Shown: one piece after another, positions 1 to 64,000 of the stretch
How positions within the stretch are numbered: the first letter of the stretch is position 1
Layout of the letters: every line of letters begins with the position of its first letter
DNA from: Escherichia coli
GTDB lineage: Bacteria > Pseudomonadota > Gammaproteobacteria > Enterobacterales > Enterobacteriaceae
Reading direction: 5' to 3' (one strand)
Assembly (NCBI RefSeq): GCF_001677475.2
Contig: NZ_CP015229.1
Length of the DNA stretch: 64,000 nucleotides
Translations under genes and position numbers: made by a program
Notes under the pieces: generated by a model
Told to the model about the DNA's origin: nothing
Database searches by the model: none
The model's input: the letters and a program-made list of their open reading frames with translations, nothing else

Positions 1-777
1 TCGCAATAACATCCGCAGCAGGGTTGCGTCACCCTGAACGGTGATGTCGGCGGCGCTCTCTGGCAATAGCAGGGTTTGCTGGCGCTGGTCGAGCATGGTA
101 CTGAGTTCGTCATACGAGGGGAGAATGACCTCTTCCAGCAGTTTTACATGTTGATAATTACCGGAAGAAAATGACTGTCCGGCGCGCGCCAGTTGTAACA
201 GCTGGGAGACGCTCTCCATCATCTGATCAAGCCGTGCCACTAACGGTGCTACATCAATGTGATGCGTTTTCGCCAGCAGTTCCAGATGCAAACGCACCCC
301 CGCCAGTGGCGTTCGCAGTTCGTGCGCGACGTCAGCGGTAAACAACCTTTCGTTATCCAGCGTGTTGGTCAGGCGACTGACCAGATCGTTTAACGCCGAA
401 ACCACCGCTTCGATTTCGAGGGTGGCGCTGTGAATGGCAATGGGCGTTAAGTTGTCGGCGGTGCGCGCTTCCAGCTCTTTTTGCAGCTCCGCCAGCGGGC
501 GGGTGATGCGATGCACCGCCTGATAGCAGATAAATAGCGTCAGGCTGACCATAAAGACGCCGGGGACAATCAGGCTGGCGACCGCCTCGCGGATCTCGCG
601 CATAATGTGGCGATCGTTGTTGCGATTGTCGCGTAGCGCCTGCTCAAACAGCTGAATCTGCTCGGTACTTTCATGCCATAGCCAGAAGACGCTGATCAAC
701 TCAAACACCAACAAAATGGCCCCGATGGTCAATATCAGCCGTTGGCGCAGCGATATTGGTCGGCGCAGAAAACGCAT
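1..777 (-). CDS. basS: Two-component sensor histidine kinase BasS/PmrB, N-terminal 259 codons; C-terminal part lies beyond the window start
   Basis: Minus-strand translation from ATG at 777..775 gives MRFLRRPISLRQRLILTIGAILLVFEL..., recognised as BasS; reading frame runs off the window edge; sits directly downstream of basR as in the eptA-basRS operon. Confidence 0.9.
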   Translation of the reverse strand, partial: MRFLRRPISLRQRLILTIGAILLVFELISVFWLWHESTEQIQLFEQALRDNRNNDRHIMREIREAVASLIVPGVFMVSLTLFICYQAVHRITRPLAELQKELEARTADNLTPIAIHSATLEIEAVVSALNDLVSRLTNTLDNERLFTADVAHELRTPLAGVRLHLELLAKTHHIDVAPLVARLDQMMESVSQLLQLARAGQSFSSGNYQHVKLLEEVILPSYDELSTMLDQRQQTLLLPESAADITVQGDATLLRMLLR

Positions 778-786
778 CAAATTCAA

Positions 787-1455
787 TTAGTTTTCCTCTT
801 TTGCGACCAGCATATAGCCAAAGCCGCGCACGGTGCGGATACGGGCTTTGCCCACTTTGTCGCGCAGATTGTGGATATGCACTTCCAGGGTGTTAGTCGA
901 GGGTTCATTGTCCCAGTTATAGATGTCGTTGTAGAGAATTTCCCGATGCACCGGACTGCCTGCTTTGAGCATTAACCGTGACAGCAGAGCATATTCTTTG
1001 GGCGTCAGAATCAACTCTTCACCGCCCATCCATACCTGACGGCGACCCATATTCAGCGTCAGATTGCCAACAATCAGCTCACTTTCGCCCTGATTATTAT
1101 GGCGTCGTAGCAGGGCGCGGATACGGGCGTGCAACTCTTCCAGCGCGAACGGTTTTACCAGATAGTCGTCAGCCCCGACATCCAGCCCGGCGATTTTGTC
1201 TGTAAGGGTATCGCGGGCGGTGAGAATTAACACCGGCAGAGTGTATTTTTTCTGCCGGATACGGGCAAGAAAATGCAGCCCATCTTCATCGGGTAAGCCT
1301 AAATCCAGTACCACCAGGCTGTAATGACCGGCCTCAAGGCTTTGTTCCGCCATCCGCGCGGTTGTCACGCCATCGCACGCGTAGCCTTCGGTTTGCGCCG
1401 CCAGAATCAATCCCTGCAATAACAGCGTATCGTCTTCAACAATCAGAATTTTCAT
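787..1455 (-). CDS. basR: Response regulator BasR/PmrA (OmpR family), 222 aa
   Basis: ORF-track protein [16 protein letters not shown]... recognised as BasR; start overlaps eptA stop by 4 nt (ATGA). Confidence 0.95.
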
Positions 1456-3095
1456 TCACTCACTCTCCTGCAAGTTTGCAGAATATCATCCGCAGCCTGG
1501 TAATACTTCGTCTCAACGCCAGTTAATCCCAATAGCGTGGAGAATAAATTGTCTTGTGAATAGTGTTGCGTTTGCGCCTGTTTTTGCAGGCAGTTCTGGT
1601 CAACCTGATACCGTTTTTGATAATCCTCCGACAGCCACAGCAGCATTGGCACCTGTTTTTGGCTATCCGGGGCGATGGCATAAGGCAGACCGTGCAGATA
1701 GATGCCATTTTCACCTAACGATTCACCGTGGTCAGAAAGATAAACCAGGCTGGTGGTAAATTTATCCTGATGTTCTTTCAGCAGATTAATCGCTTTATCA
1801 ACAATATAGTCGACGTAAACCAGCGTGTTGTCGTAAGTGTTCACCAGTTGCTCTTTGGTACAGGTCTGGATCTCATTGGTGTCGCAGGTTGGGGTAAATT
1901 TCCTGAACTGCGGCGGATAGCGGTTGTAATAGGTCGGACCGTGGCTGCCGATGGTGTGTAAGACAATCACGCCATCACCCTGCAGGTTATTGATGTACTC
2001 TTCCAGCCCGTGGAACAGCACTTCGTCATAGCATTCGCCGTTGATGCACTGACCAGGCAGATTCAGCGCGGTGACGTTCTGGTGAGGCACGCGGTCGCAG
2101 GCACCTTTACAGCCACCATCGTTGTCATTCCACAGCACGTTGATGCCCGCTCGCTGAATGATATCCAGCACGCCTTCCTGGTGCTGTGCCAGCTCTTCTT
2201 TGTAATGCTCACGCGGCATATCCGAGAACATACACGGTACTGAAACTGCCGTTGCCGTGCCGCAAGATGCGGTATTAGGGAAATAGACCACGTTATCTTT
2301 CGCCAATCGCGGGTTAGTTTCACGCGGGTAGCCGTTGAGGGAGAAGTTCTCCGCCCGCGAGGTTTCGCCGACAATCAGGATGGTCAAATTTTTACGTTTT
2401 TCGTTCTGCATTAACGGGTTGCGGTGCGCGTCTTCACCAATTCGCACCAGCGGCAGATTTGCCAGTCGCTGATGGGAGTACCATGACCAGCTGGCAACAA
2501 TGCTGTTAGAGGGGCTTAAGGACTTCACCAGCTCTTTGTTGTTGCGGAACAACGAGGCGTAGTCTTTATAAAACAGTGCGGCGACCAGCAAAATCAGCAG
2601 TACAGAAACCAGAATATTGGCTCCACGGAAAAGAACACTGCGCAGACGCGAGGTGGCAGGTTTGATTTTTATCCAGCAGGCAATCAGCGCAGCAAGCACG
2701 CCGCTGAATCCCAGCGTTAATAACATTTGCGGTGTCATCAGCGCATAACTTTCTGCCGGAGTGGTATCAATAATATTGGCAATCATCGAGCGGTCGATGA
2801 CGATGCCGTAAGTCATTATGAAATATTGTGCAGCCGCGCCAACCAGAATAAACAGGCAGGCCAGCGGTCGATTAAGCCATAAGAAAGAGCTTAGTGTCAG
2901 GACAATATTAATCACGCTGAAGGCGACGACCGGCATCGACAAGAAAACCAGTACGTTATGCAGCGAGTCCAGCGGCAGCGCCTGCAACACCTGTTTAAAA
3001 AAGGCAATATTCAGGCAGATAGAGATATAAAAAGCGGCCAACAATAGCCAGGCGAGTAAATTCAAAGAGGGTCTTTTTAGTAGGCGCTTCAACAT
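1452..3095 (-). CDS. eptA: Lipid A phosphoethanolamine transferase EptA/PmrC, 547 aa
   Basis: ORF 1452..3140 recognised as EptA; the recognised N-terminus [14 protein letters not shown] begins at the internal ATG 3095..3093, so the track ORF is 15 codons over-extended. Confidence 0.9.
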
Positions 3096-3141
3096 CACGG
3101 TGTTTCCATCGAACAAAGTGCGCATATGCTCGCAAAGCAAA

Positions 3142-3158
3142 ATTAAGCCAACCTTAAG
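3142..3158 (-). promoter_or_regulatory. Putative BasR/PmrA box (CTTAAG-N5-CTTAAT on the minus strand) upstream of eptA, embedded in a 14-bp-arm perfect palindrome (3145..3174)
   Basis: Reverse complement of 3142..3158 reads CTTAAGGTTGGCTTAAT, matching the PmrA direct-repeat consensus YTTAAK-N5-YTTAAK; lies about 47 bp upstream of the eptA ATG. Confidence 0.5.
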
Positions 3159-3198
3159 TTCTTAAGGTTGGCTTTTATGTGTGCTGGATTAAGGGGAA

Positions 3199-4536
3199 TT
3201 AATCTTTGCTTATTGGTGCATCTAAGGGATACGGGTTTTTATGCAGCCTGTTGTAATTCAGCGCATACATGGCGGTGATGACCATCAGGGTGACAAATGA
3301 CCACATAACCTCTTTCGCCCCGGACCCCACAACGGCCCAAATGCAGTAGAGGAAGGCAATGGTAGTAACAGCCAGATATGCCGGGCGTGCTTTACCAAAG
3401 TGACCGTGGCCGAGCAGCAGTAACGCCGCACAGGTGTAAAGATATGGCACCAGTGTAAAGATGACCGAGACGGAAGAAACCAGACCGAACTCTTTGGTCG
3501 CGTTTGGTGAAATGCTGCTGAGCTGGAAGATGGTCATCAAAATACCGACGATAATCAGCCCCGCCACTGGCGTACCCGCTTTATTTACACGGGCAAAAAT
3601 CGGTGGGAACAGTCCGTCATCGGCAGCGGCTTTCGCCGTTTGACCCGCCAGCAATGTCCAGCCGCCCAGTGAACCTAAGCAACCCGCAGCTGCGCAGAAG
3701 GAAACAATGGCCCCGGCGGTGTCACCCAACGCCATCCGTGCGGCATCACCGAATGGCGAGGCAGAAACGCGCAGTGCGGCATTAGGGATCATCCCCATAA
3801 TCGCGGTGGTGGAGAGTACATAGCAAACGGCGGCAATCAATACCCCACCAATGGTGGCGATAGGGACATTGCGTTTCGGGTTTTTCACCACACCTGCGGC
3901 AACGGAGGCACTTTCCACACCGATGAACGACCACAGCGTAACGTTAAGGGTACTTTGAATTGCACCGAAGGTGCCCAGGCCGCTGACGTTCCATGCCGCC
4001 ATATAGGTTTCACCACGGAACCAGAACCAGCCAAATACGGCAATCCCGACGATGGGGATCAGCGCCAGCACGGTGGCAACGGCCTGCACGCGGGTGATCA
4101 TTTTCGGACCGACAATGTTCAGCAGGACGAAGATCCACAGCACCACGACGCAGGTGATGGTTAATACCAGTGGATCTTTCAGAATCGGGAAGAAGTAACT
4201 TAAATATCCTACGCCAATGACCACCATGGCGATATTGCCGATCCAGCAGGCCAGCCAGTAGAGGACGTTGGTTTGATAACCGAGAAACGGGCCAAAGCAG
4301 CGGCGGGCGTAAGCGTAAGAACCACCAGGACTTGGGTCGAGGAACGACATTTTGGCGTATACCATCGAGAGCCCCAGCGCACCGATAATCGTCACCAACC
4401 ATCCATAAATGGCAATCCCGCCAGTGGAGGCCAGGTTTGCAGGTAACAGAAAAACACCTGACCCCATAATATTCCCCGACACCATCAGGGTGACGGGGAT
4501 TAAGCCCACTTTGTGAGCATCAGCATCCGAAGACAT
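3199..4536 (-). CDS. adiC: Arginine:agmatine antiporter AdiC, 445 aa
   Basis: Protein [36 protein letters not shown]... recognised as AdiC (APC family). Confidence 0.95.
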
Positions 4537-4672
4537 AATTAAACTCCTGCGAAGGCGAGCTTCGTGACAATAAATTACGTCATATCATACGCCTGCATTC
4601 GATAGTTGAATTATTATCGACCGGGTTATCGCTGATGCCGTTATTAATATAGCTCTTCGTTAAGGTTAAAAA

Positions 4673-5434
4673 TCAGGCGACAGTGCGTTCTCTGTGCTGA
4701 CTAACATAATGCAGCGGCGTCATACCGTAGAAGTCTTTAAAGACAGAAATAAAGTACGACGTACTGTTGTAGCCGCAGGACTGTGATACCTGAGAGATAT
4801 TTTTACCGTCCATCATTAATTCATTTACGGCATAACGCATGCGGCAGGTGGTGATTATTTGGCTATAACTGGTGTTTTCGCTTTTCAGCTTTTTCTTTAA
4901 CAGACTCGGGCTAAGACATAAACAACTGGCTACCATACTAAGATTCCAGTCTTTGTGGATATCGCTTTCAATAATTTGATAAACGCTGTCACTTACACAA
5001 TTACGTAACATATACATCATTAATGAAAGGAATTTTTTACTGTCGAGAAAACGGGATAGCACAGTGAATAATAATGCGCGTGTTCGTTCCTTTTCTGACT
5101 CAGTTTCAGCGGGCATCATGCTGTGTTGCGCGGCAACGCGAAAGACGTCTGGCGTCAGGCATGGCAGGGTGAGGATGGGCGTAGCACTACGTTGCCATAC
5201 TGGTATTTGCGAGAGATCTTTATTCAGAAACCGGAGGTAATCTTTGATGATGTCGTGACTAATATGAGCAACCAAAGTGTTATTAAGAGAGGAGACGTCG
5301 ATAATATTATTTTCACAATTTAATAACGCCATATGGTTAGCTTTAAGGCTAATAGGTTCTTTCCCATTCACCCTTATCCAGACATCTTTTTCAGTCAATA
5401 AAACAATACAAGGTTGGTCGCTGCAAATCCTCAT
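4673..5434 (-). CDS. adiY: AraC-family regulator AdiY, 253 aa
   Basis: Protein recognised as AdiY; C-terminal AraC-type HTH region; lies between adiA and adiC. Confidence 0.92.
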   Translation of the reverse strand: MRICSDQPCIVLLTEKDVWIRVNGKEPISLKANHMALLNCENNIIDVSSLNNTLVAHISHDIIKDYLRFLNKDLSQIPVWQRSATPILTLPCLTPDVFRVAAQHSMMPAETESEKERTRALLFTVLSRFLDSKKFLSLMMYMLRNCVSDSVYQIIESDIHKDWNLSMVASCLCLSPSLLKKKLKSENTSYSQIITTCRMRYAVNELMMDGKNISQVSQSCGYNSTSYFISVFKDFYGMTPLHYVSQHRERTVA

Positions 5435-5612
5435 ACATGTACTCCTGAGTGCGAATAAAAGACCAGTTCTCGCTAAAGCAAAGCGATACCGGGAAATGGT
5501 TATATAATTGTATGATGAATATAAACATGCATAAAAATAACGAGTTTTACTAATATTACAAATTTTTATAGTAATTTCTCATGTACATATTTTTTTACAG
5601 GGTAAATAACAG

Positions 5613-5641
5613 GCAAAAAAAAGCGCGGGGTGGGGCCGCGC
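5613..5641 (-). terminator. Putative rho-independent terminator downstream of adiA
   Basis: GC-rich hairpin GCGCGG..CCGCGC at 5623..5641, followed on the minus strand by a run of eight T (plus-strand A-run 5615..5622). Confidence 0.6.
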
Positions 5642-5758
5642 AAAAAGTATGACATTTTTGTTTGCAGCAATTTTTATGAAAACGTTGCCATACTCAAAAG
5701 GCCTAAGGCCAGGCGGCGTAATGTTATTTAAACAATTACGCCTTCAGCGGAATAGTGG

Positions 5759-8029
5759 TTACGCTTTCACACACATAACGTGGTAAATACCGTCAATAAT
5801 TTCAGTCCCTTCAGTTTCGTGTTCAAATCCAGGGAAATGATGATCCCAGGATTGCAGCGAGCGTAAATAACTTACTTGCGGACTGTTTTTATCGCCGAAG
5901 TTTTCACCAGACAGCAGCATCGGGATTCCTGGCGGATACGGGATAACTGAGTTTGCCGCAATGCGTCCTGGCAGATTTTCAATGGATACCAGTTCGACAT
6001 TGTTGTCGACAATTGCGTTGTACGCTTCTCGCGGGGTGATTTCCGCCACCGGCAGGCCGGAATAGGCTTCGTTCAACCGTGCGCCAGGGTTGTTTTCTTT
6101 CAGCCAGGCAAACATGGTGTCACCCAGATCGTGAATCCCCATGTTCGCGTAAGTGTCAGGATATTGTTCAACAAGTTCCGGCATCACCTGCGCCAGCGGT
6201 GTGTTGGCGTCATAGTGGCGTTTGAAGGAGCAAAGGGTGTTAACCAGAGTCCCCCATTTCCCACGGGTTACGCCCATAGAGAACAGGAACATAATTTGGA
6301 AGTCAGTGGTGCGGGTAGGCACAATGCCGTGGCGACCAAGCCAGGCAGTGACCAGCGCCGCCGGAACACCGGTTTCTTCCAGTTCACCATCTTCACCCAT
6401 TCCCGGAGCAAGGATGCTGACTTTAATTGGGTCGAGCATACTCCAGTTATCCGGAATATCTTTGAAGCCGTGCCAGCTTTCGCCCGGATGCATTACCCAG
6501 CAGTCCTGAACGGTGGTCAGCAGTTTGGTTGGTGCGTCAGCAAAGTCATAGGTTTTGCCGGTTTGTGGGTCGGTGACGACTTCTTTGTTCCACGGTTTGA
6601 AGAACCAGCTACCGTCAGCGGTGAACTCTTTATACAGCCGCGCCATCGCCTGACGGAAATCAACCGCTTCGTCGATCACTTCCTGCGTCAGTGACAGGCC
6701 GCTGTTGCCGTCCATCATCGACACCGCCACGTCGTTGGATGCGCAGATGGCATACAGCGGGGAGGTGGTGGCATGCATCATGTAGGCCTGGTTGAAGCGG
6801 GAGAAGTTAATCGCCCCACGACCTTCACGTACATGAATATAAGAAGCCTGTGAAAGCGCATTCAGCAGTTTGTGGGTGGAATGGGTGGCGAAAACAGTAG
6901 GACCGTTGTGATCGCCAGGTTCGCCGCGCATGGCATAGTGATCGGCATAGATCGGGTTGAAACGTGCATAGCCGTACCAGGCTTCGTCAAAGTGCAGACG
7001 ATCGGAGGTTTTTTCCAGCAGATCCTGCGCTTCTTTAGCGTTATAACACACGCCGTCATAGGTGCAGTTGGTCACCACGCAGTAAGACGGTTTTTGCCCG
7101 GCTTTGTCTTTGGTCAGCGGGCTTTCACTGATTTTCTTCTGCAAGGTTTCAGGTTGCATTTCTTGCGGATAGATTGGCCCGATAATGCCGTAGCGGTTGC
7201 GGCTTGGCACCATGTAGACCGGTTTCGCGCCTGTCAGCATCAAGCCTTGTTCGATGGATTTATGGCAGTTACGGTCAACGACCACGACATCGTTATCGGT
7301 CATGCAAGCCTGCATGATGGTGCGGTTAGAGCCGGAAGTACCGACGACTACCGACCAGGAGCGATCGGCACCAAATACGCGTGCGGCATATTTTTCGCTT
7401 TCGCCAAATGCGCCAGTATGGTCAAGCAAAGAACCGAGGGAAGTTCGTTCGATGCCCATGTCGGTGCGGAACAGGTTTTCACCATAGTAGTCATGGTAGA
7501 AACGTCCGGCGGGTGTTTTGGTAAAACCAACGCCACCCTGGTGGCCTGGCGCTGCCCAGGAATATTCATGGATGTCGCTATATTTCATCAGCGCGCTGAA
7601 CAGTGGCGGCAACAGTTGCTGGCGGTAGCGGGTCATCGCGGCAACGGCGCGTCCGGCGATAAAGTCGGCGGTATCTTCCAGAATCCAGGCGAATTCATCG
7701 ACAAGCTCCAGCAGATCCCGGTCCATTGCGGCGAGGGCTTTTTCCCGATCGCCCAACAGGAAGACCGGCACGTTTTGTTGGCGCTCATGAAGCTTACCGA
7801 TCAATTGTCTGACGTTTTGATGTTCGTCCGGATGTTCCATTTGATAGCTGAACATCAGGCAGTCAATGGCTTCGTTTGAAGAGAGAATGGCAAAACCATC
7901 ATCAAAGGAGGTGGATTTAATCACGGTAACATTTTGCTGGCTTAAAGCATCTGCCAGACGCTCAACGGCGTTACCGACCCAGGTGTCTTGATGGAGAAAC
8001 TCGCTTTCAACAATTAATACTTTCATCAT
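5759..8029 (-). CDS. adiA: Biodegradative (acid-inducible) arginine decarboxylase AdiA
   Basis: Protein MMKVLIVESEFLHQDTWVGNAVERLADALS... recognised as AdiA; true start is either of the two adjacent ATG codons. Confidence 0.95.
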   Translation of the reverse strand: MMKVLIVESEFLHQDTWVGNAVERLADALSQQNVTVIKSTSFDDGFAILSSNEAIDCLMFSYQMEHPDEHQNVRQLIGKLHERQQNVPVFLLGDREKALAAMDRDLLELVDEFAWILEDTADFIAGRAVAAMTRYRQQLLPPLFSALMKYSDIHEYSWAAPGHQGGVGFTKTPAGRFYHDYYGENLFRTDMGIERTSLGSLLDHTGAFGESEKYAARVFGADRSWSVVVGTSGSNRTIMQACMTDNDVVVVDRNCHKSIEQGLMLTGAKPVYMVPSRNRYGIIGPIYPQEMQPETLQKKISESPLTKDKAGQKPSYCVVTNCTYDGVCYNAKEAQDLLEKTSDRLHFDEAWYGYARFNPIYADHYAMRGEPGDHNGPTVFATHSTHKLLNALSQASYIHVREGRGAINFSRFNQAYMMHATTSPLYAICASNDVAVSMMDGNSGLSLTQEVIDEAVDFRQAMARLYKEFTADGSWFFKPWNKEVVTDPQTGKTYDFADAPTKLLTTVQDCWVMHPGESWHGFKDIPDNWSMLDPIKVSILAPGMGEDGELEETGVPAALVTAWLGRHGIVPTRTTDFQIMFLFSMGVTRGKWGTLVNTLCSFKRHYDANTPLAQVMPELVEQYPDTYANMGIHDLGDTMFAWLKENNPGARLNEAYSGLPVAEITPREAYNAIVDNNVELVSIENLPGRIAANSVIPYPPGIPMLLSGENFGDKNSPQVSYLRSLQSWDHHFPGFEHETEGTEIIDGIYHVMCVKA

Positions 8030-8224
8030 TGCTTACCCGGTTATGAAGGAATCTTCGTTGCGGGCAAGTATCTTCCGGCCTTTTCGGGCTGTAAAGCGCG
8101 TGAAAAATAAACATTTTTGAAATATTTGTTTTTATAAACAATATGTTATGTGATTATTTTAAATTATTTTCACTGCTTATTATCGACGGCTAAACTATTT
8201 TTTTGGCTGATACTGATATCGTCT

Positions 8225-9133
8225 TTAGCCGGGAAACGTCTGGCGGCGCTGTTGGCTAAGTTTGCGGTATTGTTGCGGTGACATGCCGACATATTTGCCG
8301 AACGTGCTGTAAAAACGGCTACTCGAACGAAAGCCTGCCGTCAGGGCAATATCGAGAATACTTTTATCGGTATCGCTCAGTAACGCGCGAACGTGGTTGA
8401 TGCGCATCGCGGTTATGTACTGTTTCATCGTCAATTGCATGACCCGCTGGAATATCCCCATTGCATAGTTGGCGTTAAGTTTGACGTGCTCAGCCACATC
8501 GTTGATGGTCAGCGCCTGATCATAGTTTTCGGCAATAAAGCCCAGCATCTGGCTAACATAAAATTGCGCATGGCGCGAGACGCTGTTTTTATGTGTGCGC
8601 GAGGTTTTATTGACCAGAATCGGTTCCCAGCCAGAGAGGCTAAATCGCTTGAGCATCAGGCCAATTTCATCAATGGCGAGCTGGCGAATTTGCTCGTTCG
8701 GACTGTTCAATTCCTGCTGCCAGCGGCGCACTTCAAACGGACTAAGTTGCTGTGTCGCCAGTGATTTGATCACCATACCGTGAGTGACGTGGTTAATCAG
8801 GTCTTTATCCAGCGGCCAGGAGAGAAACAGATGCATCGGCAGATTAAAAATCGCCATGCTCTGACAGGTTCCGGTATCTGTTAGTTGGTGCGGTGTACAG
8901 GCCCAGAACAGCGTGATATGACCCTGATTGATATTCACTTTTTCATTGTTGATCAGATATTCCACATCGCCATCGAAAGGCACATTCACTTCGACCTGAC
9001 CATGCCAGTGGCTGGTGGGCATGATATGCGGTGCGCGAAACTCAATCTCCATCCGCTGGTATTCCGAATACAGCGACAGCGGGCTGCGGGTCTGTTTTTC
9101 GTCACTGCTGCACATAAACGTATCTGTATTCAT
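8225..9133 (-). CDS. melR: AraC-family melibiose operon activator MelR, 302 aa
   Basis: Protein recognised as MelR; divergent from melAB. Confidence 0.95.
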   Translation of the reverse strand: MNTDTFMCSSDEKQTRSPLSLYSEYQRMEIEFRAPHIMPTSHWHGQVEVNVPFDGDVEYLINNEKVNINQGHITLFWACTPHQLTDTGTCQSMAIFNLPMHLFLSWPLDKDLINHVTHGMVIKSLATQQLSPFEVRRWQQELNSPNEQIRQLAIDEIGLMLKRFSLSGWEPILVNKTSRTHKNSVSRHAQFYVSQMLGFIAENYDQALTINDVAEHVKLNANYAMGIFQRVMQLTMKQYITAMRINHVRALLSDTDKSILDIALTAGFRSSSRFYSTFGKYVGMSPQQYRKLSQQRRQTFPG

Positions 9134-9282
9134 GGAGGACTCTCTTTCCTAGAATATCAGAATTATGGCAGGAGTGAGGGAGGATGACTGCGAGTGGGAG
9201 CACGGTTTTCACCCTCTTTTCAGAGAGGCGAGGGGACTGTCCGAGCATCATGAGGCCGAAAACTCTGCTTTTCAGGTAATTT

Positions 9283-9338
9283 ATTCCCATAAACTCAGAT
9301 TTACTGCTGCTTCACGCAGGATCTGAGTTTATGGGAAT
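9283..9338 (+). promoter_or_regulatory. melAB promoter core: two 18-bp MelR target sites as a perfect inverted repeat (9283..9300 and 9321..9338) flanking a 20-bp spacer with a weak CRP-like half-site
   Basis: ATTCCCATAAACTCAGAT and its exact reverse complement ATCTGAGTTTATGGGAAT separated by 20 bp; the 38-bp centre-to-centre spacing and the distance to melA fit the described MelR site 1/site 2 arrangement at -100.5 and -62.5. Confidence 0.7.
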
Positions 9339-9415
9339 GCTCAACCTGGAAGCCGGAGGTTTTCTGCAGATTCGCCTGCCATGATGAAGTTATTCAAGCA
9401 AGCCAGGAGATCTGC

Positions 9416-10771
9416 ATGATGTCTGCACCCAAAATTACATTTATCGGCGCTGGTTCGACGATTTTCGTTAAAAATATTCTTGGTGATGTGTTCCATCGCG
9501 AGGCGCTGAAAACGGCGCATATTGCCCTGATGGACATTGACCCCACCCGCCTGGAAGAGTCGCATATTGTGGTGCGTAAGCTGATGGATTCAGCAGGGGC
9601 CAGCGGCAAAATCACCTGCCACACCCAACAGAAAGAAGCCTTACAGGATGCCGATTTTGTCGTGGTGGCATTTCAGATTGGCGGTTATGAACCTTGCACG
9701 GTGACTGATTTCGAGGTCTGTAAGCGGCATGGTCTGGAACAAACCATTGCCGATACGTTGGGGCCGGGCGGTATTATGCGCGCGCTACGTACCATTCCGC
9801 ATCTGTGGCAAATTTGCGAGGACATGACGGAAGTCTGCCCCGATGCCACCATGCTCAACTACGTTAACCCAATGGCGATGAATACCTGGGCGATGTATGC
9901 CCGCTATCCGCATATCAAACAGGTCGGGCTGTGCCATTCGGTGCAGGGAACGGCGGAAGAGCTGGCGCGTGATCTCAATATCGACCCGGCTACGCTGCGT
10001 TACCGTTGCGCAGGTATCAACCATATGGCGTTTTACCTGGAACTGGAGCGTAAAACCGCCGACGGCAGTTACGTGAATCTCTACCCGGAACTGCTGGCGG
10101 CTTATGAAGCAGGGCAGGCACCGAAGCCGAATATTCATGGCAATACTCGCTGCCAGAATATTGTGCGCTACGAAATGTTCAAAAAGCTGGGCTACTTCGT
10201 CACGGAATCGTCAGAACATTTTGCTGAGTACACGCCGTGGTTTATTAAGCCAGGTCGTGAGGATTTGATTGAGCGTTATAAAGTACCGCTGGATGAGTAC
10301 CCGAAACGCTGCGTCGAGCAGCTGGCGAACTGGCATAAAGAGCTGGAGGAGTATAAGAACGCCTCCCGGATTGATATTAAACCGTCACGGGAATATGCCA
10401 GCACAATCATGAACGCTATCTGGACTGGCGAGCCGAGTGTGATTTACGGCAACGTCCGTAACGATGGTTTGATTGATAACCTGCCACAAGGATGTTGCGT
10501 GGAAGTAGCCTGTCTGGTTGATGCTAATGGCATTCAGCCGACCAAAGTCGGTACGCTACCTTCGCATCTGGCCGCTCTGATGCAAACCAACATCAACGTA
10601 CAGACGCTGCTGACCGAAGCCATTCTTACGGAAAATCGCGACCGTGTTTACCACGCCGCAATGATGGACCCGCATACTGCCGCCGTGCTGGGCATTGACG
10701 AAATATATGCTCTTGTTGACGACCTGATTGCCGCCCACGGCGACTGGCTGCCAGGCTGGTTGCACCGTTAA
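9416..10771 (+). CDS. melA: Alpha-galactosidase MelA (NAD/Mn-dependent), 451 aa
   Basis: Protein MMSAPKITFIGAGSTIFVKNILGDV... recognised as MelA. Confidence 0.95.
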   Translation: MMSAPKITFIGAGSTIFVKNILGDVFHREALKTAHIALMDIDPTRLEESHIVVRKLMDSAGASGKITCHTQQKEALQDADFVVVAFQIGGYEPCTVTDFEVCKRHGLEQTIADTLGPGGIMRALRTIPHLWQICEDMTEVCPDATMLNYVNPMAMNTWAMYARYPHIKQVGLCHSVQGTAEELARDLNIDPATLRYRCAGINHMAFYLELERKTADGSYVNLYPELLAAYEAGQAPKPNIHGNTRCQNIVRYEMFKKLGYFVTESSEHFAEYTPWFIKPGREDLIERYKVPLDEYPKRCVEQLANWHKELEEYKNASRIDIKPSREYASTIMNAIWTGEPSVIYGNVRNDGLIDNLPQGCCVEVACLVDANGIQPTKVGTLPSHLAALMQTNINVQTLLTEAILTENRDRVYHAAMMDPHTAAVLGIDEIYALVDDLIAAHGDWLPGWLHR

Positions 10772-10873
10772 AACGCGACTAAACGCTACTGCGCCGGGGG
10801 ATTTATTCCGGCGCACACCTCTGACGATACCAATAACAGAAGGCGGGCGTTGGTAACAACGACCCGATACCCT

Positions 10874-12295
10874 ATGAGCATTTCAATGACTACAAAACTC
10901 AGTTATGGATTTGGAGCGTTCGGGAAGGATTTTGCGATCGGCATTGTGTATATGTACCTCATGTATTACTACACCGATGTCGTCGGGCTGTCTGTGGGTT
11001 TGGTCGGTACTTTGTTTCTGGTGGCGAGGATCTGGGATGCTATTAACGATCCGATTATGGGATGGATTGTAAATGCTACGCGATCGCGATGGGGCAAGTT
11101 CAAACCCTGGATCCTGATCGGTACGTTGGCAAACTCTGTAATCTTATTTCTCCTCTTTAGTGCGCATCTGTTTGAAGGTACTACTCAGATTGTCTTTGTT
11201 TGCGTGACCTACATCCTCTGGGGCATGACTTACACCATTATGGATATTCCCTTCTGGTCGCTGGTTCCAACCATAACGCTCGATAAACGTGAGCGCGAAC
11301 AACTGGTTCCTTATCCGCGTTTTTTTGCCAGTCTGGCAGGCTTTGTTACGGCAGGTGTGACGCTACCATTTGTTAATTATGTCGGCGGTGGCGATCGGGG
11401 ATTTGGCTTTCAGATGTTCACTCTGGTACTGATCGCCTTTTTTATTGTTTCAACCATCATCACTCTGCGCAATGTGCATGAAGTCTTTTCGTCAGACAAT
11501 CAACCGTCTGCTGAAGGAAGCCATCTGACACTTAAAGCCATCGTTGCGCTTATTTATAAAAACGATCAGCTTTCATGCCTCTTGGGTATGGCTCTTGCTT
11601 ATAATGTAGCCAGCAATATTATTACCGGCTTTGCTATCTATTATTTCTCATATGTTATCGGTGATGCGGATTTGTTCCCCTATTATCTGTCGTATGCGGG
11701 AGCTGCTAACCTGGTGACGTTAGTATTCTTCCCACGCTTAGTTAAATCATTATCCCGACGCATTTTATGGGCCGGAGCATCTATTCTTCCGGTGTTAAGC
11801 TGTGGTGTTCTCCTGTTAATGGCATTAATGAGCTATCACAACGTCGTCCTCATTGTGATTGCGGGTATCTTGCTGAATGTGGGAACGGCGCTTTTCTGGG
11901 TATTACAGGTCATCATGGTGGCAGATACCGTTGATTACGGTGAATATAAACTGCACGTACGCTGTGAAAGCATCGCTTACTCCGTGCAGACTATGGTGGT
12001 GAAGGGCGGTTCAGCCTTTGCGGCTTTTTTCATTGCGGTTGTGTTAGGGATGATTGGCTATGTACCGAATGTTGAACAGTCTACGCAAGCCCTATTAGGT
12101 ATGCAGTTTATTATGATTGCTCTACCGACTCTGTTTTTCATGATAACGCTGATTCTCTACTTCCGTTTCTATCGCCTCAATGGTGACACGCTGCGCAGGA
12201 TCCAGATCCATCTGCTGGATAAATATCGCAAAGTACCGCCCGAGCCTGTTCATGCTGATATTCCGGTCGGTGCAGTGAGTGATGTGAAAGCCTGA
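10874..12295 (+). CDS. melB: Melibiose:Na+ symporter MelB, 473 aa
   Basis: ORF 10850..12295 recognised as MelB; the recognised N-terminus [16 protein letters not shown] starts at ATG 10874 (track ORF begins at an upstream TTG). Confidence 0.92.
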
Positions 12296-12318
12296 CGTGG
12301 ACAATAGCTAACGAAAAT

Positions 12319-12355
12319 GGCCTGATGCGATATGTTTATCAGGCCACGTTTTAAT
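12319..12355 (+). terminator. Putative melB terminator hairpin
   Basis: Stem GGCCTGAT...ATCAGGCC (12319..12345) followed by ACGTTTTAAT. Confidence 0.5.
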
Positions 12356-12380
12356 ACAATGCTTTGGATTTGCAAATTTT

Positions 12381-12420
12381 GTAGACCGGATAAGGAATTC
12401 ACGCCGCATCCGGCATCAAC
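12381..12420. repeat. REP-like (repetitive extragenic palindromic) element
   Basis: Contains TTCACGCCGCATCCGGC (12398..12414), the reverse complement of the REP core GCCGGATGCGGCGTGAA, within an imperfect palindrome. Confidence 0.55.
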
Positions 12421-12433
12421 AAAACGCACGTTG

Positions 12434-13063
12434 TTATCCGGTTATCAAGCCAAAGCGCCGTAGCTGGCGGCAATGAAAGCGAGCGAGGAATATCACCGTC
12501 GTTAATGCGCCAAGCAGCGCGCAGAACATATCGGATTGCGTGTCCCACTGGTCGCCCTGGGTGCCGAGAAAATCATCCGCTCCCTGGCCCATTGCCAGCG
12601 CCGCCCACCACTCGATTAATTCATACATCGCGCTTATCGCCAGCGCCACGCAGCAGACCAGAAACGCCACCATCTTATGTCCGCGAACGTACATCCCGCG
12701 CACAAGGATCTCTCGTGCCACCAGTGCAGGCACCAGCCCCTGGAAAAAATGCCCCAGTTTGTCATACGGATTACGGCTCAACCCCAGCCATTCCTGCACC
12801 TCAAAACCAACGGGGACTTTCGCGTAGGTGTATTGTCCGCCGACCATCAGGATGATGGCGTGAAAGAAAATGAGCGTATAGAGCAGCGGCGTTAACGGAT
12901 AACGTCTGGCGGTGGCAAGCAGTAGCGGCACGACAATAATCACCGGTGTCACTTCCATCAGCCAGGTGAGTTTGTCATGGGCCGAAATGCCGGTATAAAT
13001 CAGGATTAACGTTAGCGTCAGTGCGCCGGTGTTAAGAATTAACGGCTTGAGTGTGCGGGTCAT
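12434..13063 (-). CDS. yjdF: Inner-membrane protein YjdF (DUF2238), 209 aa
   Basis: Hydrophobic 209-aa protein recognised as YjdF. Confidence 0.88.
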   Translation of the reverse strand: MTRTLKPLILNTGALTLTLILIYTGISAHDKLTWLMEVTPVIIVVPLLLATARRYPLTPLLYTLIFFHAIILMVGGQYTYAKVPVGFEVQEWLGLSRNPYDKLGHFFQGLVPALVAREILVRGMYVRGHKMVAFLVCCVALAISAMYELIEWWAALAMGQGADDFLGTQGDQWDTQSDMFCALLGALTTVIFLARFHCRQLRRFGLITG

Positions 13064-13185
13064 GGTGAGTTCGCAAGTCAGGGAAAATACTGACTATTCA
13101 CCAGCAAGCGTGAAATTACAATCGCAAAAGAGGTGGCCCAGGGGGATCACCTGGCAGCATGCTGCCAGGCGCTGGGCCGAAGAGG

Positions 13186-14832
13186 TTACTTAGTGCAGTT
13201 CGCGCACTGTTTGTTGACGATTTGCTGGAAGAAGTCGTTACCTTTGTCATCGACCAGGATAAACGCCGGGAAATCTTCTACTTCGATTTTCCAGATAGCT
13301 TCCATACCCAGCTCCGGATAAGCGACGCATTCAAGATGCTTGATGCTCTGCTGCGCCAGTACCGCCGCCGGACCGCCGATACTACCGAGGTAGAAGCCGC
13401 CGTGTTTATGACACGCGTCGGTAACCTGCTGACTGCGGTTACCTTTCGCCAGCATGATCATGCTGCCGCCGTGGGATTGCAGCAGATCCACGTAGGAGTC
13501 CATACGACCTGCGGTGGTTGGGCCAAGTGAACCTGATGGATAACCGGCAGGGGTTTTCGCCGGACCCGCGTAGTAGATCGGGTGATCTTTGATGTACTGC
13601 GGCAGTTCTTTACCGGCGTCAATCAGCTCTTTCAGCTTGGCGTGTGCAATATCTCGACCCACGATAATGGTGCCGGTGAGCGACAAGCGGGTGGATACCG
13701 GGTATTGCGAAAGCTGGGCGAGGATCTCTTTCATCGGGCGGTTAAGGTCGACTTTCACCGCTTCGCCTTCACCGGCCTGACGCAGTTCTTGTGGAATGTA
13801 CTGGCCTGGATTGTGTTCCAGTTTTTCGATCCAGATACCTTCGCGGTTGATTTTCGCTTTAATGTTACGGTCAGCGGAGCAGGAGACGCCCATGCCTACC
13901 GGGCAGGATGCACCGTGACGCGGCAGACGGATAACGCGAATGTCGTGCGCGAAGTATTTACCACCAAACTGCGCGCCAAGACCGAGTTTCTGGGCCTCTT
14001 CCAGCAGTTCCTGTTCCAGCTGGACATCGCGGAACGCCTGACCATGTTCGTTCCCTTCCGTCGGCAGTTCATCATAATAGTGAGTGCTTGCTAACTTGAC
14101 GGTTTTCAGGTTGGTTTCCGCAGACGTACCGCCAATCACAAACGCGATATGGTACGGCGGGCAGGCTGCAGTACCGAGGGTACGCATTTTCTCGACGAGG
14201 AAGTTTTTCAGTTTGCCGGGCGTCAGCAGGGCTTTGGTTTCCTGGTAGAGATACGTTTTGTTGGCAGAGCCGCCGCCTTTAGCGACACAGAGGAATTTGT
14301 ACTCATCGCCATCTACCGCGTACAGGTCGATTTGCGCAGGCAGGTTCGTGCCGGTGTTGACCTCTTTATACATGTCCAGCGGCGCGTTCTGTGAATAGCG
14401 CAGGTTATCTTCGATATAGGTGTTATAGACGCCTTTCGACAGCGCTTCTTCATCACCGCCACCGGTCCACACGCGCTGACCTTTTTTACCGACGATGATT
14501 GCGGTGCCGGTATCCTGGCAGGTCGGCAGCACGCCTTTGGCGGCGATTTCGGAGTTTCTTAAGAATTGCAGCGCCACGTACTTGTCGTTTTCGCTGGCTT
14601 CTGGATCGTGAAGAATAGCCGCGACCTGTTTCTGGTGGGCCGGGCGGAGCATGAAAGAAGCGTCGTGAAAGGCTTGCTGCGCCAGCAGGGTCAGGGCTTC
14701 TGGTTCCACTTTCAGAATGGTTTCGCCGTCGAAGTCGGCAACGCTAACGTAATCGGAAGTGAGTAGATAGTATTCGGTATTGTCTTTCCCCATCGGGAAA
14801 GGTGCCTGGTAGATAAAGGGTTTGTTTGACAT
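13186..14832 (-). CDS. fumB: Class I (Fe-S) fumarate hydratase FumB, 548 aa
   Basis: Protein [30 protein letters not shown]... recognised as FumB. Confidence 0.95.
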
Positions 14833-14861
14833 AGCTTCCAGCCTGTAACTCTGTATTTGTT

Positions 14862-14898
14862 ATTCGAAAATGGCGTGCCGCGTAGTCACGGGCGGCAC
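14862..14898 (-). terminator. Hairpin in the dcuB-fumB intergenic region (possible partial terminator)
   Basis: Stem GTGCCGC...GCGGCAC (14875..14898) with a modest T-tract on the minus strand. Confidence 0.4.
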
Positions 14899-14909
14899 GC
14901 AAAGTGCAT

Positions 14910-16250
14910 TTATAAGAACCCGTACATCGCGGCGAAGATCCAGCCGAAGACGCACGATACGCTCACACCAATCAACCCCGGCAGAATAAAGCTGTGGTTG
15001 ATGACGAAGCGACCGATGTGGGTGGTGCCGGAACGGTCAAACTGAATCGCTGCCAGATCGCTCGGATAAGTCGGCAGGATGTAATAACCGTAGCAAGCCG
15101 GTGCTGAAGCCACGATGTATGCCGGATCAACGCCGATAGCCAGCGCGACCGGAACAATCGCCGCCAGCGCCGCAGCCTGAGAGTTTACAAACTTGGAAAC
15201 CAGCAGCAGAACAATGGCATAGGCCCACGGATACTCTTTCACCATTTCACCCAGTACGCCCTGAATTTCAGACATATGGGCACCGAACATGGTTTCTGCC
15301 ATCCATGCGATACCGTACACCGCCACGATGGCGATCATACCGGAACGGAAGACTTCGTTTTTTGAGATAGACGCGGGATTGGTTTTGGTCAGGATAATAA
15401 TCAGCGCCCCGGTCAGCAGCATAAACATCTGAATAACCAGTACCATCGACAGCGGTTTGCCGCCGAAGGATGGACGCAGGTCCGAATCAGCACCAAGAAG
15501 TGCGACTACAGCGATTGCCCCGAGGAAGATCCACATTGCAAGCCAGTTGCTTTTCGGCAGTTTTTTATCCAGCAGCGTCGCGGTATCACCGTAAACATAC
15601 TCACGGTTTTCCGGTACGGAGATGAATTTCTGGAACTCTTCGTCTTTATCCAGATCTTTACCGCGGAACCAGCTGAAGATACCGATCGCCAGGATACCGA
15701 TTAACGTCGATGGAATGGTGATTGCCAGCAGGTCGAGGAACTCAAGATGGCGACCATCAAAGGTGACATTACCCAGCATTGCAACCAGAGACACGACCGC
15801 AACCGACACCGGACTGGCGATAATCCCCATCTGTGCACCGATAGAACTTGCCGCCATCGGGCGTTCCGGACGGATGTTGTTCTTAATGGCGACGTCGTAG
15901 ATGATCGGCAAAATGGTGTAAACCACATGACCCGTACCGCAAAGAATGGTCAGCGTACAGGTCACAAACGGCGCGACAATTGAGACATATTTCGGGTTGC
16001 GGCGCAGCAGCTTCTCGGCAATTTGCAGCATGACATCAAGACCGCCCGAAGCTTGCAAGGTCGCCGATGCCGCCACCACCGCAATGATAACCAGCATGAC
16101 ATCAACCGGTGGTTTACCTGGCTGAAGGTGGAAGACGAAGACCAGAATGACCAGACCGATACCGCCTAATAAACCCAGCGCGATACCACCCTTTCTGGCA
16201 CCATAAAACAGACATATCAGTATTATGATAAGTTGGATAGTAAATAACAT
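14910..16250 (-). CDS. dcuB: Anaerobic C4-dicarboxylate antiporter DcuB, 446 aa
   Basis: Protein [30 protein letters not shown]... recognised as DcuB. Confidence 0.95.
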
Positions 16251-16819
16251 GTGTGAACCCTCGCGATAATCCTATTTAAATTTTTGCTGAATAGATCACA
16301 GTCACGTTCTGTTTTGTATGAACTGTTTTCAGAGCCTGACTAAATATCCGTTTGGTCGTTACCGGCTTTAGCAAATACCTCACAGTGAATATTGGCTGAT
16401 TAAAGCAGCGGCAAATTTATGCACTGTGATAAGCGGCTTTTTCAGAGAGAATGACTCTCTGGCGATGGGTTTATAGTTTGTACTGCGCAGATGTTAATGT
16501 TTTGTTTGCTTCTATCTTATTGATATTTATTGGTCTATTTTTTTTCTCAGGGCAGATGTCATTAGGTTTATAGATTAATCTGATCTACCCATTTGTGGGT
16601 AAAAATACACATAATGCGGGTGACATAATAGTTAATTAACTTTTGTTAGCGTTTTGAAATTAAAAACACCGTTCATCTGAAGAGATATTAATTTTTAACG
16701 ATGATAGAGGGATAATTATATTTGATCTGGCACAAGTTTTATTGATTAACGATGTAACTTGTGCCAGGGGTATTTTGCATTACGGTAATAATTATTACTT
16801 ACAGATAACCAGCGATCCG

Positions 16820-17539
16820 TTATTGGCAATATTGTTTCAGTAGTGAGTAGTGTTCTGCCTGAATACGGTAACGGTAAACCGGACGCCCCGTGACGCCATA
16901 ATGGATACTGGTGAACAAGATGTGGCAGTTGACCAGCCAGATAAGGTATTTACGGCAGGAAACACGCGAGATGTTAACCTCGTTAGCCAGCTCGTCGGTT
17001 GAAAACTCATAGTCCTGATGCGCGTCAATCCACTGGCACAGCGTGCGTAACGTCTGCGGCGTTAAGCCTTTTGGCAAGCGACGAGGATCCTGCTCGTTGG
17101 AGCTGCTGCCGTGGATTAGCTGATCAAGCTCGGCCTGGTCATAATACTGATGTTTTTCCAGCGCCATTTTCTTTTGCCGCCAGCCGGTGAGCGCCTCTTC
17201 AAAGCGGGAAGCCTGGAAGGGTTTGATCAGGTAATCCACGACACCGTAATGCAGCGAATCTTTAATGGTTGCCGCATCGGCTGCGGAGGAGATGACAATC
17301 ACATCACTTTTGCAACGCGCGTTATGCAGGACAGGCAGTAAATCGAGCCCGTTCTCTTTTTGCATATAGATATCGAGCAATATCAGGTCGATAGGCGTAT
17401 CGCTATTGAAGATAATCTCTTTGGCTTTCTCCAGCGTCGAGGCTGTTCCACAGCATTGAAAGCCTGGGATTTGTGCTACGTATCGGCGATTCAGCTCCGC
17501 GACCATTGCGTCGTCATCGATAATTAATACATTGATCAT
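16820..17539 (-). CDS. dcuR: C4-dicarboxylate response regulator DcuR, 239 aa
   Basis: Protein MINVLIIDDDAMVAELNRRYVAQIPGF... recognised as DcuR; start overlaps dcuS stop by 4 nt. Confidence 0.95.
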   Translation of the reverse strand: MINVLIIDDDAMVAELNRRYVAQIPGFQCCGTASTLEKAKEIIFNSDTPIDLILLDIYMQKENGLDLLPVLHNARCKSDVIVISSAADAATIKDSLHYGVVDYLIKPFQASRFEEALTGWRQKKMALEKHQYYDQAELDQLIHGSSSNEQDPRRLPKGLTPQTLRTLCQWIDAHQDYEFSTDELANEVNISRVSCRKYLIWLVNCHILFTSIHYGVTGRPVYRYRIQAEHYSLLKQYCQ

Positions 17540-19167
17540 CTGTTCGACCTCTCCCCGTCCCAGGGTATCTGGACAAAAAATTGTGTGAAAATCCCGGGTT
17601 CCGATTCCACGGCGATGCTGCCGCCGAGATTTTCTACCTGTTGTTTGACAAGTGCTAAACCGACGCCTCGCTCGCTTCCTTTTGTCGAGACACCTTTGTC
17701 AAAAATGTGATCGATTTTGTCGGGTGCGATCCCCGGTCCATCATCGTTAACTTCACAGTGCAGCCAGCCGTGACGGTAGTGCAATGTTACGCTAATTTCG
17801 CCACCGGGTTCCGGCCCTAATGCTTCCAGCGCGTTTTCTATCAGATTTCCCAACGTGGTAATCAGCGTCGCGACCTGGTCCTCACTGCCGCTGTCTGGCA
17901 ACTGGCTTTCACTGTTTAAAATCAGCGTATGGCCTAAATCGGTCGCGCGGTTAATCTTGCTGATTAAAAAACCAGCGATAACCGGAGATTTGATCTTACC
18001 CAGCAGAGAGCCAATCTCTTCCTGATAGTTATTGGCTGTTTTGAGAATGTAATCTTCCAACTGCTTATAACTCTTCAGATGCAATAATCCGAGAATCACG
18101 TGCAATTTATTCATAAATTCGTGGGATCGTTCACGAAGTGCGTCAGCATAGTTGACCAGACCGTCGAGTCGCTGCATCAGTTTACGTACTTCAGTTTTGT
18201 CCCTGAAGGTTGAAATGGCACCGATGATAACGCCATTACTGCGCACCGGAACGGTGTTGATCAGTAATAGCCGGTCTTTAATCGTAATCTCTTCGTCGCG
18301 GCGCGGCGTACCGTCGCGTAACACTTCCGAGACATCTACTACCTGTGACCACGAGTGGCTTAGCGTCGACAGTTTCTCATCGTCCTGCGACTTACGGTAA
18401 TTCAGCAATTCTTGTGCGGCATCGTTGATCAGCGTGACTTCACCGCGATCGTCCACGGCAACGACGCCTTCTTTGATAGACTGCAACATGGCCTGGCGCT
18501 GCTCAAACAGCGTGGAGATTTCGTAGGGTTCCAGGCCAAAAAGAATTTTTTTCAGTACTTTAACCAGAATGCAGGTGCCAATCAGTCCGACCAGCATGCC
18601 AAATAATACCGACCAGATAATGCTCCAGCGACTGTCATTGATCTGTTGGGTCACGCGGCTTAACTCAAGGCCGATCGCCACCACGCCAATTTGTTTATGA
18701 TTTTCATCGTAGATGGGGGTAAATACGCGTAAAGCCTGCGCCAGAAAACCGCGATTGATAGCGACATTTTCTTCGCCATTCAGCGCTTTAAGGATGTCAT
18801 CACCTTTAAATGGCTGACCAATACGCTGGGCTTCAGGATGCGAGTAGCGAAGACTTTGCATATCGGTAACGACAATAAATAGCAGATCGTTGCGTTTGCG
18901 CACGGCTTCCGCGATGGCCTGGATGCCGCTCTCCTGCGGTTTTTTCTGCAAGCCCTGACGGATTTCCGGCGAGTCGGCGAGGGTTCGCGCCACTGCCAGT
19001 GCCTTGTTGGCTAGCCCGTCTCGCGTCATATCACTGATTTGCGAGAAGTAAATCAGATGCACCACCAATAGTACCGAGAACAGTACCGCGCTGACCATTA
19101 AGATCACAGTGGTACTCAATTTCATCGGACGTTTGCGTAACATGCGGTAGGGCAATGAATGTCTCAT
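17536..19167 (-). CDS. dcuS: C4-dicarboxylate sensor histidine kinase DcuS, 543 aa
   Basis: Protein MRHSLPYRMLRKRPMKLSTTVILMVSAVLF... recognised as DcuS. Confidence 0.95.
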   Translation of the reverse strand: MRHSLPYRMLRKRPMKLSTTVILMVSAVLFSVLLVVHLIYFSQISDMTRDGLANKALAVARTLADSPEIRQGLQKKPQESGIQAIAEAVRKRNDLLFIVVTDMQSLRYSHPEAQRIGQPFKGDDILKALNGEENVAINRGFLAQALRVFTPIYDENHKQIGVVAIGLELSRVTQQINDSRWSIIWSVLFGMLVGLIGTCILVKVLKKILFGLEPYEISTLFEQRQAMLQSIKEGVVAVDDRGEVTLINDAAQELLNYRKSQDDEKLSTLSHSWSQVVDVSEVLRDGTPRRDEEITIKDRLLLINTVPVRSNGVIIGAISTFRDKTEVRKLMQRLDGLVNYADALRERSHEFMNKLHVILGLLHLKSYKQLEDYILKTANNYQEEIGSLLGKIKSPVIAGFLISKINRATDLGHTLILNSESQLPDSGSEDQVATLITTLGNLIENALEALGPEPGGEISVTLHYRHGWLHCEVNDDGPGIAPDKIDHIFDKGVSTKGSERGVGLALVKQQVENLGGSIAVESEPGIFTQFFVQIPWDGERSNR

Positions 19168-19347
19168 CAGCTTCCTTGTGTGACAAATTTCTTAAGCATT
19201 ATCTCTGATGAGGCGGGTAATTCAAAGGGAGTAAGAATGATTGGCTATATAGGGGAAGAGATTCTGGCAACGGAAACTGCCAGTGCTGAATGAAGGTTCC
19301 GGGGCTATGCTTATAGCGATAATCATACTGATGAGAGAGGGAAGGTC

Positions 19348-19578
19348 ATGGATCGGGCGCTACTGGACGGGGGTTATCGCTGTTATACCGGCGAAAAGAT
19401 CGATGTCTATTTCAATACTGCGATATGTCAGCATTCTGGCAATTGCGTACGTGGCAACGGCAAGTTATTTAATCTCAAACGAAAGCCGTGGATCATGCCG
19501 GATGAAGTCGACGTTGCCACTGTGGTTCAAGTGATTGATACGTGCCCGAGCGGCGCGCTGAAATACCGTCATAAATAA
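19348..19578 (+). CDS. yjdI: Small Cys-rich protein YjdI (DUF1271), 76 aa
   Basis: Protein [36 protein letters not shown]... with four Cys; purine-rich SD upstream. Confidence 0.85.
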
Positions 19579-19589
19579 GCGAGGGTAAA

Positions 19590-19862
19590 ATGGAAATACG
19601 CGAAGGCCACAATAAATTTTACATAAATGACGAACAAGGCAAGCAAATCGCTGAAATTGTCTTTGTGCCGACCGGAGAGAATTTAGCGATTATCGAACAT
19701 ACCGATGTCGATGAAAGCCTGAAAGGGCAAGGGATTGGTAAACAGCTGGTTGCGAAAGTCGTGGAAAAAATGCGTCGGGAAAAACGAAAAATTATCCCAC
19801 TATGCCCATTTGCGAAACACGAATTTGATAAAACGCGGGAGTATGATGATATTCGCAGTTGA
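19590..19862 (+). CDS. yjdJ: Small GNAT-like protein YjdJ, 90 aa
   Basis: Protein [40 protein letters not shown]... recognised as YjdJ; GAGGG SD; 11 nt after yjdI. Confidence 0.85.
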
Positions 19863-20088
19863 TGGGAGAGTACAGATTCACGATATTTTTCATGCTCTCC
19901 GCGGTGTGATGCAGGAGAGCATCTGAAGGGTAGGGGGATGCACAAAGAATGGGCAGAGAGCGCGTTTTTTTGTCCCAAGTCATCCCCTTTACTGAGCAAA
20001 AAAAAGAATATCTCCTATATGAGAATCATCAATCGGGGTTAATAAGTTTTGCGTCCCCAGAGCGTTTAAAATTGATAGGAGTCATATT

Positions 20089-20385
20089 ATGGAAGGTAAA
20101 AACAAGTTCAATACTTATGTTGTTTCTTTTGATTATCCATCATCTTATTCCTCAGTGTTCTTAAGGTTAAGATCATTGATGTATGATATGAATTTCTCCT
20201 CTATCGTGGCTGATGAATATGGGATACCACGACAATTGAATGAAAATTCCTTCGCAATAACGACATCGTTAGCCGCAAGTGAAATCGAAGATTTAATCAG
20301 GCTTAAATGCTTAGACTTACCGGATATTGATTTTGACCTCAACATTATGACAGTTGATGACTATTTCCGTCAGTTTTACAAGTAG
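20089..20385 (+). CDS. ghoS: Type V antitoxin GhoS (sequence-specific endoribonuclease), 98 aa
   Basis: Protein MEGKNKFNTYVVSFDYPSSYSSVFLRLRSLMYDMNFSS... recognised as GhoS (YjdK); AGGAG SD upstream. Confidence 0.85.
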   Translation: MEGKNKFNTYVVSFDYPSSYSSVFLRLRSLMYDMNFSSIVADEYGIPRQLNENSFAITTSLAASEIEDLIRLKCLDLPDIDFDLNIMTVDDYFRQFYK

Positions 20386-20412
20386 CCAGGAAGGATAAGA
20401 AGAACATAAAAA

Positions 20413-20586
20413 ATGGCACTATTCTCTAAAATATTAATTTTTTATGTGATTGGTGTGAACATATCCTTTGTCATTATCTGGTTTATCTCACATGAGAAAA
20501 CACATATTCGTTTACTTAGTGCATTCCTGGTCGGAATAACCTGGCCAATGAGTCTGCCTGTGGCATTACTTTTTTCTCTCTTTTAG
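20413..20586 (+). CDS. ghoT: Small membrane toxin GhoT, 57 aa (absent from the ORF track because it is under 60 aa)
   Basis: ATG 20413 to TAG 20584..20586 encodes MALFSKILIFYVIGVNISFVIIWFISHEKTHIRLLSAFLVGITWPMSLPVALLFSLF, hydrophobic, 27 nt downstream of ghoS on the same strand. Confidence 0.8.
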   Translation: MALFSKILIFYVIGVNISFVIIWFISHEKTHIRLLSAFLVGITWPMSLPVALLFSLF

Positions 20587-20704
20587 GAGCTGTAGTTGAG
20601 TGGACCCGCTGGTTATCTTGAAACGAAGCGTCTCTCCTCAAAACTGGATTTGCGGAACGACGAACGAAGCAGTCGCCTGACTGCTTCGTTCATTAAAGTG
20701 AAAT

Positions 20705-22222
20705 TTATTTCTGTGGGCGCATCGCCGGGAAGAGAATAACGTCGCGAATAGTATGACTGTTTGTAAACAGCATAATCATTCGGTCGATACCAATACCCAG
20801 ACCAGCGGTTGGCGGCAGACCATATTCCAGCGCAGTCACGTAATCTTCGTCATAGAACATGGCTTCGTCGTCACCTGCAGCTTTAGCGTTAACCTGTTCC
20901 TGGAAACGTTCAGCCTGATCTTCTGCATCGTTTAATTCGCTAAAACCATTACCGATTTCACGACCACCGATGAAGAATTCAAAACGGTCGGTGATTTCCG
21001 GGTTAACATCATTACGGCGCGCCAGCGGGGACACTTCTGCCGGATATTCCGTAATAAAGGTTGGCTGAATCAGATGTGCTTCTGCCACTTCATCAAAGAT
21101 CTCCGTAACAATACGTCCCAGACCCCAGCTTTTCTCTACCGTAATTCCGATAGATTCAGCTAATGCTTTAGCGGCATCAAAATTATCCAGGTCGGCCATA
21201 TCGGTTTCTGGACGATATTTTTTGATTGCTTCGCGCATGGTGAGTTTTTCAAACGGTTTGCCGAAATCAAACACATGCTCGCCATAAGTGACTTTAGTGG
21301 TACCCAGAACCTCTTGTGCCAGGGTGCGGAACAGTGACTCTGTCAGTTCAATCAAATCGTGGTAATCCGCATACGCCATGTAGAGTTCCATCATTGTGAA
21401 CTCAGGATTATGGCGAACAGAAATGCCTTCATTACGGAAGTTACGGTTGATTTCGAATACCCGTTCAAAACCGCCTACAACCAGACGTTTCAGATACAGC
21501 TCCGGCGCAATACGCAGGTACATATCTAAATCCAGAGCGTTATGATGGGTAATAAACGGGCGAGCAGATGCCCCACCTGGAATTACCTGCATCATCGGGG
21601 TTTCTACTTCCATAAAGCCGCGCGCGACCATGAACTGGCGGATAGCGGCCAGAATTTTTGAACGGACAACAAACGTTTGACGGGATTTATCGTTAGCGAT
21701 GAGGTCCAGATAACGTTGACGATAACGGACTTCCTGATCCTGCAGACCATGGAATTTATCTGGTAAAGGACGTAGTGCTTTTGTCAGCAGGCGCAACTCA
21801 GTACAGTGAATGGAAAGCTCACCCGTTTGCGTCTTAAACAGCGTACCGCGGGCACCGATAATGTCACCCAGATCCCATTTTTTAAACTGATCGTTATAAA
21901 CACCTTCTGGCAGGCTATCTCGTGCGACGTACAGTTGAATACGGCCACCGACATCCTGCAACGTTACAAAGGAGGCTTTCCCCATGATACGACGGGTCAT
22001 CATTCGGCCAGCAACCGAGACTTCAATGTTTAAGGATTCCAGTTCCTGGTTATCCTTCGCATCAAACTCTTCGTGCAACTGGTCAGAGGTATGGTCGCGG
22101 CGAAAATCATTGGGAAACGCCACACCTTGCTGACGTAGTGCCGCCAGCTTTTCGCGGCGATTTCTCAGTTCATCGTTAAAATCAATAGCCTCATTGGCTC
22201 CCCGTGTTTCTCGTTCAGACAT
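20705..22222 (-). CDS. lysU: Lysyl-tRNA synthetase, heat-inducible isoform LysU, 505 aa
   Basis: ORF 20705..22249 recognised as LysU; the recognised N-terminus [15 protein letters not shown] starts at ATG 22222..22220. Confidence 0.92.
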
Positions 22223-22458
22223 TTTGGTTCCTCTAAATCCAGCTTTCAATTTAGCGTAGATAAAGAGACAGATCGGTACACTGTATTATCTGCCTCGACT
22301 ATTAATAACTCAGTTTATCTTATCGAAACTAACGCTTACCTCAAGTTGATATCACTAATAAATAACCATCAAAATGGTTTAAATGACTTATTAATCTCGA
22401 TTTATTAGTGTGATAAACTAAAAGTTAGTTTATTCATAACCAATTGTTTTTACGACAG

Positions 22459-23916
22459 TTAATCGTTGCTCTCCTGTATCATATTTGTCGGCGTGCTAAA
22501 CAGATAACGGGCAGCAAAGGCCAATACCACGATGATCGCGACACAAGCCAACGTCCACTCTCCCATCTGAGAAAAGAATCGCTGGTAAGCTGCAATTGCC
22601 ATTCCGCTAATTTGCGACTCTGTCGTCTGCTGTGCCACGACGCCTGCCAGCCAGTTGGCGACCGCGCCTGTTGCCAGCATATAAATACCGGTTAATACGC
22701 CAGACATTTTCAGACGCGTGATTTGCGCAATCGCCACCGGGTCAATAAAGAGTTCGGCAAAGCCCATTAGCGCCAGCCCGGATATCATCACGCCCATTGA
22801 CGCTTGACCGTCAGCCGCTGCATGTCGGGCATCAAATGCCAGCAACATAAAGCCACAAGCCATCAGCAATAAGCCAAAGGCAAACCTCAGCCAGACGCGC
22901 AATGTTGAGTTGCCGTGGCTTTCTGGCGACGCCAGCCAGGCCAGAACAACCCCAGCGAGCATCACCGCAATTGCGTTCACTGACTGGAATAGTGCAGTAG
23001 GTACTTCAATATTGAATGCCTGACGATTCACAAAGCGATCGATAAACAAACTGATGGTACTGCCGCCCTGTTGTGCCAGTACCCAGAACAACGTCCCGAC
23101 AAACATCAACAATACAATTTGCCAAAGAGCACGGCGGTGTTCGGGGAATTTGATCATCATGCGGGCAATGATTTGTGCGGCAATGAGGCAAACGATCGCC
23201 AGCAAATATCCCGACCAGTCGTTCTCCAGCAGCAGGGTAAAAAATACTGGGGCTAAACAGAGCATCACCACTAACCAGCTCCATACTGGTAAGGCAAATT
23301 TCACGCTAGTGAGCGCTTTCTTATCCATACTACGCGTGGACTGGAAATGACGATGACCGCTTAAGAAAATCAACAAACCGATAAACATGCCGCCACCCGC
23401 AAGGGCAAAGCCAACATGCCATCCATACCACTGAGCAGCCAGGCCGCAGGCGATGGGGGCGGCGATAGAACCGATATTGCCCGCAGCATACAGCAGCGAA
23501 AAACCGCCATCACGTCGATGATCGTTCTCGTCGTAGAGCTCGCCAAGCAAACAGCTGATGTTTGATTTGAATAAACCGTAGCCACAAATAATGATTGCCA
23601 GCGCCAGATACAGGCTAAAGGTTGAATTTGTATCAATGCCCAGCACTACATGGCCAAGGGTCATTAACAGCGCGCCGGCAATTACCGCAGTACGATTGCC
23701 GAGCAGGCGGTCGGCAAGCCAGCCGCCGAGAATAGGGGTAACGTAAACCAGAGATGCATATGCGCTGAACAGGCTGATGGCATGGTTATCATCAAAACCA
23801 AGCTGATGGGTGAGATAGAGAATGAGCAAGGCACGCATGCCGTAAAAACTGAAGTACTCCCAGATTTGGATCGCCACGATATAGTATATCGCGCGCGGCT
23901 GTGAGGGTGTTTTCAT
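22459..23916 (-). CDS. dtpC: Di/tripeptide:H+ symporter DtpC (YjdL), 485 aa
   Basis: Protein [36 protein letters not shown]... recognised as a POT-family transporter. Confidence 0.92.
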
Positions 23917-23932
23917 GTGTTCTCCTTATGAG

Positions 23933-23961
23933 CAAAAAAGGGAAGTGGCAAGCCACTTCCC
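23933..23961 (-). terminator. Putative rho-independent terminator downstream of cadA
   Basis: Hairpin GGGAAGTGG-CAAG-CCACTTCCC (23940..23961), followed on the minus strand by six T. Confidence 0.65.
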
Positions 23962-23974
23962 TTGTACGAGCTAA

Positions 23975-26122
23975 TTATTTTTTGCTTTCTTCTTTCAATA
24001 CTTTAACGGTATAGCGGCCATCAGCCTGACGGTATGCACCGTGAATATCGGTTTCAAAGCCCGGATAGTGAGCGCCGATTTCACACAGCATCTGCAGGAA
24101 CTCCAGAACCGGACGGCTTTCTTCGGTGATCATTTCTCCCGGCATTACCAGAGGAACTCCCGGCGGATACGGAAGGATCATATTGGCGTTAATACGACCG
24201 ACCATTTCGTCGAGGTAAACTTCTTCGGTCATACCGTGCAGCTCTTTCTGGAACGCAGCATACGGAGTCATTACCATCGTCGGCAGCACTTCAAATGCGC
24301 GATACATCAGATCCGGCAGATTGTGGTGAACAATCAGTTTGTGGATATTCTGAGCCAGTTCCTGAATACGCATGTTTTCATAGAATTCAGGATCTTCACG
24401 ATACAGAGACGGCAGCATGTTTTTCACACGCAGGTTCAGGTCGAACGCACGTTTGAAGTCAGTCAGAGCACGCAGCAGGCTCAGTGCTTTGGTCTTATCG
24501 ATACCGATGCTGAACAGGAACAGCAGGTTATACGGACCGGTTTTCTCAACAACGATGCCATGTTCGTCGAGGTATTTCGCCACGATGCTGGCCGGAATAC
24601 CAAAGTCGCTCATGGTGCCGTCTTTTTCCATCCCCGGAGTCAGCAGGGTGACTTTGATCGGGTCAAGATACATGTGCTCGTTATCGATGTTTTTGAAGCC
24701 GTGCCAGGTGCTGTCAGAACGCAGCGGCCAGCATTCAGTCGTATCGATATGATCCGGCTGCCAAACATCAAAGAACCAGCCATCAGATTCCGTTCTCAGA
24801 CGTTTGATCTCTTTACGGAATTTGATCGCACGTTCAATGGAACCGTTGATCAGACGCTTACCAGCATTACCTTTCATCATCGCCGCTGCGGTTTCAGTGG
24901 ACGCCACGATACCGTAGTGCGGAGAAGTGGTGGTGTGCATCATGTAGGCTTCGTTAAAGGTTTCTTCGTTTACGTCACCTTTAACGTGGATCATGGAAGC
25001 CTGAGAGAACGCCGCCAGCAGTTTGTGAGTAGACTGGGTTTCGTAAATCACTTTCCCTTCTACACGGCCACCGCTCATACCGCATTTACCTTCGTAAATC
25101 GGTGAGAAGTTGGTGTAAGGCACCCACGCGGAGTCAAAGTGGATGGATTTCACATCCAGTGTTTTCTTGATGAAGTCGGTGTTGTACAGCAGACCATCAT
25201 AGGTAGAGTTGGTAATTACAGCATGTACCGGCCAGGTTGCGTTTGGTGTTTCTTTCACGCGCTTAGCAATGGTAGCGTGCTGGAATTCACTCTGTGGGAT
25301 ACCACCAAGAATACCGTAAGCGTTACGGGTCGGGCGGAAATAGATTGGCGTAACATCGCTCATCATCATCAGGTGGGTCAGCGATTTGTGGCAGTTACGG
25401 TCAATCAGAATGGTGCTGCCTGCCGGAGCAGAGTACATACCAACAATTTTGTTCGCAGTGGAAGTACCGTTGGTCACCATGTAGCTGCGGTCTGCGTTAA
25501 AGACGCGAGCGATATACTGTTCTGCTTCTTTGTGTGGACCACTGTGATCCAGCAGAGAACCCAGTTCAGATACTGAAATGGAAATATCAGATTTCATGGT
25601 GTTCGGACCAAAGAAATCATAGAACAGGCTACCTACCGGGCTTTTCTGGAATGCAGTACCGCCCATGTGACCAGGAGTACAGAAAGTATATTTACCTTCA
25701 CGAACATATTTAAACAGTGCTTTGGTCAGCGGAGGCAGAATAGTGTTGATATATTCGTCAGTGGTCTGCTTGATCTTGTTAGCAATATCTTCAGCAGCAC
25801 CCAGCGCATATTCAAAGAAGCTAATCTGTAAACGCAGGTCATTCAGGCTTACATCGAGAGTGGAATACGTATTAGCGAACGCGTACAACGGCAGGTTCTC
25901 GTTCATTTTGCTAATTTCTTCGCACAGCTCGAGATTATATTTATCCCAGTCAAAAATAACGCCGCACAGACGCGCATTGTTTTCGATCAGTTTTAATAAG
26001 TCGTCACGGTCGTTCGGGTAAACAATCTGGAAGTTCAGACGTTCAAGCGCGCGATGAAGTTCACGGATGGGTTCTTCTTTAAAATAAACCCCCATGTGAT
26101 TCAATATTGCAATAACGTTCAT
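23975..26122 (-). CDS. cadA: Inducible lysine decarboxylase CadA, 715 aa
   Basis: ORF 23975..26161 recognised as CadA; the recognised N-terminus MNVIAILNHMGVYFKEEP starts at ATG 26122..26120, which has a GGAG SD at good spacing. Confidence 0.95.
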   Translation of the reverse strand: MNVIAILNHMGVYFKEEPIRELHRALERLNFQIVYPNDRDDLLKLIENNARLCGVIFDWDKYNLELCEEISKMNENLPLYAFANTYSTLDVSLNDLRLQISFFEYALGAAEDIANKIKQTTDEYINTILPPLTKALFKYVREGKYTFCTPGHMGGTAFQKSPVGSLFYDFFGPNTMKSDISISVSELGSLLDHSGPHKEAEQYIARVFNADRSYMVTNGTSTANKIVGMYSAPAGSTILIDRNCHKSLTHLMMMSDVTPIYFRPTRNAYGILGGIPQSEFQHATIAKRVKETPNATWPVHAVITNSTYDGLLYNTDFIKKTLDVKSIHFDSAWVPYTNFSPIYEGKCGMSGGRVEGKVIYETQSTHKLLAAFSQASMIHVKGDVNEETFNEAYMMHTTTSPHYGIVASTETAAAMMKGNAGKRLINGSIERAIKFRKEIKRLRTESDGWFFDVWQPDHIDTTECWPLRSDSTWHGFKNIDNEHMYLDPIKVTLLTPGMEKDGTMSDFGIPASIVAKYLDEHGIVVEKTGPYNLLFLFSIGIDKTKALSLLRALTDFKRAFDLNLRVKNMLPSLYREDPEFYENMRIQELAQNIHKLIVHHNLPDLMYRAFEVLPTMVMTPYAAFQKELHGMTEEVYLDEMVGRINANMILPYPPGVPLVMPGEMITEESRPVLEFLQMLCEIGAHYPGFETDIHGAYRQADGRYTVKVLKEESKK

Positions 26123-26201
26123 AGTCATATCTCCAGGTAAAAAAGGCCCCTCCCAACACATGGGACAAAATGAAAGGAGGAGCCTCGGAAAATACTTTTA
26201 A

Positions 26202-27536
26202 TTAATGTGCGTTAGACGCTGTGTGGTTATCCATTGAGTGACTCTGGCGCTCGTGCATTTTGCGAGCGTAGAACATCAGGATAATCAGGCTGACGATGAA
26301 GGTACCTGCCAGCTCGAAGGAGCTTGCGCCCATTAGCGCGATGAAGCAGAACACGCAACCCAGTACAGAGCAGATCAGGCTGACAAAGTTGCGGATGTTA
26401 ACGCCTTCAAAACGAATCAGGTCAACGCAAGAGTAGAAGTACGGCAGCATAGTCAGCAGTACTGCGATACCGGTCAGTTCACCGAACAGGTCAGATGCTT
26501 TACCACCGGCAGAGTTCATCAGAGTGATGAGGATCATCAGGGCAGTCATTTTCACTGCAGCCAGCAGCAGACCTTTTTTCGGAATACCGTTGCTGTCGAC
26601 TTCACCATAAACTTTCGGGAAGTTACCGTCGTTAGCGGCACGTACACCTGCCTGGCCTACCAACATCATCCAGGAGCCCAGAGAAGTCAGGCACGCAAAG
26701 GCGGTGAATGCAGAAACCAGCGGCGCAGCCCAGTTACCGAGGATAGTTGAAGCACTGATTGCAAACGGAGCACCGGAAGCCGCCATTACAGAAGACGGAT
26801 ACATACCGGAAAGCACCTGAGTCGCAGCGATGTAAACAATACCTGCTAAACCAGTACCCAGCATGGTTGCCAGCGGAACGGTACGTTTCGGGTTTTTAAC
26901 CATACCAGTACTTACAGCTGCGGATTCAACACCCACGAAGGCCCACAGGCAGAGCAGAATACTTTTAATGATCGCATGACCATCGGTGGTATCCGCAGTA
27001 TTCCAGTTAGCAGCATAAGTCGCAGCATCAAACCAATGCCAGCCAACAATAGCTGTCATAACCACAGGAATAAGAACCAGCACCAGACCAATAGTGGTTA
27101 AACGGCTTACCCAGGTACCGCCGAGCATATTTACAAAGGTAAATACCCAGACGATAGCAATACAGGCGATACCCGCCGGAACAGGATCATTTAATACTGG
27201 GAAGAAGGTGGAAAGATAAGATACAGCGGTAATACCAATCGCCAGGTTACCAATCCAGTTAGCATGGTAATAAAGAACACCTGTCTGAAAACCAAATGCA
27301 GGAGAAATTTCTCCGGCATAAGCAATTGGGCCACCTTGTTGCGGGTTTTTTGTTGCCAGTCGGGCATATACATACGCCAGCGACATTGCACCAATAATAG
27401 AGATAATCCAACCCCAGATAGCAATACCACCGATACTTGCTAGGTTCGCAGGTAATAATGCAATACCGCTCCCCATCATATTACCGGCAACAACACCGGT
27501 ACAGGCAAATAGCCCGATCTTCTTGGCAGAACTCAT
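26202..27536 (-). CDS. cadB: Lysine:cadaverine antiporter CadB, 444 aa
   Basis: Protein [34 protein letters not shown]... recognised as CadB (APC family, paralogous to AdiC). Confidence 0.95.
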   Translation of the reverse strand: MSSAKKIGLFACTGVVAGNMMGSGIALLPANLASIGGIAIWGWIISIIGAMSLAYVYARLATKNPQQGGPIAYAGEISPAFGFQTGVLYYHANWIGNLAIGITAVSYLSTFFPVLNDPVPAGIACIAIVWVFTFVNMLGGTWVSRLTTIGLVLVLIPVVMTAIVGWHWFDAATYAANWNTADTTDGHAIIKSILLCLWAFVGVESAAVSTGMVKNPKRTVPLATMLGTGLAGIVYIAATQVLSGMYPSSVMAASGAPFAISASTILGNWAAPLVSAFTAFACLTSLGSWMMLVGQAGVRAANDGNFPKVYGEVDSNGIPKKGLLLAAVKMTALMILITLMNSAGGKASDLFGELTGIAVLLTMLPYFYSCVDLIRFEGVNIRNFVSLICSVLGCVFCFIALMGASSFELAGTFIVSLIILMFYARKMHERQSHSMDNHTASNAH

Positions 27537-27790
27537 GCTCTTCTCCTAATTTCATTTTTGAATTTGGAGTCCGGGTCATGATGTATAACTATTTCCTGAC
27601 CAGACCAAACTGGCGCTAAGATTACTCACGAAAAAAGGATTAATCCTAAAGATTAGGTGAAATAACACAAAAGTTTCTGTAAGTGAGAACTTGAGGTTTT
27701 TTATTAACACATCAGGATCGCAAGTTGATATCATGAAAAGATAAACATTCAATGTTTACAATAGATTGCGTGACGTCTTCTGGTTAAATT
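27537..27790 (-). promoter_or_regulatory. cadBA promoter region (Pcad), expected to hold the CadC binding sites
   Basis: AT-rich intergenic region immediately upstream of cadB and downstream of cadC; individual sites not resolved by eye. Confidence 0.45.
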
Positions 27791-27794
27791 TATG

Positions 27795-27827
27795 TAATAA
27801 AAATTATGCGGCAAATAAATTGCCGCA
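27795..27827 (-). terminator. Putative terminator downstream of cadC
   Basis: Hairpin TGCGGCAA-ATAAA-TTGCCGCA (27807..27827) followed on the minus strand by a T-rich run. Confidence 0.5.
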
Positions 27828-27901
27828 ACATATTATACCAATAAAAACATACAAAAACTCAACAACAAATATTCCCGGGCATGAATCAACCCGGGATTTG
27901 C

Positions 27902-29440
27902 TTATTCTGAAGCGAGAAATTTGTCGAGATAAGGTACAACATAAGGAACAGAAGTCTGGAATATACCATTTTCAATCCAGTAAAGGGTGTTTGCCCCTGG
28001 GCGTAAATTAAAGGCGGTGAGATATGCATCAGCTGCTTCCCGGTTCATCCCCTTCATTTCATAAACCTTGCCAAGCAACACATAATTTAGCCAGGACATT
28101 TCAAGATCAATGCCAGTATTTATCGCCTGGTAAGACTCATCTGTTTTACCTTTTACCAGAGCACTGACCGCTTTTATTTGATATATAATGGACAGGTTAT
28201 TCAATTCCGGTAGTGTAACAATGTTATTTATTTCTGTGTTCAGTGCTGCTAATTGTTTTTCATCCAAAGGATGTTGAGAATGGCGCACGATATCAACTAA
28301 TGCTTTTTCTGCTCTCGCGTAGGTAAATTCTGGGGATGATTGAACAATCTCACCTAATAATTCACTGGCACGATTCAATGATTTATCATCGCCATGCAGT
28401 AAATAATCATGTGCCTGATAAAAATTAGTTAATAACGCACCACGATGAGGCAAAATTTGCTGGAGCATCTCCTGCATTCGTTGTGGCCACGGTTGGTTTA
28501 ACGCTTTTGATAAACTCTCCAGTAAATCATTTTGAATCGCCAGCTGATTACCGTTAGTGATGACATAACGTTTATCCAGCATGGTTGAACCATCTGCATT
28601 GTCTACCAATTTTACCGACATAAAGCATTGTTGAGCACGGTATTGGCGCTGATTAACAAACGCAATAGATAATGTTTTACCGGAACTGCTCGGTTCATCA
28701 ATGTTGTAGTTGATTTTGTCATGCACCATAAAGGTGGAGAAGGTGTTAAGTGATGTCGCCACCAAATCACCCACACCTATCGCGTAAGAGAGCTGATATG
28801 GGGAACTCCAGCTGTTACAACTCTTATTCACCATATTAATGTCAATATCGCGTGGATTGAGCAAAATACGCGATTTGCTCATCGGAAGACGTGTATCAAG
28901 ACTTGAAAACGCTACCAGTGCTACACAGATACCTAACGACAACAGGAAAAAAAACCATACCCAAAAGGTAGTGAATCGTTTGCTTTTAACTGGGGATTGT
29001 TCAGGTGGCGTTGCGGTGTTTTGAATGTTAAGACTGTGGGAGGGAGAATCTGTGGCAGGAACCGCCTCTGGTATAGGGGGAGGCGAAGATAGCATTATTT
29101 CCTCTCCCTCTTCTTCGCTGTACCAGATAACCGGCACCATTAATTTATAGCCGCGCTTTGGTACAGTAGCGATATAGACAGGACTATCTTCATCATTATC
29201 TTTTAATGACTTACGTAGTTCTGAGATACTCTGCGTCACAACGTGATTGGTGACAATACTTCTCTTCCAGACATTATCGATAAGTTCATCCCTGCTAAGT
29301 ACTTCGCCACTGTGTTGAGCAAAGAAAACCAGAAGATCGATTAATCTCGGCTCAAGGGTAAGTTGACGCCCATTGCGGCTAATTTGGTTTATGGACGGAG
29401 TAACAAGCCATTCGCCAACGCGAACTACAGGTTGTTGCAT
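27902..29440 (-). CDS. cadC: Membrane-integrated transcriptional activator CadC (ToxR-like), 512 aa
   Basis: Protein MQQPVVRVGEWLVTPSINQISRNGRQLTLEPRLIDLLV... recognised as CadC. Confidence 0.95.
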   Translation of the reverse strand: MQQPVVRVGEWLVTPSINQISRNGRQLTLEPRLIDLLVFFAQHSGEVLSRDELIDNVWKRSIVTNHVVTQSISELRKSLKDNDEDSPVYIATVPKRGYKLMVPVIWYSEEEGEEIMLSSPPPIPEAVPATDSPSHSLNIQNTATPPEQSPVKSKRFTTFWVWFFFLLSLGICVALVAFSSLDTRLPMSKSRILLNPRDIDINMVNKSCNSWSSPYQLSYAIGVGDLVATSLNTFSTFMVHDKINYNIDEPSSSGKTLSIAFVNQRQYRAQQCFMSVKLVDNADGSTMLDKRYVITNGNQLAIQNDLLESLSKALNQPWPQRMQEMLQQILPHRGALLTNFYQAHDYLLHGDDKSLNRASELLGEIVQSSPEFTYARAEKALVDIVRHSQHPLDEKQLAALNTEINNIVTLPELNNLSIIYQIKAVSALVKGKTDESYQAINTGIDLEMSWLNYVLLGKVYEMKGMNREAADAYLTAFNLRPGANTLYWIENGIFQTSVPYVVPYLDKFLASE

Positions 29441-30011
29441 AATAGAAACTCATTCGAAAAGGGAATGATGCAATGATAATTGCCACAACCTATTTTTACC
29501 ATCTATAGATGGGTTTATTTACATATTATTGGTGAATGCAAGACGTTATTTTTACCAGCGATAAACTTCTTGATTACATAGTATTACGAAAGGATTTTAC
29601 TGAGAACCAGAAGTAATATTCCTTACCATCAAAATTCATCATCTTTGCCAAAGAAAAATGTTCAGAAAATAATCCATGGAAAATTGTCCGGAGCGCTTAC
29701 TATTTTAATGGATTGTTAGTCTTTGCATGAGCAAGCGGACTGATAAATTTCTCTTTGTTCTCATTCAGAAAATCTCATCAGTCGCCGTTCAGACCGGTGT
29801 TGTGCTTTATGGATGCGTTACGCTCCTGATGACGTCATTTGACGTTCAACAGCATCACGGGGCCGCACGACATTTCACGTCAGTCAGTGCTATCGCTCAG
29901 GAACACATTTCCCCGAATTGGGATCTACCCGCAAAATGCTGGTGATGTGGGGAGAATCTGGTTGAGTTCGGTAGAATTGATTTGTAGGCAGAACGCTTAA
30001 ATCGTGGCGTC

Positions 30012-30047
30012 CTGAAACGAAAAACGGACCTCCGTGGAGGTCCGTTT
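30012..30047 (-). terminator. Rho-independent terminator of pheU
   Basis: 12-bp perfect stem AAACGGACCTCC/GGAGGTCCGTTT (30022..30047) starting 9 nt after the tRNA CCA end, followed on the minus strand by TTTTCGTTT. Confidence 0.7.
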
Positions 30048-30056
30048 ATATGAATT

Positions 30057-30132
30057 TGGTGCCCGGACTCGGAATCGAACCAAGGACACGGGGATTTTCA
30101 ATCCCCTGCTCTACCGACTGAGCTATCCGGGC
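30057..30132 (-). tRNA. pheU: tRNA-Phe (anticodon GAA), 76 nt
   Basis: Reverse complement reads GCCCGGATAGCTCAGTCGGTAGAGCAGGGGATTGAAAATCCCCGTGTCCTTGGTTCGATTCCGAGTCCGGGCACCA, the canonical E. coli tRNA-Phe. Confidence 0.95.
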
Positions 30133-30238
30133 AACGGGGCGCATTAAACCGTAATCTGCACATCTCGTCAACCTAATTTCAGTAAAAGCGATTCAACTGC
30201 TTAAGATTGCGGCAAATCGCTACTTTTCTGTGTTTCTG

Positions 30239-30814
30239 TCAGGTCAGTGCGCCACCCTGGCGGCAGCGAGCGAAGCGCAGGATATCTTCTGCCAGCCGAT
30301 GTGCGGTGTCGACATCCGCCTGGCTACGATTCACCAGCATTCGGCTTAAACAGCCTTCCAGCACCAGTTCCATCTGCTTTGCTACCATCGCCGGATCGTC
30401 AACTTCCAGCGTGGTTAACAGTTCGTGGGTGAAATCGTAGGCCGCGCTTTTTTGCTGATCGGCCAGTTGATGAATAGGGTGGCCAGGATCGGGATAAAAC
30501 GTACAGGCAGCGATAAATAGACAGCCCGGATAGCGGTTGTTTTTAACGCACTCCGATAACGCCTGATAACGTGCCAGCAGCTTTTGTTCGGCGGTTTGCG
30601 TTTCGTCCAGCATCAGCTGACGACGCCAGACATCTATCTGTTGGCTAAGATAACGCAGCGCATCGTAGAGGATTGCCTCTTTGTCTGGCCAGAAGCGGCG
30701 CAGCTCGTCCAGTGGATAATCCACACGTTCAGCAACCATCTCCAGCGTGGTGTTGGCAATCCCTTGTAATTCTAATAATTTCAGGGCTTCTCCCAGTACA
30801 TCTTCACGTTGCAC
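30239..30814 (-). CDS. yjdC: TetR-family transcriptional regulator YjdC, 191 aa
   Basis: ORF 30239..30838 recognised as YjdC; preferred start is GTG 30814..30812, which has a GGAGG SD 8 nt upstream; the upstream GTG at 30838 is the alternative. Confidence 0.8.
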
Positions 30815-30850
30815 GCTATTTTCCTCCGTCTTTCCCACTGCAAGTGTCGT

Positions 30851-32548
30851 TCACGGTTGGCGATCGCGCAAATGTGCGCTGAAGGTTTCAGCATCCATAA
30901 AGCCCGTGACGCGTGCTTGTGGATGCTCCTGGCTTTGTCCGTCAAAAAAGAGAATTGTCGGTAGGCCAAGGACATTAAGATGCTTTAACAGCGCCACATC
31001 TTGTGCGTCGTTAGCAGTGACGTTGGCCTGAAGTAAGACCGTGTCTGCTAACGCTTTTTGCACCTGCGGGTCGCTGAAGGTGTATTTCTCAAACTCTTTA
31101 CAGGCGACGCACCAGTCGGCATAAAGATCTAACATCACCGGTTTGCCTTTGGCTTCAACGAGCGCCTGATTTAACTCATCTACCGTTTTGATTTGTGTAA
31201 AGTTGAGATGCGTCTGAGTTTGCGCGGTATGCGTCGCACCAAATGCCCAATCCTGAAGTGGGCGCACGCTAACCAATGCCGCTGCAAGCAGGATTATTTG
31301 CACCACGCGCATCCAGCCGCGTTTGGCCTGTAGGCTGGTGATAAAGGCCCAGCCAAAGAATGCGACACCCAGCGCCGACCACAAGCGTAATCCCCATATA
31401 TCACCAATCACTCGCTCCAGCAGGAAGACCGGCAGTGCGAGGATCACAAAACCAAACGCGGTTTTGACTTGTTCCATCCACGGGCCGCTTTTCGGCAGCA
31501 GGCGGTTACCAAAGACGGTTATTAGCATCAGCGGCAGGCCCATGCCCAACGCATAGAGATAAAGCGTGCCGCCCCCCAGCCACATGTTCCCGCTTTGGGC
31601 GATATACAACAGAATCGCGCTAAGCGGTGCGGTGGTGCATGGTGAACAGATCAGTCCGGCAATCGCTCCCATAACAAACACACCGCCAGGTGAGCCGCCC
31701 TGTTGGCGATTGCTCATCAGCGTGAGACGGGTTTGCAGCGAAGAGGGGAGTTGCAGAGTAAACAAGCCAAACATTGACATCGCCAGCAAGGTAAAGACGA
31801 TAGCGAGGCCAATGAGCACGTATGGGTGCTGTAGCGCCGCCTGGAACTGTAACCCTGCGGCGGCAACCACCAGACCCAGCGCCGTGTAAGTCAGCGCCAT
31901 CCCCTGCACATAAATAAAGGTCAGCAACAATGCTCTGGCAGTGGAAAGCCGCTGTTTACCGCCCAGCACGATGCCAGAAATCAGTGGGTACATTGGCAGC
32001 ACGCATGGCGTAAAGGCGATACCAATACCGATCAACAACGCCCAGAGCGCGGAAAAGGGCATTTGCGCGGTGGGCTGCTCTTGCTGCGGAACAGACACAG
32101 GCTGCGACGCTGCGTTGTTGGCGACCACTTCGCTTAACGGAACGGTTTTGGTTTCTGGCGGATAACAGAAACCGGCATCAGCACAGCCCTGGTAGGTGAC
32201 AGTTAACGTCGCTCCCGCACTCGCCTGGTTGATGGTTACGGGAAGTGTCAGCCGATCGCGGTAAATCTCGCTTTTGCCGTAAAACTCATCTTCATGCCAG
32301 ACGCCTTGCGGCAGCTGCACGTCGGCAATTTTCGCGTGTTCCGGCGTAATGCGGATCTGTTTACGGTAGAGGTAGTAACCGTCTTTGATCTGCCAGGTCA
32401 GATTCAGGTCATGTTGGTTTTGCTGAAAATCAAAAGCAAAGGCTTGATCCGCAGGGACAAATTGTGAACGTCCCGGCGCGTCGAATAATCCGGCAAAAAC
32501 GGAAGTGCTGCAAAGTAGCAGGATCAGCGTAAAGATGCGTTGAGCCAT
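30851..32548 (-). CDS. dsbD: Thiol:disulfide interchange protein DsbD (DipZ), 565 aa
   Basis: ORF 30851..32629 recognised as DsbD; the recognised N-terminus [19 protein letters not shown] starts at ATG 32548..32546. Confidence 0.92.
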
Positions 32549-32862
32549 GAGAGGTAATCTGTGTCTCCGTGTGTAACAGGTAAAACCAGAAGTTCCGGGG
32601 TTTGATATGGATGATGAGACTTCAGGCATTCCAGCAGTGCCTGCTGGTGAGATACGGTAGTTTTTAAAATCATCTGCACTTCGTATTCTTGCTCCAGCTT
32701 ACCTTCCCAGTAATAGAGAGAGGTAGCGCCGGGGATCAAGGTCGCGCAGGCCGCCAGTTTTTCCGCCAGCACTTTGGCGGCTAAATCCTGGGCTGTCGCT
32801 TCATCTGGTGCCGTACATAGCACCACGACAGACGCGGTATTCGAACTTTTTTCATCAAGCAT
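32524..32862 (-). CDS. cutA: Divalent-cation tolerance protein CutA, 112 aa
   Basis: Protein ...[32 protein letters not shown]... recognised as CutA; its 3' end overlaps the dsbD start by 25 nt. Confidence 0.9.
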
Positions 32863-32937
32863 AAACACCTCGCAAGAACAGATGGAACCGCAAGAGAGAG
32901 GTCACTATACAACGGACGGGGGAAGGATGTTAGTCGG

Positions 32938-32968
32938 CGGGAAAGAAAGCGGGGCGTGAACGCCCCGC
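32938..32968 (-). terminator. Rho-independent terminator downstream of dcuA
   Basis: Hairpin GCGGGGCG-TGAA-CGCCCCGC (32949..32968), followed on the minus strand by TTTCTTTC. Confidence 0.65.
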
Positions 32969-32977
32969 GATTGGTCA

Positions 32978-34279
32978 TTACAGCATGAAGCTACCCAGCA
33001 CGAAGCCGAAGCAAACGGCCAGGGCAACACCCAGAGTACCCGGGATGAAGAACGGATGGTTGAAGACGAATTTACCGATACGGGTAGTACCCGTGTCATC
33101 CATCTGTACCGCAGCAACCAGCGTCGGGTAGGTCGGCAGAATGAACAGACCAGACACCGCAGCGAAAGAAGCAACAGCGGTCAGCGGTGAAACGTTCAGT
33201 GCCAGAGCCATCGGCATCAGTGCTTTTGCGGTTGCAGCCTGAGAGTACAGCAGAGCAGAAGCAAAGAAGAAGATGACGGCTAGCAGCCACGGATGACCCT
33301 GAATCACTTCACCAGCGGTATCTTTGATCCAGTCGATGTTGTTGGAAACGAAAGTATCGCCCAGCCACGCAACACCCAGGATACAAATACAGGCGCTCAT
33401 ACCTGCTTTGAAGGTGCTGGAGTTGAGGATGTTGTCGGTATCGACTTTACAGATAACGGTGGTCAGAGTTGCAACGCTGAGCATGATGATCAGGATTGCG
33501 TTGGTGGTGTTCATCAGCGGTTTTTCAACCAGACCCATGCTTGGGCTGTTGATGATTGCATAGATAACAACGCCAACTACGCCCAGCAGGAACAGCCAGA
33601 CGGACGTTTTTGCACCGGATTTGATTTCAATCTGCTTTTCACCGCGCAGTTCAACCAGACCCTCTTCCAGACGCTTGCGATAAATCGGATCGTCAGAGAG
33701 TTTGGAGTTGAACAGCATAGTGACCAGGAAGGACATCACCAGAACCGCCAGCAGGGTGGACGGGATGACCACGGAGAGCAGATGGAGGTAGCTGATGCCA
33801 TGACCTTCCATCACGGAAGACATGTAAACCACTGCCGCTGAGATTGGCGATGCGGTGATCGCAATCTGCGCGGATACCACTGCAGTAGACAGCGGACGGC
33901 AAGGTTTAACGCCTTGTTCCTTCGCAACTTCAGCGATAACTGGCAGTGTCGCCAGAGAGATGTTGCCAGTACCAGCAAAAATAGTCAGGAAATAGGTCAC
34001 GATCGGTGCGAGGATCGTGATGTATTTCGGGTTACGGCGCAGCAGCTTTTCTGTCTGATGAACCAGATAGTCCAGACCGCCAGCAACCTGCATGGCAGAA
34101 ATAGCGGCGATAACCGCCATGATAATGGAAATGACATCGAACGGGATGTTACCGGGTTTAACGCCAATAGCGGCAAGAACCAGCACCCCCAATCCGCCTG
34201 CAAAACCAATACCTATTCCCCCCAATCTGGCGCCCAAGAAGATCGCCAGCAAAACTATGATGAGTTCTACAACTAGCAT
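32978..34279 (-). CDS. dcuA: C4-dicarboxylate transporter DcuA, 433 aa
   Basis: Protein MLVVELIIVLLAIFLGARLGGIGIGFAGGLGVLV... recognised as DcuA. Confidence 0.95.
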   Translation of the reverse strand: MLVVELIIVLLAIFLGARLGGIGIGFAGGLGVLVLAAIGVKPGNIPFDVISIIMAVIAAISAMQVAGGLDYLVHQTEKLLRRNPKYITILAPIVTYFLTIFAGTGNISLATLPVIAEVAKEQGVKPCRPLSTAVVSAQIAITASPISAAVVYMSSVMEGHGISYLHLLSVVIPSTLLAVLVMSFLVTMLFNSKLSDDPIYRKRLEEGLVELRGEKQIEIKSGAKTSVWLFLLGVVGVVIYAIINSPSMGLVEKPLMNTTNAILIIMLSVATLTTVICKVDTDNILNSSTFKAGMSACICILGVAWLGDTFVSNNIDWIKDTAGEVIQGHPWLLAVIFFFASALLYSQAATAKALMPMALALNVSPLTAVASFAAVSGLFILPTYPTLVAAVQMDDTGTTRIGKFVFNHPFFIPGTLGVALAVCFGFVLGSFML

Positions 34280-34342
34280 ATTAGCCTTCCTTGTTTTTTA
34301 ACAAGTTGATATTGGATTGTTATTTTTAAGTTACTGCTCACA

Positions 34343-34378
34343 AGAAAAAAGGCACGTCATCTGACGTGCCTTCTTTAT
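34343..34378 (-). terminator. Rho-independent terminator downstream of aspA
   Basis: Hairpin GGCACGTCA-TCT-GACGTGCC (34351..34370) flanked by an A6 run upstream and a T-run downstream; on the minus strand the stem is followed by TTTTTT. Confidence 0.7.
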
Positions 34379-34396
34379 TTGTACTACCCTGTACGA

Positions 34397-35833
34397 TTAC
34401 TGTTCGCTTTCATCAGTATAGCGTTTTGCTTTGTAAGCCGGGTGCATCAGATTCTGTACGGAGAAAATATCGTCAAGTTCCGCTTCAGTCAACAGACCGC
34501 GTTCCAGAACGACTTCACGTACACTCTTACCGGTTTCGGCACAGATTTTACCCACGATGTCACCGTTGTGGTGACCGATGAACGGGTTCAAGTAAGTAAC
34601 GATACCGATAGAGTTGTAAACGTAACCTTCGCACACTTCTTTGTTAGCAGTGATGCCGTTAATGCATTTTTCCAGCAGGTTGTAGCAAGCGTTGGTCAGA
34701 ATGTGAACGGATTCGAACATGGCCTGGCCAATGACCGGCTCCATAACGTTCAACTGCAGCTGACCTGCTTCTGCTGCCATGGTAACAGTGGTGTCGTTAC
34801 CGATGACTTTGAAGCATACCTGGTTAACCACTTCCGGAACAACCGGGTTTACTTTAGCTGGCATGATGGAAGAGCCCGCCTGCAGCTCCGGCAGGTTGAT
34901 CTCGTTCAGGCCGGCACGTGGACCAGAAGAGAGCAAGCGCAGGTCGTTACAGATTTTGGACATCTTCACAGCCAGGCGTTTCAGCGCGCCGTGAACCATA
35001 ACATAAGCGCCGCAGTCAGAGGTCGCTTCGATCAGGTCTTCAGCCGGTACGCATGGGAAGCCAGTGACTTCAGCCAGTTTTTTCACTGCCAGCGGAGAGT
35101 ACTCTTTCGGCGTGTTCAGACCAGTACCGATTGCTGTTGCGCCAAGGTTAACTTCCAGCAGCAGTTCAGCGGTACGTTGGATATTTTTCACTTCTTCTTT
35201 CAGCAGGATGCTGAAAGCGCGGAATTCCTGACCGAGGGTCATCGGTACTGCGTCCTGCAGCTGGGTACGACCCATTTTCAGGATGTCCTGGAATTCGACA
35301 GCTTTACGTTCAAAGCCTTCACGCAGTTGGTTAATCGCATCTACCAGCTTAATCAGGGAAGAGTAAACTGCGATACGGAAACCGGTCGGGTAGGCGTCGT
35401 TAGTGGACTGACATTTGTTAACATGGTCGTTCGGGTTCAGGTACTGATATTCACCTTTCTGGTGACCCATCAGTTCCAGACCAATATTGGCCAGCACTTC
35501 GTTGGTGTTCATGTTTACGGAAGTACCTGCGCCGCCCTGGTAGACGTCTACCGGGAACTGATCCATGCATTTTCCGTTGTTCAGGACTTCATCACATGCG
35601 GCAATGATGGCATTCGCTACACTTTTAGGAATGGTTTGCAGCTCTTTGTTTGCCATAGCTGCGGCTTTTTTAACCATTACCATACCGCGAACAAATTCAG
35701 GAATATCACTGATTTTGTTGTTGCTGATATAGAAGTTTTCAATCGCTCTCAGAGTGTGAACACCATAGTAGGCATCAGCTGGAACTTCCCTGGTACCCAA
35801 CAGATCTTCTTCGATACGAATGTTGTTTGACAT
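34397..35833 (-). CDS. aspA: Aspartate ammonia-lyase AspA, 478 aa
   Basis: ORF 34397..35878 recognised as AspA; the recognised N-terminus [24 protein letters not shown] starts at ATG 35833..35831. Confidence 0.95.
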
Positions 35834-36169
35834 GTGAACCTTCTTTTTCAAGCTGCCAATGATTTGCTTTAAACACACAGAATATATGTGGTTTCGAATG
35901 TTTTTCGACCGACGATTATCCCCTGCATCGACCGAATACCCGAGATCATATGCTGCTTGAGGATTTCTACCGTAATCTGGATCACTTTAAGTGCCGGTTT
36001 TTACCCCTTAATTATTAATTTGTGAAATAGATCACCGCTTTGGGATTACTACCAAAAATAGTTGCGCAAACATCTTGAAATTTTGCTAATGACCACAATA
36101 TAAGCTGAACGCGATTCGCAACCCATTCAGGTAGCCGGGGTTAACCGGCTGCTATTACAGGAGAAACCT

Positions 36170-36646
36170 TTGCGCTGGTTACCTTTTATTGCCATTTTCC
36201 TTTATGTCTATATTGAGATTTCAATCTTTATTCAGGTTGCCCATGTATTGGGGGTATTGCTGACCCTCGTGCTGGTTATATTCACGTCAGTTATCGGTAT
36301 GTCACTGGTACGTAACCAGGGCTTTAAGAATTTCGTGCTGATGCAGCAAAAAATGGCGGCGGGTGAAAACCCTGCGGCGGAGATGATTAAAAGTGTTTCG
36401 CTGATCATTGCCGGTTTGCTGCTTTTATTACCGGGCTTTTTCACCGACTTCCTCGGTCTTCTGCTTTTATTGCCGCCGGTGCAAAAGCATCTGACAGTGA
36501 AGTTGATGCCACATTTGCGCTTTTCTCGCATGCCAGGCGGCGGTTTTAGCGCCGGGACCGGTGGCGGTAATACTTTTGATGGTGAGTACCAGCGAAAGGA
36601 TGATGACCGCGACCGCCTTGATCATAAAGACGATCGCCAGGATTAA
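36170..36646 (+). CDS. fxsA: Inner-membrane protein FxsA (suppressor of F exclusion of phage T7), 158 aa
   Basis: Protein MRWLPFIAIFLYVYIEISIFIQVAHVLGVLLTLVLVIF... recognised as FxsA; start codon is TTG with an AGGAG SD upstream. Confidence 0.88.
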   Translation: MRWLPFIAIFLYVYIEISIFIQVAHVLGVLLTLVLVIFTSVIGMSLVRNQGFKNFVLMQQKMAAGENPAAEMIKSVSLIIAGLLLLLPGFFTDFLGLLLLLPPVQKHLTVKLMPHLRFSRMPGGGFSAGTGGGNTFDGEYQRKDDDRDRLDHKDDRQD

Positions 36647-36651
36647 TGTCG

Positions 36652-36698
36652 AAACGCCGGATTATGTGGTTATGCCATTTTCCGGCGTTTTTCGTTTT
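36652..36698 (+). terminator. Putative fxsA terminator, lying inside the 3' end of convergent yjeH
   Basis: Stem AACGCCGGA...TCCGGCGTT (36653..36689) followed by TTTTCGTTTT. Confidence 0.55.
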
Positions 36699-37918
36699 GG
36701 CAGAAACAGCCATAACCCCGCCAGCATGATCAGCGCATAGAGACTTTTCCAGCCGACCATTGCCAGTAACAGAACGCATAACAGCCCGCCAACCACCGCC
36801 AGTAGTCGATAACGTCCTTGCAATAATTTACAGCCTGCCAGCATGCATAACAGATAAATCATAATAAAGATGCCATTGGCATAAATAATAAGAGCGTCCA
36901 GATTGATCTCTACAGCATGAATCACCAACGTGCTCACCACGCAGCAGCCGAGCACCGCATTGAGGGCATTATTCGGGATATGGCGAGAAGAGAGGCGTGC
37001 CAGGTAGTGGTCAGGATTATGTTGCGCCTGCGACCAGACCAGGCGGGCGAAGCTCTGTATATAAATGTTGAGACTGGCAAAGCAGGCCAGATAGCCAATC
37101 ACGCAGGCAATCCATAACGCTCCTACACCGAACAGTTGCACTACAATTTTTGGAAGCGATGCTGCTGCCGCCATTTGTTCACCATAGGCGTCGAAGTGTA
37201 AGACGACTACCGTACAGCCCCAGTAGACTAATCCTGCCAGCAGCAGACCAATCATCAAAGCACGAGGAAAATCACGCTCTGGATTTTTAAATTCCGAGGC
37301 AAGATGGGCAAATGCTTCCAGACCGACAAAGCACCAGAACATCACTGATAACGCAGCAAATAACCCGGTAAGTTCGATATTACCAGGTGCAGGGAAGGGG
37401 ATATTCGCAGGTTTGATATCGCCCGCACACCAGATAGCGACAATCAGCGCGACGATAAGTCCGGCAATAACGGTTTGTAGATTAGCACTGGAACTGGCAC
37501 CGCGAGTACCGATATACCACACCAGCGCCAGCGTACCGAGTTCTGCCAACAACAGTTGCCAGCTATGCCAGCCAAACATTGCCTGGCCGAATCCGGCAGC
37601 AATTTGTAGCGCGGCAGGCAAACCCACGGGAATGACCGATAAAAACAGCCAGCCGGTGACTCGCTCAAGCCGCGAACCAAACGCCATACCGACGAAGTGC
37701 GCGACACCGCCTGCGCTGGGATAGTGGCGACCCAGAATCGCAAACACAATCGCAATCGGGAACACTAAGATAATCAAAACGGGCCACGCCCACAGGCTGG
37801 TATTGCCTGCTACCTGTGCAGCTAACGCAGGAACGGCAAACACGCCGGTGCCTAATAATGACGTCGATAGCAGGCCGATACCCTGGGCCAGCCCCAATTC
37901 TTGTTTGAGTCCACTCAT
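36662..37918 (-). CDS. yjeH: L-methionine/branched-chain amino acid exporter YjeH, 418 aa
   Basis: ORF 36662..37978 recognised as YjeH; the recognised N-terminus MSGLKQELGLAQGIGLLSTSLLG starts at ATG 37918..37916. Confidence 0.9.
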   Translation of the reverse strand: MSGLKQELGLAQGIGLLSTSLLGTGVFAVPALAAQVAGNTSLWAWPVLIILVFPIAIVFAILGRHYPSAGGVAHFVGMAFGSRLERVTGWLFLSVIPVGLPAALQIAAGFGQAMFGWHSWQLLLAELGTLALVWYIGTRGASSSANLQTVIAGLIVALIVAIWCAGDIKPANIPFPAPGNIELTGLFAALSVMFWCFVGLEAFAHLASEFKNPERDFPRALMIGLLLAGLVYWGCTVVVLHFDAYGEQMAAAASLPKIVVQLFGVGALWIACVIGYLACFASLNIYIQSFARLVWSQAQHNPDHYLARLSSRHIPNNALNAVLGCCVVSTLVIHAVEINLDALIIYANGIFIMIYLLCMLAGCKLLQGRYRLLAVVGGLLCVLLLAMVGWKSLYALIMLAGLWLFLPKRKTPENGITT

Positions 37919-38082
37919 GGGTTGATGTCCGATTGCGCCCAAATATTGGGCAACTGCGCAGGATTTCGATGGTAGCACAATCAGATTCGCTTATGACGGT
38001 GATGAAGAAATTGCGATGAAATGTGAGGTGAATCAGGGTTTTCACCCGATTTTGTGCTGATCAGAATTTTTTTTCTTTTTCC

Positions 38083-38113
38083 CCCTTGAAGGGGCGAAGC
38101 CTCATCCCCATTT
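38083..38113 (+). promoter_or_regulatory. Sigma-32 (heat-shock) promoter of groES-groEL
   Basis: -35 CCCTTGAA (38083..38090) and -10 CCCCATTT (38106..38113) with a 15-bp spacer, matching the sigma-32 consensus TTGAAA-N13-15-CCCCATNT, about 80 nt upstream of groES. Confidence 0.75.
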
Positions 38114-38142
38114 CTCTGGTCACCAGCCGGGAAACCACGTAA

Positions 38143-38487
<345 letters not shown>

Positions 38488-38518
38488 TCCGCGCACGACA
38501 CTGAACATACGAATTTAA

Positions 38519-40177
<1,659 letters not shown>

Positions 40178-40204
40178 TTGCCCTGCACCTCGCAGAAATA
40201 AACA

Positions 40205-40240
40205 AACCCCCGGGCAGAAATGTCTGGGGGTTTTTCTTTT
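40205..40240 (+). terminator. Rho-independent terminator of groESL
   Basis: C5/G5 stem with internal CAG/CTG pairing (40207..40230) followed by TTTTTCTTTT. Confidence 0.6.
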
Positions 40241-40314
40241 GGTCATCTTTCTAGTATAAGATTCAGACACGGACGACGCGAGTGGCGTCCAGCTCATTGA
40301 TTATGGGGAATAAC

Positions 40315-40668
40315 ATGCACGTAAAATACTTAGCAGGGATTGTCGGTGCCGCGCTACTGATGGCGGGTTGTAGCTCCAGCAACGAATTGAGTGCTGCCGG
40401 TCAGAGTGTACGCATTGTGGACGAGCAGCCAGGCGCAGAGTGCCAGCTGATTGGTACTGCGACAGGTAAGCAAAGCAACTGGCTTTCCGGGCAACACGGT
40501 GAAGAAGGCGGTTCTATGCGCGGCGCTGCAAACGATCTGCGCAACCAGGCGGCTGCAATGGGCGGTAACGTGATTTATGGCATCAGCAGCCCGTCGCAGG
40601 GAATGTTGTCCAGTTTTGTCCCGACGGATAGCCAGATTATCGGCCAGGTATATAAGTGCCCGAACTGA
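40315..40668 (+). CDS. yjeI: Putative lipoprotein YjeI (DUF4156), 117 aa
   Basis: ORF 40282..40668; the recognised N-terminus MHVKYLAGIVGAALLMAGCSS (lipobox LMAGC) starts at ATG 40315, which has a GGGGAA SD. Confidence 0.85.
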   Translation: MHVKYLAGIVGAALLMAGCSSSNELSAAGQSVRIVDEQPGAECQLIGTATGKQSNWLSGQHGEEGGSMRGAANDLRNQAAAMGGNVIYGISSPSQGMLSSFVPTDSQIIGQVYKCPN

Positions 40669-40717
40669 TGTGATCCAGAGGCTGGATACTTCCAGCCTCG
40701 TCGTAAAACAGATGAGA

Positions 40718-41587
40718 TTATTTCGCCTGTGGTGCAGTTTTGCTGGTGGATTGAACACGTAAGTGATGCAGCGCGCGTAAGCATTGATCCTGGGTTAGCG
40801 GTTGGGCGTTATTTGCCGCTACGGTGCGAACATAGACCTGACATGGCACACCCGCGAGTTTTTTCAGTCGGGGGCTGAAATCAAGCATTCGGCGAGTGAT
40901 CGCCTCCACTTCTTTACCCGGCGTTGCTTCACGCGTTTTCACCACTGCGCCGCTAAATTGTTCTTTGCCACTTTCATCTTTAAAGCGGTAAAGCACCGCC
41001 AGATAATGGTTGAACAAGTTATGTTTCCATTCCGGTTGGGAATAGGTGTCATATTCCAGATTGCCATTGTCCTGGCAGTCAACATCGTATAACGGTAGGA
41101 AATCTAACAGTGAGGTAATACGTAATGCCAGTTCACGCATTTCCGCATTGTTAATTGCATGAATGATTGCTCGCGCCAGCATTTCAATCTGCAATTCATT
41201 GATGACTAACTCACATTTGCTACCGTCATGTAGCGTTAATACGAAGGTAAGATTTTCGCCCTGATTATCGGTAAGTTCCAGCGTGTTAACCCGACGATTA
41301 ATATCGGCATTTTTAAGCTCATCAACCAGAATTTCTGGGATATTTTCTGCCATTTTCTTAATGACTTTATCGCGAGCTTGCTCATACTGAAGGCGTGCAG
41401 CAGCATCCAGTTTATGCTTTTGATGCAGACGGCTTTCCAGCGCAATCAGAAGGTCGCGCAGTTCCATGACAGACAGAAAGAACAACGATTCTTTATTGCG
41501 AGGCTCTTTAATTTTCAGCGCCAGTGCAATGAAATTATTACTCTTGCGAATAACACCGGTATTAACACCCTTGATGCTTATGGCCAT
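40718..41587 (-). CDS. yjeJ: Uncharacterised protein YjeJ, 289 aa
   Basis: Protein MAISIKGVNTGVIRKSNNFIALALKIKEPRNKESLFFLSV... recognised as YjeJ; coding DNA is noticeably AT-rich relative to its neighbours. Confidence 0.85.
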   Translation of the reverse strand: MAISIKGVNTGVIRKSNNFIALALKIKEPRNKESLFFLSVMELRDLLIALESRLHQKHKLDAAARLQYEQARDKVIKKMAENIPEILVDELKNADINRRVNTLELTDNQGENLTFVLTLHDGSKCELVINELQIEMLARAIIHAINNAEMRELALRITSLLDFLPLYDVDCQDNGNLEYDTYSQPEWKHNLFNHYLAVLYRFKDESGKEQFSGAVVKTREATPGKEVEAITRRMLDFSPRLKKLAGVPCQVYVRTVAANNAQPLTQDQCLRALHHLRVQSTSKTAPQAK

Positions 41588-41821
41588 GTAGGTTCTCCCT
41601 AACCATTTCTCAATTAAATAATTAATTTTAATTTATAAGCCAGATAAATGGGCTTGGTAGTAATAGTTGTTAAAATAACATAAATAGCCGTGCTCACTCT
41701 ATATAAACAGAAAAGAAAGGTTAATTATTGGTGTTGGTTATATAAAAAGTAATAACAGCAATGTATATGAATAATTAAAGGTTATGCACCGTGCAAAGAT
41801 TAAACTTCCCTGTTTAATCAG

Positions 41822-42850
41822 TTACTGCTGGCGTAGCTGGAGATCCAGGGGCGTTTTGCTGGGTTCGCCGCCAATTTCTCGCGCCAGTTTAGGCACCAGA
41901 TATCCCGACACCAGTGTCAGCAACTCACGCATAATCTGCCGTGCTTCGTCATCACTCACCATAAAATGCGCCGCGCCCTGTACTTTATCGAGCACATGCA
42001 GGTAATACGGCATCACGCCCGCATCGAACAACGCATTACTCAGGTTTGCCAGCGTTTGCGCGTTATCGTTCACACCACGTAACAGAACGCTCTGGTTCAG
42101 CAAAGTAACGCCTACCCGGCGCAACTTAGCCATCGCCTGACGGAATGTTTCATCTACCTCATTGGCATGGTTGATGTGATTCACCAGCAAGATTTGCAGC
42201 GTAGAATGTGAAAAGCGTTCAACCAGCGCATCTGTGATGCGTGCCGGGATCACAATCGGCAGACGGCTGTGAATCCGCAGACGTTTGATATGCGGGATGG
42301 CTTCCAGTTGTGTGAGCAACCAGTCCAGCTCGTGATCTTTCGCCATCAGCGGATCGCCGCCGGAGAAAATCATCTCGTCCAGTTCCGGATGCGCAGCAAC
42401 ATACTCAAGTGCAGTTTGCCAGTTACGCTTGTTGCCCTGATTTTCGGCATAGGGGAAGTGGCGACGGAAGCAATAACGGCAATTTACCGCGCAGCCGCCT
42501 TTGACCAGCAAAAGCGCCCGGTTGTGGTATTTATGCAACAAACCAGGCACTACGCTGTGCTGTTCTTCCAGTGGGTCGGTGGAGAATCCGGGCGCGACGA
42601 CAAACTCATCTTGCGAGGTAATTACCTGACGCAAAAGCGGATCGTTCGGATTGCCTTTCTCCATGCGATCGATAAATGAGCGGGGCACACGCAGGGCAAA
42701 CAGCTTTTTGGCGCTGCGTCCGGCCAACAGTTTTTCGTCCGCGTCTATATTCAAAAGACGCAGAAGTTCATCAGGATCGGTCACAACATCGGCAAGTTGC
42801 GTTAACCAATCTTCTCTGGATGGGGTATTTAGGGTTACAATATGCGCCAT
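41822..42850 (-). CDS. epmB: EF-P beta-lysylation enzyme EpmB (lysine 2,3-aminomutase-like radical SAM), 342 aa
   Basis: Protein MAHIVTLNTPSREDWLTQLADVVTDPDELLRLLNID... with CxxxCxxC motif (CAVNCRYC); recognised as EpmB/YjeK. Confidence 0.92.
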   Translation of the reverse strand: MAHIVTLNTPSREDWLTQLADVVTDPDELLRLLNIDADEKLLAGRSAKKLFALRVPRSFIDRMEKGNPNDPLLRQVITSQDEFVVAPGFSTDPLEEQHSVVPGLLHKYHNRALLLVKGGCAVNCRYCFRRHFPYAENQGNKRNWQTALEYVAAHPELDEMIFSGGDPLMAKDHELDWLLTQLEAIPHIKRLRIHSRLPIVIPARITDALVERFSHSTLQILLVNHINHANEVDETFRQAMAKLRRVGVTLLNQSVLLRGVNDNAQTLANLSNALFDAGVMPYYLHVLDKVQGAAHFMVSDDEARQIMRELLTLVSGYLVPKLAREIGGEPSKTPLDLQLRQQ

Positions 42851-42891
42851 TTTGTGGCTTAGCTACCAATTAACAAATTTCAGAGGGCCTT

Positions 42892-43458
42892 ATGGCAACG
42901 TACTATAGCAACGATTTTCGTGCTGGTCTTAAAATCATGTTAGACGGCGAACCTTACGCGGTTGAAGCGAGTGAATTCGTAAAACCGGGTAAAGGCCAGG
43001 CATTTGCTCGCGTTAAACTGCGTCGTCTGCTGACCGGTACTCGCGTAGAAAAAACCTTCAAATCTACTGATTCCGCTGAAGGTGCTGATGTTGTCGATAT
43101 GAACCTGACTTACCTGTACAACGATGGTGAGTTCTGGCACTTCATGAACAACGAAACTTTCGAGCAGCTGTCTGCTGATGCAAAAGCAATTGGCGATAAC
43201 GCTAAATGGCTGCTGGATCAGGCAGAGTGTATCGTAACTCTGTGGAATGGTCAGCCGATCTCCGTTACTCCGCCGAACTTCGTTGAACTGGAAATCGTTG
43301 ATACCGATCCGGGCCTGAAAGGTGATACCGCAGGTACTGGCGGCAAACCGGCTACCCTGTCTACTGGCGCTGTGGTTAAAGTTCCGCTGTTCGTACAAAT
43401 CGGCGAAGTCATCAAAGTGGATACCCGCTCTGGTGAATACGTCTCTCGCGTGAAGTAA
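42892..43458 (+). CDS. efp: Translation elongation factor P, 188 aa
   Basis: Protein [46 protein letters not shown]... recognised as EF-P, including the modified-Lys loop PGKGQAF. Confidence 0.97.
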
Positions 43459-43466
43459 TGCGGTTG

Positions 43467-43490
43467 TGGTGCGGCCTGCAGGCTGCACCA
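43467..43490 (+). terminator. Hairpin downstream of efp (possible terminator)
   Basis: Stem TGGTGC...GCACCA enclosing the palindrome GCCTGCAGGC; weak T-tract. Confidence 0.4.
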
Positions 43491-43509
43491 TCACTTATTC
43501 AGGTCAGAG

Positions 43510-43635
43510 ATGATGAAACGCCTTATCGTTCTTGTTTTGCTTGCCAGCACGCTGCTCACGGGCTGTAACACCGCTCGCGGTTTCGGCGAAGACATCAAAC
43601 ATCTCGGCAACTCCATCTCTCGCGCTGCCAGCTAA
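43510..43635 (+). CDS. ecnA: Entericidin A small lipoprotein, 41 aa (absent from the ORF track)
   Basis: ATG 43510 to TAA 43633..43635 encodes [41 protein letters not shown] (signal peptide plus lipobox LTGC). Confidence 0.85.
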
Positions 43636-43745
43636 TTTTTCTTCTCTTCCGAAAAATCATCAGATTTCCGTCATTTTTGGCGATGTTGTCTATTATTAAT
43701 TTGCTATAGGCAAACATAAATAACATTACCTAAAAGGAAGACGTT

Positions 43746-43892
43746 ATGGTGAAGAAGACAATTGCAGCGATCTTTTCTGTTCTGGTGCTTTCAACAGTAT
43801 TAACTGCCTGCAACACCACGCGTGGCGTTGGTGAAGACATTTCTGATGGCGGTAACGCGATTTCTGGTGCAGCAACGAAAGCGCAGCAATAA
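43746..43892 (+). CDS. ecnB: Entericidin B small lipoprotein, 48 aa (absent from the ORF track)
   Basis: ATG 43746 to TAA 43890..43892 encodes [48 protein letters not shown], paralogous to EcnA, with a GGAAG SD. Confidence 0.85.
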
Positions 43893-43900
43893 GCAATAAC

Positions 43901-43935
43901 GGTACGACAGCTGTGTCGTGCCGTTTGTTTTCTCT
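43901..43935 (+). terminator. Putative ecnB terminator
   Basis: Stem GGTACGAC...GTCGTGCC (43901..43922) followed by GTTTGTTTTCTCTG. Confidence 0.55.
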
Positions 43936-44004
43936 GCGATAGTCACAAAGGTAATAGTTGAAATTCCCCTGCCACCTGGCAAAATATCCGTTCAACCATC
44001 AGCT

Positions 44005-44049
44005 TTGCAGGACGACCTGCAAACGCGTCTTTTCACCGGGGACGGCCCC
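44005..44049 (+). promoter_or_regulatory. Candidate guanidine-II (mini-ykkC) riboswitch in the gdx 5' leader
   Basis: Two hairpins each closed by an ACGR tetraloop: TTGCAGG-ACGA-CCTGCAA (44005..44022) and GGGG-ACGG-CCCC (44038..44049), 15 nt apart, 19 nt upstream of the gdx ATG; this is the mini-ykkC architecture typically found upstream of SugE/Gdx-type exporters. Confidence 0.65.
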
Positions 44050-44067
44050 AATTCTCCGGAGCCTGAT

Positions 44068-44385
44068 ATGTCCTGGATTATCTTAGTTATTGCTGGTCTG
44101 CTGGAAGTGGTATGGGCCGTTGGCCTGAAATATACCCACGGCTTTAGTCGTTTGACGCCGAGTGTTATTACTGTGACGGCGATGATTGTCAGTATGGCGC
44201 TACTTGCCTGGGCGATGAAATCGTTACCAGTAGGGACGGCTTATGCCGTGTGGACGGGTATTGGCGCAGTCGGCGCGGCCATCACCGGCATTGTACTGCT
44301 CGGTGAGTCCGCTAACCCGATGCGCCTGGCGAGTCTGGCGTTAATCGTATTGGGGATTATTGGTCTGAAACTCAGCACTCATTAA
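44068..44385 (+). CDS. gdx: Guanidinium exporter Gdx (SugE; SMR family), 105 aa
   Basis: ORF 43918..44385 recognised as SugE/Gdx; the recognised N-terminus [25 protein letters not shown] starts at ATG 44068 with a GGAG SD. Confidence 0.92.
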
Positions 44386-44915
44386 CTACCGGGTTGCTGT
44401 ACCCAAATAAACTTACTGACATCAAACCCTTCCCGGGTCGCGACTGCCAGCATTTCCTGTTTCACTTCGTCAGAAATGGTTGGCGTGCGGGAGAGTATCC
44501 ACAGGTAGTCGCGGTCCGGACCGCAAACCAGCGCATGGCGGTATTCCCGATCGAGCGCAATAACGTTATAACCGCCATAGAAAGGACCAAAGAATGACAC
44601 TTTCAGCGCAGCGCGAGTTGGTGCGCCGGTAAAGTATGCTTTCCCTTCACTCTGTTGCCACATTTCTCTGTCAGGGTTATAGCCTTTATTAATGACATTC
44701 AGGCCGCCGTCATCCCGCAGGCTGTATGTTGCGGTGACTTTTTCCAGTCCACGTTCAAAGCGGTGATCAAAACGGGCAATCTCATACCAGGTACCGAGAT
44801 AGCGTTTAGCATCGAAATTATTCACTACGGTCACGCCACGGGGCGGCGTAGGAGAACTGCAGGCAACGACCAGAAATGCAGCTGTCGCTGCGGCAACGAG
44901 AGGGAGCAGGCGCAT
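44382..44915 (-). CDS. blc: Outer-membrane lipocalin Blc, 177 aa
   Basis: Protein [49 protein letters not shown]... recognised as Blc; convergent with gdx and overlapping it by 4 nt. Confidence 0.92.
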
Positions 44916-44959
44916 AAATGTTTCCTTACTGGTTTTTTTCTAAGTGTAGATGACAGCAA

Positions 44960-44993
44960 GGAAAAGCGGAGAAAAGGTCCGAAAATTCGGACC
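44960..44993 (-). terminator. Rho-independent terminator downstream of ampC
   Basis: Hairpin GGTCCGAA-AA-TTCGGACC (44976..44993), followed on the minus strand by TTTTCTCCGCTTTT. Confidence 0.6.
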
Positions 44994-45003
44994 CGATGAA
45001 ATT

Positions 45004-46559
<1,556 letters not shown>

Positions 46560-46569
46560 CTCAGGCTCC

Positions 46570-47702
<1,133 letters not shown>

Positions 47703-47710
<8 letters not shown>

Positions 47711-49511
47711 TCGCCTTCTCCTTCTTATTGGCTGCTTCCGCCTTATCGGCTGCATCCGCTTCGCCACCGTAAACACGTTTAGCTGGCGGCAGCGTAGTAA
47801 TCTTCACGTCGCTGTACTCCAGGCGAGTCGTGCCATCAGCATCGCGGAAGGCGAGGGTGTGTTTGAGGAAGTTGACGTCGTCACGCTCGGTGCAACCTTC
47901 GTCCAGACGCTGGTGTGCGCCGCGGGACTCTTTACGTGCCATTGCGGAGTGCGCCATACATTCAGCAACGTTCAGACCGTGGCCCAGTTCAATGGTGTAG
48001 AGCAGGTCGGTGTTGAACACGCTGGAGGTGTCGGTGATGCGCACGCGCTTGAAGCGTTCCTGCAGCTCAGCCAGCTTGTCGATGGTTTTCTGCATCAGTT
48101 CCGGCGTACGGTAGATACCGCAACCTTCTTCCATAGCCAGGCCCATTTCGTCGCGGATCTTCGCCCAGTTTTCGCCGCCATCCTGGTTAACCAGATCTTT
48201 CAGACGTTGTTCAACGCCAGCTGCCTGCGCTTCAATTGCCGCTTCGTTGCCATTACCGGCAGTTGCTGCACGCTCTGTCGCTTGTTCACCGGCCAGACGG
48301 CCGAAGACCACCAGTTCCGCCAGGGAGTTAGAACCCAGACGGTTTGCACCGTGCAGACCAACAGAGGAACATTCACCCACGGCGAACAGACCTTTAATGC
48401 GGGTTTCACAGTTCTGATCGGTTTCGATACCGCCCATGGTGTAGTGTGCGGTCGGACGTACCGGAATCGGTTCTTTAACCGGATCGACGCCAACGTACGC
48501 TTTCGCCAGTTCGCAGATGAACGGCAGACGTTCATGCAGTTTTTTCTCGCCGAGGTGACGCAGGTCGAGATAAACCACATCACCACGCGGTGTGGAGATG
48601 GTGTTGCCTTTACGCCATTCGTGCCAGAAGGCCTGAGAAACTTTGTCGCGTGGACCCAGTTCCATATACTTGTTTTTCGGCTCGCCCAGCGGAGTTTCCG
48701 GGCCCATGCCGTAATCTTGCAGATAACGGTAGCCATTTTTGTTGACCAGAATACCGCCTTCACCACGGCAGCCTTCGGTCATCAGGATACCGGAACCTGG
48801 CAGACCGGTTGGGTGATACTGAACGAATTCCATGTCACGCAGCGGAACGCCGTGGCTTAGCGCCATACCCATACCGTCACCGGTAACGATGCCGCCATTG
48901 GTATTGTAACGATAAACGCGACCCGCACCGCCGGTAGCCATAACGACCGCGTTAGCACGGATCTGCACCAGCGTGCCTTCCATCATGTTCATTGCTACCA
49001 GGCCGCGAACATGACCATCATCAACCAGAATATCCAGCACGAAATGTTCGTCAAAACGCTGGATCTGCGGGAATTGCAGAGAGGTCTGGAACAGCGTGTG
49101 CAGCATATGGAAGCCGGTCTTATCGGCGGCGAACCAGGTACGCTCGATTTTCATGCCGCCGAAGCGACGTACGTTGACGCTACCATCCGGGCGACGGCTC
49201 CATGGGCATCCCCACAGTTCCAGTTGGGTCATTTCGGTGGGGCAGTGGTGGACGAAATAATCCACGACATCCTGCTCACACAACCAGTCGCCACCCGCGA
49301 CTGTATCGTGAAAGTGATATTCGAAGCTGTCATGATCCTGCGCGACAGCGGCGGAGCCCCCTTCTGCAGCAACGGTATGGCTACGCATCGGGTATACTTT
49401 TGAGATTAGTGCGATTTTTGCATTTGGATTTGCCTGCGCGGCAGCAATTGCAGCACGTAATCCCGCGCCACCGGCGCCTACAATGGCAAGATCGGCTTGA
49501 AAGGTTTGCAC
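47703..49511 (-). CDS. frdA: Fumarate reductase flavoprotein subunit FrdA, 602 aa
   Basis: Protein [38 protein letters not shown]... recognised as FrdA; start codon is GTG. Confidence 0.95.
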
Positions 49512-49643
49512 GACATTCCTCCAGATTGTTTTTATCCCACAGCCCCGTACTTCAGGGTAAGTGCCTGAAAGTTACGGTCTGCGAACGCTATTCCACTGCT
49601 CCTTTATAGGTACAACAGTATAGTCTGATGGATAAGTCTGAAA

Positions 49644-49657
49644 TTTGACGAGATCGA
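49644..49657 (-). promoter_or_regulatory. Putative FNR binding site of the frdA promoter
   Basis: Minus strand reads TCGATCTCGTCAAA, resembling the FNR consensus TTGAT-N4-ATCAA, about 135 bp upstream of the frdA GTG. Confidence 0.5.
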
Positions 49658-49835
49658 TTTTTTTAGTGCGCAAGAGGGCTAAATTATCACTGAAGATGAT
49701 TAATTTAATTACTAAACCATCAGATCGTGCTTTTTTTAGTCACTGCCCACCGTTGTTTGATTCCTGCGTAAAATTTGTCTCGCCGTCGCGTTGCGAGTAG
49801 ACTTCGTGCCCTTGTCAAAAACTGGAGATTTAACT

Positions 49836-50813
49836 ATGAGCGAAACGGCATCCTGGCAGCCGAGCGCATCCATTCCTAACTTATTAAAACGCGCGGCGAT
49901 TATGGCGGAGATCCGTCGTTTCTTTGCCGATCGTGGAGTGCTGGAGGTGGAGACGCCTTGTATGAGCCAGGCGACGGTAACCGATATTCATTTGGTCCCG
50001 TTTGAGACACGTTTCGTTGGCCCCGGGCATTCGCAGGGGATGAATCTCTGGTTAATGACCAGCCCGGAATACCATATGAAACGCCTGCTGGTTGCCGGTT
50101 GTGGGCCGGTATTCCAGCTGTGCCGCAGCTTCCGTAATGAAGAGATGGGGCGTTATCACAACCCTGAGTTCACTATGCTGGAGTGGTATCGACCGCACTA
50201 TGATATGTACCGGTTGATGAACGAGGTGGACGATCTCTTACAACAGGTGCTGGACTGCCCGGCAGCAGAAAGCCTTTCTTATCAACAAGCTTTCTTGCGT
50301 TATCTGGAAATTGACCCACTCTCTGCCGACAAAACGCAACTGCGGGAAGTGGCAGCGAAACTGGATTTGAGCAATGTTGCTGATACCGAAGAAGACCGCG
50401 ACACGTTGCTACAATTGCTGTTTACCTTTGGCGTAGAGCCAAATATTGGTAAAGAAAAACCGACCTTTGTGTACCACTTTCCAGCCAGCCAGGCATCACT
50501 GGCGCAAATCAGTACCGAAGATCATCGGGTCGCTGAACGCTTTGAGGTTTATTATAAAGGTATTGAGCTGGCGAATGGTTTCCATGAATTGACGGATGCC
50601 CGTGAGCAGCAACAACGCTTTGAACAAGATAACCGTAAGCGCGCGGCGCGCGGTTTGCCGCAGCACCCCATTGACCAGAATCTGATTGAAGCCTTGAAAG
50701 TCGGTATGCCTGACTGTTCCGGCGTGGCATTAGGTGTTGATCGTCTGGTGATGTTGGCGCTGGGCGCGGAGACACTGGCTGAAGTCATCGCCTTTAGCGT
50801 TGACCGGGCATAA
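49836..50813 (+). CDS. epmA: EF-P-lysine lysyltransferase EpmA (PoxA/GenX; LysRS paralogue), 325 aa
   Basis: ORF 49791..50813 recognised as EpmA; the recognised N-terminus [27 protein letters not shown] starts at ATG 49836. Confidence 0.92.
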
Positions 50814-51031
50814 TTCTGAAAAATTACTGAATTAACAGCGAAGAATGGCGTGATAAGCGCCATTCTGTAGCATATGTTTTCATTTTTCTGTTAAAGGCCA
50901 CAATTTAAGACTGGATATTTGATATCATCCAGGTATCAATTCTGTATTGGTTTTTACGCTGCCCGCTCAATGTTGGGCAGTGCAGTTCAGTGGGCGCGTT
51001 TTATACACGCGCTGAAATGAAGGATGGTTTC

Positions 51032-52534
51032 ATGCCTCACACGATAAAAAAGATGAGTCTGATAGGACTCATATTGATGATCTTTACTTCCGTATTTGGA
51101 TTTGCCAATAGCCCATCGGCTTATTACTTAATGGGTTATAGTGCGATTCCCTTTTATATATTTTCTGCATTGTTATTCTTTATTCCATTCGCCTTAATGA
51201 TGGCTGAAATGGGCGCTGCGTATCGCAAAGAAGAAGGAGGTATCTATTCCTGGATGAATAATAGTGTCGGACCACGTTTTGCCTTCATTGGTACGTTTAT
51301 GTGGTTTTCCTCTTATATCATCTGGATGGTGAGCACCTCCGCTAAAGTTTGGGTACCGTTCTCAACATTTCTCTACGGTAGCGACATGACCCAGCACTGG
51401 CGTATTGCCGGACTGGAACCTACGCAGGTGGTTGGTCTGCTGGCAGTGGCATGGATGATTCTGGTCACCGTCGTTGCTTCAAAAGGGATTAATAAAATTG
51501 CCCGCATTACTGCGGTGGGCGGTATTGCAGTAATGTGCCTGAATTTAGTATTACTGTTAGTAAGCATTACTATTTTGTTATTAAATGGTGGGCATTTCGC
51601 GCAGGATATTAATTTCCTGACATCACCGAACCCAGGATATCAATCCGGTCTGGCGATGCTATCGTTTGTGGTATTTGCCATTTTTGCCTATGGCGGAATT
51701 GAAGCGGTTGGTGGTCTGGTCGATAAAACGGAAAATCCAGAAAAGAACTTTGCCAAAGGTATTGTTTTTGCCGCTATTGTTATTTCAATCGGTTATTCGC
51801 TGGCAATATTTTTATGGGGCGTCAGCACAAACTGGCAGCAGGTATTAAGTAATGGTTCCGTTAACCTCGGCAATATTACCTATGTGCTGATGAAGAGCCT
51901 CGGGATGACGCTGGGTAACGCACTGCATTTGTCACCTGAAGCGTCATTGTCGCTGGGCGTATGGTTTGCGCGTATTACCGGACTTTCGATGTTCCTCGCT
52001 TATACCGGTGCGTTCTTTACGCTTTGCTATTCACCGCTGAAAGCCATCATCCAGGGGACGCCGAAAGCGTTGTGGCCGGAACCGATGACGCGCCTGAATG
52101 CGATGGGGATGCCGTCTATCGCCATGTGGATGCAGTGCGGGTTGGTTACTGTCTTCATCCTGCTGGTTTCGTTTGGTGGCGGTACCGCATCGGCGTTCTT
52201 TAACAAGCTGACGCTGATGGCGAACGTGTCTATGACGCTTCCTTACCTGTTCCTCGCGCTGGCTTTCCCATTCTTTAAAGCACGTCAGGATCTCGACAGA
52301 CCATTTGTGATTTTCAAAACGCGTATGTCGGCAATGATTGCGACGGTGGTTGTCGTTCTGGTGGTGACATTTGCGAACATCTTCACCATCATTCAGCCTG
52401 TGGTTGAAGCCGGAGACTGGGACAGCACATTGTGGATGATTGGCGGCCCTGTCTTCTTCTCGCTGTTAGCGATGGCGATATACCAGAACTATTGCAGTCG
52501 CATGGCGAATAAACCTGAGTTAGCTCTCGACTGA
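51032..52534 (+). CDS. yjeM: Putative APC-superfamily transporter YjeM, about 500 aa
   Basis: ORF 50990..52534 is a polytopic membrane protein recognised as YjeM; start assigned to ATG 51032 (AAGGATGG SD); in-frame alternatives are GTG 50990 and ATG 51053. Confidence 0.8.
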   Translation: MPHTIKKMSLIGLILMIFTSVFGFANSPSAYYLMGYSAIPFYIFSALLFFIPFALMMAEMGAAYRKEEGGIYSWMNNSVGPRFAFIGTFMWFSSYIIWMVSTSAKVWVPFSTFLYGSDMTQHWRIAGLEPTQVVGLLAVAWMILVTVVASKGINKIARITAVGGIAVMCLNLVLLLVSITILLLNGGHFAQDINFLTSPNPGYQSGLAMLSFVVFAIFAYGGIEAVGGLVDKTENPEKNFAKGIVFAAIVISIGYSLAIFLWGVSTNWQQVLSNGSVNLGNITYVLMKSLGMTLGNALHLSPEASLSLGVWFARITGLSMFLAYTGAFFTLCYSPLKAIIQGTPKALWPEPMTRLNAMGMPSIAMWMQCGLVTVFILLVSFGGGTASAFFNKLTLMANVSMTLPYLFLALAFPFFKARQDLDRPFVIFKTRMSAMIATVVVVLVVTFANIFTIIQPVVEAGDWDSTLWMIGGPVFFSLLAMAIYQNYCSRMANKPELALD

Positions 52535-52684
52535 TCATATGAAATCCTGCAACTCATCGTCTCTCCGGCGATGAGTTGTCAGGAAGTAATGCGTATGGAT
52601 GATACTCTCCAGGGCCGGTGATAACTGAAGATGATGTTAAGCTGCTAAATGAGCCACGTTGACATCATTTGGCAGCTTCATGCA

Positions 52685-55600
52685 TTACAAACTTCCCGCC
52701 TGACGACCTTTGCCCGCAGACGTCAGCGTTCTCCCCGTTTGCTTACCGTTGAGGCTTTCCAGACGCATCTGGAAGGGCGGGAATGGCATATCGATACCGT
52801 GGGCGTGGAAGCCTGCCAGAATCAGCTGGTGGATCTCATGGCGTAGCGGCATACGGTGACCCATCTCAGCGGCGTAAATACGCAGCTCGAAAATCTGAAT
52901 CCCCTGTTGCAGATCCACCAGGAAGACTTCCGGTGCCGGGTTGTCGATCACCAGCGAGCAGCGACGCGCTGCGGTGAGCAGGATTTCCGTCACTTCTTCA
53001 CTGTTGGCATCGGCAGGAGCCGGAATCGTCAATACCACGCGCGTGACCGAGTCAGAGAGCGACCAGTTGATAAACTGCTCGGTAATAAACGCCTTGTTCG
53101 GCACGATAATTTCTTTGCGGTCCCAGTCGCTGATGGTGGTGGCGCGGGTGTTAATTTTTGTCACGCTACCGGTGAGATCGCGGATCGTCACCGTATCGCC
53201 AATGCGAATCGGTTTTTCGAACAGGATGATCAGGCCAGAGATAAAGTTGGCGAAAATTTCCTGCAAACCAAAACCGAGACCAACACCGAGCGCGGCGACC
53301 AGCCACTGCAATTTCGACCACTCAATACCAATCATTGAGAAGCCGACCAGCCCGCCAATCAGCATCAGCAGATATTTGGTGATGGTGGTGATGGCGTAAC
53401 CCGTACCCGGCGTTAAATCCAGGTGCTGCAAAATCGCCAGTTCCAGCAGCGCGGGCAGGTTGCGCACCAGCTGCGTGGTGATGATAAATACCAGAATGGC
53501 AATCAGCACCGCACCGAGGGTAATCGGCTCCAGACTTTCCACGCCCTGTACCGTGGAAGTGACATCCCACAGCGAAATATTTTCGAGGAAGCCGAAAGCG
53601 GAATGGATTTCTGACCACAGCACAATGACCGAAAGCAGGGCGATCAACATCAAAATTGAGCGCACCAGCCGCAAGGATTGCGCACTGATGGCATCGAGAT
53701 CGACTTCGCTTTCATCGACTTCAATTGCCCCTTCCGGGCTACTGTGATGATGCGCTTCCTCTTCGCCACGTGCACGTTGCGCTAACATCTCTGCCCGGCG
53801 ATGCTTCGCCCGGTCAAACGCCAGCCTGCGGCGTTGGATCAGCATCCAGCGGCGGATAACGTGATAAACCACCAGTAGCAGGAACCAGATGGCAACCGAG
53901 GTTTCAAGCCTCGCTAACAGTGCCTGCGCCGTTGCCAGATAACCCACCGCCGACGCCAGAATAGCAACCAGTGGCGCGCCAATCATCATGTTCCACAGCA
54001 TATGGTTGGTAATGTTGTCGCCGCTACCCTCTTTGTTGAGATACAGCGGGATACCGGCCTTTTTCAGGCTGAGGGTGACCACCGCCAGCGCACCGCAAAT
54101 GAGGATAAAGCAAAGCCGTCCCAGCGAACCGGAAAATTCGCGGTCGTCGAGATTATCGAACATCATCAGCGCCATAATCAGCGGCACAATAAGCCCGATG
54201 CTCATCAGGTAGTAGCGCATCCCACGGGAAACCCGTTCGCGTGGCCAACCAAAATGAGCGATAAACAAGCCGTTCGGGCGGGCAAAGGTGGCGCAAATCA
54301 TCACTACCCACAGCAGCGGCACGGTGGCTGTTACGCCATCACCAATCGCGACCGCCAGCGGATAAGGCCACGCCTCGCGCAAGCCGTAACCCAGCGTCAT
54401 CCACAGCACTGGCAGCGGTGACGCGACGAGAATCGACCAGAAAAGAGTGCGTAACGTCAGCCAGAAGTGATCCTGAGTCACTTTGCCGACTTTCGCCGCC
54501 GAACGTTCAAGAAAACGGGTGAAATATCGGCGCGAGTAAATACTGCAACCGACCAGAATCAACGCGCCAAACAGCGGCAAAATCGTCTCTTTGCTGGTCA
54601 GCATCATCACACTGGCTTTGCCCAACTGACTGAAGGTGTCCAGCGAAATGAGACGACGCAGATCCTGGGCGATTTCCAGCGGCCAGGCGATGGTCATCGG
54701 ACGTACGTCAGAGGTCCAGAACAGATAGCGGTGCGTCGCTTCATTCACCTCTTTCAGCGCATCCTCCAGTTGCCCGTTGGAGACTTTCAGCTTGGTCAGT
54801 TCCAGTAGTAGCGTGTCGCCACCCTGCAACAATGAGTTCAGCAACTCACGCTGAGTGCGTAGCTGTGCTTCGAGAATACGGTTTTGCTCGGCAGTCAGCG
54901 GCTGACCGTCGGCCTGATGAATTTGCCTTAGCTGCGGCTGTTTATTAAGCAGATCCTCATAACGTAACCGTTGCACACGCAACTGCGCCATTTCGGTATC
55001 AAGCTGTTGTGGTTTTGGCATTTCCGGCAGCCGTGCCACCTGCGCCCGCAACGCTTCGCCGAGCAGATTGGACGATCCCAGCCATTGCGACTGTTCACGC
55101 AGCGTATTCAACGCCTGCCGGACCTGTAACGTCTGGCTGGCAGCCTGACGCTGTTGCGAGGCAACGAGATCCATCCGCTGCGCCTGTTGATTCAGCGCTG
55201 CCGATAGTTCGCGGTTTATTTTGAATTGCGCGACGATATCTTTCGGCAAATCGGCACTGTTTTCTGCCAGCAATTCGGTACTTTCCAGCGCCCGCTCCGC
55301 CTCAAGCTGACGTTGGCTGTTCAACTGATTACGTAAGGTCTGCAAATACGCATCCAGTTGCTGGCTCTCTTTTTCCGCCAGCTCTGAGCGTAAGCGCGCT
55401 AATTCCTGGCGGTTATTGGCGGACAGCTGCGCCAGTTCCAGTTCATCGACGAGCGCTTTCAGGCGTGCGGAGTCAGACTGCAACGCGAAATTTTGTGCCT
55501 GATTGAGCGGGGAATTGCCGGTAAGCGTCCCCAGGCGGCGCTCGATTTCATTTAACTGACGGCGGGCATCGGTTTGCTGTTGCGGCAGTTGATTCAGCGA

Positions 55601-56008
55601 ATCGGCAATCTCGCGGGCGCGTTCCTGCTCTTGCTGGGCCTGACGGCTTTTATCCAGCAACTGGCTGCTGACCTGGAGAATTTCCTGATTCAGCGCGTCG
55701 GTAGACATTCCCGGTGACACGCTGCGCGGCTCGTCACGCATGTTGTTTAATTGCGCGCGCAGAGTAGCGGAGAGTTTCGGATAATTATCAATGACTTCTT
55801 GATATTGCTTGATGCGCTCAAGGGAACCTTTCCGTTCCTCAAGCGCATTTAAGGCAGACTGGAGCGCCTCTACGACTTCCGGTTGCGCGGGTTTCGCCGC
55901 TTTTGCCTGCTCCAGTTCTTGTGAGATTTGTTTGCTATCGGGGGCCGTCGCGGCGTACGCCCCCCAACTGAGGCACCAGGCCATCAGAAAAGTGATAATC
56001 AGGCGCAC
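52685..56008 (-). CDS. mscM: Miniconductance mechanosensitive channel MscM (YjeP), 1107 aa
   Basis: Protein MRLIITFLMAWCLSWGAYAATAPDSKQISQELEQAKAAKPAQ... with a long coiled-coil periplasmic domain and MscS-like C-terminus. Confidence 0.92.
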   Translation of the reverse strand: MRLIITFLMAWCLSWGAYAATAPDSKQISQELEQAKAAKPAQPEVVEALQSALNALEERKGSLERIKQYQEVIDNYPKLSATLRAQLNNMRDEPRSVSPGMSTDALNQEILQVSSQLLDKSRQAQQEQERAREIADSLNQLPQQQTDARRQLNEIERRLGTLTGNSPLNQAQNFALQSDSARLKALVDELELAQLSANNRQELARLRSELAEKESQQLDAYLQTLRNQLNSQRQLEAERALESTELLAENSADLPKDIVAQFKINRELSAALNQQAQRMDLVASQQRQAASQTLQVRQALNTLREQSQWLGSSNLLGEALRAQVARLPEMPKPQQLDTEMAQLRVQRLRYEDLLNKQPQLRQIHQADGQPLTAEQNRILEAQLRTQRELLNSLLQGGDTLLLELTKLKVSNGQLEDALKEVNEATHRYLFWTSDVRPMTIAWPLEIAQDLRRLISLDTFSQLGKASVMMLTSKETILPLFGALILVGCSIYSRRYFTRFLERSAAKVGKVTQDHFWLTLRTLFWSILVASPLPVLWMTLGYGLREAWPYPLAVAIGDGVTATVPLLWVVMICATFARPNGLFIAHFGWPRERVSRGMRYYLMSIGLIVPLIMALMMFDNLDDREFSGSLGRLCFILICGALAVVTLSLKKAGIPLYLNKEGSGDNITNHMLWNMMIGAPLVAILASAVGYLATAQALLARLETSVAIWFLLLVVYHVIRRWMLIQRRRLAFDRAKHRRAEMLAQRARGEEEAHHHSSPEGAIEVDESEVDLDAISAQSLRLVRSILMLIALLSVIVLWSEIHSAFGFLENISLWDVTSTVQGVESLEPITLGAVLIAILVFIITTQLVRNLPALLELAILQHLDLTPGTGYAITTITKYLLMLIGGLVGFSMIGIEWSKLQWLVAALGVGLGFGLQEIFANFISGLIILFEKPIRIGDTVTIRDLTGSVTKINTRATTISDWDRKEIIVPNKAFITEQFINWSLSDSVTRVVLTIPAPADANSEEVTEILLTAARRCSLVIDNPAPEVFLVDLQQGIQIFELRIYAAEMGHRMPLRHEIHQLILAGFHAHGIDMPFPPFQMRLESLNGKQTGRTLTSAGKGRQAGSL

Positions 56009-56029
56009 GTCAGCGTTTCCTTTGATGGA

Positions 56030-56998
56030 TTAGACCTGGTCTTTTTTGTCGTCAACCAATGGGCTGGCGTCGTGTTCTGCTTCGATCTCTTCAGCAGGAA
56101 GCGGGGCGGGTTCAGCGTCTGGCGTAACAAAGGTTTCGGTAGATACTGCCAGCGGCTGGCCAATTTTCGTGACAGACAGGCTTTCCAGTTGCTCAACCAG
56201 ATTCACTTTACCCGGTGCAAACAGGTTGATAACGGTGGAACCGAGTTTAAAGCGACCCATTTCCTGGCCTTTCAGCAGTGCCACAGAACCGTCGTTTTCC
56301 CCGGCAGGCCAGGTCCAGCGCTTGATGATACCTTCGCGCGGCGGCGTAATGGTGCCCGCCCAGACCGTCTCAATGCTGCCTACAATCGTCGCCCCGACCA
56401 GAATCTGCGCCATTGGGCCAAATTCGGTATCGAACAGGCAGATCACGCGTTCGTTACGGGCAAACAGATTCGGCACGTTCTGAGCGGTGAGATGGTTAAC
56501 GGAAAAGAGATCGCCCGGCACGTAGATCATCTCACGCAGAATACCGTTGCACGGCATGTGTACGCGGTGGTAGTCACGCGGGGAGAGGTAAGTGGTCACA
56601 AACGTACCGTTGCGGAACAGGTCCGCCATCAGATAGTTGCCTGCCAGCAGGGCTTCGAGGCTGTAGTTGTGGCCTTTGGCTTGCAGGATTTTATCTTCTT
56701 CGATTTTACCCAACTGGCTGATAACGCCATCGGCAGGCATAACCAGTACATTCGGATCGGTATCGATTGGGCGTACTTCGTCACGCAGCGGACGGACAAA
56801 GAATTCGTTAAAGGTGCGGTAGCTGGCGGTATCCGGCTTTTGCGCCTCTTTCATGTCGACCTTGTAGTATTTAACGAACAGATCGATAACCAGTTTTGTC
56901 AGCCATCCTGCCCGCTTGCTTGCGCCCCAACCCGCCAGGCGAGTAAGCCATAGTTTCGGCAGAATGTACTGTAGCGAAAGTTTAAATGAATTTAACAA
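56030..56998 (-). CDS. psd: Phosphatidylserine decarboxylase proenzyme Psd, 322 aa
   Basis: Protein [33 protein letters not shown]... recognised as Psd, including the LGST self-cleavage motif. Confidence 0.95.
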
Positions 56999-57095
56999 GG
57001 TAGCCTCCAGGCCATTGTTTTGTCGTTCCTGATCCGGCCTACATGCCGGATCCTGAAAAAAAAGGGGACGATTCTAACGACGGTTAGCTTAATTG

Positions 57096-58148
57096 TCAGT
57101 CATCCGTATCAGAAAAGTTTTTACGCGTTTTTACCTGCGCCATGCTTTCCAGAATACGGTGATAGTTTTCGAAACGGGTTTCCGCGATTTTTCCTTCCTC
57201 AACCGCTTCCCGGATAGCGCAGCCCGGATCGGTATCGTGTTTGCAATCGCGATATTTACACAGACCTAAGTAGTCATGGAATTCGACAAAGCCCTGAGTG
57301 ATTTGTTCCGGCTCCAGGTGCCAGAGGCCGAACTCACGCACTCCTGGGGAGTCAATCACATCACCGCCGTGCGGGAAGTGATACAGCCGAGCGGCGGTCG
57401 TGGTGTGCTGACCGAGACCCGAGTTGTCAGAGACATCGTTGGTCAGGATCTCTTTTTGCAGCCCCAGCAACGCGTTCAGCAGGCTGGATTTACCAACGCC
57501 AGACTGCCCGGCAAAAATGCTGATGCGCCCGGTCAACGCCTCTTCCAGCGGTTTCAGCCCATCCTGAGTATGGCTGGAAACCATCAATACGCGATAACCG
57601 ATATTGCGGTAGATATCCATCTGCTCGTTGACGAATGCCATGCCTTCGTCGTCCAGCAGGTCTATCTTGTTGAGCACAATAATCGGCTCAATCTGCAAGG
57701 TTTCGCAGGCCACCAGGTAACGGTCGATAATATTGAGCGACAGCTCCGGCAAAATGGCGGAGACAATGACAATCTGGTCGATGTTGGCTGCAATAGGTTT
57801 CACGCCGTCGTAGAAATCCGGACGCGTCAACACCGAGGTGCGCTCATGCACCGCTTCCACGATCCCTTTGACATTTACGCCTTCCGCCGCCGGTTTACCC
57901 GGACGCCAGACTACGCGGTCGCCGGTCACCAGCGAACGGATGGTACGGCGAATATTGCAGCGGTGAACGTCGCCATCGGCGGATTCCACATCAGCGTGCA
58001 TACCAAAGCGGCTGATGACGATACCTTCATCAGGCTCGCCAAACAGATTGTCGTCGTAGTCGGGCTTCTCCTTAGACGTTTTAAGACGACGCTGGTGATT
58101 GGCGTTCACGCGGCGCTGCTGGCCTTTGGAGAGTTTATTTTTACTCAA
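57096..58148 (-). CDS. rsgA: Ribosome small-subunit biogenesis GTPase RsgA (YjeQ), 350 aa
   Basis: ORF 57096..58181 recognised as RsgA; the recognised N-terminus (M)[20 protein letters not shown] corresponds to a TTG start at 58148..58146. Confidence 0.88.
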
Positions 58149-58242
58149 TCGTACAGACTCCTGGTCGCCCCTGATGGGCAAAACATCTATGATACACGCA
58201 ATTGTGGATCAATATAGTCACTGTGAATGGGTGGAAAATAGC

Positions 58243-58788
58243 ATGAGTGCCAATGAAAACAACCTGATTTGGATCGATCTTGAGATGACCGGTCTGGATC
58301 CCGAGCGTGATCGCATTATTGAGATTGCCACGCTGGTGACCGATGCCAACCTGAATATTCTGGCAGAAGGGCCGACCATTGCAGTACATCAGTCCGATGA
58401 ACAGCTGGCGCTGATGGATGACTGGAACGTGCGCACCCATACCGCCAGCGGGCTGGTAGAGCGTGTGAAAGCGAGCACGATGGGCGATCGTGAAGCTGAA
58501 CTGGTAACGCTCGAATTCTTAAAACAGTGGGTGCCTGCGGGAAAATCGCCGATTTGCGGTAACAGCATCGGCCAGGATCGTCGCTTCCTGTTTAAATATA
58601 TGCCGGAGCTGGAAGCCTACTTCCACTACCGTTATCTCGATGTCAGCACGCTGAAAGAGCTGGCGCGCCGCTGGAAGCCGGAAATTCTGGATGGTTTTAC
58701 CAAGCAGGGGACGCATCAGGCGATGGATGATATCCGTGAATCGGTGGCGGAGCTGGCTTACTACCGCGAGCATTTTATCAAGCTGTAA
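58243..58788 (+). CDS. orn: Oligoribonuclease Orn, 181 aa
   Basis: ORF 58099..58788 recognised as Orn; the recognised N-terminus [23 protein letters not shown] starts at ATG 58243. Confidence 0.95.
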
Positions 58789-58914
58789 ATTTTTTCCTGG
58801 TCACGTAAGCGCCGTAATCCACTTGCGGTGGCGTGATTTTGACGCTAAATTGAACGTCTTGCCGATAATTTCAGCACTTGAGATAAAAACTCAAAAAAAA
58901 ATTTTTTAGGGGGG

Positions 58915-58942
58915 TTGCAGAGGGAAAGATTTCTCGTATAAT
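58915..58942 (+). promoter_or_regulatory. Putative sigma-70 promoter of the tRNA-Gly operon
   Basis: -35 TTGCAG (58915..58920), 16-bp spacer, -10 TATAAT (58937..58942), followed by a GC-rich discriminator GCGCCTCCC and preceded by an A/T-rich UP-like tract (58882..58908). Confidence 0.6.
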
Positions 58943-58999
58943 GCGCCTCCCGTAACGACGCAGAAATGCGAAAATTACGAAAGCAAAATTAAGTAGTAC

Positions 59000-59075
<76 letters not shown>

Positions 59076-59232
59076 AAATTTGAAAAGTGCTGCAAAGCAC
59101 AGACCACCCAATCGCAGTATTTCGAATTGCGACAAGGCGGCAACTGAACGAATCCTTGGGAGCTTACAAAAGTAAGTGACTAAGGTGAGTGAAGGCAGCC
59201 AAGGCAGTAGCGGTTCGAAAGACGAAGATTAA

Positions 59233-59308
<76 letters not shown>

Positions 59309-59343
59309 AAATTTGAAGGTGCTGTAAAGCACAGACCACCCAA

Positions 59344-59419
<76 letters not shown>

Positions 59420-59429
59420 AATTCTTCTC

Positions 59430-59690
59430 TCAATAAAATATCCACAGCGACGCGATGCGTTATTGCTGGTTTTTGTTGTCTCTGACAAACTCTTGTAAAC
59501 AGAGTTATCCACAGCCTCAGTCCGTAATCTTAATTTCAAAGAAACTTCGCACGGTGAATAGTATTTTTTTAACCTATTGATAGGTAAGTTAAAAATTAAG
59601 ATTCCGTTTTGTCGAGTCGATCACTTGACGATTTTATTCGTCTTGAATTGCAATGCGTTTTTATTTTTATTCACAAGCTGTGGATGAATC
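59430..59690. other. datA: DnaA-box cluster with central IHF site, consistent with the datA DnaA-inactivation/titration locus
   Basis: Four DnaA-box 9-mers: ATATCCACA (59438..59446), consensus TTATCCACA (59505..59513), TTATTCACA (59667..59675) and, inverted, TCATCCACA (59679..59687); an IHF-consensus site lies between them; position between the tRNA-Gly array and the queG 3' end. Confidence 0.65.
59570..59582. promoter_or_regulatory. IHF consensus site within the DnaA-box cluster
   Basis: TAACCTATTGATA is the reverse complement of the IHF consensus WATCAANNNNTTR, with an adjacent upstream T-tract (59563..59570). Confidence 0.5.
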
Positions 59691-60826
59691 AGGCGTCACG
59701 CGGTAACCCTTTTTCAATCACCCGAACCAGACGCTGTTTTTTCGGCAATTGCACTTCGACTATGCACGCATTTCGCCTCTCGATTTGCTGCGCCATCGCC
59801 CACGCTATGTGCTCATCAAGAAGTGGGTGCTCACCTTTGCGACTCTCCAGCGCCGCCAGAATCGTTTCATCCCAGGGGGCATTGCCTAATGCCACGGCGA
59901 TATTACGCAGCCAGCGCAGGTGACCTATACGGCGAATCGCCGATCCTTCCGTGACTTTTAAAAACTTCTCTTCGCTCCAGGCGAATAACTCAATGAGTTC
60001 CGGTGCGTGTAGCGGCTTACGCGGGCTGAAATCGTCTTCTGTAGTGAGTTGCGAATAGCGATTCCACGGGCAGATAAGCTGGCAGTCATCGCAACCGTAA
60101 ATACGGTTTCCCATTAACGGTCGCAACTCTTCCGGGATCGCCCCTTCCAGTTCGATGGTGAGATAAGAGATACAGCGGCGAGCATCGACGGTATATGGCT
60201 CGACGATGGCACCGGTCGGGCAAATCGTCATACAGGCCACGCATTTACCGCATCCTTCCTCGACTGGTTGATCCACGGGCAGCGGAATATCGACCAGCAA
60301 TTCGCCTAAAAAGAAGAACGAACCGGCCTCGCGATTGAGGATAAGTGAGTGCTTACCTGTCCAGCCGAGCCCAGCTTTTTCAGCTAACGGGCGCTCGAGA
60401 ATAGGCGCAGAATCGACAAACGGTCTAAAATTCAGCGAAACACAATGTTGCTGAATCATCTCGCCCAGCTTTTTGAGTCGGTTGCGCAGAAGCTTGTGAT
60501 AGTCACGGCCCAGCGCATAACGGCTAACATAGCCGAGTTTGGGGTTTTTCAGCGTGCTGGCAAATGCGGCGTTAGCAGGAAGGTAATTCATCCGCACGCT
60601 GATCACGCGCAGCGTACCGGGCAATAACTCATGGGGGCGAGCGCGCAGCATACCGTGACGCGCCATCCAGTCCATTTCGCCGTGGTATTGTTTGTCCAGC
60701 CATGCTTGCAGTTTTGGCTCGGACTCGCTGAGATCGGTATCGGTAATACCTACCTGCTGAAAGCCCAGTTCCAGCCCCCACTGTTTAATTTTTTGCGCTA
60801 ACTGATTGAGATCGAGGGGCTCTGAC

Positions 60827-60828
<2 letters not shown>
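59689..60828 (-). CDS. queG: Epoxyqueuosine reductase QueG (YjeS), 379 aa
   Basis: ORF 59689..60936 recognised as QueG (ferredoxin-like Cys clusters CGKCVACMTICP and CDDCQLICPWN); the recognised N-terminus MSEPLDLNQLAQKIKQWG starts at ATG 60828..60826. Confidence 0.88.
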
Positions 60829-62807
<1,979 letters not shown>

Positions 62808-62825
62808 CCTTTGAAAGGTGGCAGG

Positions 62826-64000
62826 ATGATGTATCGCATCAGAAATTGGTTGGTAGCGACGTTGCTGCTGCTGTGCGCGCAGGTGGGTGCCGCGACGCTC
62901 TCTGATATTCAGGTTTCTAACGGTAATCAACAGGCGCGGATAACGTTAAGTTTTATTGGCGATCCTGACTATGCATTTAGCCATCAAAGCAAACGCACCG
63001 TGGCGCTCGATATCAAACAAACGGGCGTGATTCAGGGGCTGCCGTTGTTGTTCAGCGGTAATAATCTGGTGAAGGCGATTCGCTCTGGAACGCCAAAAGA
63101 TGCGCAAACGCTGCGGCTGGTGGTCGATCTTACCGAAAATGGTAAAACCGAAGCGGTGAAGCGGCAGAATGGCAGCAATTACACCGTCGTCTTTACGATT
63201 AATGCCGATGCGCCACCACCGCCTCCGCCGCCGCCCGTGGTTGCTAAACGTGTTGAAACGCCTGCGGTTGTCGCACCGCGCGTCAGCGAACCGGCGCGTA
63301 ATCCGTTTAAAACCGAGAGCAACCGGGCTACGGGTGTCATCAGTAGCAATACGGTGACGCGTCCGGCAGCGCGCGCGACGGCTAACACTGGCGAAAAAAT
63401 TGTCATCGCCATTGATGCCGGACACGGTGGTCAGGATCCTGGCGCTATCGGCCCTGGCGGTACGCGGGAGAAAAATGTCACCATCGCCATCGCGCGTAAA
63501 TTGCGTACTTTGCTCAATGATGATCCGATGTTTAAGGGCGTTTTAACCCGTGACGGGGATTACTTTATCTCGGTGATGGGGCGCAGCGATGTGGCACGTA
63601 AGCAAAACGCCAATTTCCTCGTGTCGATTCACGCTGATGCCGCACCGAACCGCAGTGCGACTGGCGCTTCCGTATGGGTGCTCTCTAACCGTCGCGCCAA
63701 CAGCGAAATGGCCAGCTGGCTGGAGCAGCACGAGAAACAGTCGGAGCTGCTGGGCGGGGCGGGTGATGTGCTGGCGAACAGTCAGTCTGACCCCTATTTA
63801 AGCCAGGCGGTGCTGGATTTACAGTTCGGTCATTCCCAGCGGGTAGGGTATGATGTAGCGACCAGTATGATCAGTCAGTTGCAACGCATTGGCGAAATAC
63901 ATAAACGTCGGCCAGAACATGCCAGCCTTGGCGTTCTGCGTTCGCCGGATATCCCATCAGTACTGGTCGAAACCGGTTTTATCAGCAACAACAGCGAAGA
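62826..64000 (+). CDS. amiB: N-acetylmuramoyl-L-alanine amidase AmiB, N-terminal 391 codons; continues past the window end
   Basis: ATG 62826 opens a frame with no stop in the window: [43 protein letters not shown]...[14 protein letters not shown]..., recognised as AmiB; 18 nt after tsaE. Confidence 0.93.

Follow-up and report, generated by a model that had tools for sequence, protein, structure and literature searches.

The segment from position 29644 to position 30056 of the window, the 64,000-nucleotide stretch of Escherichia coli DNA analysed here, was very probably left as a scar by an ancient P4-type (intP4/CP4-like) genomic island at the tRNA-Phe gene pheU. This reading draws on features observed directly: homology to a present-day island integrase, the anatomy of the integrase remnant, a deletion junction common to several Escherichia species, and a tandem arrangement with modern islands. 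The first-pass annotation had proposed that the DNA between cadC and pheU is a decayed remnant of a tRNA-targeted element, and the proposal is borne out by an integrase match (E 1e-11), by position and orientation, by an island-type spacer and by the annotated pseudogene yjdQ.

In the proposed course of events, a P4-type island would have integrated into the 3′ end of pheU in an ancestor that E. coli has in common with several sister Escherichia lineages. An internal deletion of ~1 kb would then have cut out the arm-binding and central domains of its integrase together with most of the catalytic domain, and the remaining island, including any attR, would have been lost, presumably in this order. 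The roles left to the scar would be passive, namely the supply of a terminator to pheU and of a chromosomal flank to newly arriving tRNA-Phe islands.

The cadC–pheU interval and its integrase remnant

The genes around the interval follow the order lysU, dtpC, cadA, cadB, cadC, a 616-bp stretch, pheU, dicD and dsbD. The stretch (29441-30056) is enclosed by the cadC open reading frame (27902-29440, minus strand) and by pheU (tRNA-Phe(GAA), 30057-30132, minus strand; identified with ARAGORN and by a 68-bit match to the Rfam tRNA family), the 3′ end of which abuts it. Its limits had been given exactly in the first-pass annotation, with the start of cadC at 29440 and the end of pheU at 30057. The GC content of the stretch is 40.3%, compared with 50.3% for the whole window, and ranks in the lowest 4.9% of all 616-bp windows. 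The earlier description of the stretch as AT-rich holds for the cadC-proximal third, in which positions 29441-29640 have a GC content of 31% (the lowest 0.9% of 200-bp windows), but not for the pheU side, in which the last 200 bp (29857-30056) have an average GC content of 49.5%. Of 5426 complete E. coli genomes, 5218 contain the stretch at a coverage of at least 80%; strain GF4-3 matches it at 99.0% identity and K-12 derivatives at 98.1%. Elsewhere in the window, three tandem tRNA-Gly(GCC) genes lie at 59000-59419.

Strain PK8241, in which a present-day composite LEE island of 84 kb separates pheU from the 616-bp stretch, served as the comparator. The integrase of this island (WP_219788371.1) is intact, comprises 421 amino acids and starts 197 bp past pheU. 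Its domains are Arm-DNA-bind_3, Phage_int_M and Phage_integrase, with the arm-DNA-binding domain (PF13356) at residues 3-88 and the central domain (PF22022) at residues 98-192, and the protein matches PHROG 1, integrase. A tblastn search of the stretch with this protein returned three collinear minus-strand matches in the correct order, with a combined E-value of 1e-11: residues 1-11 at 29893-29861 (73% identity), residues 359-391 at 29859-29776 (61%) and residues 397-420 at 29774-29703 (67%). The search supplied the integrase similarity that the first-pass annotation had been unable to recognise by eye. The protein similarity is short, at ~70 codons in total, and the 11-codon N-terminal match is weak alone in E. 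coli (E 0.15), but it is convincing because a DNA alignment from a sister lineage supports it. In this lineage, a divergent genome deposited as E. coli SCPM-O-B-8794 (L018), one continuous alignment to the modern island extends from the tRNA as far as integrase codon 8 (88% identity, E 1.5e-109) and then jumps to 1333. Correspondingly, the tRNA and the 131-bp spacer of the window are 94% identical to the PK8241 island, after which the alignment jumps from ~305 to ~1340 and runs on through the stop codon to about 29644.

The remnant begins with a decayed 5′ leader (29894-29925, minus strand), delimited by alignment to L018 and the modern island, both of which keep 23 nt that E. coli lacks. No other segment varies as much among E. 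coli strains as this 32-bp leader (84-88% identity, compared with 95-100% for its neighbours). Integrase codons 1-11 follow at 29861-29893 (minus strand; tblastn and blastn) and read IALTDVKCRAA against MALTDAKIRAA. The start codon has changed from ATG to ATA in E. coli, and ATG is kept in L018 and in the sister lineages Escherichia sp. E1V33 (L009), Escherichia sp. MOD1-EC7003 (L010) and E. whittamii (L011). The integrase start at 29893 is separated from the pheU 3′ end by 163 bp, compared with 197 bp in PK8241, in the same orientation.

An internal deletion of ~1036 bp, which spans codons ~9-12 to ~353-358, joins codon ~11 straight to the C-terminal codons ~354-420 (29703-29860, minus strand), which were located by tblastn and DNA alignments and overlap yjdQ. 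The integrase frame is closed by the tandem stop codons TAG TAA (29697-29702, minus strand), placed by translation and by alignment to the modern stop region. Beyond them, the integrase 3′ flank (29644-29696, minus strand) is 58% identical to the modern island and contains a decayed terminator-like hairpin. This putative terminator reads CCCGGG-N6-CCCGGG in the modern island and CCGG...CCGG in L009, and is degraded in the window.

The arm-DNA-binding (PF13356) and central (PF22022) domains are gone from the window integrase, and codons 1-11 are the sole remnant upstream of the ~1036-bp deletion. The roles of the catalytic residues (Arg, Lys, His-x-x-Arg, His and Tyr) are assumed here by analogy with lambda Int. 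Apart from codons 1-11, the coding sequence is deleted up to and including the HGFR motif, and a 1-nt insertion in the C-terminal part puts the second His codon out of frame. A 16-nt deletion has taken the catalytic Tyr codon (AAY) in E. coli; L018 keeps the Tyr codon, as it does the ATG and the 23-nt leader segment. The C-terminal part has a further deletion of 14-21 nt, the length of which depends on the alignment, and stop codons are present in every frame. No catalytic residue is left in frame, and the remnant cannot encode a recombinase.

The reconstructed C-terminal peptide matches integrase C-termini only, with identities of at most 77% over the full peptide and up to 85% over parts of it. 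A closer intact relative of the scar was sought, and the search gave short integrase fragments only, none above 77% over the whole peptide. Other decayed CP4/P4-like integrase fragments, of 53-107 amino acids and 53-85% identity, occur in E. coli, Salmonella, Yersinia and Pectobacterium, and integrase scars of this kind are common. Unlike these fragments, the scar at pheU is fixed across E. coli and common to sister species.

It is extremely improbable that the stretch is instead an ordinary intergenic region, composed of a cadC promoter and a pheU terminator, or the site of a 72-codon gene, with its integrase similarity due to chance. Chance is contradicted by the three collinear integrase matches and by sister-species DNA alignments with E-values down to 1e-109. 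As ordinary intergenic DNA would, the stretch contains a terminator, and its cadC-proximal 69 bp are conserved as a promoter or leader would be. On the opposing side, no Rfam family except tRNA matches the stretch, and a scan of 29300-30300 at E ≤ 1 gave only the tRNA and two chance matches. A promoter scan returned one plus-strand consensus match, which is below the shuffle expectation and uninformative on the cadC promoter. The 72-codon open reading frame, described as weak in the first-pass annotation, exists at 29727-29945 on the plus strand and is open in E. coli and L009. However, it is antisense to the integrase remnant, differs at many amino acids from one E. coli strain to another and is interrupted by indels in L010, L011 and L018, three of the four sister lineages. 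It was rejected as a gene on these grounds and is considered spurious.

The remnant of the island integrase has been annotated before. In the RefSeq annotation of K-12 MG1655, the pseudogene yjdQ (b4654) lies between cadC and pheU at 4362191-4362353, which corresponds to 29697-29859 (minus strand) of the window, and the PGAP label for the same place in other strains is 'tyrosine-type recombinase/integrase; frameshifted; incomplete; missing N-terminus'. A frameshifted tyrosine integrase pseudogene is annotated by RefSeq at this locus in nearly all complete E. coli genomes. The decayed integrase pseudogene that the first-pass annotation had placed at this position is this gene. The integrase scar at pheU is real, but already known and annotated. 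The yjdQ annotation covers the C-terminal fragment alone, and in the stretch, to which the K-12 sequence is 98.1% identical over 616 bp, the first 11 codons, the 5′ leader and the spacer with the predicted pheU terminator also survive. Because the N-terminal codons, leader and spacer are still present, the lesion is an internal deletion rather than the 5′ truncation that 'missing N-terminus' implies.

A search of a literature library on the name yjdQ gave no match, and the scar is not discussed in papers on pheU/pheV islands (including PMC7686366 and PMC11537424). The refinements added here are the internal-deletion architecture, the probable island origin of the pheU terminator and spacer, an age that predates E. 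coli, and the tandem stacking of modern islands. Little is new otherwise, since the reference annotation already lists the pseudogene and tRNA hotspots commonly hold integrase scars.

The spacer, the pheU terminator and present-day islands

The island-type spacer (29926-30056, minus strand) represents the attL-side arm between the tRNA and the integrase, and was delimited by alignment to the PK8241 LEE island. The two pheU–integrase spacers are identical at 119 of 131 nt (91%). In the sister Escherichia lineages, the spacer is 89-94% conserved, and it is better conserved than the rest of the scar; E. coli genomes have it at a median of 2 places. A terminator scan predicted the intrinsic terminator hairpin of pheU, with an 11-bp stem and a T-run, inside the spacer at 30022-30047 (minus strand), and the modern island spacer has its own copy of this hairpin. 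The putative terminator that now ends pheU transcription would be island-derived.

In strain 14EC047 (L003:5935-6120), only the 45 bp by the tRNA core (30012-30056 of the window, the terminator) are left, beside an island attR. The other side of this site is a very large TcdA/TcdB-type glycosyltransferase toxin gene, and the scar and cadC are missing there.

The genes pheU and pheV are major island hotspots that share an integrase (PMC7686366, PMC11537424), and islands at tRNA-Phe have imperfect attR repeats of 19-23 bp (PMC11537424). The attachment core of pheU/pheV islands, the ~23 nt at the 3′ end of pheU, corresponds to 30057-30079 (minus strand), as located from the attR copy in PK8241. 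In the PK8241 record (4390229-4474322; L007 and L008), the island's own spacer and integrase sit directly against pheU. At the far end of the 84-kb island, an attR with the sequence TGGTGCC-GGACTCGGAATTGAA, which is an imperfect 22-nt copy of the pheU 3′ end, lies directly against the intact scar. Likewise, a modern island in L010 separates pheU from the scar, and its imperfect attR sits directly at the edge of the scar. Present-day islands insert between pheU and the scar, stacking in tandem. As each new island lands with its own 91%-identical spacer, direct repeats of ~130 bp would flank it, and these repeated spacers might recombine.

The PK8241 island is composite, with a CP4-like module containing Ag43 and cbtA/yeeU, many IS elements and the LEE. 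It also contains two-partner-secretion gene fragments and, near the integrase end, a second partial copy of the GTPase/cbtA module.

Integrases of the intP4 type that head tRNA-Phe islands (GI-pheV/GI-pheU, LEE, pap) have the same target tRNA, orientation and spacer (91%) as the scar. Over what is left, the coding remains of the scar are 76-83% identical in nucleotide sequence to the intP4-type integrase gene of PK8241. The modern genes are intact, encode 421 amino acids with three domains, and head islands of 46 kb and more. Unlike the modern pheU islands, the window copy is without catalytic residues, cargo and attR. Modern pathogenicity islands stack against the scar, the anatomy of which helps to set pheU island boundaries in comparative genomics; if this anatomy is overlooked, a newly arrived island can wrongly be taken to include the 131-bp repeat and the scar.

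A more active role is distinctly unlikely. In such a role, the 131-bp spacer may still hold sites for integrase or host factors, or may recombine with the spacers of incoming islands, and would in this way tune the entry, exit or swapping of tRNA-Phe islands (LEE, pap) at pheU versus pheV; the same island may also have brought cad, dtpC and lysU.

Age and distribution of the scar

When species-representative genomes were scanned with CadC, five Escherichia loci came up. Four of the five, namely Escherichia sp. E1V33, E. whittamii, Escherichia sp. MOD1-EC7003 and SCPM-O-B-8794, have the same large deletion junction, and these sister lineages (L009, L011, L010 and L018) differ from the E. coli scar by smaller, lineage-specific indels. 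As the junction is common to E. coli and four other Escherichia species clusters, the deletion predates their split, and the scar is older than E. coli. In the E. albertii representative (NBRC 107761, L026:1-4263), the scar is absent, and the sequence resembles the window only from 69 bp upstream of cadC onward. This absence could reflect a later loss, or an integration younger than the genus. At the E. albertii locus, a 612-amino-acid island-type open reading frame (455-2293) and AT-rich DNA precede cadC, with no attR nearby.

This distribution bears on whether the scar arose by recent imprecise excision of a present-day pheU island (LEE, pap) in the near ancestors of the strain. The 91% identity between the spacer and its modern-island counterpart, and the very active use of pheU as an insertion site (PMC7686366, PMC11537424), fit a recent excision. 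Against this, 5218 of 5426 complete E. coli genomes have the same deletion junction, as do four further Escherichia species clusters, identity between the integrase parts and the modern gene is no more than 76-83%, and strains with a modern pheU island still keep the scar. A recent origin is very improbable, and was rejected because the junction is common to several species.

On the other side of pheU, a gene of ~671 amino acids from the DUF1176 family lies between dicD and pheU in Escherichia sp. E1V33 (L009:7179-9194), at the same position in E. whittamii (L011), and likewise in Citrobacter rodentium (L060:10644-12668). The window does not have this gene at 30133-30238, where the gap between dicD and pheU is about 106 bp, which suggests that it was lost in the E. 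coli lineage.

The cadC side and the origin of the cad block

The region immediately upstream of cadC (29441-29509, minus strand) is 94-97% identical in all Escherichia, including E. albertii. About 45 bp of it are weakly similar to DNA upstream of cadC in Klebsiella, Raoultella and Enterobacter, and the region presumably holds the cadC promoter and 5′ UTR. It is followed by an AT-rich segment of about 31% GC (29510-29643), which is single-copy and Escherichia-specific; 5261 of 5426 E. coli genomes contain the piece 29500-29660 at a single place. The AT-rich segment is 81-94% identical in the four sister lineages (81-87% in three), a divergence about equal to that of the scar, and it was not found in the E. 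albertii representative or in other genera. Judged from these alignments, the left third of the stretch does not appear to be demonstrable island DNA.

In strain TOK-001 (L004:3288-4000), cadC, cadB and the 5′ part of cadA have given way to an IS1 element. The deletion reaches the equivalent of position 29643, the very point at which island homology fades. Deletions that cause cad loss are known in Shigella and enteroinvasive E. coli, and the TOK-001 deletion resembles them.

At the cadC–pheU junction, the scar indicates a synteny breakpoint that is specific to the lineage. The scar might be the integrase end of an island that had cadCBA-dtpC, perhaps with lysU, as its cargo, the cargo having been fixed in the ancestor of Escherichia as the island decayed; such an origin is considered unlikely. 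The cadC-cadB-cadA-dtpC block, often with lysU, is conserved in about 40 other species clusters of Enterobacterales and looks portable, and it lies within 10 kb of tRNA-Phe, dicD or dsbD in Escherichia only. It is present by pheU in nearly all E. coli. Furthermore, the order groESL-...-dsbD-dicD-pheU is kept in Salmonella, C. rodentium and Kosakonia, with unrelated DNA past pheU. In the window, cadC directly follows the integrase remnant in the same orientation, and has the lowest GC (41.9%) and GC3 (38.8%) among the large open reading frames. However, cadC is AT-rich and fast-evolving in other genera too, with no island nearby, and CadC is 49-69% identical across genera, compared with 84-94% for CadB and CadA.

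The first-pass annotation had described cadCBA-dtpC as lower in GC than the flanking genes, which is correct for cadC, but not for cadB (49.4%), cadA (47.7%) and dtpC (51.4%), which are near the window mean. These three genes and lysU (48.0%) lie within about one standard deviation of the mean for genes of the window (51.2%, standard deviation 3.7). Homology to island DNA can be followed only to about 29644, some 200 bp short of the start of cadC. An att-like repeat of the pheU 3′ end, proposed as a check in the first-pass annotation, was not found in the 64-kb window: patterns of 23 nt and 16 nt with up to 3 mismatches, and a fuzzy search with up to 5 errors in 23 nt, returned the tRNA itself only. 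The same fuzzy search does find the attR of the modern island in L010. With no attR in the window and near-average GC except in cadC, the old acquisition of cadCBA-dtpC at pheU proposed in the first-pass annotation is not established. A chromosomal rearrangement ending at the tRNA hotspot would be expected to leave the same picture.

At the left side of the cad region, synteny breaks at dcuS as well, in C. freundii and Trabulsiella, as an arriving cad island might have left it. The immediate neighbour of dcuS in C. freundii is an rRNA operon with tRNA-Glu (L062:2728-7772), and in Trabulsiella the genes at this place are unrelated. In C. freundii too, synteny thus breaks at the left edge of the dcuSR-dcuB-fumB block. 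When dcuR was followed into other genera as a possible lead, this second breakpoint was seen, with no link to pheU. The flanks of the Klebsiella cad genes were also mapped onto E. coli; the upstream flank had no match, and the downstream flank matched class A beta-lactamase genes only.

The deepest GC trough near the stretch reaches 33% at 20000-20499. It falls within 19590-20500 of the window, where two small open reading frames (19590-19862, 42% GC; 20089-20385, 35% GC) lie between dcuS and lysU, and both are conserved in L010 and L018. Fragments of cadC were also seen on three contigs of 279-643 bp labelled Arthrobacter, Myxococcus and Alkalicoccobacillus (L051, L054 and L055, respectively). 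Those on L051 and L055 are 99-100% identical to E. coli cadC and that on L054 is 69% identical, and these tiny contigs are almost certainly assembly contamination.

Follow-up and report, generated by a model that had tools for sequence, protein, structure and literature searches.

The ecnA-ecnB entericidin locus on the Escherichia coli chromosome: two mini-lipoprotein genes in tandem between efp and sugE

What occupies the short interval between efp and sugE (gdx) on the Escherichia coli chromosome, and do the names toxin and antitoxin describe its products? The question is raised by a 64,000-nucleotide stretch of E. coli DNA (hereafter the window), in which an original prediction placed a tandem pair of mini-lipoprotein genes encoding peptides of 41 and 48 aa. 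Both open reading frames (ORFs) were recovered on the + strand, between efp and gdx, at exactly the coordinates predicted. Their absence from the ORF track, which had also been remarked, fits the default limit of the ORF tool (60 aa), under which both fall. The practical lesson is that genes below an ORF-length threshold escape such a track and are recoverable by careful reading of the sequence. The genes and their neighbours are the following.

42892..43458, efp, the 5' neighbour of the ecnA-ecnB pair
43510..43635, + strand, ecnA coding sequence, ATG start, 41-aa precursor (NF007319, PF08085, lipobox rule, RefSeq annotation)
43746..43892, + strand, ecnB coding sequence, ATG start, 48-aa precursor (NF007487, PF08085, lipobox rule, mass-spectrometric detection)
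44069..44386, sugE/gdx (SMR transporter gene), the 3' neighbour of the pair

The entericidin identity proposed for the two peptides was borne out by profile searches. The 41-aa product scored 114.9 bits (E = 1e-33) against the NCBIfam equivalog NF007319, "lipoprotein antitoxin entericidin A" (curated cut-off 86 bits), and the 48-aa product scored 121.9 bits (E = 6.2e-36) against NF007487, "lipoprotein toxin entericidin B" (curated cut-off 94 bits). On the model of its partner, each peptide reached ~45 bits and stayed under the cut-off, which makes the assignment of one to A and of the other to B specific. The Pfam family PF08085 (Entericidin) matched both over its full model (1-20), at residues 21-40 of EcnA (E = 7.6e-06) and 24-43 of EcnB (E = 5.9e-07); in each case this 20-residue span begins one residue past the lipobox cysteine. 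The peptides are 55% identical, in agreement with the paralogy claimed for them, and from the Cys codon on their DNA is identical at 39/60 positions. Judged by these comparisons, ecnA and ecnB are tandem paralogues. EcnA and EcnB have exactly the protein sequences of their K-12 counterparts (100% identity to WP_000977757.1 and WP_000239596.1, respectively), and RefSeq annotates these identical proteins under the names ecnA and ecnB, with the gene order efp-ecnA-ecnB-sugE as in the window. We are highly confident that the locus as a whole is explained as the chromosomal entericidin genes ecnA-ecnB of E. coli, a tandem mini-lipoprotein gene pair, a judgement weighted to identity, biogenesis and regulation; for these three aspects taken jointly, we regard the explanation as virtually certain. 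The locus is already known: it was described in 1998, it has curated profile models, and essentially all E. coli genomes carry its annotation.

Can short ORFs such as these be trusted as genes? Within 2.3 kb around the locus, 39 ORFs reach a length of 20 aa or more, including antisense ones over both genes (43491..43616 and 43730..43840). Short ORFs are thus frequent by chance, and the ecnA and ecnB ORFs alone are not proof of genes. Chance ORFs at one or both sites, with the real feature being non-coding or on the opposite strand, would fit this abundance, and they would also fit the silence of a small-protein mass-spectrometry study on EcnA itself (PMC12529367). Several observations speak against such a reading. 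The E-values on the entericidin models are 1e-33 and 6e-36, the lipobox is kept across genera, and EcnB peptides have been found by several laboratories (PMC12529367). Furthermore, the substitutions relative to Salmonella and Klebsiella cluster at third positions of the + frame. Between the E. coli and Salmonella ecnB genes there are 23 synonymous and 2 nonsynonymous codon differences, and 23/26 base differences fall at third positions. The corresponding codon counts are 24 and 4 for ecnB of Klebsiella, and 8 and 3 for the mature part of ecnA in Salmonella. As read from these substitutions, purifying selection is acting on the + frame of ecnA and ecnB, a pattern that rules out the antisense ORFs. 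A search of Rfam returned no RNA family over ecnA or ecnB. The probability that chance ORFs account for one or both sites is negligible, and for ecnB this reading is effectively refuted already.

The signal peptides and the lipoboxes LTGC and LTAC that had been noted in the two sequences were recovered by a PROSITE PS51257-type rule. This rule asks for six non-charged residues, then [LIVMFWSTAG]x2, [LIVMFYSTAGCQ], [AGS] and Cys, with the Cys at positions 15-35 and K or R within the first seven residues. It identifies LTGC with Cys19 in EcnA and LTAC with Cys22 in EcnB. Both sequences also agree with the usual build of a lipoprotein signal, in which a basic N-region and a hydrophobic core precede a lipobox of the form [LVI][ASTVI][GAS]C. 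All of the E. coli, Salmonella and Klebsiella sequences (10/10) conform to the rule, and all have Asn at +2. The Pfam model LPAM_1 gave a weak match to EcnA. The predicted parts of the two precursors are located as follows.

43510..43563, + strand, predicted EcnA signal peptide (codons 1-18)
43564..43566, + strand, codon of the EcnA cysteine predicted by the lipobox rule to be lipidated (Cys19)
43746..43808, + strand, predicted EcnB signal peptide (codons 1-21)
43809..43811, + strand, codon of the EcnB cysteine predicted by the lipobox rule to be lipidated (Cys22)

In the standard lipoprotein pathway, Lgt places a diacylglycerol on the lipobox Cys, and once LspA has cut the signal peptide off, the N-terminus exposed in this way is N-acylated by Lnt. 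Residues other than Asp at +2 lead to Lol-dependent sorting to the outer membrane. By this scheme, EcnA (at Cys19) and EcnB (at Cys22) would be processed in turn by Lgt, LspA and Lnt. Since their +2 residue is Asn and not Asp, the Lol system is predicted to take both entericidins to the outer membrane. The lipidation of EcnB at Cys22 is a curator assertion in UniProt entry P0ADB7, and the failure of intact EcnB to elute in top-down mass spectrometry is consistent with it (PMC12529367).

The resulting mature lipopeptides would be 23 aa (EcnA) and 27 aa (EcnB) long. Their helical hydrophobic moments (0.62 and 0.43, respectively) were above those of 5000/5000 shuffles. This strongly amphipathic periodicity is in line with the amphipathic nature that has been attributed to the entericidins, and an amphipathic helix is a plausible form for the mature peptides. 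Doubt about a helix comes from the glycine content of mature EcnB (5 of its 27 residues) and from the fact that the peptides have no relative with a solved structure; PDB sequence searches with both peptides gave no matches.

How are the two genes expressed? The original prediction gave each gene its own upstream region. This is documented for ecnB alone, which has a sigma-38 promoter (PMC5389655); the 51-nt efp-ecnA spacer contains no consensus promoter. What this spacer does contain is a hairpin.

43462..43495, + strand, GC-rich hairpin just past the efp stop codon (-22.6 kcal/mol, z-score -2.76)

The hairpin has no T tract and so was not scored as terminator-like. Its stem is partly conserved in Salmonella and Klebsiella, and it may be a leaky terminator or a stabiliser that lets read-through from efp reach ecnA. 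The Shine-Dalgarno pairing of ecnA is weak (-3.2, +1.9 and -2.2 kcal/mol in E. coli, Salmonella and Klebsiella, respectively). EcnA is probably a low-level product, perhaps made via efp read-through, and it goes unmentioned in the small-protein study cited above (PMC12529367).

The signals around ecnB are the following.

43688..43697, + strand, TGTCTATTAT, probable extended -10 element of the sigma-S (sigma-38) ecnB promoter (putative placement)
43692..43697, + strand, TATTAT, -10 hexamer of the ecnB promoter with C at -13 (putative placement)
~43702-43704, + strand, probable ecnB transcription start, overlapping TGCTATAGG
43702..43710, + strand, TGCTATAGG, -10-like element within the initial transcribed sequence of ecnB (putative placement)
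43733..43739, + strand, AAAGGAA, ecnB Shine-Dalgarno sequence, 6 nt 5' of the ATG
43898..43925, + strand, ecnB intrinsic terminator with a 12-pair stem and a 4-nt loop, followed by TGTTTTCTCT to 43935

Sigma-S promoters have the -10 consensus TGnCTATA(A/C)T, with C at -13 and a weak or absent -35 element. TGTCTATTAT agrees with this pattern, including the C at -13, its exact coordinates being probable ones. In an alignment of E. coli, Salmonella and Klebsiella, the block that holds it, TGTCTAT(T/G), is the best-conserved stretch of the ecnA-ecnB spacer. In the in vitro experiments of PMC5389655, sigma-38 polymerase transcribes from the ecnB promoter and sigma-70 polymerase hardly uses it. The same source describes a -10-like motif with adenine at +5 that causes pausing at +17/+18, the pausing being abolished by a +5G substitution. 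This sigma-38-dependent promoter-proximal pause site reportedly overlaps a site for OmpR, which is described there as a repressor of ecnB (PMC5389655). The probable promoter coordinates (-10 at 43692..43697, start at ~43702-43704) follow from the sequence and the numbering in PMC5389655, and we infer that TGCTATAGG at 43702..43710 matches the published pause signal. TGCTATAGG had been considered as the -10 of ecnB itself. It was dropped in that role because the -10-like pausing motif of PMC5389655 falls around transcript positions +2..+9, and because the better-conserved TGTCTAT(T/G) block sits 10 nt upstream in the three-species alignment.

A scan for the sigma-70 consensus found no promoter 5' of ecnA or ecnB, including the 110-nt ecnA-ecnB spacer. 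For ecnB this null result is uninformative since the promoter is of the sigma-S type. The sole match in the scan (43958..43985) lies 5' of the sugE riboswitch. A terminator-like site at 44004..44023 proved to be the first hairpin of that guanidine-II riboswitch, outside the ecn locus.

The Shine-Dalgarno sequence of ecnB is good, pairing with the 16S 3' end at -5.6 to -5.8 kcal/mol in E. coli, Salmonella and Klebsiella, and no significant fold was detected in the leader and early coding region (43704..43790; z = +1.33). The terminator hairpin that had been seen after ecnB was confirmed, together with its T tract. It starts 6 nt past the stop codon, has a folding energy of -21.4 kcal/mol (z-score -4.80), and was equalled by 0/200 shuffles. 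The ecnB gene has been used as a sigma-S marker and is induced ~7- to 13-fold by inhibition of LolCDE, a treatment that does not induce ecnA (PMC5105897).

The expression of ecnB has also been connected to the sigma-E response. The sigma-E-dependent small RNA MicA has been shown to repress ecnB mRNA in both E. coli and Salmonella (PMC3551931). The MicA sequence was found between luxS and gshA in E. coli genomes (Rfam RF00078, 83.9 bits), and duplex prediction offers one site for its 5' end on ecnB mRNA.

43747..43777, + strand, predicted pairing site for the MicA 5' end, spanning the ecnB start codon and codons 2-11

The predicted duplex between MicA nt 1-28 and this site has an energy of -24.2 kcal/mol, and 3/1000 shuffled targets were as good. 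Pairing is predicted at the same site in Salmonella ecnB. We predict from this duplex model that MicA acts at 43747..43777 of the ecnB mRNA. Taken together, ecnB is a transcription unit of its own, with a sigma-S promoter, a repression by OmpR that has been described, repression of its mRNA by MicA, and a strong terminator.

How widespread is the pair, and can it be lost? A 601-bp query covering the locus matched 5425/5426 complete E. coli genomes. The copies in complete E. coli genomes are nearly always single, chromosomal, and annotated efp / ecnA / ecnB. In UPEC129, a natural strain, both ecnA and ecnB are missing through the loss of 508 bp that correspond to 43494..44001 of the window. The deletion is flanked by two 7-bp direct repeats (ACCATCA) and leaves efp, the riboswitch and sugE intact. 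Plasmid-borne copies of the ecn genes were considered as a possible mobile element, an idea that was rejected since the records proved to be chromosomal pieces filed as plasmids. Among them are Mb-scale entries, a linear piece of E. coli DNA (5.3 kb) that sits in an assembly of Klebsiella oxytoca, and a circular record of 24.5 kb with the genes groEL-efp-ecnAB-ampC-frd.

What, then, do the entericidins do? The original prediction reported that they are described as an antidote/toxin-like pair affecting stationary-phase bacteriolysis. This is an accurate account of the literature, as Bishop et al. 1998 is represented in the papers that cite it; the model itself is contested. The names antidote and toxin originate with that study, as related in PMC7296081, PMC5389655 and PMC5105897. 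In the accounts given by the citing papers, activation of the locus depends on sigma-S and takes place in stationary phase at high osmolarity, repression runs through OmpR, and overproduced EcnB causes a bacteriolysis that ecnA counteracts in cis. The product names derived from this work fit poorly, more than 25 years on, with the viability of knockout strains and the very high abundance of EcnB. The reading that we favour is dose-dependent antagonism rather than a true addiction module. The entericidins would be lipopeptides of the envelope that act on membranes in a dose-dependent way and belong to the regulons of stationary phase and envelope stress; EcnA would antagonise its paralogue EcnB, without the pair being a classical addiction module. 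As a physiological mechanism, we consider this proposal evenly poised between being right and being wrong.

The proposal of 1998 can be taken at its word: the locus would be a genuine chromosomal addiction module, with EcnB as bacteriolytic toxin and EcnA as antidote, serving stationary-phase lysis or post-segregational killing. RefSeq and NCBIfam product names still carry the antitoxin/toxin wording, and the lysis on EcnB overproduction and its counteraction by ecnA in cis, as reported in citing papers, are what such a module would do. An EcnB homologue of Enterobacter C6-6 is likewise reported, in a citation within PMC7296081, to be bacteriolytic to Flavobacterium. The gene arrangement points both ways. 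The genes are adjacent and the antidote comes first, as in a toxin-antitoxin operon; however, a 110-nt spacer, the promoter of its own that ecnB has (PMC5389655), and the induction of ecnB alone (PMC5105897) do not describe a tight autoregulated operon. It is hard to see the cell as being held by an antidote when the Keio collection contains a viable ecnA mutant (PMC7296081) and when constructed deletions of ecnB and of the ecnB promoter grow and evolve normally (PMC12625342). EcnB has been shown to be among the most commonly detected and most abundant small proteins; in minimal medium a cell holds up to ~70,000 copies, and loss of clpP by mutation raises the level over 100-fold (PMC12529367). 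Healthy cells hold large amounts of the supposed toxin, and EcnA is unreported in the same study. Under LolCDE inhibition ecnB rises without ecnA, and it is the supposed antidote that has the weaker ribosome-binding site. UPEC129 lost both genes through a simple 508-bp deletion. No PADLOC-DB family matched EcnA or EcnB at E up to 1, and a match to the Pfam model Ibs_toxin was set aside as noise (E = 2.5). Against this record, a genuine addiction module appears quite improbable.

The abundance of EcnB also fits the opposite reading, namely that the entericidins are harmless structural or surface lipoproteins of the envelope, acting for example in outer-membrane vesicles, in adhesion or in tolerance of stress. 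Overproduction would then lyse cells non-specifically, by overloading the lipoprotein pathway, and EcnA would be a weakly expressed paralogue and no antidote. The envelope regulons of sigma-S and sigma-E include ecnB together with osmB-like genes (PMC3551931, PMC5105897), and both ecnA and ecnB are dispensable. In Agrobacterium, the homologue Atu8019 has been shown to be surface-exposed, to be carried on vesicles and to promote docking, and its overproduction caused no lysis, nor did the protein disrupt liposomes (PMC7296081). This non-lytic member indicates that membrane-lytic activity is not general to the entericidin family. In Moraxella and Xanthomonas, mutants of family members have phenotypes in adherence, biofilm formation and stress (PMC7296081). 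However, an inert EcnA hardly fits the counteraction of EcnB lysis by ecnA that is reported in the papers citing Bishop et al. 1998. The tandem pair is kept in E. coli, Salmonella and Klebsiella, and mature EcnA is conserved, from which it can be argued that EcnA has a selected function. Furthermore, the literature consulted contained no adherence, vesicle or stress phenotype for E. coli. We regard purely harmless lipoproteins with an overloaded pathway as a somewhat unlikely explanation. A related claim is advanced tentatively, as a possibility that we do not expect to prevail: EcnA and EcnB would not be a toxin-antitoxin pair; as plentiful lipopeptides of the outer membrane under sigma-S and sigma-E control, they would instead serve in its structure, in vesicles or at the surface. 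If a non-toxin-antitoxin reading is true, the product names in thousands of genome records are wrong, and the matter concerns the gene family generally. Between these readings, we favour dose-dependent antagonism between two membrane-active paralogues.

How does the locus compare with systems that are already known? Its closest counterpart is the ecnA-ecnB locus of E. coli K-12 (Bishop et al., 1998, J Mol Biol 280:583), which has the same proteins, spacers, terminator and promoter block, and the same neighbours (efp on one side and sugE-blc-ampC-frdDCBA on the other). Of 601 bases, 4 differ from K-12: two upstream of ecnB (43667 and 43670), one synonymous change within ecnB (43868), and one just past the terminator stem (43932). 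None of them alters a protein, and none has a known consequence. From cadA to amiB, the window is a chromosome segment colinear with that of K-12, with ~97-99% identity, and it is not K-12 itself.

In Salmonella and Klebsiella, the order efp-ecnA-ecnB-sugE is the same, and the lipobox and the Asn at +2 are kept. EcnB is nearly invariant, with 2 amino-acid changes in Salmonella and 4 in Klebsiella, whereas the EcnA signal peptide varies in length (precursors of 41, 44 and 43 aa at the E. coli, Salmonella and Klebsiella loci, respectively). Between ecnB and sugE, Salmonella has a gene for a LuxR-type regulator, encoded on the opposite strand, whereas E. coli has a 176-nt spacer alone. The Salmonella gene is presumably the equivalent of ecnR of Citrobacter.

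Among other small envelope proteins, the sigma-S lipoproteins of the OsmB type are likewise short lipobox proteins induced by sigma-S and by envelope stress, and ecnB and osmB have been paired as sigma-S markers (PMC5105897). OsmB has no sequence kinship to the entericidins, for which the entericidin family was the only NCBIfam or Pfam family above threshold, and the entericidins, unlike the OsmB-type lipoproteins, form a paralogous tandem pair. A resemblance also exists to the type I toxins Ibs, Hok and TisB, which like EcnB are tiny membrane-directed peptides that are harmful when overproduced and are under small-RNA control. In the ecn locus, by contrast, a paralogous protein rather than an antisense RNA is the proposed antidote. 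MicA acts in trans on a regulon, whereas type I modules have a dedicated antitoxin RNA. Lastly, toxins of the Ibs, Hok and TisB type are inner-membrane helices, whereas EcnB is a predicted secreted lipoprotein.

A natural deletion of the entericidin locus was found by genome comparison in E. coli UPEC129 (NZ_CP071522.1). This strain lacks ecnA, ecnB and their terminator, the junction lying at 3594/3595 of its locus (L005). The deletion measures 508 bp, is equivalent to window 43494..44001 and is bounded by short direct repeats. As a result of the deletion, the sugE riboswitch directly abuts the efp hairpin in UPEC129. Most of the ecn region is missing in only 4 of the 5426 complete E. coli genomes compared. 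The repeats and the riboswitch lie in the window as follows.

43487..43493, first 7-bp direct repeat (ACCATCA) bounding the UPEC129 deletion
43995..44001, second 7-bp direct repeat (ACCATCA) bounding the UPEC129 deletion
44004..44050, + strand, guanidine-II riboswitch (mini-ykkC, RF01068), Rfam match

The riboswitch reached 49.3 bits in Rfam, where the gathering score is 32, and the start codon of sugE/gdx lies 18 nt downstream of it. A simple scan had called a terminator-like element here; this call was rejected, the hairpin being the first of the guanidine-II riboswitch according to Rfam.

The ecnB upstream region in the window differs from that of K-12 at two bases, 43667 and 43670, which correspond to about -37 and -34 relative to the inferred ecnB start. 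The G at 43670 is also found in Salmonella but not in K-12 or in strain Santai, which is among the tied best matches (99.7%). We know of no effect of these two differences on control by OmpR or sigma-S.

In the ecnB region (about 43636..43892), the promoter is said to have 7 bp in common with the end of IS1 (bioRxiv 10.1101/2024.05.24.595737; PMC12625342). The locus also occurs in records labelled as plasmids. NZ_CP048309.1 is a 24.5-kb circular ‘plasmid’ carrying groEL-efp-ecnAB-ampC-frd, and this circle may be an amplicon or else an assembly artefact. A Klebsiella oxytoca assembly contains a linear ‘plasmid’ of 5.3 kb (NZ_CP069925.1, locus L009) that carries ecnA-ecnB-sugE-blc-ampC-frdDCB. 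All nine of its annotated proteins have WP accessions identical to those of K-12, and the record has the look of contaminating E. coli chromosome or of a misfiled contig, not of a plasmid.

The window also differs from K-12 elsewhere. K-12 has the small genes yjeN and yjeO between yjeM and mscM (about 740 bp); the window lacks both, and a 187-bp stretch (52498..52684) stands in their place. Between the first and second of three tRNA-Gly(GCC) genes, the window has about 119 extra bases (59112..59230), giving start-to-start spacings of 233 and 111 nt compared with 112 and 111 nt in K-12. In the yjeI-yjeJ (40686 region) and yjeJ-epmB (41819 region) spacers, the window lacks two segments of about 146 and 141 bp that K-12 has; these segments may be repetitive extragenic elements.

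The arrangement downstream of ecnB distinguishes the window from Salmonella. In Salmonella, ecnB and sugE are separated by a gene for a LuxR C-terminal-type regulator, encoded on the opposite strand (locus L004, 2920..3507); this gene is probably the ecnR of Citrobacter. In the E. coli window, by contrast, the same interval (43893..44068) is only a 176-nt spacer. The guanidine-II riboswitch ahead of sugE/gdx follows the already-known layout for the guanidinium exporter Gdx.

Follow-up and report, generated by a model that had tools for sequence, protein, structure and literature searches.

The 5' leader of gdx (sugE) in this Escherichia coli DNA carries two short hairpins that make up, with a probability we put at about 0.93, the guanidine-II (mini-ykkC) riboswitch of the E. 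coli chromosome. All coordinates refer to the window, by which we mean the whole 64-kb (64,000-nucleotide) stretch that was analysed. The identification draws on the motif itself, its membership in the covariance-model family, the identity of the downstream gene, and conservation with covariation, and is complemented by literature reports of ligand binding by the exact P1 hairpin, of a kissing-loop interaction in the E. coli aptamer, and of derepression on deletion of P2. The riboswitch is already known and is not a new discovery, as studies of its crystallized P1, of its aptamer by NMR and by smFRET, and of a P2 deletion have been published. The practical value of the finding lies in annotation, since a track based on open reading frames (ORFs) overlooks the riboswitch. 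The element accounts for the E. coli guanidinium exporter Gdx staying silent until guanidine accumulates, and is relevant to guanidine physiology, to tolerance of some quaternary cations, and to the recently reported tolerance of caesium.

Several studies have addressed the element directly. Huang, Wang and Lilley crystallized the RNA 'E. coli P1_8bp', UUUGCAGGACGACCUG(BrC)AAA, with guanidine bound (PDB 5NDI; PMC5486947). A 49-nt E. coli sugE aptamer was studied by Schamber et al. using NMR and SAXS, and guanidinium was found to be bound by P1 (loop ACGA) and only poorly by P2 (loop ACGG); at NMR concentrations the isolated aptamer formed a P1-P1' dimer and not an intramolecular kiss (PMC9300104). 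The smFRET study of Fuks et al., on a 47-nt E. coli aptamer, detected a ligand-dependent intrastrand kissing state (PMC9094411). Kojima and Ito reported that the caesium-resistant E. coli strain ZX-1, which carries a 20-bp deletion from -30 to -11, expresses gdx constitutively, and that in the wild type the gdx-dependent Cs+ resistance is induced by Gdm+ (PMC13064478). E. coli is also listed as a guanidine-II carrier in reviews (PMC12186494).

Two ACGR hairpins directly upstream of gdx

The first hairpin, P1 (44004-44023, + strand), consists of an 8-bp stem formed by 44004-44011 and 44016-44023 around an ACGA loop (44012-44015), with the sequence TTTGCAGG-ACGA-CCTGCAAA, identical to the crystallized E. 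coli RNA UUUGCAGGACGACCUGCAAA of PDB 5NDI. By homology, G44014 is probably the loop guanine that contacts guanidinium. A 14-nt linker (44024-44037, +; CGCGTCTTTTCACC, or as RNA CGCGUCUUUUCACC) leads to the second hairpin, P2 (44038-44049, +; GGGG-ACGG-CCCC), in which 4 bp between 44038-44041 and 44046-44049 close the loop 44042-44045. The Shine-Dalgarno (SD) sequence GGAG (44058-44061, +), labelled as such also in Fig. 1 of PMC13064478, begins after an 8-nt spacing from the end of P2 and lies 6 nt 5' of the gdx ATG (44068-44070). The original prediction of tandem ACGR hairpins ahead of gdx thus agrees with the sequence, loops and coordinates within one base; its distance of 19 nt to the gene is exact when counted from 44049 to the A of the ATG, and its separation of 15 nt between the hairpins holds to within one base, the linker being 14 nt when P1 is taken as 8 bp.

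The class-defining features of guanidine-II RNAs are set out in PMC5558903 and PMC1950547. The two tetraloops, ACGA and ACGG, are each closed by a stem, with two G-C pairs adjoining each loop (GG-ACGA-CC at 44010-44017 and GG-ACGG-CC at 44040-44047). Linkers in the class range from 7 to 40 nt and vary in sequence (PMC5558903); that of the window, at 14 nt, varies within E. coli at position 44027 and also between species. Ninety percent of guanidine-II motifs lie at most 33 nt from the SD of a guanidine-related gene (PMC1950547), and here P2 ends 8 nt ahead of GGAG and the downstream gene encodes a SugE/Gdx equivalog.

A search against Rfam returned a match to RF01068 (Guanidine-II, mini-ykkC) at 44004-44050 (+), with 49.3 bits (gathering score 32), which covers all 48 positions of the model and has E-values of 9.5e-7 (whole window) and 3.6e-9 (local search). 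This mini-ykkC search had been named beforehand as the one that could refute the proposed class, and its outcome was a clear match. RF01068 and four tRNAs are the sole Rfam matches in the window. The tRNAs are ordinary features of the chromosomal region, three being identical, in tandem at 59000-59416 (+) and with an anticodon loop consistent with Gly-GCC, and one more lying at 30060-30132 (-). A permissive Rfam search of 43880-44120 added to guanidine-II just a chance-level match to RT-17 (16.9 bits, gathering score 40.4), and guanidine-I, guanidine-III and guanidine-IV had no match at the gathering score in the window or in 80 related loci. The pattern GGACGRCC-N(7-37)-GGACGRCC occurs at one site in the window and was absent from all 100 shuffles of it that preserved dinucleotides, and the lone octamer GGACGRCC is unremarkable in the window (2 seen, 3.07 expected). 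Chance occurrence of the motif is ruled out by the pattern shuffles together with the covariance-model E-value.

The regulated gene, gdx (sugE; 44068-44385, +), encodes a protein of 105 amino acids (plus the stop codon) of the SMR family of guanidinium exporters. Residues 1-104 match the NCBIfam SugE equivalog model NF008512 with 193.5 bits (cutoff 126), bearing out the proposal that an SMR guanidinium exporter lies downstream, and the scores of the protein against EmrE and Qac models are far under their cutoffs. RefSeq annotates sugE at this position, under the protein name 'quaternary ammonium compound efflux SMR transporter SugE' and not as the guanidinium exporter Gdx. The gene order epmB-efp-ecnA-ecnB-gdx(sugE)-blc-ampC identifies the stretch as E. 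coli chromosome. No riboswitch or regulatory feature is annotated at the element in the seven RefSeq E. coli records inspected (among them NZ_JALDNN010000001.1, NZ_CP012125.1, NZ_CP049118.1, NZ_CP041678.1, NZ_CP010219.1 and NZ_CP071522.1), as had been anticipated of an ORF track, and for the 25 leader matches listed the annotated feature under the match is given as 'none'.

Directly 5' of the leader are the lipoprotein genes for entericidin A (antitoxin; 43510-43635) and entericidin B (toxin; 43746-43892), the former of which (ecnA) the RefSeq record that matches best marks as a pseudogene. The end of ecnB at 43892 is followed by a strong hairpin resembling an intrinsic terminator (43898-43925, +), a 12-pair stem with a T-run after it (TGTTTTCTCT), which was found by a consensus scan only and could delimit the gdx transcription unit on its upstream side. 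A predicted sigma-70-like promoter (43958-43985, +) consists of TTGAAA, a 16-nt spacer and TGg-CAAAAT, with 9 of 12 consensus matches and an extended -10 TG; one such site was found and 1.1 are expected by chance, so that it counts as a prediction and not as evidence. This promoter would place the 5' end at about 43992-43994 and give a leader of about 75 nt. At its other end, gdx (+, stop codon 44383-44385) is convergent with blc (-, 44382-44915), and the 3' ends of the two genes share 4 nt. A 155-aa ORF with a GTG start (43918-44385, +) runs in frame across the riboswitch into gdx and is an artefact, the frame being open ahead of the true ATG, which lies at 44068. Such a reading may go back historically to Greener et al. 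1993, whose title, as cited in PMC12186494, speaks of 'two nested open reading frames'.

Conservation in E. coli and across species

Of 5426 complete E. coli genomes, 5425 contain the 801-bp stretch 43700-44500, with at least 99% identity in just 335 of the 5425 and 95-99% in most, and 5424 contain the intergenic leader of 175 bp, with at least 99% identity in only 52. As so few genomes are at least 99% identical over the stretch and the leader, the window comes from a less common E. coli lineage. In an alignment of six leaders (the window and five matches spread across the identity ranking), the aptamer, the SD and the start codon are invariant save for two substitutions, a linker polymorphism at 44027 (G in the window and in UPEC129; C in DH1, which derives from K-12, and in the other three strains sampled) and C44054T in UPEC129.

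E. coli UPEC129 (locus L006; NZ_CP071522.1) has a rearranged upstream region, in which ecnA and ecnB are missing and homology to the window restarts only shortly downstream of the predicted gdx promoter, at about 43995, which puts the riboswitch and gdx about 100 nt after efp. Its C44054T substitution falls between P2 and the SD. With the promoter region absent, transcription of gdx in this strain would need read-through from efp or a new promoter.

Across species, 80 loci were taken from contigs of one genome per species, chosen with the Gdx protein as the sole query. RF01068 was found at the gathering score in 45 of these 80 Gdx-homologue loci, in 44 directly upstream of the gdx homologue and on the same strand, and it was upstream in all 19 Enterobacterales loci that have upstream DNA. 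Eight further loci have tandem ACGR hairpins scoring below the RF01068 threshold, and no other riboswitch family matched in the 80 loci at the gathering score. In Mesorhizobium ephedrae (L073), a second RF01068 match, at 245-289 and near the threshold (34.5 bits, gathering score 32), lies about 20 nt 5' of a gene that encodes subunit A of F0F1 ATP synthase (309-1058; NF004482, 369.9 bits), and the gdx homologue downstream has tandem ACGR hairpins of its own, below the threshold. For a guanidine-II motif, a gene for the ATP synthase a subunit makes an unusual neighbour.

For analysis of covariation, the 45 leaders (42 distinct) were aligned without gaps, anchored on their loops, and pairs were counted for both stems. 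Standard pairs occupy 95.6% of stem cells, compared with 70% in shuffles, a figure to be read with the caveat that the aligned leaders are Rfam hits and hence biased towards paired sequences, even though protein was the sole criterion in choosing the loci. Changes on both sides of the pair were seen for 9 of 12 stem pairs, including 7 of 8 in P1; in P2, where 98.8% of cells are paired, the pairs either covary among the homologues or are conserved. The covariation score of 0.684, compared with 0.187, was reached by none of 500 shuffles, and the signal collapses when the pairing partners are shifted by 1-3 columns. G-U pairs in the stems and the strand-specificity of the loops speak for structure at the level of RNA and against a DNA palindrome. 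Together with the position of the element at homologous genes, the covarying stems lend support to the guanidine-II identity proposed from the hairpins, as do the RF01068 match and the SugE/Gdx gene.

It is extremely improbable that the hairpins sense nothing and are a chance or decayed motif, a transcription terminator or a DNA operator palindrome. A terminator scan does list P1 followed by CGCGTCTTTT (44004-44033), the ACGG hairpin P2 binds ligand poorly in vitro, and the thermodynamic switch predicted below is small. However, P1 with its T-run was rejected as a terminator, as the run starts 5 nt beyond the stem, the conserved two-hairpin unit adjoins the SD, and the family is described as exclusively translational (PMC9561414). 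A chance or decayed motif is at odds with a covariance-model match over the full length, with a pattern that no shuffle reproduced, and with retention of the element in essentially all E. coli, and an operator palindrome is at odds with covariation that includes G-U pairs and with strand-specific loops. In addition, an identical P1 was crystallized in complex with guanidine, loss of P2 has a consequence in vivo, and the published data already point toward a guanidinium response.

Predicted coupling of P2 to the ribosome-binding site

The gdx riboswitch would operate as a translational ON switch. When guanidinium is absent, the SD and start region would be base-paired and few ribosomes would load. 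Rising guanidinium would bind to the ACGR loops and stabilize a 'kissing' contact between P1 and P2, formed by two C-G pairs, which would lock both hairpins and expose the ribosome-binding site; the Gdx guanidinium/H+ antiporter would then be translated and would export the ligand. Ligand-dependent ribosome loading was demonstrated for the Pseudomonas aeruginosa member of the class in a RelE assay (PMC9561414).

The segment that pairs with the SD in the OFF state was addressed by folding 43992-44100, a region that includes the SD, which the published constructs of 47-49 nt lack. Both the minimum-free-energy structure and the ensemble predict an OFF-state helix (44044-44063, +) in which 44044-44049, comprising the loop bases G44044 and G44045 and the 3' strand of P2, pairs with 44058-44063 (GGAGCC), with one C-A mismatch, and which is extended by GGGAC (44039-44043) paired with GUCCU (44070-44074; the G of the AUG plus UCCU). 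In the ensemble of the free full leader, P1 is predicted to be formed almost all the time (pair probability 0.84-1.0), and P2, which competes with the OFF-state helix, has a pair probability of just 0.22. The predicted share of SD pairing is 0.55 for the P2 loop and 3' strand, 0.01 for the linker and 0.00 for the P1 side, and the duplex energies of these segments with the SD region are -8.5 kcal/mol (P2 loop and 3' strand), -4.6 kcal/mol (5' flank) and -3.5 kcal/mol (linker). There is about an even chance that the P2 loop and 3' strand (44044-44049) constitute the anti-SD of this leader, in which case the switch would be thrown by the formation of P2 itself. They are also the predicted SD partner in 12 of the 13 closest relatives (L007-L019), the exception being L015, which is without upstream DNA. 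For E. coli and its close relatives together we hold a tentative version of the same mechanism, judged slightly less likely than not, in which the role of anti-SD falls to the P2 loop and 3' strand, with the ligand-contacting G among their bases, and not to the linker; P2 would be mostly unfolded in the OFF state, and its ligand-driven capture by the pre-formed P1 would be the switch. If true, this refines a known riboswitch and does not define a new kind of element.

The current published model for E. coli instead treats the linker as a putative anti-SD (PMC9300104, PMC9094411): its pyrimidine run UCUUUU (44028-44033) would pair with the SD, and kissing of P1 and P2 would pull the linker off. 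The linker, including this run, is fairly conserved among close enterics, and is the predicted SD partner in Hafnia, Serratia, Providencia and some others (L021-L023, L032 and L057). In the leader of the window, however, the linker-SD duplex is predicted to be weak, its -3.5 kcal/mol requiring two G-U pairs, and it takes up one hundredth of the SD pairing in the predicted ensemble, so that we regard the linker as an unlikely anti-SD here, at perhaps one chance in four. The ZX-1 deletion, which maps to 44038-44057 of the window and removes the entire P2 and AAUUCUCC, fits a P2 anti-SD. ZX-1 is constitutive although it retains the linker, and it is compatible with a linker anti-SD as well, because the deletion also brings the linker next to the SD, so that the strain gives no clean discrimination.

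The P0 helix proposed for P. aeruginosa by Reiss and Strobel, as outlined in PMC9561414, offers a further way to cover the ribosome-binding site, in which the OFF state has the SD-AUG region paired with the 5' flank of P1. The window has a candidate for such pairing, as AUCAG (43998-44002) complements CUGAU (44063-44067), and four relatives (L016, L020, L008 and L032) have strong 5'-flank complements to the SD, of -9.4 to -12.1 kcal/mol. The P0-like duplex of the window is, however, of 5 bp only (-4.6 kcal/mol), covers the spacer and not the SD core, and is absent from the predicted ensemble; the transcription start is itself merely predicted, and the 5' flank may be very short. A P0-type switch therefore seems improbable for this leader, distinctly more so than one based on the linker.

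The SD region of Bradyrhizobium-type leaders (GGAGGGUCGUC) complements the whole P2 loop and 3' strand, with -13.9 kcal/mol. The leaders of Hafnia, Serratia and Providencia are predicted to pair their SD with the linker or with some other segment. With other relatives predicted to use the linker or the 5' flank, the expression platform appears to be heterogeneous across the family. The base following GGAG is C in 11 of 13 leaders with G at position 4 of the P2 loop, and is U in 9, C in 9 and G in 7 of those with A at this position, a covariation that is confounded by phylogeny and only suggestive; in an automated version of the test, with the register taken from the P2 3' strand alone, registers were ambiguous for runs of G.

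The computed energies support the direction of the proposed switch and not its size. The predicted cost of opening the SD-AUG region is 6.5 kcal/mol in the free leader, 5.7 kcal/mol with P1 and P2 enforced, and 4.7 kcal/mol with a ZX-1-like deletion, and the minimum free energies of the two states differ by 0.6 kcal/mol. The predicted drop of 0.8 kcal/mol on formation of the hairpins is small because a second local hairpin (44055-44059 with 44073-44077) also covers the SD in the prediction, even when P2 is formed. The fold of the whole leader is no more stable than those of shuffles (z = -1.33).

Comparison with known guanidine riboswitches

Every tested feature of the element agrees with the E. 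coli sugE/gdx guanidine-II riboswitch, of which the P1 sequence of PDB 5NDI is part. From the K-12 leader it differs by one linker base (G44027 here, C in K-12), with no structural difference. The guanidine-II riboswitch of P. aeruginosa (PDB 5VJ9), a translational ON switch that responds cooperatively to millimolar guanidine (PMC9561414), belongs to the same aptamer class and likewise regulates a SugE-like gene. The P2 loop is ACGA in P. aeruginosa and ACGG in E. coli, and the anti-SD proposed for P. aeruginosa is P0, in which the 5' flank or linker pairs with the SD, whereas here the P2 loop and 3' strand are predicted to have this role.

For the Gloeobacter violaceus riboswitch (PDB 5NOM, 5NDH), Huang et al. 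proposed an alternative stem-loop that overlaps both P2 and the ribosome-binding site and excludes the folded riboswitch (PMC5486947). The organism and sequence differ from those of the E. coli leader, and the logic is the same as that of a P2 anti-SD, which is a proposal in both RNAs. The guanidine-I (ykkC), guanidine-III and guanidine-IV riboswitches share the ligand and control overlapping sets of genes, including gdx/sugE, whereas their folds are unrelated to that of guanidine-II, and guanidine-I and guanidine-IV act on transcription.

Follow-up and report, generated by a model that had tools for sequence, protein, structure and literature searches.

The window, i.e. the whole stretch of 64,000 nucleotides of Escherichia coli DNA that was analysed, carries the convergent genes yjeM and mscM, and the features of their junction are listed in Table 1. 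The preliminary description put 150 bp between the two stops, and the same distance was obtained from the ORF ends, with the yjeM stop (TGA) at 52532-52534, the minus-strand mscM stop at 52685-52687 and the gap at 52535-52684. Both gene names follow the RefSeq annotation of E. coli genomes whose junction is 100% identical, and the start of yjeM was deduced from the annotated length of 1,503 nt. The yjeM ORF matched the Pfam families AA_permease_2 and AA_permease. Short ORFs touching the gap (52649-52846 on the plus strand and 52389-52538 on the minus strand) were set aside as unsupported frames that overlap mscM and yjeM or lie antisense to them.

Table 1. Features at the yjeM-mscM junction (positions in the window)
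Feature	Position	Strand	Description
yjeM	51032..52534	+	Amino-acid permease family transporter, 500 aa; 'type I' 3' end
HP1	52545..52584	+	Hairpin 10 nt after the yjeM stop; core a perfect palindrome (52550-52578); no U-tract on either strand
yjeN remnant	52595..52634	+	ATG at 52595, 8 codons, TGA at 52619-52621; frameshifted; between HP1 and HP2
HP2	52639..52678		Hairpin with 14-nt arms and 12-nt loop, ending 6 nt from the mscM stop
mscM	52685..56008	-	Miniconductance mechanosensitive channel, 1107 aa; from the ORF and the annotation in matching genomes

The product of yjeM ends in ...SRMANKPELALD in the window (the 'type I' allele), and its final ~13 codons differ from those of K-12 (...SRVAKNPQWAVE). 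These codons exist in two deeply diverged versions (window 52495-52534 versus 1762-1800 of locus L001), the first found in the window, EC13 and E. albertii and the second in K-12 and SE15, while the remainder of yjeM is ~98% identical between them. The 3' end of yjeM seems to contain a recombination boundary. The best identity for window positions 49000-57000 among 5,426 complete E. coli genomes was 98.7%, although the 190-bp junction was 100% identical in many; the window may belong to a lineage that this collection lacks, such as Shigella or an E. coli lineage not yet sampled. In laboratory evolution under amoxicillin, ampC amplicons of K-12 ended in yjeM more often than in any other gene (38% of boundaries), and the authors described these boundaries as having no fixed hotspot (PMC12625342); a search of that paper for a hairpin or palindrome found no mention of either.

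The perfect 10-bp stem CAACTCATCG-N9-CGATGAGTTG noted in the preliminary description was confirmed as the core of HP1, with arms at 52550-52559 and 52569-52578 that are 10/10 complementary and 9 nt apart. HP1 folded into ~17 pairs with -27.2 kcal/mol on the plus strand and -23.6 kcal/mol on the minus strand, a folding z of about -5 (-5.1) against shuffles, and its core has a moderate G+C content (5 of 10 pairs). In a Markov-1 simulation that counted perfect 10-bp inverted repeats with a loop of 3-12 nt, 0.65 such repeats were expected by chance per 64 kb, or ~0.0015 per 150 bp. Since six such loci were observed in the window, HP1 belongs to a non-random yet common class of feature. Five further perfect palindromes with a stem of at least 10 bp and a short loop were located at 3145-3174, 20662-20691, 23938-23963, 30022-30047 and 34349-34372, and these are probably gene-end hairpins or terminators.

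HP2 was overlooked in the preliminary description. Its arms (52639-52652 and 52665-52678) are 13/14 complementary and formed a 14-pair stem in the folds of both strands. The outer arms AAGCTGC...GCAGCTT and the motif CA(T/C)GCATTA are common to E. albertii (locus L007) and E. coli ML35 (locus L098), and the adjoining CATGCATTA matches the hairpin between yjeO and mscM in these two. Judged by its sequence, HP2 thus derives from the hairpin that separates yjeO from mscM in alleles of the E. albertii and ML35 type.

Allele classes at the junction in E. coli

The preliminary description stated that some reference genomes carry one or two additional small ORFs near this junction, which the window lacks, and suggested a strain-variable point. 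K-12 MG1655 does carry two genes in the gap, yjeN (b4157) and yjeO (b4158). At the same locus, the window has lost both genes but still contains the start region of yjeN and the hairpins on either side. The proposed comparison with other E. coli genomes returned several allele classes rather than one junction identical in all strains.

In the survey of 5,426 complete E. coli genomes, 5,425 contained the locus, and alleles were classed by a match to the 190-bp compact probe or to the K-12 yjeN-yjeO probe over at least 80% of its length. The compact junction was found in 2,394 genomes (~44%), with 100% identity in O157:H7 and many others and 99.5% in strain B. Both yjeN and yjeO were present in 2,152 genomes (~40%), ~1,880 of them K-12-like and ~270 of a second type (e.g., EC13) with the yjeM 3' end and HP1 as in the window. 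The remaining class, a partial match to the K-12 probe, comprised ~880 genomes (~16%), mostly yjeO-only as in SE15, plus rarer forms. An additional insert between yjeO and mscM was observed in 45 genomes (~1%), among them GF3-3 (locus L004, 3775-6000) and CREC-544 (locus L087, 3433-5658); it consists of a frameshifted IS630-family transposase, a gene for a hypothetical protein of 237 aa and, overlapping the latter by 1 nt, a second YjeO-family (DUF2645) gene.

The 190-bp probe matched a median of one place per genome, as did the K-12 allele probe, and with one copy per genome the identity of a dispersed repeat, MITE or REP/BIME was ruled out. HP1 and HP2 resemble REP/BIME elements as intergenic palindromes after a stop codon, and REP-like hairpins occupy the same position in Salmonella and Citrobacter youngae. 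However, HP1 and HP2 occur once per genome, and their sequence does not match the REP-like GCCGGATAAG...CATCCGGC of Salmonella and C. youngae.

The yjeN remnant and the missing genes

A remnant of yjeN, also overlooked in the preliminary description, lies between the two hairpins. It reads ATG followed by GAT GAT ACT CTC CAG GGC CGG TGA, a one-base loss having left an 8-codon stub, and yjeN-like sequence (GTGATAACTGAAGATGA) extends to ~52634, the deletion junction, after which HP2 begins. Aligned with the yjeN 5' ends of K-12, EC13, E. albertii and ML35, the stub showed 29-31 matches in 42 aligned columns with a frame loss of 1 nt. An intact YjeN-homologous ORF of ~104 codons is absent from the gap, where the 8 codons run into an in-frame TGA and the homology ends at ~52634. 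The 3' tail of the gap (52625-52684) found no source in local alignments to the K-12, EC13 and GF3-3 loci; its source was matched only in E. albertii and in ML35, an E. coli strain with a full-length allele and both hairpin types.

Because the yjeN stub is present, the compact allele is a deletion derivative and not an ancestral empty site, and YjeN homologues in E. coli, E. albertii and Salmonella indicate that yjeN predates the compact allele. The ancestral Escherichia layout would have been yjeM - HP1 - yjeN - yjeO - HP2 - mscM, as kept in E. albertii and E. coli ML35. A single deletion of ~580 bp in an ML35-like allele, from about codon 14 of yjeN through the yjeO stop and with endpoints apparently at short GATGA/GGTGA matches, would then have left HP1, the decaying start of yjeN and HP2. 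A separate and smaller loss within yjeN, in a K-12-type background, gave rise to the yjeO-only allele, and since this deletion is distinct from the compact one, several independent indels have occurred at the junction.

The compact alleles of distant strains (B, Nissle, A32, ST2747 and others) are nearly invariant, with five variable sites in 190 bp, three of them in the yjeN stub, one in HP1 and none in HP2, which did not vary across the eight compact alleles compared. The divergence of the stub from all known yjeN sequences is ~30%, and compact alleles differ from each other by less than 2%.

The reverse order of events, with an ancestral compact junction into which yjeN and yjeO were inserted in other strains, would fit the yjeM-mscM junctions of 35-93 bp without a cassette in several other genera and the patchy distribution of DUF2645 cassettes over Enterobacterales. 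However, an insertion could not leave a yjeN start codon and ~40 nt of frameshifted yjeN-like sequence in an empty site; moreover, each of the two hairpins has its counterpart at one end of the E. albertii/ML35 cassette, and Salmonella carries YjeN at the same locus. We therefore consider this order of events very unlikely.

Stem-loops at the 3' ends of yjeM and mscM

The preliminary description took the palindrome for a likely bidirectional terminator, and this part of it was not supported. An intrinsic terminator was defined as a stable G+C-rich stem-loop followed by a U-tract of at least 5 U in 8 nt that starts 0-2 nt past the stem. HP1 (-27.2 kcal/mol) and HP2 (14-pair stem) are both stable stem-loops. 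However, the bases that follow the HP1 stem are UCAGGAAGUAAUG on the plus strand and CAGGAUUUCAUAUG on the minus strand, with tails UCAGGAAG and CAGGAUUU, respectively, and contain no U-tract. After HP2 there was likewise no U-tract on either strand, the tails being CAUGCAUU (plus) and AACAUCAU (minus). A terminator scan of both strands from 52000 to 53200 returned zero terminator-like sites, and an upstream A-tract combined with a downstream U-tract around one shared hairpin was not found at 52535-52600. Each convergent gene has its own hairpin, so 'one bidirectional terminator' misdescribes the anatomy; the layout of two hairpins is inherited from three units, yjeM, yjeNO and mscM. A scan with Rfam 15 (51500-53500, E up to 10) gave three chance-level matches (E 4.7-9.3), none of them within 52535-52684, and a promoter scan gave two weak promoter-like matches, one over the right arm of HP1.

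Downstream of the hairpins, stretches with more C than G were found on the plus strand at 52639-52770 (C/G 1.6-1.9) and on the minus strand at 52671-52560 (up to 2.1), a compositional measure that is a weak indicator of rut sites. In K-12, a bicyclomycin-sensitive Rho termination region was mapped at 4386122(+) (Adams et al., PMC7815308, supplementary file 2). This position follows the yjeO stop by 104 nt and lies antisense to mscM, in sequence also found in the window. According to the same study, plus-strand termination past yjeO in K-12 is Rho-dependent, and another Rho region lies inside mscM (PMC7815308). With bicyclomycin, DirectRNA-seq coverage of the 800 nt preceding MG1655 4386122 (+) rose from 53 to 369 reads (PMC7815308, supplementary file 2); this stretch corresponds to yjeN-yjeO and the yjeM 3' end, and Rho acting further upstream may itself keep its expression low. 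The K-12 supplements of Adams et al. (curated Term-seq 3' ends and Rho regions) list no 3' end for yjeM, yjeN or yjeO or at the mscM stop, perhaps due to low expression, and no 3' ends for the junction were found in the TERMITe supplements. An RNA-seq transcript of K-12 was assembled over part of yjeM, yjeN and yjeO, across the HP1 homologue, with a warning by the authors that it is possibly an artefact (PMC4168707).

Rho-dependent E. coli transcripts have been found to end just after stable stem-loops without U-rich tails, which protect against PNPase and RNase II and have rut sites immediately downstream (Dar & Sorek 2018, PMC6061677). HP1 and HP2 resemble these stem-loops (PMC6061677) in being stable, close to a stop codon and free of a U-rich tail, in the C-rich, G-poor sequence that follows, and in the Rho region that was mapped shortly beyond the corresponding locus of K-12. 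They differ in that transcripts were found to end just after the stem-loops of Dar & Sorek, whereas HP1 and HP2 are known here from sequence and folding, and in that HP1 of full-length alleles lies inside a possible yjeM-yjeNO co-transcript and not at an operon end.

The lack of a U-tract, the C-rich and G-poor stretches, the K-12 Rho region and the precedent in PMC6061677 together argue for a protective role. HP1 would be the stem-loop following yjeM, and HP2 the one following mscM and formerly also yjeO. Most likely, neither would itself terminate RNA polymerase; they would probably mark transcript 3' ends and protect them from 3'-5' exonucleases, while Rho would end transcription slightly beyond the hairpins, and the arrangement would limit convergent read-through into the opposite gene. 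HP1 and HP2 are thus most likely protective or insulating 3'-end stem-loops with Rho-dependent termination, as judged from K-12 data, where the allele differs. We regard the combined reading, a deletion scar together with HP1 and HP2 as 3'-end stem-loops with Rho termination, as probable.

Could HP1 nevertheless act as an intrinsic (Rho-independent) terminator in both directions, for yjeM as well as mscM? Like known elements of this type, it is a palindrome between convergent stops that is stable when folded on either strand, and the minus strand has a short UUU 5 nt past the stem. The known elements, however, have a flanking pair of an A-tract and a U-tract, which HP1 lacks; no U-tract adjoins its stem on either strand, and the scan returned no terminator-like site. 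Further, the hairpin adjoining mscM is HP2 and not HP1, full-length alleles place HP1 upstream of yjeN and more than 650 bp from mscM, and the yjeM-yjeN-yjeO transcript of K-12 was assembled across the homologous hairpin. We find this reading quite unlikely. For contrast, the junction of Citrobacter sp. R56 has a U-tailed hairpin (GCCGGGC...GCCCGGCATTTTT).

Another possibility is that the palindromes are kept symmetric by mutation (template switching or quasi-palindrome correction), have no function and lie in neutral leftover DNA, and the sequence comparison of HP1 bears on it from both sides. HP1 is shared at 100% identity by E. coli EC13, ML35 and E. albertii; over the stretch that starts at the yjeM stop and includes HP1, the compact allele equals EC13 and differs by one base from E. 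albertii and ML35. The hairpin at this position is diverged in K-12, SE15 and CREC-544, where it reads GCCCTATCGTC-loop-GACGATAGGGC. In an alignment of seven sequences, 13 pairs of HP1 could be drawn, of which 6 were invariant, 3 had changed on one side but were still paired, and 4 had changed on both sides (A-U to G-C, A-U to C-G, U-A to C-G and C-G to U-A). Paired cells made up 98.7% of this alignment, compared with 23-56% when the partners were slid by 1-3 columns. The sole HP1 variant among compact alleles, G>A at 52568 in ST2747, turns a U.G pair into U-A.

HP1 looks selected because four pair changes against K-12 are fully compensatory, which is suggestive of selection, with effectively one comparison of two deep allele classes. 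Also suggestive, and in the same direction, is that HP1 is conserved at 100% while the neighbouring yjeN stub is only ~70% like any yjeN. On the other hand, template switching between the arms could equally keep the HP1 palindrome symmetric without selection. HP1 (type I versus type II) and HP2 (window versus E. albertii) both differ symmetrically on their two arms, a pattern that fits arm-to-arm copying as well as selection, and no transcript 3' ends have been mapped at the junction. Against a purely mutational explanation are the identity of HP1 over E. coli, ML35 and E. albertii beside a decaying stub, the occurrence of a hairpin of some kind after yjeM in every genus examined, and the documented protective role of U-less gene-end stem-loops in E. 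coli (PMC6061677). We consider such an explanation unlikely. The hairpin directly after yjeM was stable in all yjeM-bearing genera examined and differed in kind: Citrobacter sp. R56 and C. werkmanii have a U-tailed terminator there, C. youngae and Salmonella REP-like elements, and Escherichia HP1.

Cassettes beside mscM in Enterobacterales

YjeO is an inner-membrane protein whose sole Pfam match is DUF2645. NCBIfam and PADLOC returned nothing for the lost genes, YjeN had no match in Pfam either, and a sequence search of the PDB gave chance-level hits only. Its AlphaFold2 model was all-helical with a mean pLDDT of 68.5, and Foldseek found no match for it in the PDB at E 0.001 or better. YjeN homologues were found in Escherichia and Salmonella only.

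Eighty Enterobacterales loci (L008-L085) were retrieved with the C-terminal 250 aa of MscM. In most genera, epmA and mscM were directly convergent and 40-250 bp apart, and yjeM, an accessory gene of the locus, was present only in Escherichia, Citrobacter, Pseudocitrobacter, some Enterobacter and a few others. A two-gene cassette adjoined the mscM stop in scattered genera, even without yjeM; it encodes a DUF2645 (YjeO-family) membrane protein preceded by YjeN in Escherichia or by an unrelated 237-aa protein (hyp237), YjeN and hyp237 being unrelated by BLASTP. The 237-aa protein matched the phage family phrog_11932 (E 9e-25) and had relatives at the same site in Citrobacter, Enterobacter, Kosakonia and Pseudocitrobacter.

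Several loci had other arrangements. Salmonella enterica (L095) had yjeM-yjeN-mscM without yjeO, with REP-like palindromes (GCCGGATAAGACCC...GCATCCGGC) between yjeM and yjeN (2994-3057) and between yjeN and mscM (3379-3514); the start of the 125-aa Salmonella YjeN is probably called 19 codons too far upstream. Three Rahnella loci (L050, L053 and L054) contained ~3.1 kb of other DNA between epmA and mscM. The 250-bp yjeM-mscM junction of Superficieibacter electus (L042, 5730-5979) contained a repeat array of three tandem units of ~70 nt (AAAACGTTACGCCGCGG...GCACAGGCCTACATTTTCTG).

In view of these cassettes, HP1 and HP2 might be sites at which a mobile two-gene cassette, made up of a variable partner and a DUF2645 gene, recombines or ends, and the window might show an emptied site. 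YjeN with YjeO, or hyp237 with a YjeO-family protein, indeed lies next to the mscM stop in several genera, also where yjeM is missing; tandem stacking with an IS630 remnant occurs, and hyp237 matches a phage protein family. However, the flanking hairpins of different genera share no sequence, which argues for generic gene-end hairpins rather than specific recombination sites. Part of yjeN is retained in the compact allele, so excision would have been imprecise, the yjeO-only allele came from a different, internal deletion, and no integrase or recombinase was found near the junction in the E. coli loci examined, nor anything by PADLOC. This explanation of the hairpins is thus highly improbable. 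In a broader form, the site next to the mscM stop would be a long-lived cassette hot spot of Enterobacteriaceae, where modules are gained, stacked and lost and of which the window shows the emptied state. Such modules would pair a variable soluble protein (YjeN or the 237-aa protein) with a translationally coupled DUF2645 membrane protein. We consider this broader reading unlikely.

The compact junction is a common, ordinary polymorphism of the E. coli pan-genome plus an ordinary 3'-end structure, and its novelty is nil to slight. It accounts for the difference in annotation between K-12, with yjeN and yjeO, and O157:H7, B and Nissle, without them. With both genes missing from ~44% of complete E. 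coli genomes, yjeN and yjeO are dispensable in nature. The junction is also a clean case from nature in which a deletion left the hairpins on either side intact and the stub between them decayed, which is modest evidence for selection on U-less stem-loops of this kind. Should the modules beside mscM serve, for example, in phage-related exclusion or as an envelope-stress system, nearly half of E. coli would carry a natural knockout in the form of the compact allele.

Follow-up and report, generated by a model that had tools for sequence, protein, structure and literature searches.

We conclude, with high confidence, that four genes in a stretch of 64,000 nucleotides of the Escherichia coli chromosome (hereafter the window, extending from basS to amiB) are translated from ordinary bacterial start sites led by a Shine-Dalgarno (SD) sequence, with UUG as the initiation codon in rsgA and fxsA and GUG in frdA and yjdC, and that psd (UUG) and mscM (GUG) belong with them. 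The initial annotation of the window had proposed TTG starts for rsgA (58148..58146, minus strand) and fxsA (36170, plus strand) and GTG starts for frdA (49511..49509, minus strand) and yjdC (30814..30812, minus strand), each with a plausible SD. All four codons can be read directly in the window and coincide with the curated starts of strain K-12, and the SD duplexes upstream of them range from -6.9 to -9.5 kcal/mol at a spacing of 5-8 nt, the values for the upstream alternatives being around zero. The accompanying statement that several genes use non-ATG codons was correct as to these four and incomplete as to the list, from which the TTG start of psd and the GTG start of mscM were omitted. 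The codon positions, the presence and strength of the SDs, the agreement with annotation and the cross-genus conservation are all direct observations. The features in question are as follows.

58146..58148, minus strand: TTG start of rsgA (CDS 57096..58148, 350 aa; next codons AGT AAA AAT AAA CTC, M-SKNKL)
58158..58162, minus strand: SD of rsgA, AGGAG, 9 nt before TTG, -6.9 kcal/mol, invariant in 58 distinct leaders
58179..58181, minus strand: alternative TTG of rsgA at -33, rejected; opens the longest ORF (361 aa), dG +0.1
36170..36172, plus strand: TTG start of fxsA (CDS 36170..36646, 158 aa; next codons CGC TGG TTA CCT; N-terminus MRWLPFIAIF)
36159..36163, plus strand: SD of fxsA, AGGAG, 6 nt before TTG, -7.4 kcal/mol, kept in 9/9 taxa
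49509..49511, minus strand: GTG start of frdA (CDS 47703..49511, 602 aa; next codons CAA ACC TTT CAA, M-QTFQ)
49518..49522, minus strand: SD of frdA, GGAGG, 6 nt before GTG, -9.3 kcal/mol
30812..30814, minus strand: GTG start of yjdC, also known as dicD (CDS 30239..30814, 191 aa; next codons CAA CGT GAA GAT, M-QRED)
30823..30827, minus strand: SD of yjdC, GGAGG, 8 nt before GTG, -9.5 kcal/mol
30836..30838, minus strand: alternative GTG of yjdC at -24, rejected; opens the longest ORF (199 aa), dG +0.3
56996..56998, minus strand: TTG start of psd (CDS 56030..56998; K-12 b4160), with a GGAGG SD at 57008..57004, dG -9.3
56006..56008, minus strand: GTG start of mscM (CDS 52685..56008; K-12 b4159), with an AAGGA SD at 56022..56018, dG -5.6

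The window is about 97-99% identical to K-12 MG1655. It represents a different lineage of E. coli, with no difference of importance at the six non-ATG starts, the sequences flanking these being 97.6-100% identical between the two. When every CDS start annotated in RefSeq for K-12 MG1655 was mapped onto the window, 56 genes were placed, 50 of them starting with ATG, three with GTG (yjdC at 30814, frdA at 49511, and mscM at 56008) and three with TTG (fxsA at 36170, psd at 56998, and rsgA at 58148). For rsgA (b4161), fxsA (b4140), frdA (b4154), yjdC (b4135), psd (b4160), and mscM (b4159), the codon, the position and the protein length are identical to those curated for K-12. In strain EcPF15, which is unrelated, the PGAP pipeline assigns to rsgA, psd, mscM, and frdA the same gene lengths as in the window, and in strain N96 it places the start of rsgA at TTG. 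The yjeN-yjeO genes, which lie between yjeM and mscM in K-12, are missing from the window at 52536..52684, and EcPF15 is likewise without them.

Start usage in E. coli has been reported as 83/14/3% for ATG, GTG, and TTG, respectively (bioRxiv 10.1101/063800), and relative to this usage the window shows no enrichment in non-ATG starts, with six observed among the 56 genes versus about 9.5 expected. TTG starts number three versus 1.7 expected (P(>=3) = 0.24, n = 56), and GTG starts are somewhat under-represented (three versus 7.8 expected, P(<=3) = 0.037, n = 56); both this deficit and the SD-strength effect described below come from a small sample and are probably unremarkable. The non-ATG starts of the window are ordinary, and the curated reference annotation already lists them. 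The use of the finding is mainly in annotation hygiene, as it confirms the starts given for these genes in the reference, and the genes also exemplify start recognition from sequence, through the strength and spacing of the SD together with conservation across genera.

Protein records agree with these starts. The RsgA product is identical to chain W of PDB 2YKR over residues 1-350, and the FrdA product matches PDB 1KF6 from residue 1 (1-602), in both cases with the proviso that PDB sequences follow database annotation, and so these matches are not independent evidence for the starts. Homology between FrdA and SdhA begins at FrdA residues 5-7. A search of the literature and supplements returned no experimental record of the N-terminus or of initiation profiling for these genes; the paper on start sites mapped with tetracycline (TetRP), main text and supplements included, mentions none of them by name or b-number. 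A Salmonella proteomics supplement demonstrates expression of YjdC, Psd, and FrdA, through internal and not N-terminal peptides.

The choice of codon within each gene is specified by the SD. All in-frame ATG, GTG, and TTG codons between the nearest upstream stop and +210 nt were considered as candidates, and the 20 nt preceding each were scored by the energy of the duplex with the 3' end of 16S rRNA. In each gene, the claimed codon is alone among the in-frame candidates in combining a strong SD with proper spacing (4-8 nt), the spacing at the claimed starts being 5-9 nt and canonical. For all six genes, psd and mscM included, an in-frame GTG or TTG gives the homologous N-terminus, and the complementarity to the 16S rRNA 3' end upstream of it is better than for the competing candidates, the energies of the upstream alternatives being at or above zero. 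In two genes, the frame itself leaves little choice: the TTG of fxsA is the first ATG/GTG/TTG codon after an in-frame stop at -69, and in frdA no codon other than the GTG could serve as a start until an ATG is reached at codon 42.

As to the mechanism, the 30S subunit would be positioned by the SD located 5-9 nt upstream of UUG or GUG, and the initiator fMet-tRNA would read this codon with a first-position mismatch, the N-terminus of the protein still being methionine. Initiation by fMet-tRNA at GUG and UUG is less efficient than at AUG and is monitored by IF3 (bioRxiv 10.1101/063800; PMC11445065). Generic bacterial initiation of this kind serves ~14% (GUG) and 3% (UUG) of E. coli genes, with outputs of 10-100% of that of AUG in reporters (bioRxiv 10.1101/063800). 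The genes in the window resemble this generic type, combining a near-cognate codon with an SD at canonical spacing, and their SDs are stronger than those of the ATG genes, with a median duplex energy of -8.35 kcal/mol for the non-ATG genes (n = 6) versus -6.2 kcal/mol for the ATG genes (n = 50; one-sided Mann-Whitney p = 0.010). This difference fits the compensation between start codon and SD reported by Belinky et al. (2017; PMC5622118), and we infer that the weak codon would be offset by above-average SD strength; initiation efficiency and the purpose of the selection discussed below are likewise matters that we infer.

Conservation across Enterobacteriaceae was followed through an RsgA-based contig scan, which returned loci from 80 species with 10-kb flanks, and, for fxsA and yjdC, through homologue searches plus eight syntenic contigs from other genera (nine taxa with the window). 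The orthologous start position is kept, in 67-80 species in the first survey and in nine taxa in the second. The homologous start codon is TTG in 80 of the 80 loci for rsgA, GTG in all 80 for mscM and in 67 of 67 for frdA, and TTG in 77 and GTG in three of the 80 for psd; the corresponding counts for the ATG control genes are 80/80 for orn, 69/69 for epmA, and 59/59 for frdB. The yjdC gene starts with GTG in 9/9 taxa, with the GGAGG/AGGAG core kept in all nine, and nearly all of the 120 YjdC homologues listed are called at 191 aa. The fxsA gene starts with TTG in three of the nine taxa (Escherichia, Salmonella, and C. rodentium), with GTG in six (Kosakonia, Enterobacter, Superficieibacter, Pseudenterobacter, Klebsiella, and Cedecea), and with ATG in none, and its AGGAG is maintained at a fixed 6-nt spacing, sequence further upstream being unconserved; of the 120 predicted FxsA homologues listed, 90 start at the TTG/GTG residue. 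In psd, mscM, frdA, fxsA, and yjdC, nucleotide conservation is low upstream and rises sharply at the SD, with in-frame stops scattered upstream of psd, mscM, and frdA, located in most species just upstream in the case of mscM. In frdA, the block CTGGAGGAATGTC in the SD region is near-invariant, with conservation decaying upstream of it. The boundary is less sharp in rsgA, whose upstream leader is also conserved. Within the species, 5425 of the 5426 complete E. coli genomes contain a 43-mer spanning the rsgA start, which is identical in 4969 of them, and the single variant inspected differs at -7, the codon remaining unchanged.

Such conservation bears on the proposal that the non-ATG codons are functionally meaningless, neutral leftovers not yet mutated to ATG, which we consider unlikely while leaving it some weight. 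Genome-wide selection on start-codon identity has been described as weak (PMC5622118), the window contains no excess of non-ATG starts, and the codon alternates between TTG and GTG in both fxsA and psd. However, the start codons of rsgA, frdA, and mscM keep their first base unchanged over 67-80 species, with ATG in no lineage, while only about 1% of four-fold degenerate sites, taken as neutral, are invariant in the same loci (1/121 in frdA, 0/48 in orn, and 1/78 in epmA). The neutral benchmark consists of these three genes, as four-fold columns were too few in rsgA, psd, and mscM (13, 22, and 5, respectively), probably because length differences among orthologues break the ungapped comparison. 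The invariance of this base compared with the neutral sites argues for purifying selection on the non-ATG codon: conservation of the TTG of rsgA and of the GTGs of frdA and mscM far exceeds that of neutral sites, a pattern compatible with selection for initiation that is tuned and sub-maximal. These three codons are also more strictly kept than one would expect from PMC5622118, where selection across the genome is described as weak. On this reading, purifying selection holds the codon identities across Enterobacteriaceae, with expression levels that would be tuned rather than accidental. The argument is a modest one, and such selection is consistent with the selected non-ATG starts described for Enterobacteriaceae regulators of the lacI/cra/mlc type (PMC11445065). 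The yjdC gene resembles these in its GTG start maintained across genera, and it encodes a low-abundance regulator of the TetR/AcrR type, the parallel with lacI, cra, and mlc being by analogy only.

The conserved leader of rsgA deserves separate consideration. Positions -45 to -1 are unusually conserved across genera, following the pattern GTGTATCATAGAGGTTTTGCCC-N5-GGGCGACCAGGAG. On the minus strand of the window, the leader consists of a TATCAT box (58194..58189) and a stem formed by UUGCCC (58181..58176) and GGGCGA (58170..58165), followed directly by the SD. The 6-bp stem surrounds a hypervariable 5-nt loop, and the TTG at -33, invariant in 58/58 distinct leaders, corresponds to the first three bases of the 5' arm. 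No covariation was detected in the stem, which is invariant except for one C>U wobble, and the fold of the leader is not more stable than that of shuffled sequence (z = -0.19). Candidate identities for the element are a hairpin in the 5'-UTR, a palindrome bound by a protein, and a portion of the divergent orn promoter. One parallel to consider is infC, encoding IF3, which is autoregulated via its AUU start codon. Like infC, rsgA carries a sub-optimal start on a translation-related gene, RsgA being a 30S assembly GTPase; unlike the start of infC, the UUG of rsgA is a canonical near-cognate codon and not a rare class-II codon. By such analogy, the strict retention of weak starts (TTG in rsgA, and TTG in psd and GTG in mscM directly downstream) might be seen as an adaptive dosage device, with the rsgA UUG, behind the invariant leader hairpin, coupling RsgA synthesis to how stringently the ribosome pool (IF3, immature 30S) selects start codons. 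We give this idea very little credence. Deletion of rsgA results in minimal change in start-codon discrimination, and non-AUG initiation is not raised (PMC6868393), and the regulatory reading is weakened because start-codon selection is not relaxed in the deletion strain.

Equally doubtful to us is dual initiation, by which additional N-terminal proteoforms would arise from an ATG at -24 of rsgA (Salmonella, Citrobacter, and Enterobacter) or from ATGs upstream of fxsA (Salmonella and Klebsiella). In rsgA, an in-frame ATG is present at -24, within the variable loop, in 25 of 71 distinct leaders, and a deposited structure, PDB 2RCN (Salmonella RsgA/EngC, 358 aa), was built from it: MGDQEPVR precedes the conserved L/M-SKNKL, and this N-terminus corresponds to translation from the lineage-specific ATG through the SD (L009:9977-10000 in Salmonella arizonae, equivalent to 58172..58149 in the window). 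The annotation of FxsA is likewise inconsistent across genera (L083 4148-4663; proteins P0008-P0016 and P0023-P0027), gene callers yielding in Salmonella entries 13 additional residues that begin at an upstream ATG, MVVADGYDLQESP-L-RW, and in Klebsiella oxytoca entries the extended form MKETPV-RW. Yet none of these ATGs occurs in the window, which has AGG at -24 of rsgA in place of the Salmonella-type ATG, and they are not conserved; the rsgA ATG lies in the hypervariable loop and the Klebsiella fxsA ATG abuts the SD, neither being preceded by an SD of its own. The longer FxsA predictions translate the SD ('QE.P', the extension residues QE being the translated SD) and then have L or V where the true start lies, suggesting that the shorter TTG/GTG start is correct. 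The native protein probably lacks the eight extra N-terminal residues of 2RCN as well. Within the window, the second in-frame codons at 58181 (rsgA) and 30838 (yjdC) are not preceded by an SD, and the latter is not conserved.

These two upstream codons are also the starts of the longest open reading frames, from which RsgA would be translated as a protein of 361 aa (TTG at 58181) and YjdC as one of 199 aa (GTG at 30838). Both codons are in frame with the claimed starts, with no stop between them in the window, and in rsgA the TTG at -33 is invariant and the frame is open in most species, and so conservation alone cannot decide against it. Nevertheless, we regard both as highly improbable starts. 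The SD energies are +0.1 and +0.3 kcal/mol, respectively, and the upstream GTG of yjdC is replaced by AAA in Salmonella and Citrobacter rodentium. In rsgA, the differences seen from -33 to -1 do not follow a three-base period, the variable positions forming a contiguous 5-nt block that corresponds to the hairpin loop, and the frame is interrupted in Trabulsiella (L038) by a TAA at -6; with no SD present either, these observations make 58181 very unlikely as a start. The downstream codon is used by both K-12 curation and PGAP for rsgA, and by K-12 curation for yjdC. Finally, ATG being the commonest start, the true starts could be placed at the first downstream in-frame ATGs (at +147 in rsgA, +129 in fxsA, +123 in frdA, and +75 in yjdC), with the TTG and GTG codons being internal Leu or Val codons or untranslated, but this is extremely improbable, as these ATGs are without properly spaced SDs, the genera share a strongly conserved protein sequence ahead of them, no further upstream start codon is available in fxsA or frdA to translate the conserved N-terminal region, and in frdA the N-terminal GAGGAG dinucleotide-binding (FAD-binding) motif would be removed, homology to SdhA being evident from residues 5-7.

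The initial annotation had further warned that automated annotation insisting on ATG would misplace these starts, as seen in over-extended ORFs. ATG-only annotation would indeed shorten rsgA, fxsA, frdA, and yjdC by 25-49 codons, and the case of 2RCN provides a precedent for the concern over ATG-preferring start assignment; however, PGAP, the sole current pipeline checked, is correct for rsgA and frdA. As to the ORFs, over-extension is real for rsgA and yjdC, but not for fxsA and frdA, in which no ATG/GTG/TTG precedes the claimed codon in the open frame. Insistence on ATG was not its cause: the longest-ORF rule chose other non-ATG codons instead. The mis-start through ATG preference does not arise in the window, and it is unrelated to the over-extended ORFs.

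The rsgA, psd, and mscM genes form a series of three adjacent non-ATG genes on the same strand, and this series is kept across the 80 Enterobacteriaceae species. A permutation test for the adjacency gives P = 0.037, a value from a post hoc test, and psd-mscM has been demonstrated to form an operon of its own, driven by promoters that lie inside rsgA (PMC8138132); we rejected the run as significant on both grounds. Between the stop codon of rsgA (57096..57098) and the start of psd, an 8-bp hairpin, GATCCGGC-ATGTAG-GCCGGATC, is present at 57031..57052 (minus strand), with a T8 run that precedes it rather than follows it. Other genera have a hairpin in the same place with other stems, for example GGACCCGC/GCGGGT and GGTTCCGGC/GCCGGATC, which, judged from these sequences, suggests a structure in the 5' region of psd that may be maintained by compensatory change.

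Follow-up and report, generated by a model that had tools for sequence, protein, structure and literature searches.

The closest described counterpart of the DNA examined here is the datA locus of Escherichia coli K-12, a non-coding group of DnaA- and IHF-binding sites that inactivates the replication initiator once each initiation has taken place, and an element that is already known in detail. It has been described with five DnaA boxes (PMC4585315), and its minimal form, placed downstream of glyV-X-Y and beside yjeV/queG (PMC10950094; PMC10380432), has a published length of 183 bp containing boxes 7, 2 and 3 together with an IHF-binding site (IBS; PMC5742627). In the published K-12 work, box 2 and box 3 are high-affinity and essential (for box 3, see PMC5742627), as is the IBS, and datA function additionally requires a third, low-affinity box, box 7, that is co-oriented with boxes 2 and 3 (PMC5742627). 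Box 4 has a stimulatory effect in vitro but is non-essential in vivo (PMC5742627; PMC10380432), and box 1 is dispensable for DDAH (PMC10950094). Transcriptional read-through from the glyVXY promoter crosses the locus (PMC10950094). DDAH contributes a modest share of total DnaA-ATP hydrolysis (PMC5835720), and cells without all extrinsic regulators are reported to be capable of nearly normal behaviour (PMC11331064).

Herein we analysed a 64-kb stretch of E. coli DNA (hereafter “the window”, with positions counted from its first letter), in which a sequence-only reading had singled out positions 59430-59690 as a datA-like DnaA-inactivation locus. We found that this segment is almost certainly datA itself, on an Escherichia coli chromosome, given an identity of 358/361 to K-12 and matches to the published IBS and primers. 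A megablast search with the surrounding DNA likewise identified the window as E. coli.

Results

Positions 59400-59760 of the window aligned without gaps to positions 4392639-4392999 of E. coli K-12 MG1655, with 358 of 361 bases identical, and the aligned counterpart of the segment in K-12 is the glyY-queG interval. The gene order orn, glyV, glyX, glyY, yjeV, queG and nnr is shared with K-12 MG1655, and boxes 1, 7, 2, 3 and 4 as well as the IBS all have the sequence, orientation and spacing that they have in K-12. The three differences from K-12 (T for G at 59521, C for T at 59523 and G for A at 59584) all fall in spacers, outside the boxes and the IHF 13-mer, the last of them being located 2 bp beyond the IBS 13-mer in its A/T-rich flank. 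The published MG1655 datA IBS reads TATCAATAGGTTA (Frimodt-Moller 2015, supplementary Fig. S11, PMC4585315), and the IHF 13-mer of the window is letter-identical to it. Mutagenesis primers from the K-12 literature (PMC10950094) could also be placed in the window: the subDnaAbox2_L/R primers replace exactly the TTATCCACA that precedes GCCTCAGGCTG, which corresponds to 59505-59513, the ChdatAsubIBS primer substitutes the TTGATA within the IBS (59577-59582), and the delter primers map to a deletion of about 59437-59462. The delter deletion is reported to remove box 1, and TglyV-X-Y to overlap datA box 1 (PMC10950094). Upon alignment to K-12 datA the boxes lie inside the mapped minimal region, and position, homology, boxes, IBS, box 7 and spacing all point to membership of datA. 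Judging from K-12 synteny near 4.39 Mb, the locus would be origin-proximal, about 10 min from oriC. Of 5426 complete E. coli genomes, 5425 carry the 261-bp segment, each as a single copy and at 95-99% identity, and none has the exact datA allele of this strain, the best match reaching 99.2%.

The segment occupies the interval from the third tRNA-Gly(GCC) gene, whose last base is 59419, to the queG stop codon (59689-59691), and the G+C content of the datA region is 35%. On the upstream side, the glyV-glyX-glyY operon (59000-59419, + strand; supported by ARAGORN, Rfam tRNA matches and the K-12 annotation) comprises three tRNA-Gly(GCC) genes (59000-59075, 59233-59308 and 59344-59419, all +). On the downstream side, queG (epoxyqueuosine reductase; 59689-60828, - strand) is convergent with glyVXY, and since its stop codon is 2 bp from box 4, datA is situated at the queG 3' end and not at the queG promoter. 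Both strands of the window were scanned for TTATNCACA with at most one mismatch, and the four DnaA boxes claimed by the sequence-only reading were all recovered where it had placed them, i.e., box 1 (59438-59446, +; ATATCCACA, one mismatch), box 2 (59505-59513, +; TTATCCACA, perfect), box 3 (59667-59675, +; TTATTCACA, perfect) and box 4 (59679-59687, -; TCATCCACA, one mismatch), the last being inverted and 3 bp from box 3. Boxes 2 and 3, which lie 162 bp apart, are the two perfect matches of the whole 64-kb window, where 2.5 would be expected. The perfect IHF consensus reported between the boxes was likewise confirmed, on the minus strand (59570-59582; TATCAATAGGTTA, perfect to WATCAANNNNTTR). 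It is the single IHF-binding site located between boxes 2 and 3, at a spacing of 56 bp from box 2 and 84 bp from box 3. Within 59000-60000 no other match has one mismatch or fewer, and the 64 kb contains five perfect matches in all, this one included. A further DnaA box with one mismatch is found in queG (60336-60344, -; TTATCCTCA) and may correspond to box 5 in the original datA fragment of ~1 kb.

Missing from the earlier list of sites was the essential low-affinity box 7. The sole 9-mer with at most two mismatches to TTATNCACA adjacent to box 2 is TTGTAAACA (59493-59501, +, two mismatches; 4392732-4392740 in K-12), which lies 3 bp upstream of box 2 and is co-oriented with boxes 2 and 3, and from the published reviews and the conservation described below we infer that it corresponds to box 7. 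This box and box 3 together span 183 bp from end to end, which would place minimal datA at 59493-59675 (+). The stretch from the start of box 2 to the end of box 4 (59505-59687) likewise measures 183 bp, and thus the match in length cannot by itself fix the boundaries of the minimal region.

The segment had been described as non-coding, which is the case from the tRNA-Gly end at 59419 to the queG stop. Boxes 3 and 4 are contained in yjeV, an annotated but uncharacterised 17-codon ORF (59653-59706, +; MRFYFYSQAVDESGVTR; K-12 annotation b4670 and translation). The statement that no neighbouring gene explains the density of boxes needs an adjustment, since the neighbours are not irrelevant: besides boxes 3 and 4 in yjeV, box 1 overlaps the glyVXY terminator/attenuator (59442-59478, +), a G+C-rich hairpin (59442-59469) followed by TTTTTGTTG. 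RNA folding of 59420-59485 gave -14.3 kcal/mol (z = -2.3), with box 1 within the 5' arm of the hairpin and a T-run after it. A scan for terminator-like structures returned a second hairpin with a T-rich tail on the + strand, 3' of the IBS (59609-59641, of which 59609-59631 form the hairpin), which may be terminator-like for transcripts that extend beyond the IHF site. Its stem is GTCGAGT/ACTTGAC and its loop CGATC, and it is followed by GATTTTATTCGTCTT. The one GATC in the datA locus (59619) is inside this hairpin.

Further upstream, the glyV-glyX spacer carries a 121-bp insertion relative to K-12 (59111-59231), so that the spacer measures 157 bp here vs 36 bp in K-12. The core of the insertion is an imperfect palindrome, GGAGCTTACAAAAGTAAGTGACT, a putative ERIC/IRU-like sequence. 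The insertion is inside the transcription unit whose read-through reaches datA. Of the 5426 complete E. coli genomes, 1608 carry it at this site, and diverged copies occupy a median of 9 places per genome. A sigma-70 consensus scan of 58780-59760 found no promoter, and the published PglyV-X-Y and PyjeV were not picked up by it; a TATAAT with a G+C-rich discriminator is visible by eye at 58937-58942. An Rfam scan of 58700-59800 returned the three tRNAs and a sub-threshold match to YrlA (Y RNA-like; 59258-59396, 40 bits vs a gathering score of 69). The latter spans glyX-glyY and is most likely an artefact of the tandem tRNA structures.

The density of the boxes was compared with several backgrounds. 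With four boxes (at most one mismatch) in 260 bp, the segment is the unique maximum of the 64 kb. When the 260 bp itself was dinucleotide-shuffled, the proportion of trials with at least four boxes was 0.04%, and that with two perfect boxes 0.02%. Over the whole window the count is marginal, since 11 of 200 shuffled windows included at least one stretch of 260 bp in which four boxes had no more than one mismatch each, and a test of the quality of the constellation was therefore used in its place. Among 1000 whole-window dinucleotide shuffles, two perfect boxes inside 260 bp occurred in eight; two perfect boxes with at least four boxes in total in 260 bp occurred in none of the 1000, and neither did a perfect IHF site between a perfect box pair. 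The quality of the cluster is unmatched by chance and the constellation test is decisive, which bears out the earlier proposal that the density stands out from background. Elsewhere in the window, a 35% G+C intergenic region (16417-16604) contains five one-mismatch matches to the looser TTWTNCACA within 190 bp. No perfect TTWTNCACA match and no IHF consensus was found in this region, and its box-like words are most likely a compositional effect.

Conservation was assessed with a pattern scan over one genome per species (GTDB representatives), in which box 2, 41-71 nt, the IBS consensus, 69-99 nt and box 3 had to follow one another. The scan returned at least 120 loci, a count from which, as the pattern is anchored on the sites, the fraction of species possessing datA is not derivable. 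At least 62 loci, all Enterobacterales and one per species, have spacings of 55-58 and 82-86 nt. The genera among the matches listed are Escherichia, Salmonella, Citrobacter, Klebsiella, Enterobacter, Cedecea, Buttiauxella, Dryocola, Serratia, Rahnella, Rouxiella, Chimaeribacter, Pantoea, Erwinia, Mixta, Tatumella, Edwardsiella, Morganella, Providencia, Photorhabdus and Xenorhabdus. The scan demanded box 2 exactly, plus the IBS consensus and box 3, which means that conservation of these three sites is given by construction, and the independent evidence consists of the spacing, the synteny, box 7, box 4 and the spacers. Among the Enterobacterales matches listed, the position of box 7 has at most two mismatches in 46 of 62 loci and at most three in all 62, compared with 1.8% of random 9-mers from the same spacers with at most two mismatches; it ends in ACA in 62/62, followed by GAG or GAC in 58/62. 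Box 4 is recognisable (at most two mismatches) in just 29 of the 62 Enterobacterales loci among the matches listed, and box 1 has no fixed register across them, a poor conservation that parallels the published dispensability of these two boxes. Otherwise, the spacers have diverged beyond recognition between families among the matches listed.

With respect to synteny, a queG homologue on the opposite strand starts 17-53 bp past box 3 in 59 of the 62 Enterobacterales loci among the matches listed. tRNA-Gly(GCC) genes are found 86-700 bp upstream among the matches listed where the flank suffices, except in Photorhabdus and Xenorhabdus, in which, among the matches listed, tRNA-Gly is more than 1.2 kb off or absent within 1.5 kb and datA is still beside queG. 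From these gene neighbourhoods, the linkage of datA to the tRNA-Gly operon is looser than its linkage to queG. At the Photorhabdus thracensis locus (L010, 8700-9900), the tRNA-Gly operon is ~1.2 kb from datA vs ~90 bp, and L105 and other Photorhabdus/Xenorhabdus loci are similar; the intervening DNA of L010 includes a 136-aa ORF whose C-terminal half appears, by eye, Phd/YefM-type antitoxin-like.

Fixed spacings were also seen outside Enterobacterales. Among the matches listed, seven Sutterella/Parasutterella loci have a spacing of 59/86 followed by another direct TTATCCACA, or of 71/86 when a second perfect box, situated 12 bp further upstream, is taken as the starting point, whilst three Moraxella loci have 69/94, two Neisseria loci 61/97 and 68/97, and two Methylococcaceae loci 71/86. 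The non-Enterobacterales matches are probably origins or other DnaA-box/IHF clusters of those lineages.

Discussion

The mechanism that we propose for this locus is transferred from published K-12 experiments (PMC5742627; PMC10380432; PMC5835720; PMC10950094), and DnaA binding, IHF binding and DDAH by this allele are predictions carried over from them. As in K-12, ATP-DnaA would assemble head-to-tail on the co-oriented boxes 7, 2 and 3, and IHF at the central site, for which HU would be no substitute, would put a sharp bend in the long interval between boxes 2 and 3, allowing the DnaA sub-complexes to meet as one head-to-tail oligomer. Within this oligomer, hydrolysis of DnaA-bound ATP would depend on the arginine finger Arg285 and sensor 2 Arg334, and also Arg281 and Leu290. 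ADP-DnaA would then dissociate from datA, by virtue of which the locus would act catalytically. IHF is expected on its site only after initiation: before initiation, read-through from the tRNA-Gly promoter would lower IHF occupancy, while bound IHF would in turn block that transcription, and a further factor has been postulated to time the release of IHF from datA (PMC10950094). Being near oriC, datA would be duplicated early and would back up RIDA against untimely re-initiation, and it would also, to a lesser extent, titrate some DnaA directly. The sequence-only reading had assigned the segment to replication control and not to gene expression. The first half of this assignment holds, whilst the second is slightly too strong, because tRNA-Gly read-through and binding at box 2 and the IBS have been reported to affect each other.

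How far this catalytic role should be preferred depends on how other explanations fare. In its original, historical interpretation datA was mainly a passive titration sink, which binds many DnaA molecules and doubles its capacity upon early duplication, catalytic hydrolysis not being the relevant activity. Two perfect and two near-perfect boxes inside 250 bp suit such a sink, and direct titration is documented by deletions outside boxes 1-4 that reduced it and by box 2 or IBS point mutants in which it was reduced and not abolished (PMC5835720). However, a point mutation in any one of the IBS, box 2 and box 7 reproduces the full deletion phenotype, and the apparently very high titration is largely accounted for by DDAH (PMC5835720); for K-12 it is also reported that scrambling the spacing or inverting box 3, with all boxes retained, abolishes function (PMC4585315; PMC5742627). 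Among the matches listed, moreover, the box-IBS-box spacing is held within 3-4 bp and the co-oriented weak box 7 is kept, which is easier to reconcile with an oligomer under geometric constraint than with a sink. The titration model is partly true, and as the main account of the locus we regard it as unlikely. A role primarily in transcription, with the sites acting as a roadblock or attenuator of tRNA-Gly read-through or as a regulator of yjeV/queG and with replication secondary, could draw on the overlap of box 1 with the terminator hairpin, the second hairpin 3' of the IBS, the position of boxes 3 and 4 inside yjeV, and the published evidence that read-through transcription is lowered by IHF bound to the IBS and by DnaA bound to box 2 (PMC10950094). 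Against this, datA is located at the 3' ends of two convergent units, away from the queG promoter, and no gene further downstream is known to rely on the read-through. The phenotypes published for mutants of the sites are in the initiation of replication (PMC5742627; PMC5835720), and the entomopathogenic Photorhabdus and Xenorhabdus among the matches listed keep the architecture beside queG with tRNA-Gly over 1.2 kb distant or missing from the flank. A primarily transcriptional function is thus very improbable.

The two remaining alternatives concern the nature of the cluster itself. In favour of a cryptic origin, or of an element of the DARS type by which DnaA is reactivated via nucleotide exchange, oriC and DARS2 are likewise DnaA-box clusters with an IHF site (PMC5742627; PMC10380432), and boxes 3 and 4 do form an inverted pair 3 bp apart. 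DARS1 and DARS2, however, map at 17.5 and 64 min (PMC4585315), the sequence here is that of datA, and the published K-12 biochemistry at datA is ATP hydrolysis (PMC5742627), all of which makes this reading highly improbable. An oriC-type origin was rejected, as a search of 59300-59800 for a DUE-like 13-mer (GATCTNTTNTTTT, at most two mismatches) found none and the locus has one GATC (59619) and no GATC cluster. That DnaA-box-like and IHF-like words simply built up by chance in an A+T-rich intergenic region is suggested by the 35% G+C, by the 11 of 200 shuffled windows that reach the same box count, and by the five looser matches at 16417-16604. Yet none of 1000 shuffles yielded two perfect boxes with two more, or a perfect IHF site between a perfect pair, the spacing is conserved while the spacers diverge (Enterobacterales among the matches listed), and the segment is near-identical (358/361) to a characterised locus, so that we give chance practically no credence.

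On the reading of the segment as datA, the region between the IBS and box 3 includes several short blocks outside the named datA sites, and those at 59643-59666 of the window are conserved across families. Among the matches listed, 49 of 62 Enterobacterales have a TTGA at ~24 bp on the upstream side of box 3, often as TTGA-N5-CAA (59643-59653 in the window); a T-run, TTTTTATTT, abuts box 3 and is invariant among the Enterobacterales matches listed; and 16 of the 62 Enterobacterales loci among the matches listed have a GATCAC in the stretch from the IBS to box 3. These unnamed blocks and the variable linkage to tRNA-Gly bear on the question of what times IHF release. Since datA of Photorhabdus and Xenorhabdus stays at the queG 3' end with tRNA-Gly more than 1.2 kb away, tRNA read-through may not be a general timing mechanism. 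We consider it speculative and unlikely that the TTGA(N5)CAA block, the T-run and, in E. coli, the 59609-59641 hairpin are a binding site or RNA element of the factor postulated to time IHF release (PMC10950094).

Our results add nothing new on the element itself, and the modest additions are the conservation of its architecture, spacing and weak box 7 beside the queG 3' end in at least 62 Enterobacterales species, the non-conservation of boxes 1 and 4 and the looser linkage to tRNA-Gly. In the RefSeq record of K-12 (NC_000913.3, 4392659-4392927), only the 17-codon yjeV and queG are annotated over the element and there is no datA feature, which implies that automated annotation would not flag the locus. 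The recognition of datA from raw sequence indicates that non-coding replication-control elements omitted by standard annotation can be picked out.

Compared with other known systems, the most distant are the clusters of Bacillus subtilis and Streptomyces coelicolor, origin-proximal DnaA boxes that repress untimely initiation (PMC4585315; PMC5742627). They are described as analogous and not homologous to datA, and those descriptions include no IHF site or DDAH activity. DARS2 and DARS1 resemble datA in that they are clusters of DnaA boxes in non-coding chromosomal DNA and influence which nucleotide DnaA carries, and DARS2, like datA, needs timed IHF binding (PMC5742627; PMC10380432). They differ in their opposite outcome (ADP release and ATP reloading), their three-box core I-III, the requirement for Fis, their map positions and their unrelated sequence. 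The left DnaA-oligomerisation region of oriC (R1 - IBS - R5M ...) likewise combines an IHF site with one high-affinity box and with weaker, co-oriented boxes, and, like datA, supports an Arg285-dependent head-to-tail ATP-DnaA oligomer (PMC5742627), whereas oriC has a flanking DUE, many GATC sites and no stimulation of ATP hydrolysis. The longer box-to-box interval across the IBS in datA than in oriC has been linked to its strict dependence on IHF, for which HU cannot substitute (PMC5742627). Finally, datA of K-12 is the same locus, with the flanking genes orn, glyVXY, yjeV, queG and nnr shared, from which the allele described here differs by three spacer SNPs and by the 121-bp repeat element in the glyV-glyX spacer that is absent from K-12.

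Follow-up and report, generated by a model that had tools for sequence, protein, structure and literature searches.

The polyproline tract at the head of the AmiB interdomain linker in Escherichia coli: EF-P-dependent stalling and variation among lineages

Results

amiB and the position of its proline tract

The window, that is, the whole 64 kb stretch of E. coli DNA analysed here, ends within amiB and contains, upstream of it, the genes for elongation factor P (EF-P) and for two enzymes of its activating pathway (Table 1). The amiB open reading frame matched the NCBIfam AmiB equivalog model NF007751 with 867.8 bits, against a cut-off of 532, over residues 1–391 of the 445-residue model, and the AmiC and AmiA models scored far below their own cut-offs. 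The equivalog match above its cut-off shows that the gene name amiB is right. The hydrophobic N-terminus of the translation is a putative export signal whose cleavage site is inferred, and in the AlphaFold model of AmiB a helix covers residues 2–15, ahead of the first AMIN strand (residue 24). AmiB has the expected domain plan of an AMIN domain, a linker and an Amidase_3 catalytic domain; the Pfam limits were read on a full-length E. coli AmiB orthologue, in which Amidase_3 (PF01520) spans residues 194–413.

The last β-strand of the AMIN domain comprises residues 118–127, and strands up to residue 127 are modelled with pLDDT above 90. The linker lies between the Pfam matches to AMIN and Amidase_3 and has no predicted regular structure; its 10-residue pLDDT means run 93, 70, 58, 54, 48, 44 and 56 before rising to 95 at the catalytic domain. 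The model was built from a 45-sequence alignment with a mean pLDDT of 82.6, and its confidence in the proline run itself is only about 70. Since the run starts two residues past the last AMIN strand, Pro130–Pro137 form the head of a flexible linker of about 64 residues. In line with this, the equivalent linker of about 40 residues in Pseudomonas aeruginosa AmiB was flexible and not built in the cryo-EM structure of FtsEX-EnvC-AmiB (PMC10214136).

Table 1 Features of the window, in window positions
Feature	Position	Strand	Description
cadC PPP	29075-29083		second documented EF-P client in the window
epmB	41822-42850	-	EF-P β-lysylation enzyme (lysine 2,3-aminomutase type); NCBIfam TIGR03821, 532 bits
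efp	42892-43458	+	elongation factor P, which acts in trans to relieve the stall; NCBIfam TIGR00038/NF001810
epmA	49836-50813	+	EF-P-(R)-β-lysine ligase; NCBIfam NF006828, 604 bits
amiB	62826-64000	+	N-acetylmuramoyl-L-alanine amidase AmiB; codons 1-391 of 445, gene cut by the window end
Putative N-terminal export signal	62826-62894	+	hydrophobic N-terminus of the translation
AMIN domain	62904-63206	+	peptidoglycan-binding/septal-targeting β-sandwich; Pfam PF11741, residues 27-112
Interdomain linker	63207-63398	+	proline- and valine-rich, residues 128-191; the tract is its first segment
Proline-codon tract	63213-63236	+	CCA CCA CCG CCT CCG CCG CCG CCC, AmiB Pro130-Pro137
CCT-CCG codon pair	63222-63227	+	CCU-C type sequon, putative frameshift site by sequence match
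(CCG)3CC	63225-63235	+	sole perfect trinucleotide micro-repeat within the tract
Amidase_3 catalytic domain	63405-64000	+	from residue 194; truncated at the window end

Sequence and uniqueness of the tract

The original prediction had been that amiB carries eight consecutive proline codons of mixed type, and the codon list, the frame and the gene name were all borne out. The tract begins 387 nucleotides, or 129 codons, after the first letter of the amiB ATG (63213-62826) and is thus in frame; its eight CCN codons go beyond the at least three successive in-frame proline codons that make an EF-P stalling motif. When both strands were searched, (CCN)8 occurred once in the 64 kb window, and it appeared in 0 of 100 dinucleotide-preserving shuffles of the window. 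Of the eight matches to (CCN)4 in the window, five fell inside the amiB tract, against an expectation of 1.35. These results indicate that the proline run of amiB is no chance event. The codons are indeed mixed: the longest perfect unit is (CCG)3, and Tandem Repeats Finder (TRF) reported the tract region only at its minimum score of 30, with a period of 9 and 2.4 copies.

The CCT-CCG pair within the tract matches a CCU-C type sequon that has been reported to be prone to +1 ribosomal frameshifting (PMC8129111). A +1 shift at the tract would lead into the reading frame 63169-63357 and to its stop at 63357, giving a truncated product of the AMIN domain plus junk. Open reading frames on the minus strand over the tract, such as a poly-glycine frame at 63179-63412, were rejected, since they arise only from the CCN repeat of a plus-strand gene that is itself well supported. 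No RNA family was found at the tract in Rfam.

The amiB allele of the window

The eight-proline tract of K-12 AmiB (residues 130–137) lies in the same gene at the same position and has the same length. The flanking residues are also the same, except that the residue just before the run (position -1) is alanine in the window and valine in K-12. The K-12 codons are CCG CCA CCG CCT CCT CCG CCG CCC, so that the two alleles differ at the first and fifth proline codons.

From 41000 to 61000 the window is 98.6% identical, end to end, with many complete E. coli chromosomes, which marks it as E. coli-like chromosome. For amiB itself the similarity is lower, and among 5425 genomes the highest identity is 97.0%. 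In comparison with the closest E. coli allele, 34 of 35 differences fall within 62948–63521 and 31 of the 35 are synonymous, and over the 264 nt around the tract no complete E. coli genome exceeds 93.5% identity. This segment of amiB looks like an imported or an old allele under purifying selection. The divergence leaves the tract unaffected, with eight prolines as in K-12.

Variation of the tract among relatives and within E. coli

Relatives of the N-terminal half of AmiB were compared. In Enterobacteriaceae homologues, uninterrupted runs of 4, 5, 6, 7, 8, 9 or 11 prolines stand directly after the motif FTINAD[AVET]; by source name, their carriers belong to Escherichia, Citrobacter, Salmonella, Klebsiella, Kluyvera, Raoultella, Cedecea, Cronobacter and Enterobacter. 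Interrupted natural forms were also found (PPPPSPPPP, PPSPPP, PQPPPP and PLPPPP), and the Serratia and Yersinia entries lack a proline run. Among 121 diverse AMIN-amidase representatives (clusters at 50% identity with 120 or more residues before the catalytic GHGG motif, runs being counted in this upstream part), the longest run was two prolines or fewer in 109, and only three had a run of at least four. Because so many representatives have no run above two, the proline run is no requirement of the enzyme family. By this comparison it is a young, lineage-specific and length-labile trait of enterobacterial AmiB.

Polyproline is generally selected against (PMC5811046). Despite this counter-selection, many enterobacterial genera have kept a proline run at precisely this junction, and the pause itself could thus be useful.

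Within E. coli, three sequenced forms of the tract were found: P8 (K-12 and others), P6 (EC-10 and E57) and PPSPPP followed by methionine (NRG 857C, Ecol_867 and SK0189). A 264-nt query around the tract was run against 5425 complete E. coli genomes, of which 870 fell in the band of 80–90% identity. Of 60 rows sampled at even spacing, all those at or below 89.6% identity were 6 nt shorter and all those at or above 91.5% were of full length. We estimate that the tract is two codons shorter (PPPPPP or PPSPPP) in about 16% of complete E. coli genomes and is P8 in about 84%, a figure that derives from the break in the identity bands, the 60-row sample and the sequenced examples and is not an exact count. 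Since the length class coincides with the allele lineage, the two lengths represent an old polymorphism and not frequent switching.

Alignment of the P8 form (...CCT CCG CCG CCG CCC) with the P6 form (...CCT CCG CCA) shows that the two differ by CCG CCG within (CCG)3, and the length change of two codons between E. coli alleles probably took place in the (CCG)3CC micro-repeat. The loss of CCG CCG is the expected product of replication slippage, and the remark on slippage is thus partly right when viewed over evolutionary time. The suggestion of a slippage hotspot is weakly supported, however: in-frame length variants do exist, but they follow allele lineages, and (CCG)3 is the sole perfect repeat. 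All alleles retrieved were in frame. The tract lacks the make-up of a phase-variable simple-sequence contingency locus: its codons are mixed, (CCG)3 is its longest unit, and its lengths fall into two in-frame classes. Repeat-driven instability was also considered and rejected, the TRF call being at threshold only.

EF-P-dependent stalling at the tract

Polyproline stalls are relieved by modified EF-P, and their strength varies with context (PMC4176338). The genome encodes EF-P and its activating pathway, with efp, epmB and epmA all of full length in the window. The epmC gene (yfcM) lies outside the window, and a SILAC study indicates that it is dispensable (PMC4176338).

Published ribosome profiling already covers the tract. 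The run of eight proline codons in amiB is the longest in E. coli, and a sharp footprint peak was seen there in the wild type in 2015 (PMC4402525). Sieber et al. 2024 provided asymmetry scores for E. coli BW25113 in their Supplementary Data 3(B), defined as the ribosome occupancy before a motif divided by that after it, and these cover six overlapping PPP positions and a PPV position of the amiB tract (PMC11611912). In the wild type the scores were 1.00–1.24 at the amiB tract and 2.6 at the cadC PPP. They rose to 6.7–10.5 and 10.8, respectively, in Δefp, were 1.0–2.9 and 2.6 in ΔefpL, and were 3.8–6.7 and 10.3 in Δefp with EfpL overproduced (PMC11611912). The difference between the Δefp and wild-type scores makes the amiB tract a documented EF-P-dependent stall in K-12. 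With EF-P present, the tract leaves the downstream ribosome density undepressed, as the K-12 score of about 1 shows.

The original prediction had called the tract a strong EF-P-dependent stalling motif and AmiB a candidate EF-P client. These scores agree with the former and with AmiB being a client, but as a candidate it is not new, because the stall is already known and published (PMC4402525, PMC11611912). The comparison of an efp mutant with the wild type by ribosome profiling that had been proposed as a check is likewise available for K-12 and shows pausing at the tract in Δefp (PMC11611912). Beyond confirmation this matters little, as the amiB tract is a textbook-style polyproline stall already measured in efp mutants. 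What the present comparison adds is that the run is specific to Enterobacteriaceae and labile, that about 16% of complete E. coli genomes have a shorter form, that the length variants are in frame and follow allele lineages, so that the site is not hypermutable, and that the proximity to efp reflects conserved gene order.

The profiled allele was that of K-12, with valine at position -1; the window allele has alanine there and opens with CCA CCA. From the same eight-proline run as in K-12, we infer that the window allele would stall as well. APPP was a weak context in reporter assays (PMC4176338); within the tract each later PPP is preceded by proline.

A full-text literature search for AmiB together with EF-P or polyproline returned, among main texts, only the 2015 footprint paper (PMC4402525), and amiB is unmentioned in the supplements of Elgamal 2014, Starosta 2014 and Qi 2018. 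No protein-level measurement of AmiB in efp mutants was found in the accessible literature. In 2013, AmiB was reportedly used in in vitro translation assays in papers on EF-P.

Gene neighbourhood of amiB

The distance between amiB and efp had been put at 20 kb, and it measured 19.8 kb from the efp stop codon to the start of the tract; the identities of efp, epmA and epmB were corroborated by NCBIfam equivalogs. The tract lies 12.4 kb past epmA and 20–21 kb from epmB. The listed open reading frame of epmA starts at 49791 and encodes 340 residues, with the profile aligning from residue 16; the gene is annotated with 978 nt in E. coli. The gene order in annotated E. coli is epmB, efp, ecnAB, sugE, blc, ampC, frdDCBA, epmA, yjeM, mscM, psd, rsgA, orn, glyVXY, queG, nnr, tsaE, amiB, mutL. 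In the annotated record, 19 CDS and three tRNA genes, on both strands and in several divergent units, separate efp from amiB.

The immediate neighbours are much closer. In the window, amiB starts 18 nt after the end of tsaE. The mutL gene starts 9 nt past the amiB stop in E. coli records and is itself beyond the window end. Thus amiB belongs to the gene string nnr-tsaE-amiB-mutL, and in all E. coli records retrieved mutL comes directly after it. The adjacency of amiB and mutL is kept in a distant, 67%-identical relative that lacks the proline run (in 4.4 kb contigs, which do not reach efp).

The window contains two genuine PPP-containing genes, cadC and amiB. Since the K-12 proteome has 79 PPP occurrences (PMC11611912 supplement) and the window makes up about 1.3% of a chromosome of 4.6–5 Mb, about one such gene is expected per window, and by our own estimate the Poisson probability of two or more is about 0.2. 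Because the tract is restricted to Enterobacteriaceae, the gene order is far older than the tract. The proximity of efp and amiB is conserved enterobacterial gene order; it looks coincidental and is compatible with chance.

Discussion

Interpretation of the tract

We consider it very probable that the tract is a lineage-specific polyproline head of the AmiB linker, with its EF-P dependence a by-product and not a dedicated regulatory device. The tract would head the linker that joins the septal-targeting AMIN domain to the catalytic Amidase_3 domain of periplasmic AmiB, where, judged by the chemistry of polyproline, it would most likely serve as a stiff, extended spacer of the polyproline-II type at the exit of the AMIN domain. 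In translation, successive Pro-Pro peptide bonds are slow to form, and ribosomes would therefore stall at the tract without β-lysylated EF-P, which is supplied by the products of efp, epmA and epmB, all encoded in the window. The run would have arisen, and would continue to change its length, through small in-frame insertions and deletions in the CCN repeat.

Selection could instead have acted on the pause. Slowing of ribosomes once the signal peptide and the AMIN domain had emerged might aid Sec targeting or ordered handling of the domains, or might keep the AmiB copy number low and responsive to the state of EF-P, a role proposed for the stall in CadC. Polyproline is enriched at domain boundaries against its overall depletion (PMC5811046), and the tract lies two residues past the end of a domain. 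In addition, the run has been retained at the same junction across many genera, the footprint peak is seen even in the wild type (PMC4402525), and the window allele opens with a pair of CCA codons, which depend on a limiting tRNA and strengthen pauses in weak contexts; such a stall does tune the copy number of CadC (PMC8129111). The variation among natural alleles fits poorly with a selected pause, however: the length drifts from 4 to 11, interruptions such as PPSPPP, PQPPPP and PLPPPP occur, the run is shorter or interrupted in about 16% of E. coli, and most AmiB relatives function without any run. The wild-type asymmetry score of about 1 also speaks against it. Moreover, since AmiB is exported and folds in the periplasm, as is well established, a pause for folding in the cytosol would bring no obvious benefit. 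We regard a programmed pause as unlikely.

Two further readings take up what was said of the surroundings and the repeat character of the tract. That the neighbourhood shared with efp, epmA and epmB is meaningful, with amiB lying near these genes for co-regulation, co-inheritance or local availability of EF-P, seems very improbable to us. Two documented clients (cadC and amiB) and the genes efp, epmB and epmA in one 64 kb window invite such over-reading, yet the numbers give it no support: two PPP genes against about one expected lie within chance, and the intervening genes and divergent units, the conserved partners of amiB being tsaE and mutL, and the youth of the tract relative to the gene order all argue otherwise. 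EF-P is diffusible and acts on all ribosomes, and the proximity of its gene thus has no mechanistic meaning. It is extremely improbable that the tract is a mutational or recoding hotspot, whether as a contingency site that would switch AmiB on and off or alter its length at high frequency or as a programmed +1 frameshift site. The in-frame variants (P8 against P6 in E. coli, and others between genera), the (CCG)3 micro-repeat, the frameshift-prone CCT-CCG match (PMC8129111) and several database fragments that go out of frame at or just past the tract would accord with a hotspot. These fragments, however, come mostly from metagenome or read-archive assemblies and are broken at various points, as expected of assembly or sequencing errors, and every fetched allele is in frame. 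The mixed codons yield no more than a TRF repeat of minimum score, the sample of 60 of the 5425 genomes contains two lengths only, cleanly split by allele identity, and the +1 product would be truncated, ending at 63357.

The P8, P6 and PPSPPP forms and the range from 4 to 11 prolines could tune how far the synthesis of AmiB, and hence the splitting of septal peptidoglycan, depends on EF-P and EfpL activity, which we think distinctly unlikely. If it were so, lineages with the B2-like PPSPPP form would uncouple the separation of daughter cells from translational stress more than K-12-like strains do. In any case, P8, P6 and PPSPPP exist in nature as a set of alleles with which one may ask whether selection favours polyproline pauses at domain boundaries or only tolerates them.

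Comparison with known systems

The PPP of CadC, the founding EF-P client, resembles the amiB tract in being a polyproline motif of a non-cytoplasmic or membrane-associated protein that needs modified EF-P, and the Δefp scores are of similar size (10.8 against 6.7–10.5). In contrast to the eight prolines of AmiB, CadC has three, its stall is documented to determine how many copies of a regulator are made, with consequences for physiology (PMC8129111), and its score is already 2.6 in the wild type, where that of amiB is about 1. No dosage-tuning role for AmiB is documented in the searchable papers.

Arrest peptides such as SecM and MifM have specific sequences that interact with the ribosomal tunnel, and their stall remodels the mRNA and controls a downstream gene. 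The amiB tract is like them in that the nascent chain stalls inside the open reading frame of an exported protein, but its stall results from generic Pro-Pro chemistry and is resolved by a general factor, and some 930 nt separate it from the amiB stop codon downstream; from the gene layout, no mechanism that would couple it to mutL is apparent.

In the proline-rich region of TonB, long series of X-Pro dipeptides form a rigid spacer across the periplasm. AmiB is like this type of spacer in that a segment dense in proline joins two functional domains of an envelope protein, and for this segment an extended polyproline-II conformation is expected. The AmiB run differs from it in being a short homopolymer that gives way to a mixed P/V/A/R linker, and in a length that varies freely among close relatives.

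cadC and amiB as polyproline-encoding genes

The gene cadC is the founding EF-P-dependent gene. Among the real genes of the window, only cadC and amiB encode a PPP motif, and cadC lies approximately 13.5 kb from efp, on the opposite side of it from amiB. The asymmetry score of the cadC PPP motif, the ratio of ribosome occupancy before the motif to that after it, was 2.6 in the wild type versus 10.8 in delta-efp (PMC11611912).

Mosaic structure and natural variants of amiB

Thirty-four of the 35 differences between the window amiB and the closest E. coli amiB were located within 62948-63521 (574 nt, the 5' half of the gene), with a single difference in the remaining 479 nt that the window covers. 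Synonymous changes made up 31 of the 35 differences. No complete E. coli genome (n=5425) exceeded 93.5% identity over the 264 nt surrounding the tract, whereas the identity of the neighbouring 20 kb was 98.6%. Judged from these sequence comparisons, the window amiB is a mosaic allele. Since the differences are crowded into 62948-63521 and local identity is low relative to that of the flanking sequence, the pattern suggests either recombinational import or an old allele of an under-sampled Escherichia lineage.

A natural disruption of amiB was observed in E. coli strain D3 (NZ_CP010140.1, locus L006). There, the C-terminal part of the gene, from approximately codon 161, adjoins a frameshifted IS1 and mutL, and the N-terminal piece containing the AMIN domain and the tract lies approximately 48 kb off, separately annotated as 'AMIN domain-containing protein'. 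This break is in keeping with a dispensable AmiB in the presence of the other amidases. In addition, many metagenome and read-archive fragments among the protein database hits to AmiB (P0049-P0052, P0061-P0063, P0065, P0080) stop at the tract or lose frame just downstream of it, the +1 frame being read in several of them. These most likely represent assembly or sequencing breaks in the GC-rich repeat rather than biology; P0049 is an exception in its source, a 5.1 Mb NCBI contig.

Genomic neighbourhood

The ORF of nnr, for NAD(P)H-hydrate repair, shares 29 nt (62346-62374) with the beginning of tsaE, and the end of tsaE is separated from the amiB start by 18 nt, indicating that nnr-tsaE-amiB is a tightly packed transcription unit. 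Six lysine-related genes (lysU, cadA, cadB, cadC, epmB and epmA) are clustered in the window, probably reflecting historical gene order; lysU also matched the EpmA models. The Guanidine-II riboswitch at sugE and the tRNA genes are already known.

Coordinates of features in the window
Feature	Position	Strand	Description
lysU	within 20705-29440		lysyl-tRNA synthetase
cadA	within 20705-29440		lysine decarboxylase
cadB	within 20705-29440		lysine/cadaverine antiporter
cadC	27902-29440	(-)	PPP at 29075-29083, motif SPPPIPE
tRNA-Phe(GAA)	30057-30132	(-)	adjoins cadC
epmB	41822-42850	(-)	lysine 2,3-aminomutase type
Guanidine-II (mini-ykkC) riboswitch	44004-44050	(+)	Rfam RF01068, 49.3 bits; precedes sugE, in the interval from efp/ecnAB to blc
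epmA	49836-50813	(+)	LysRS paralogue
glyVXY	59000-59419	(+)	three tandem tRNA-Gly(GCC) genes, between orn and queG
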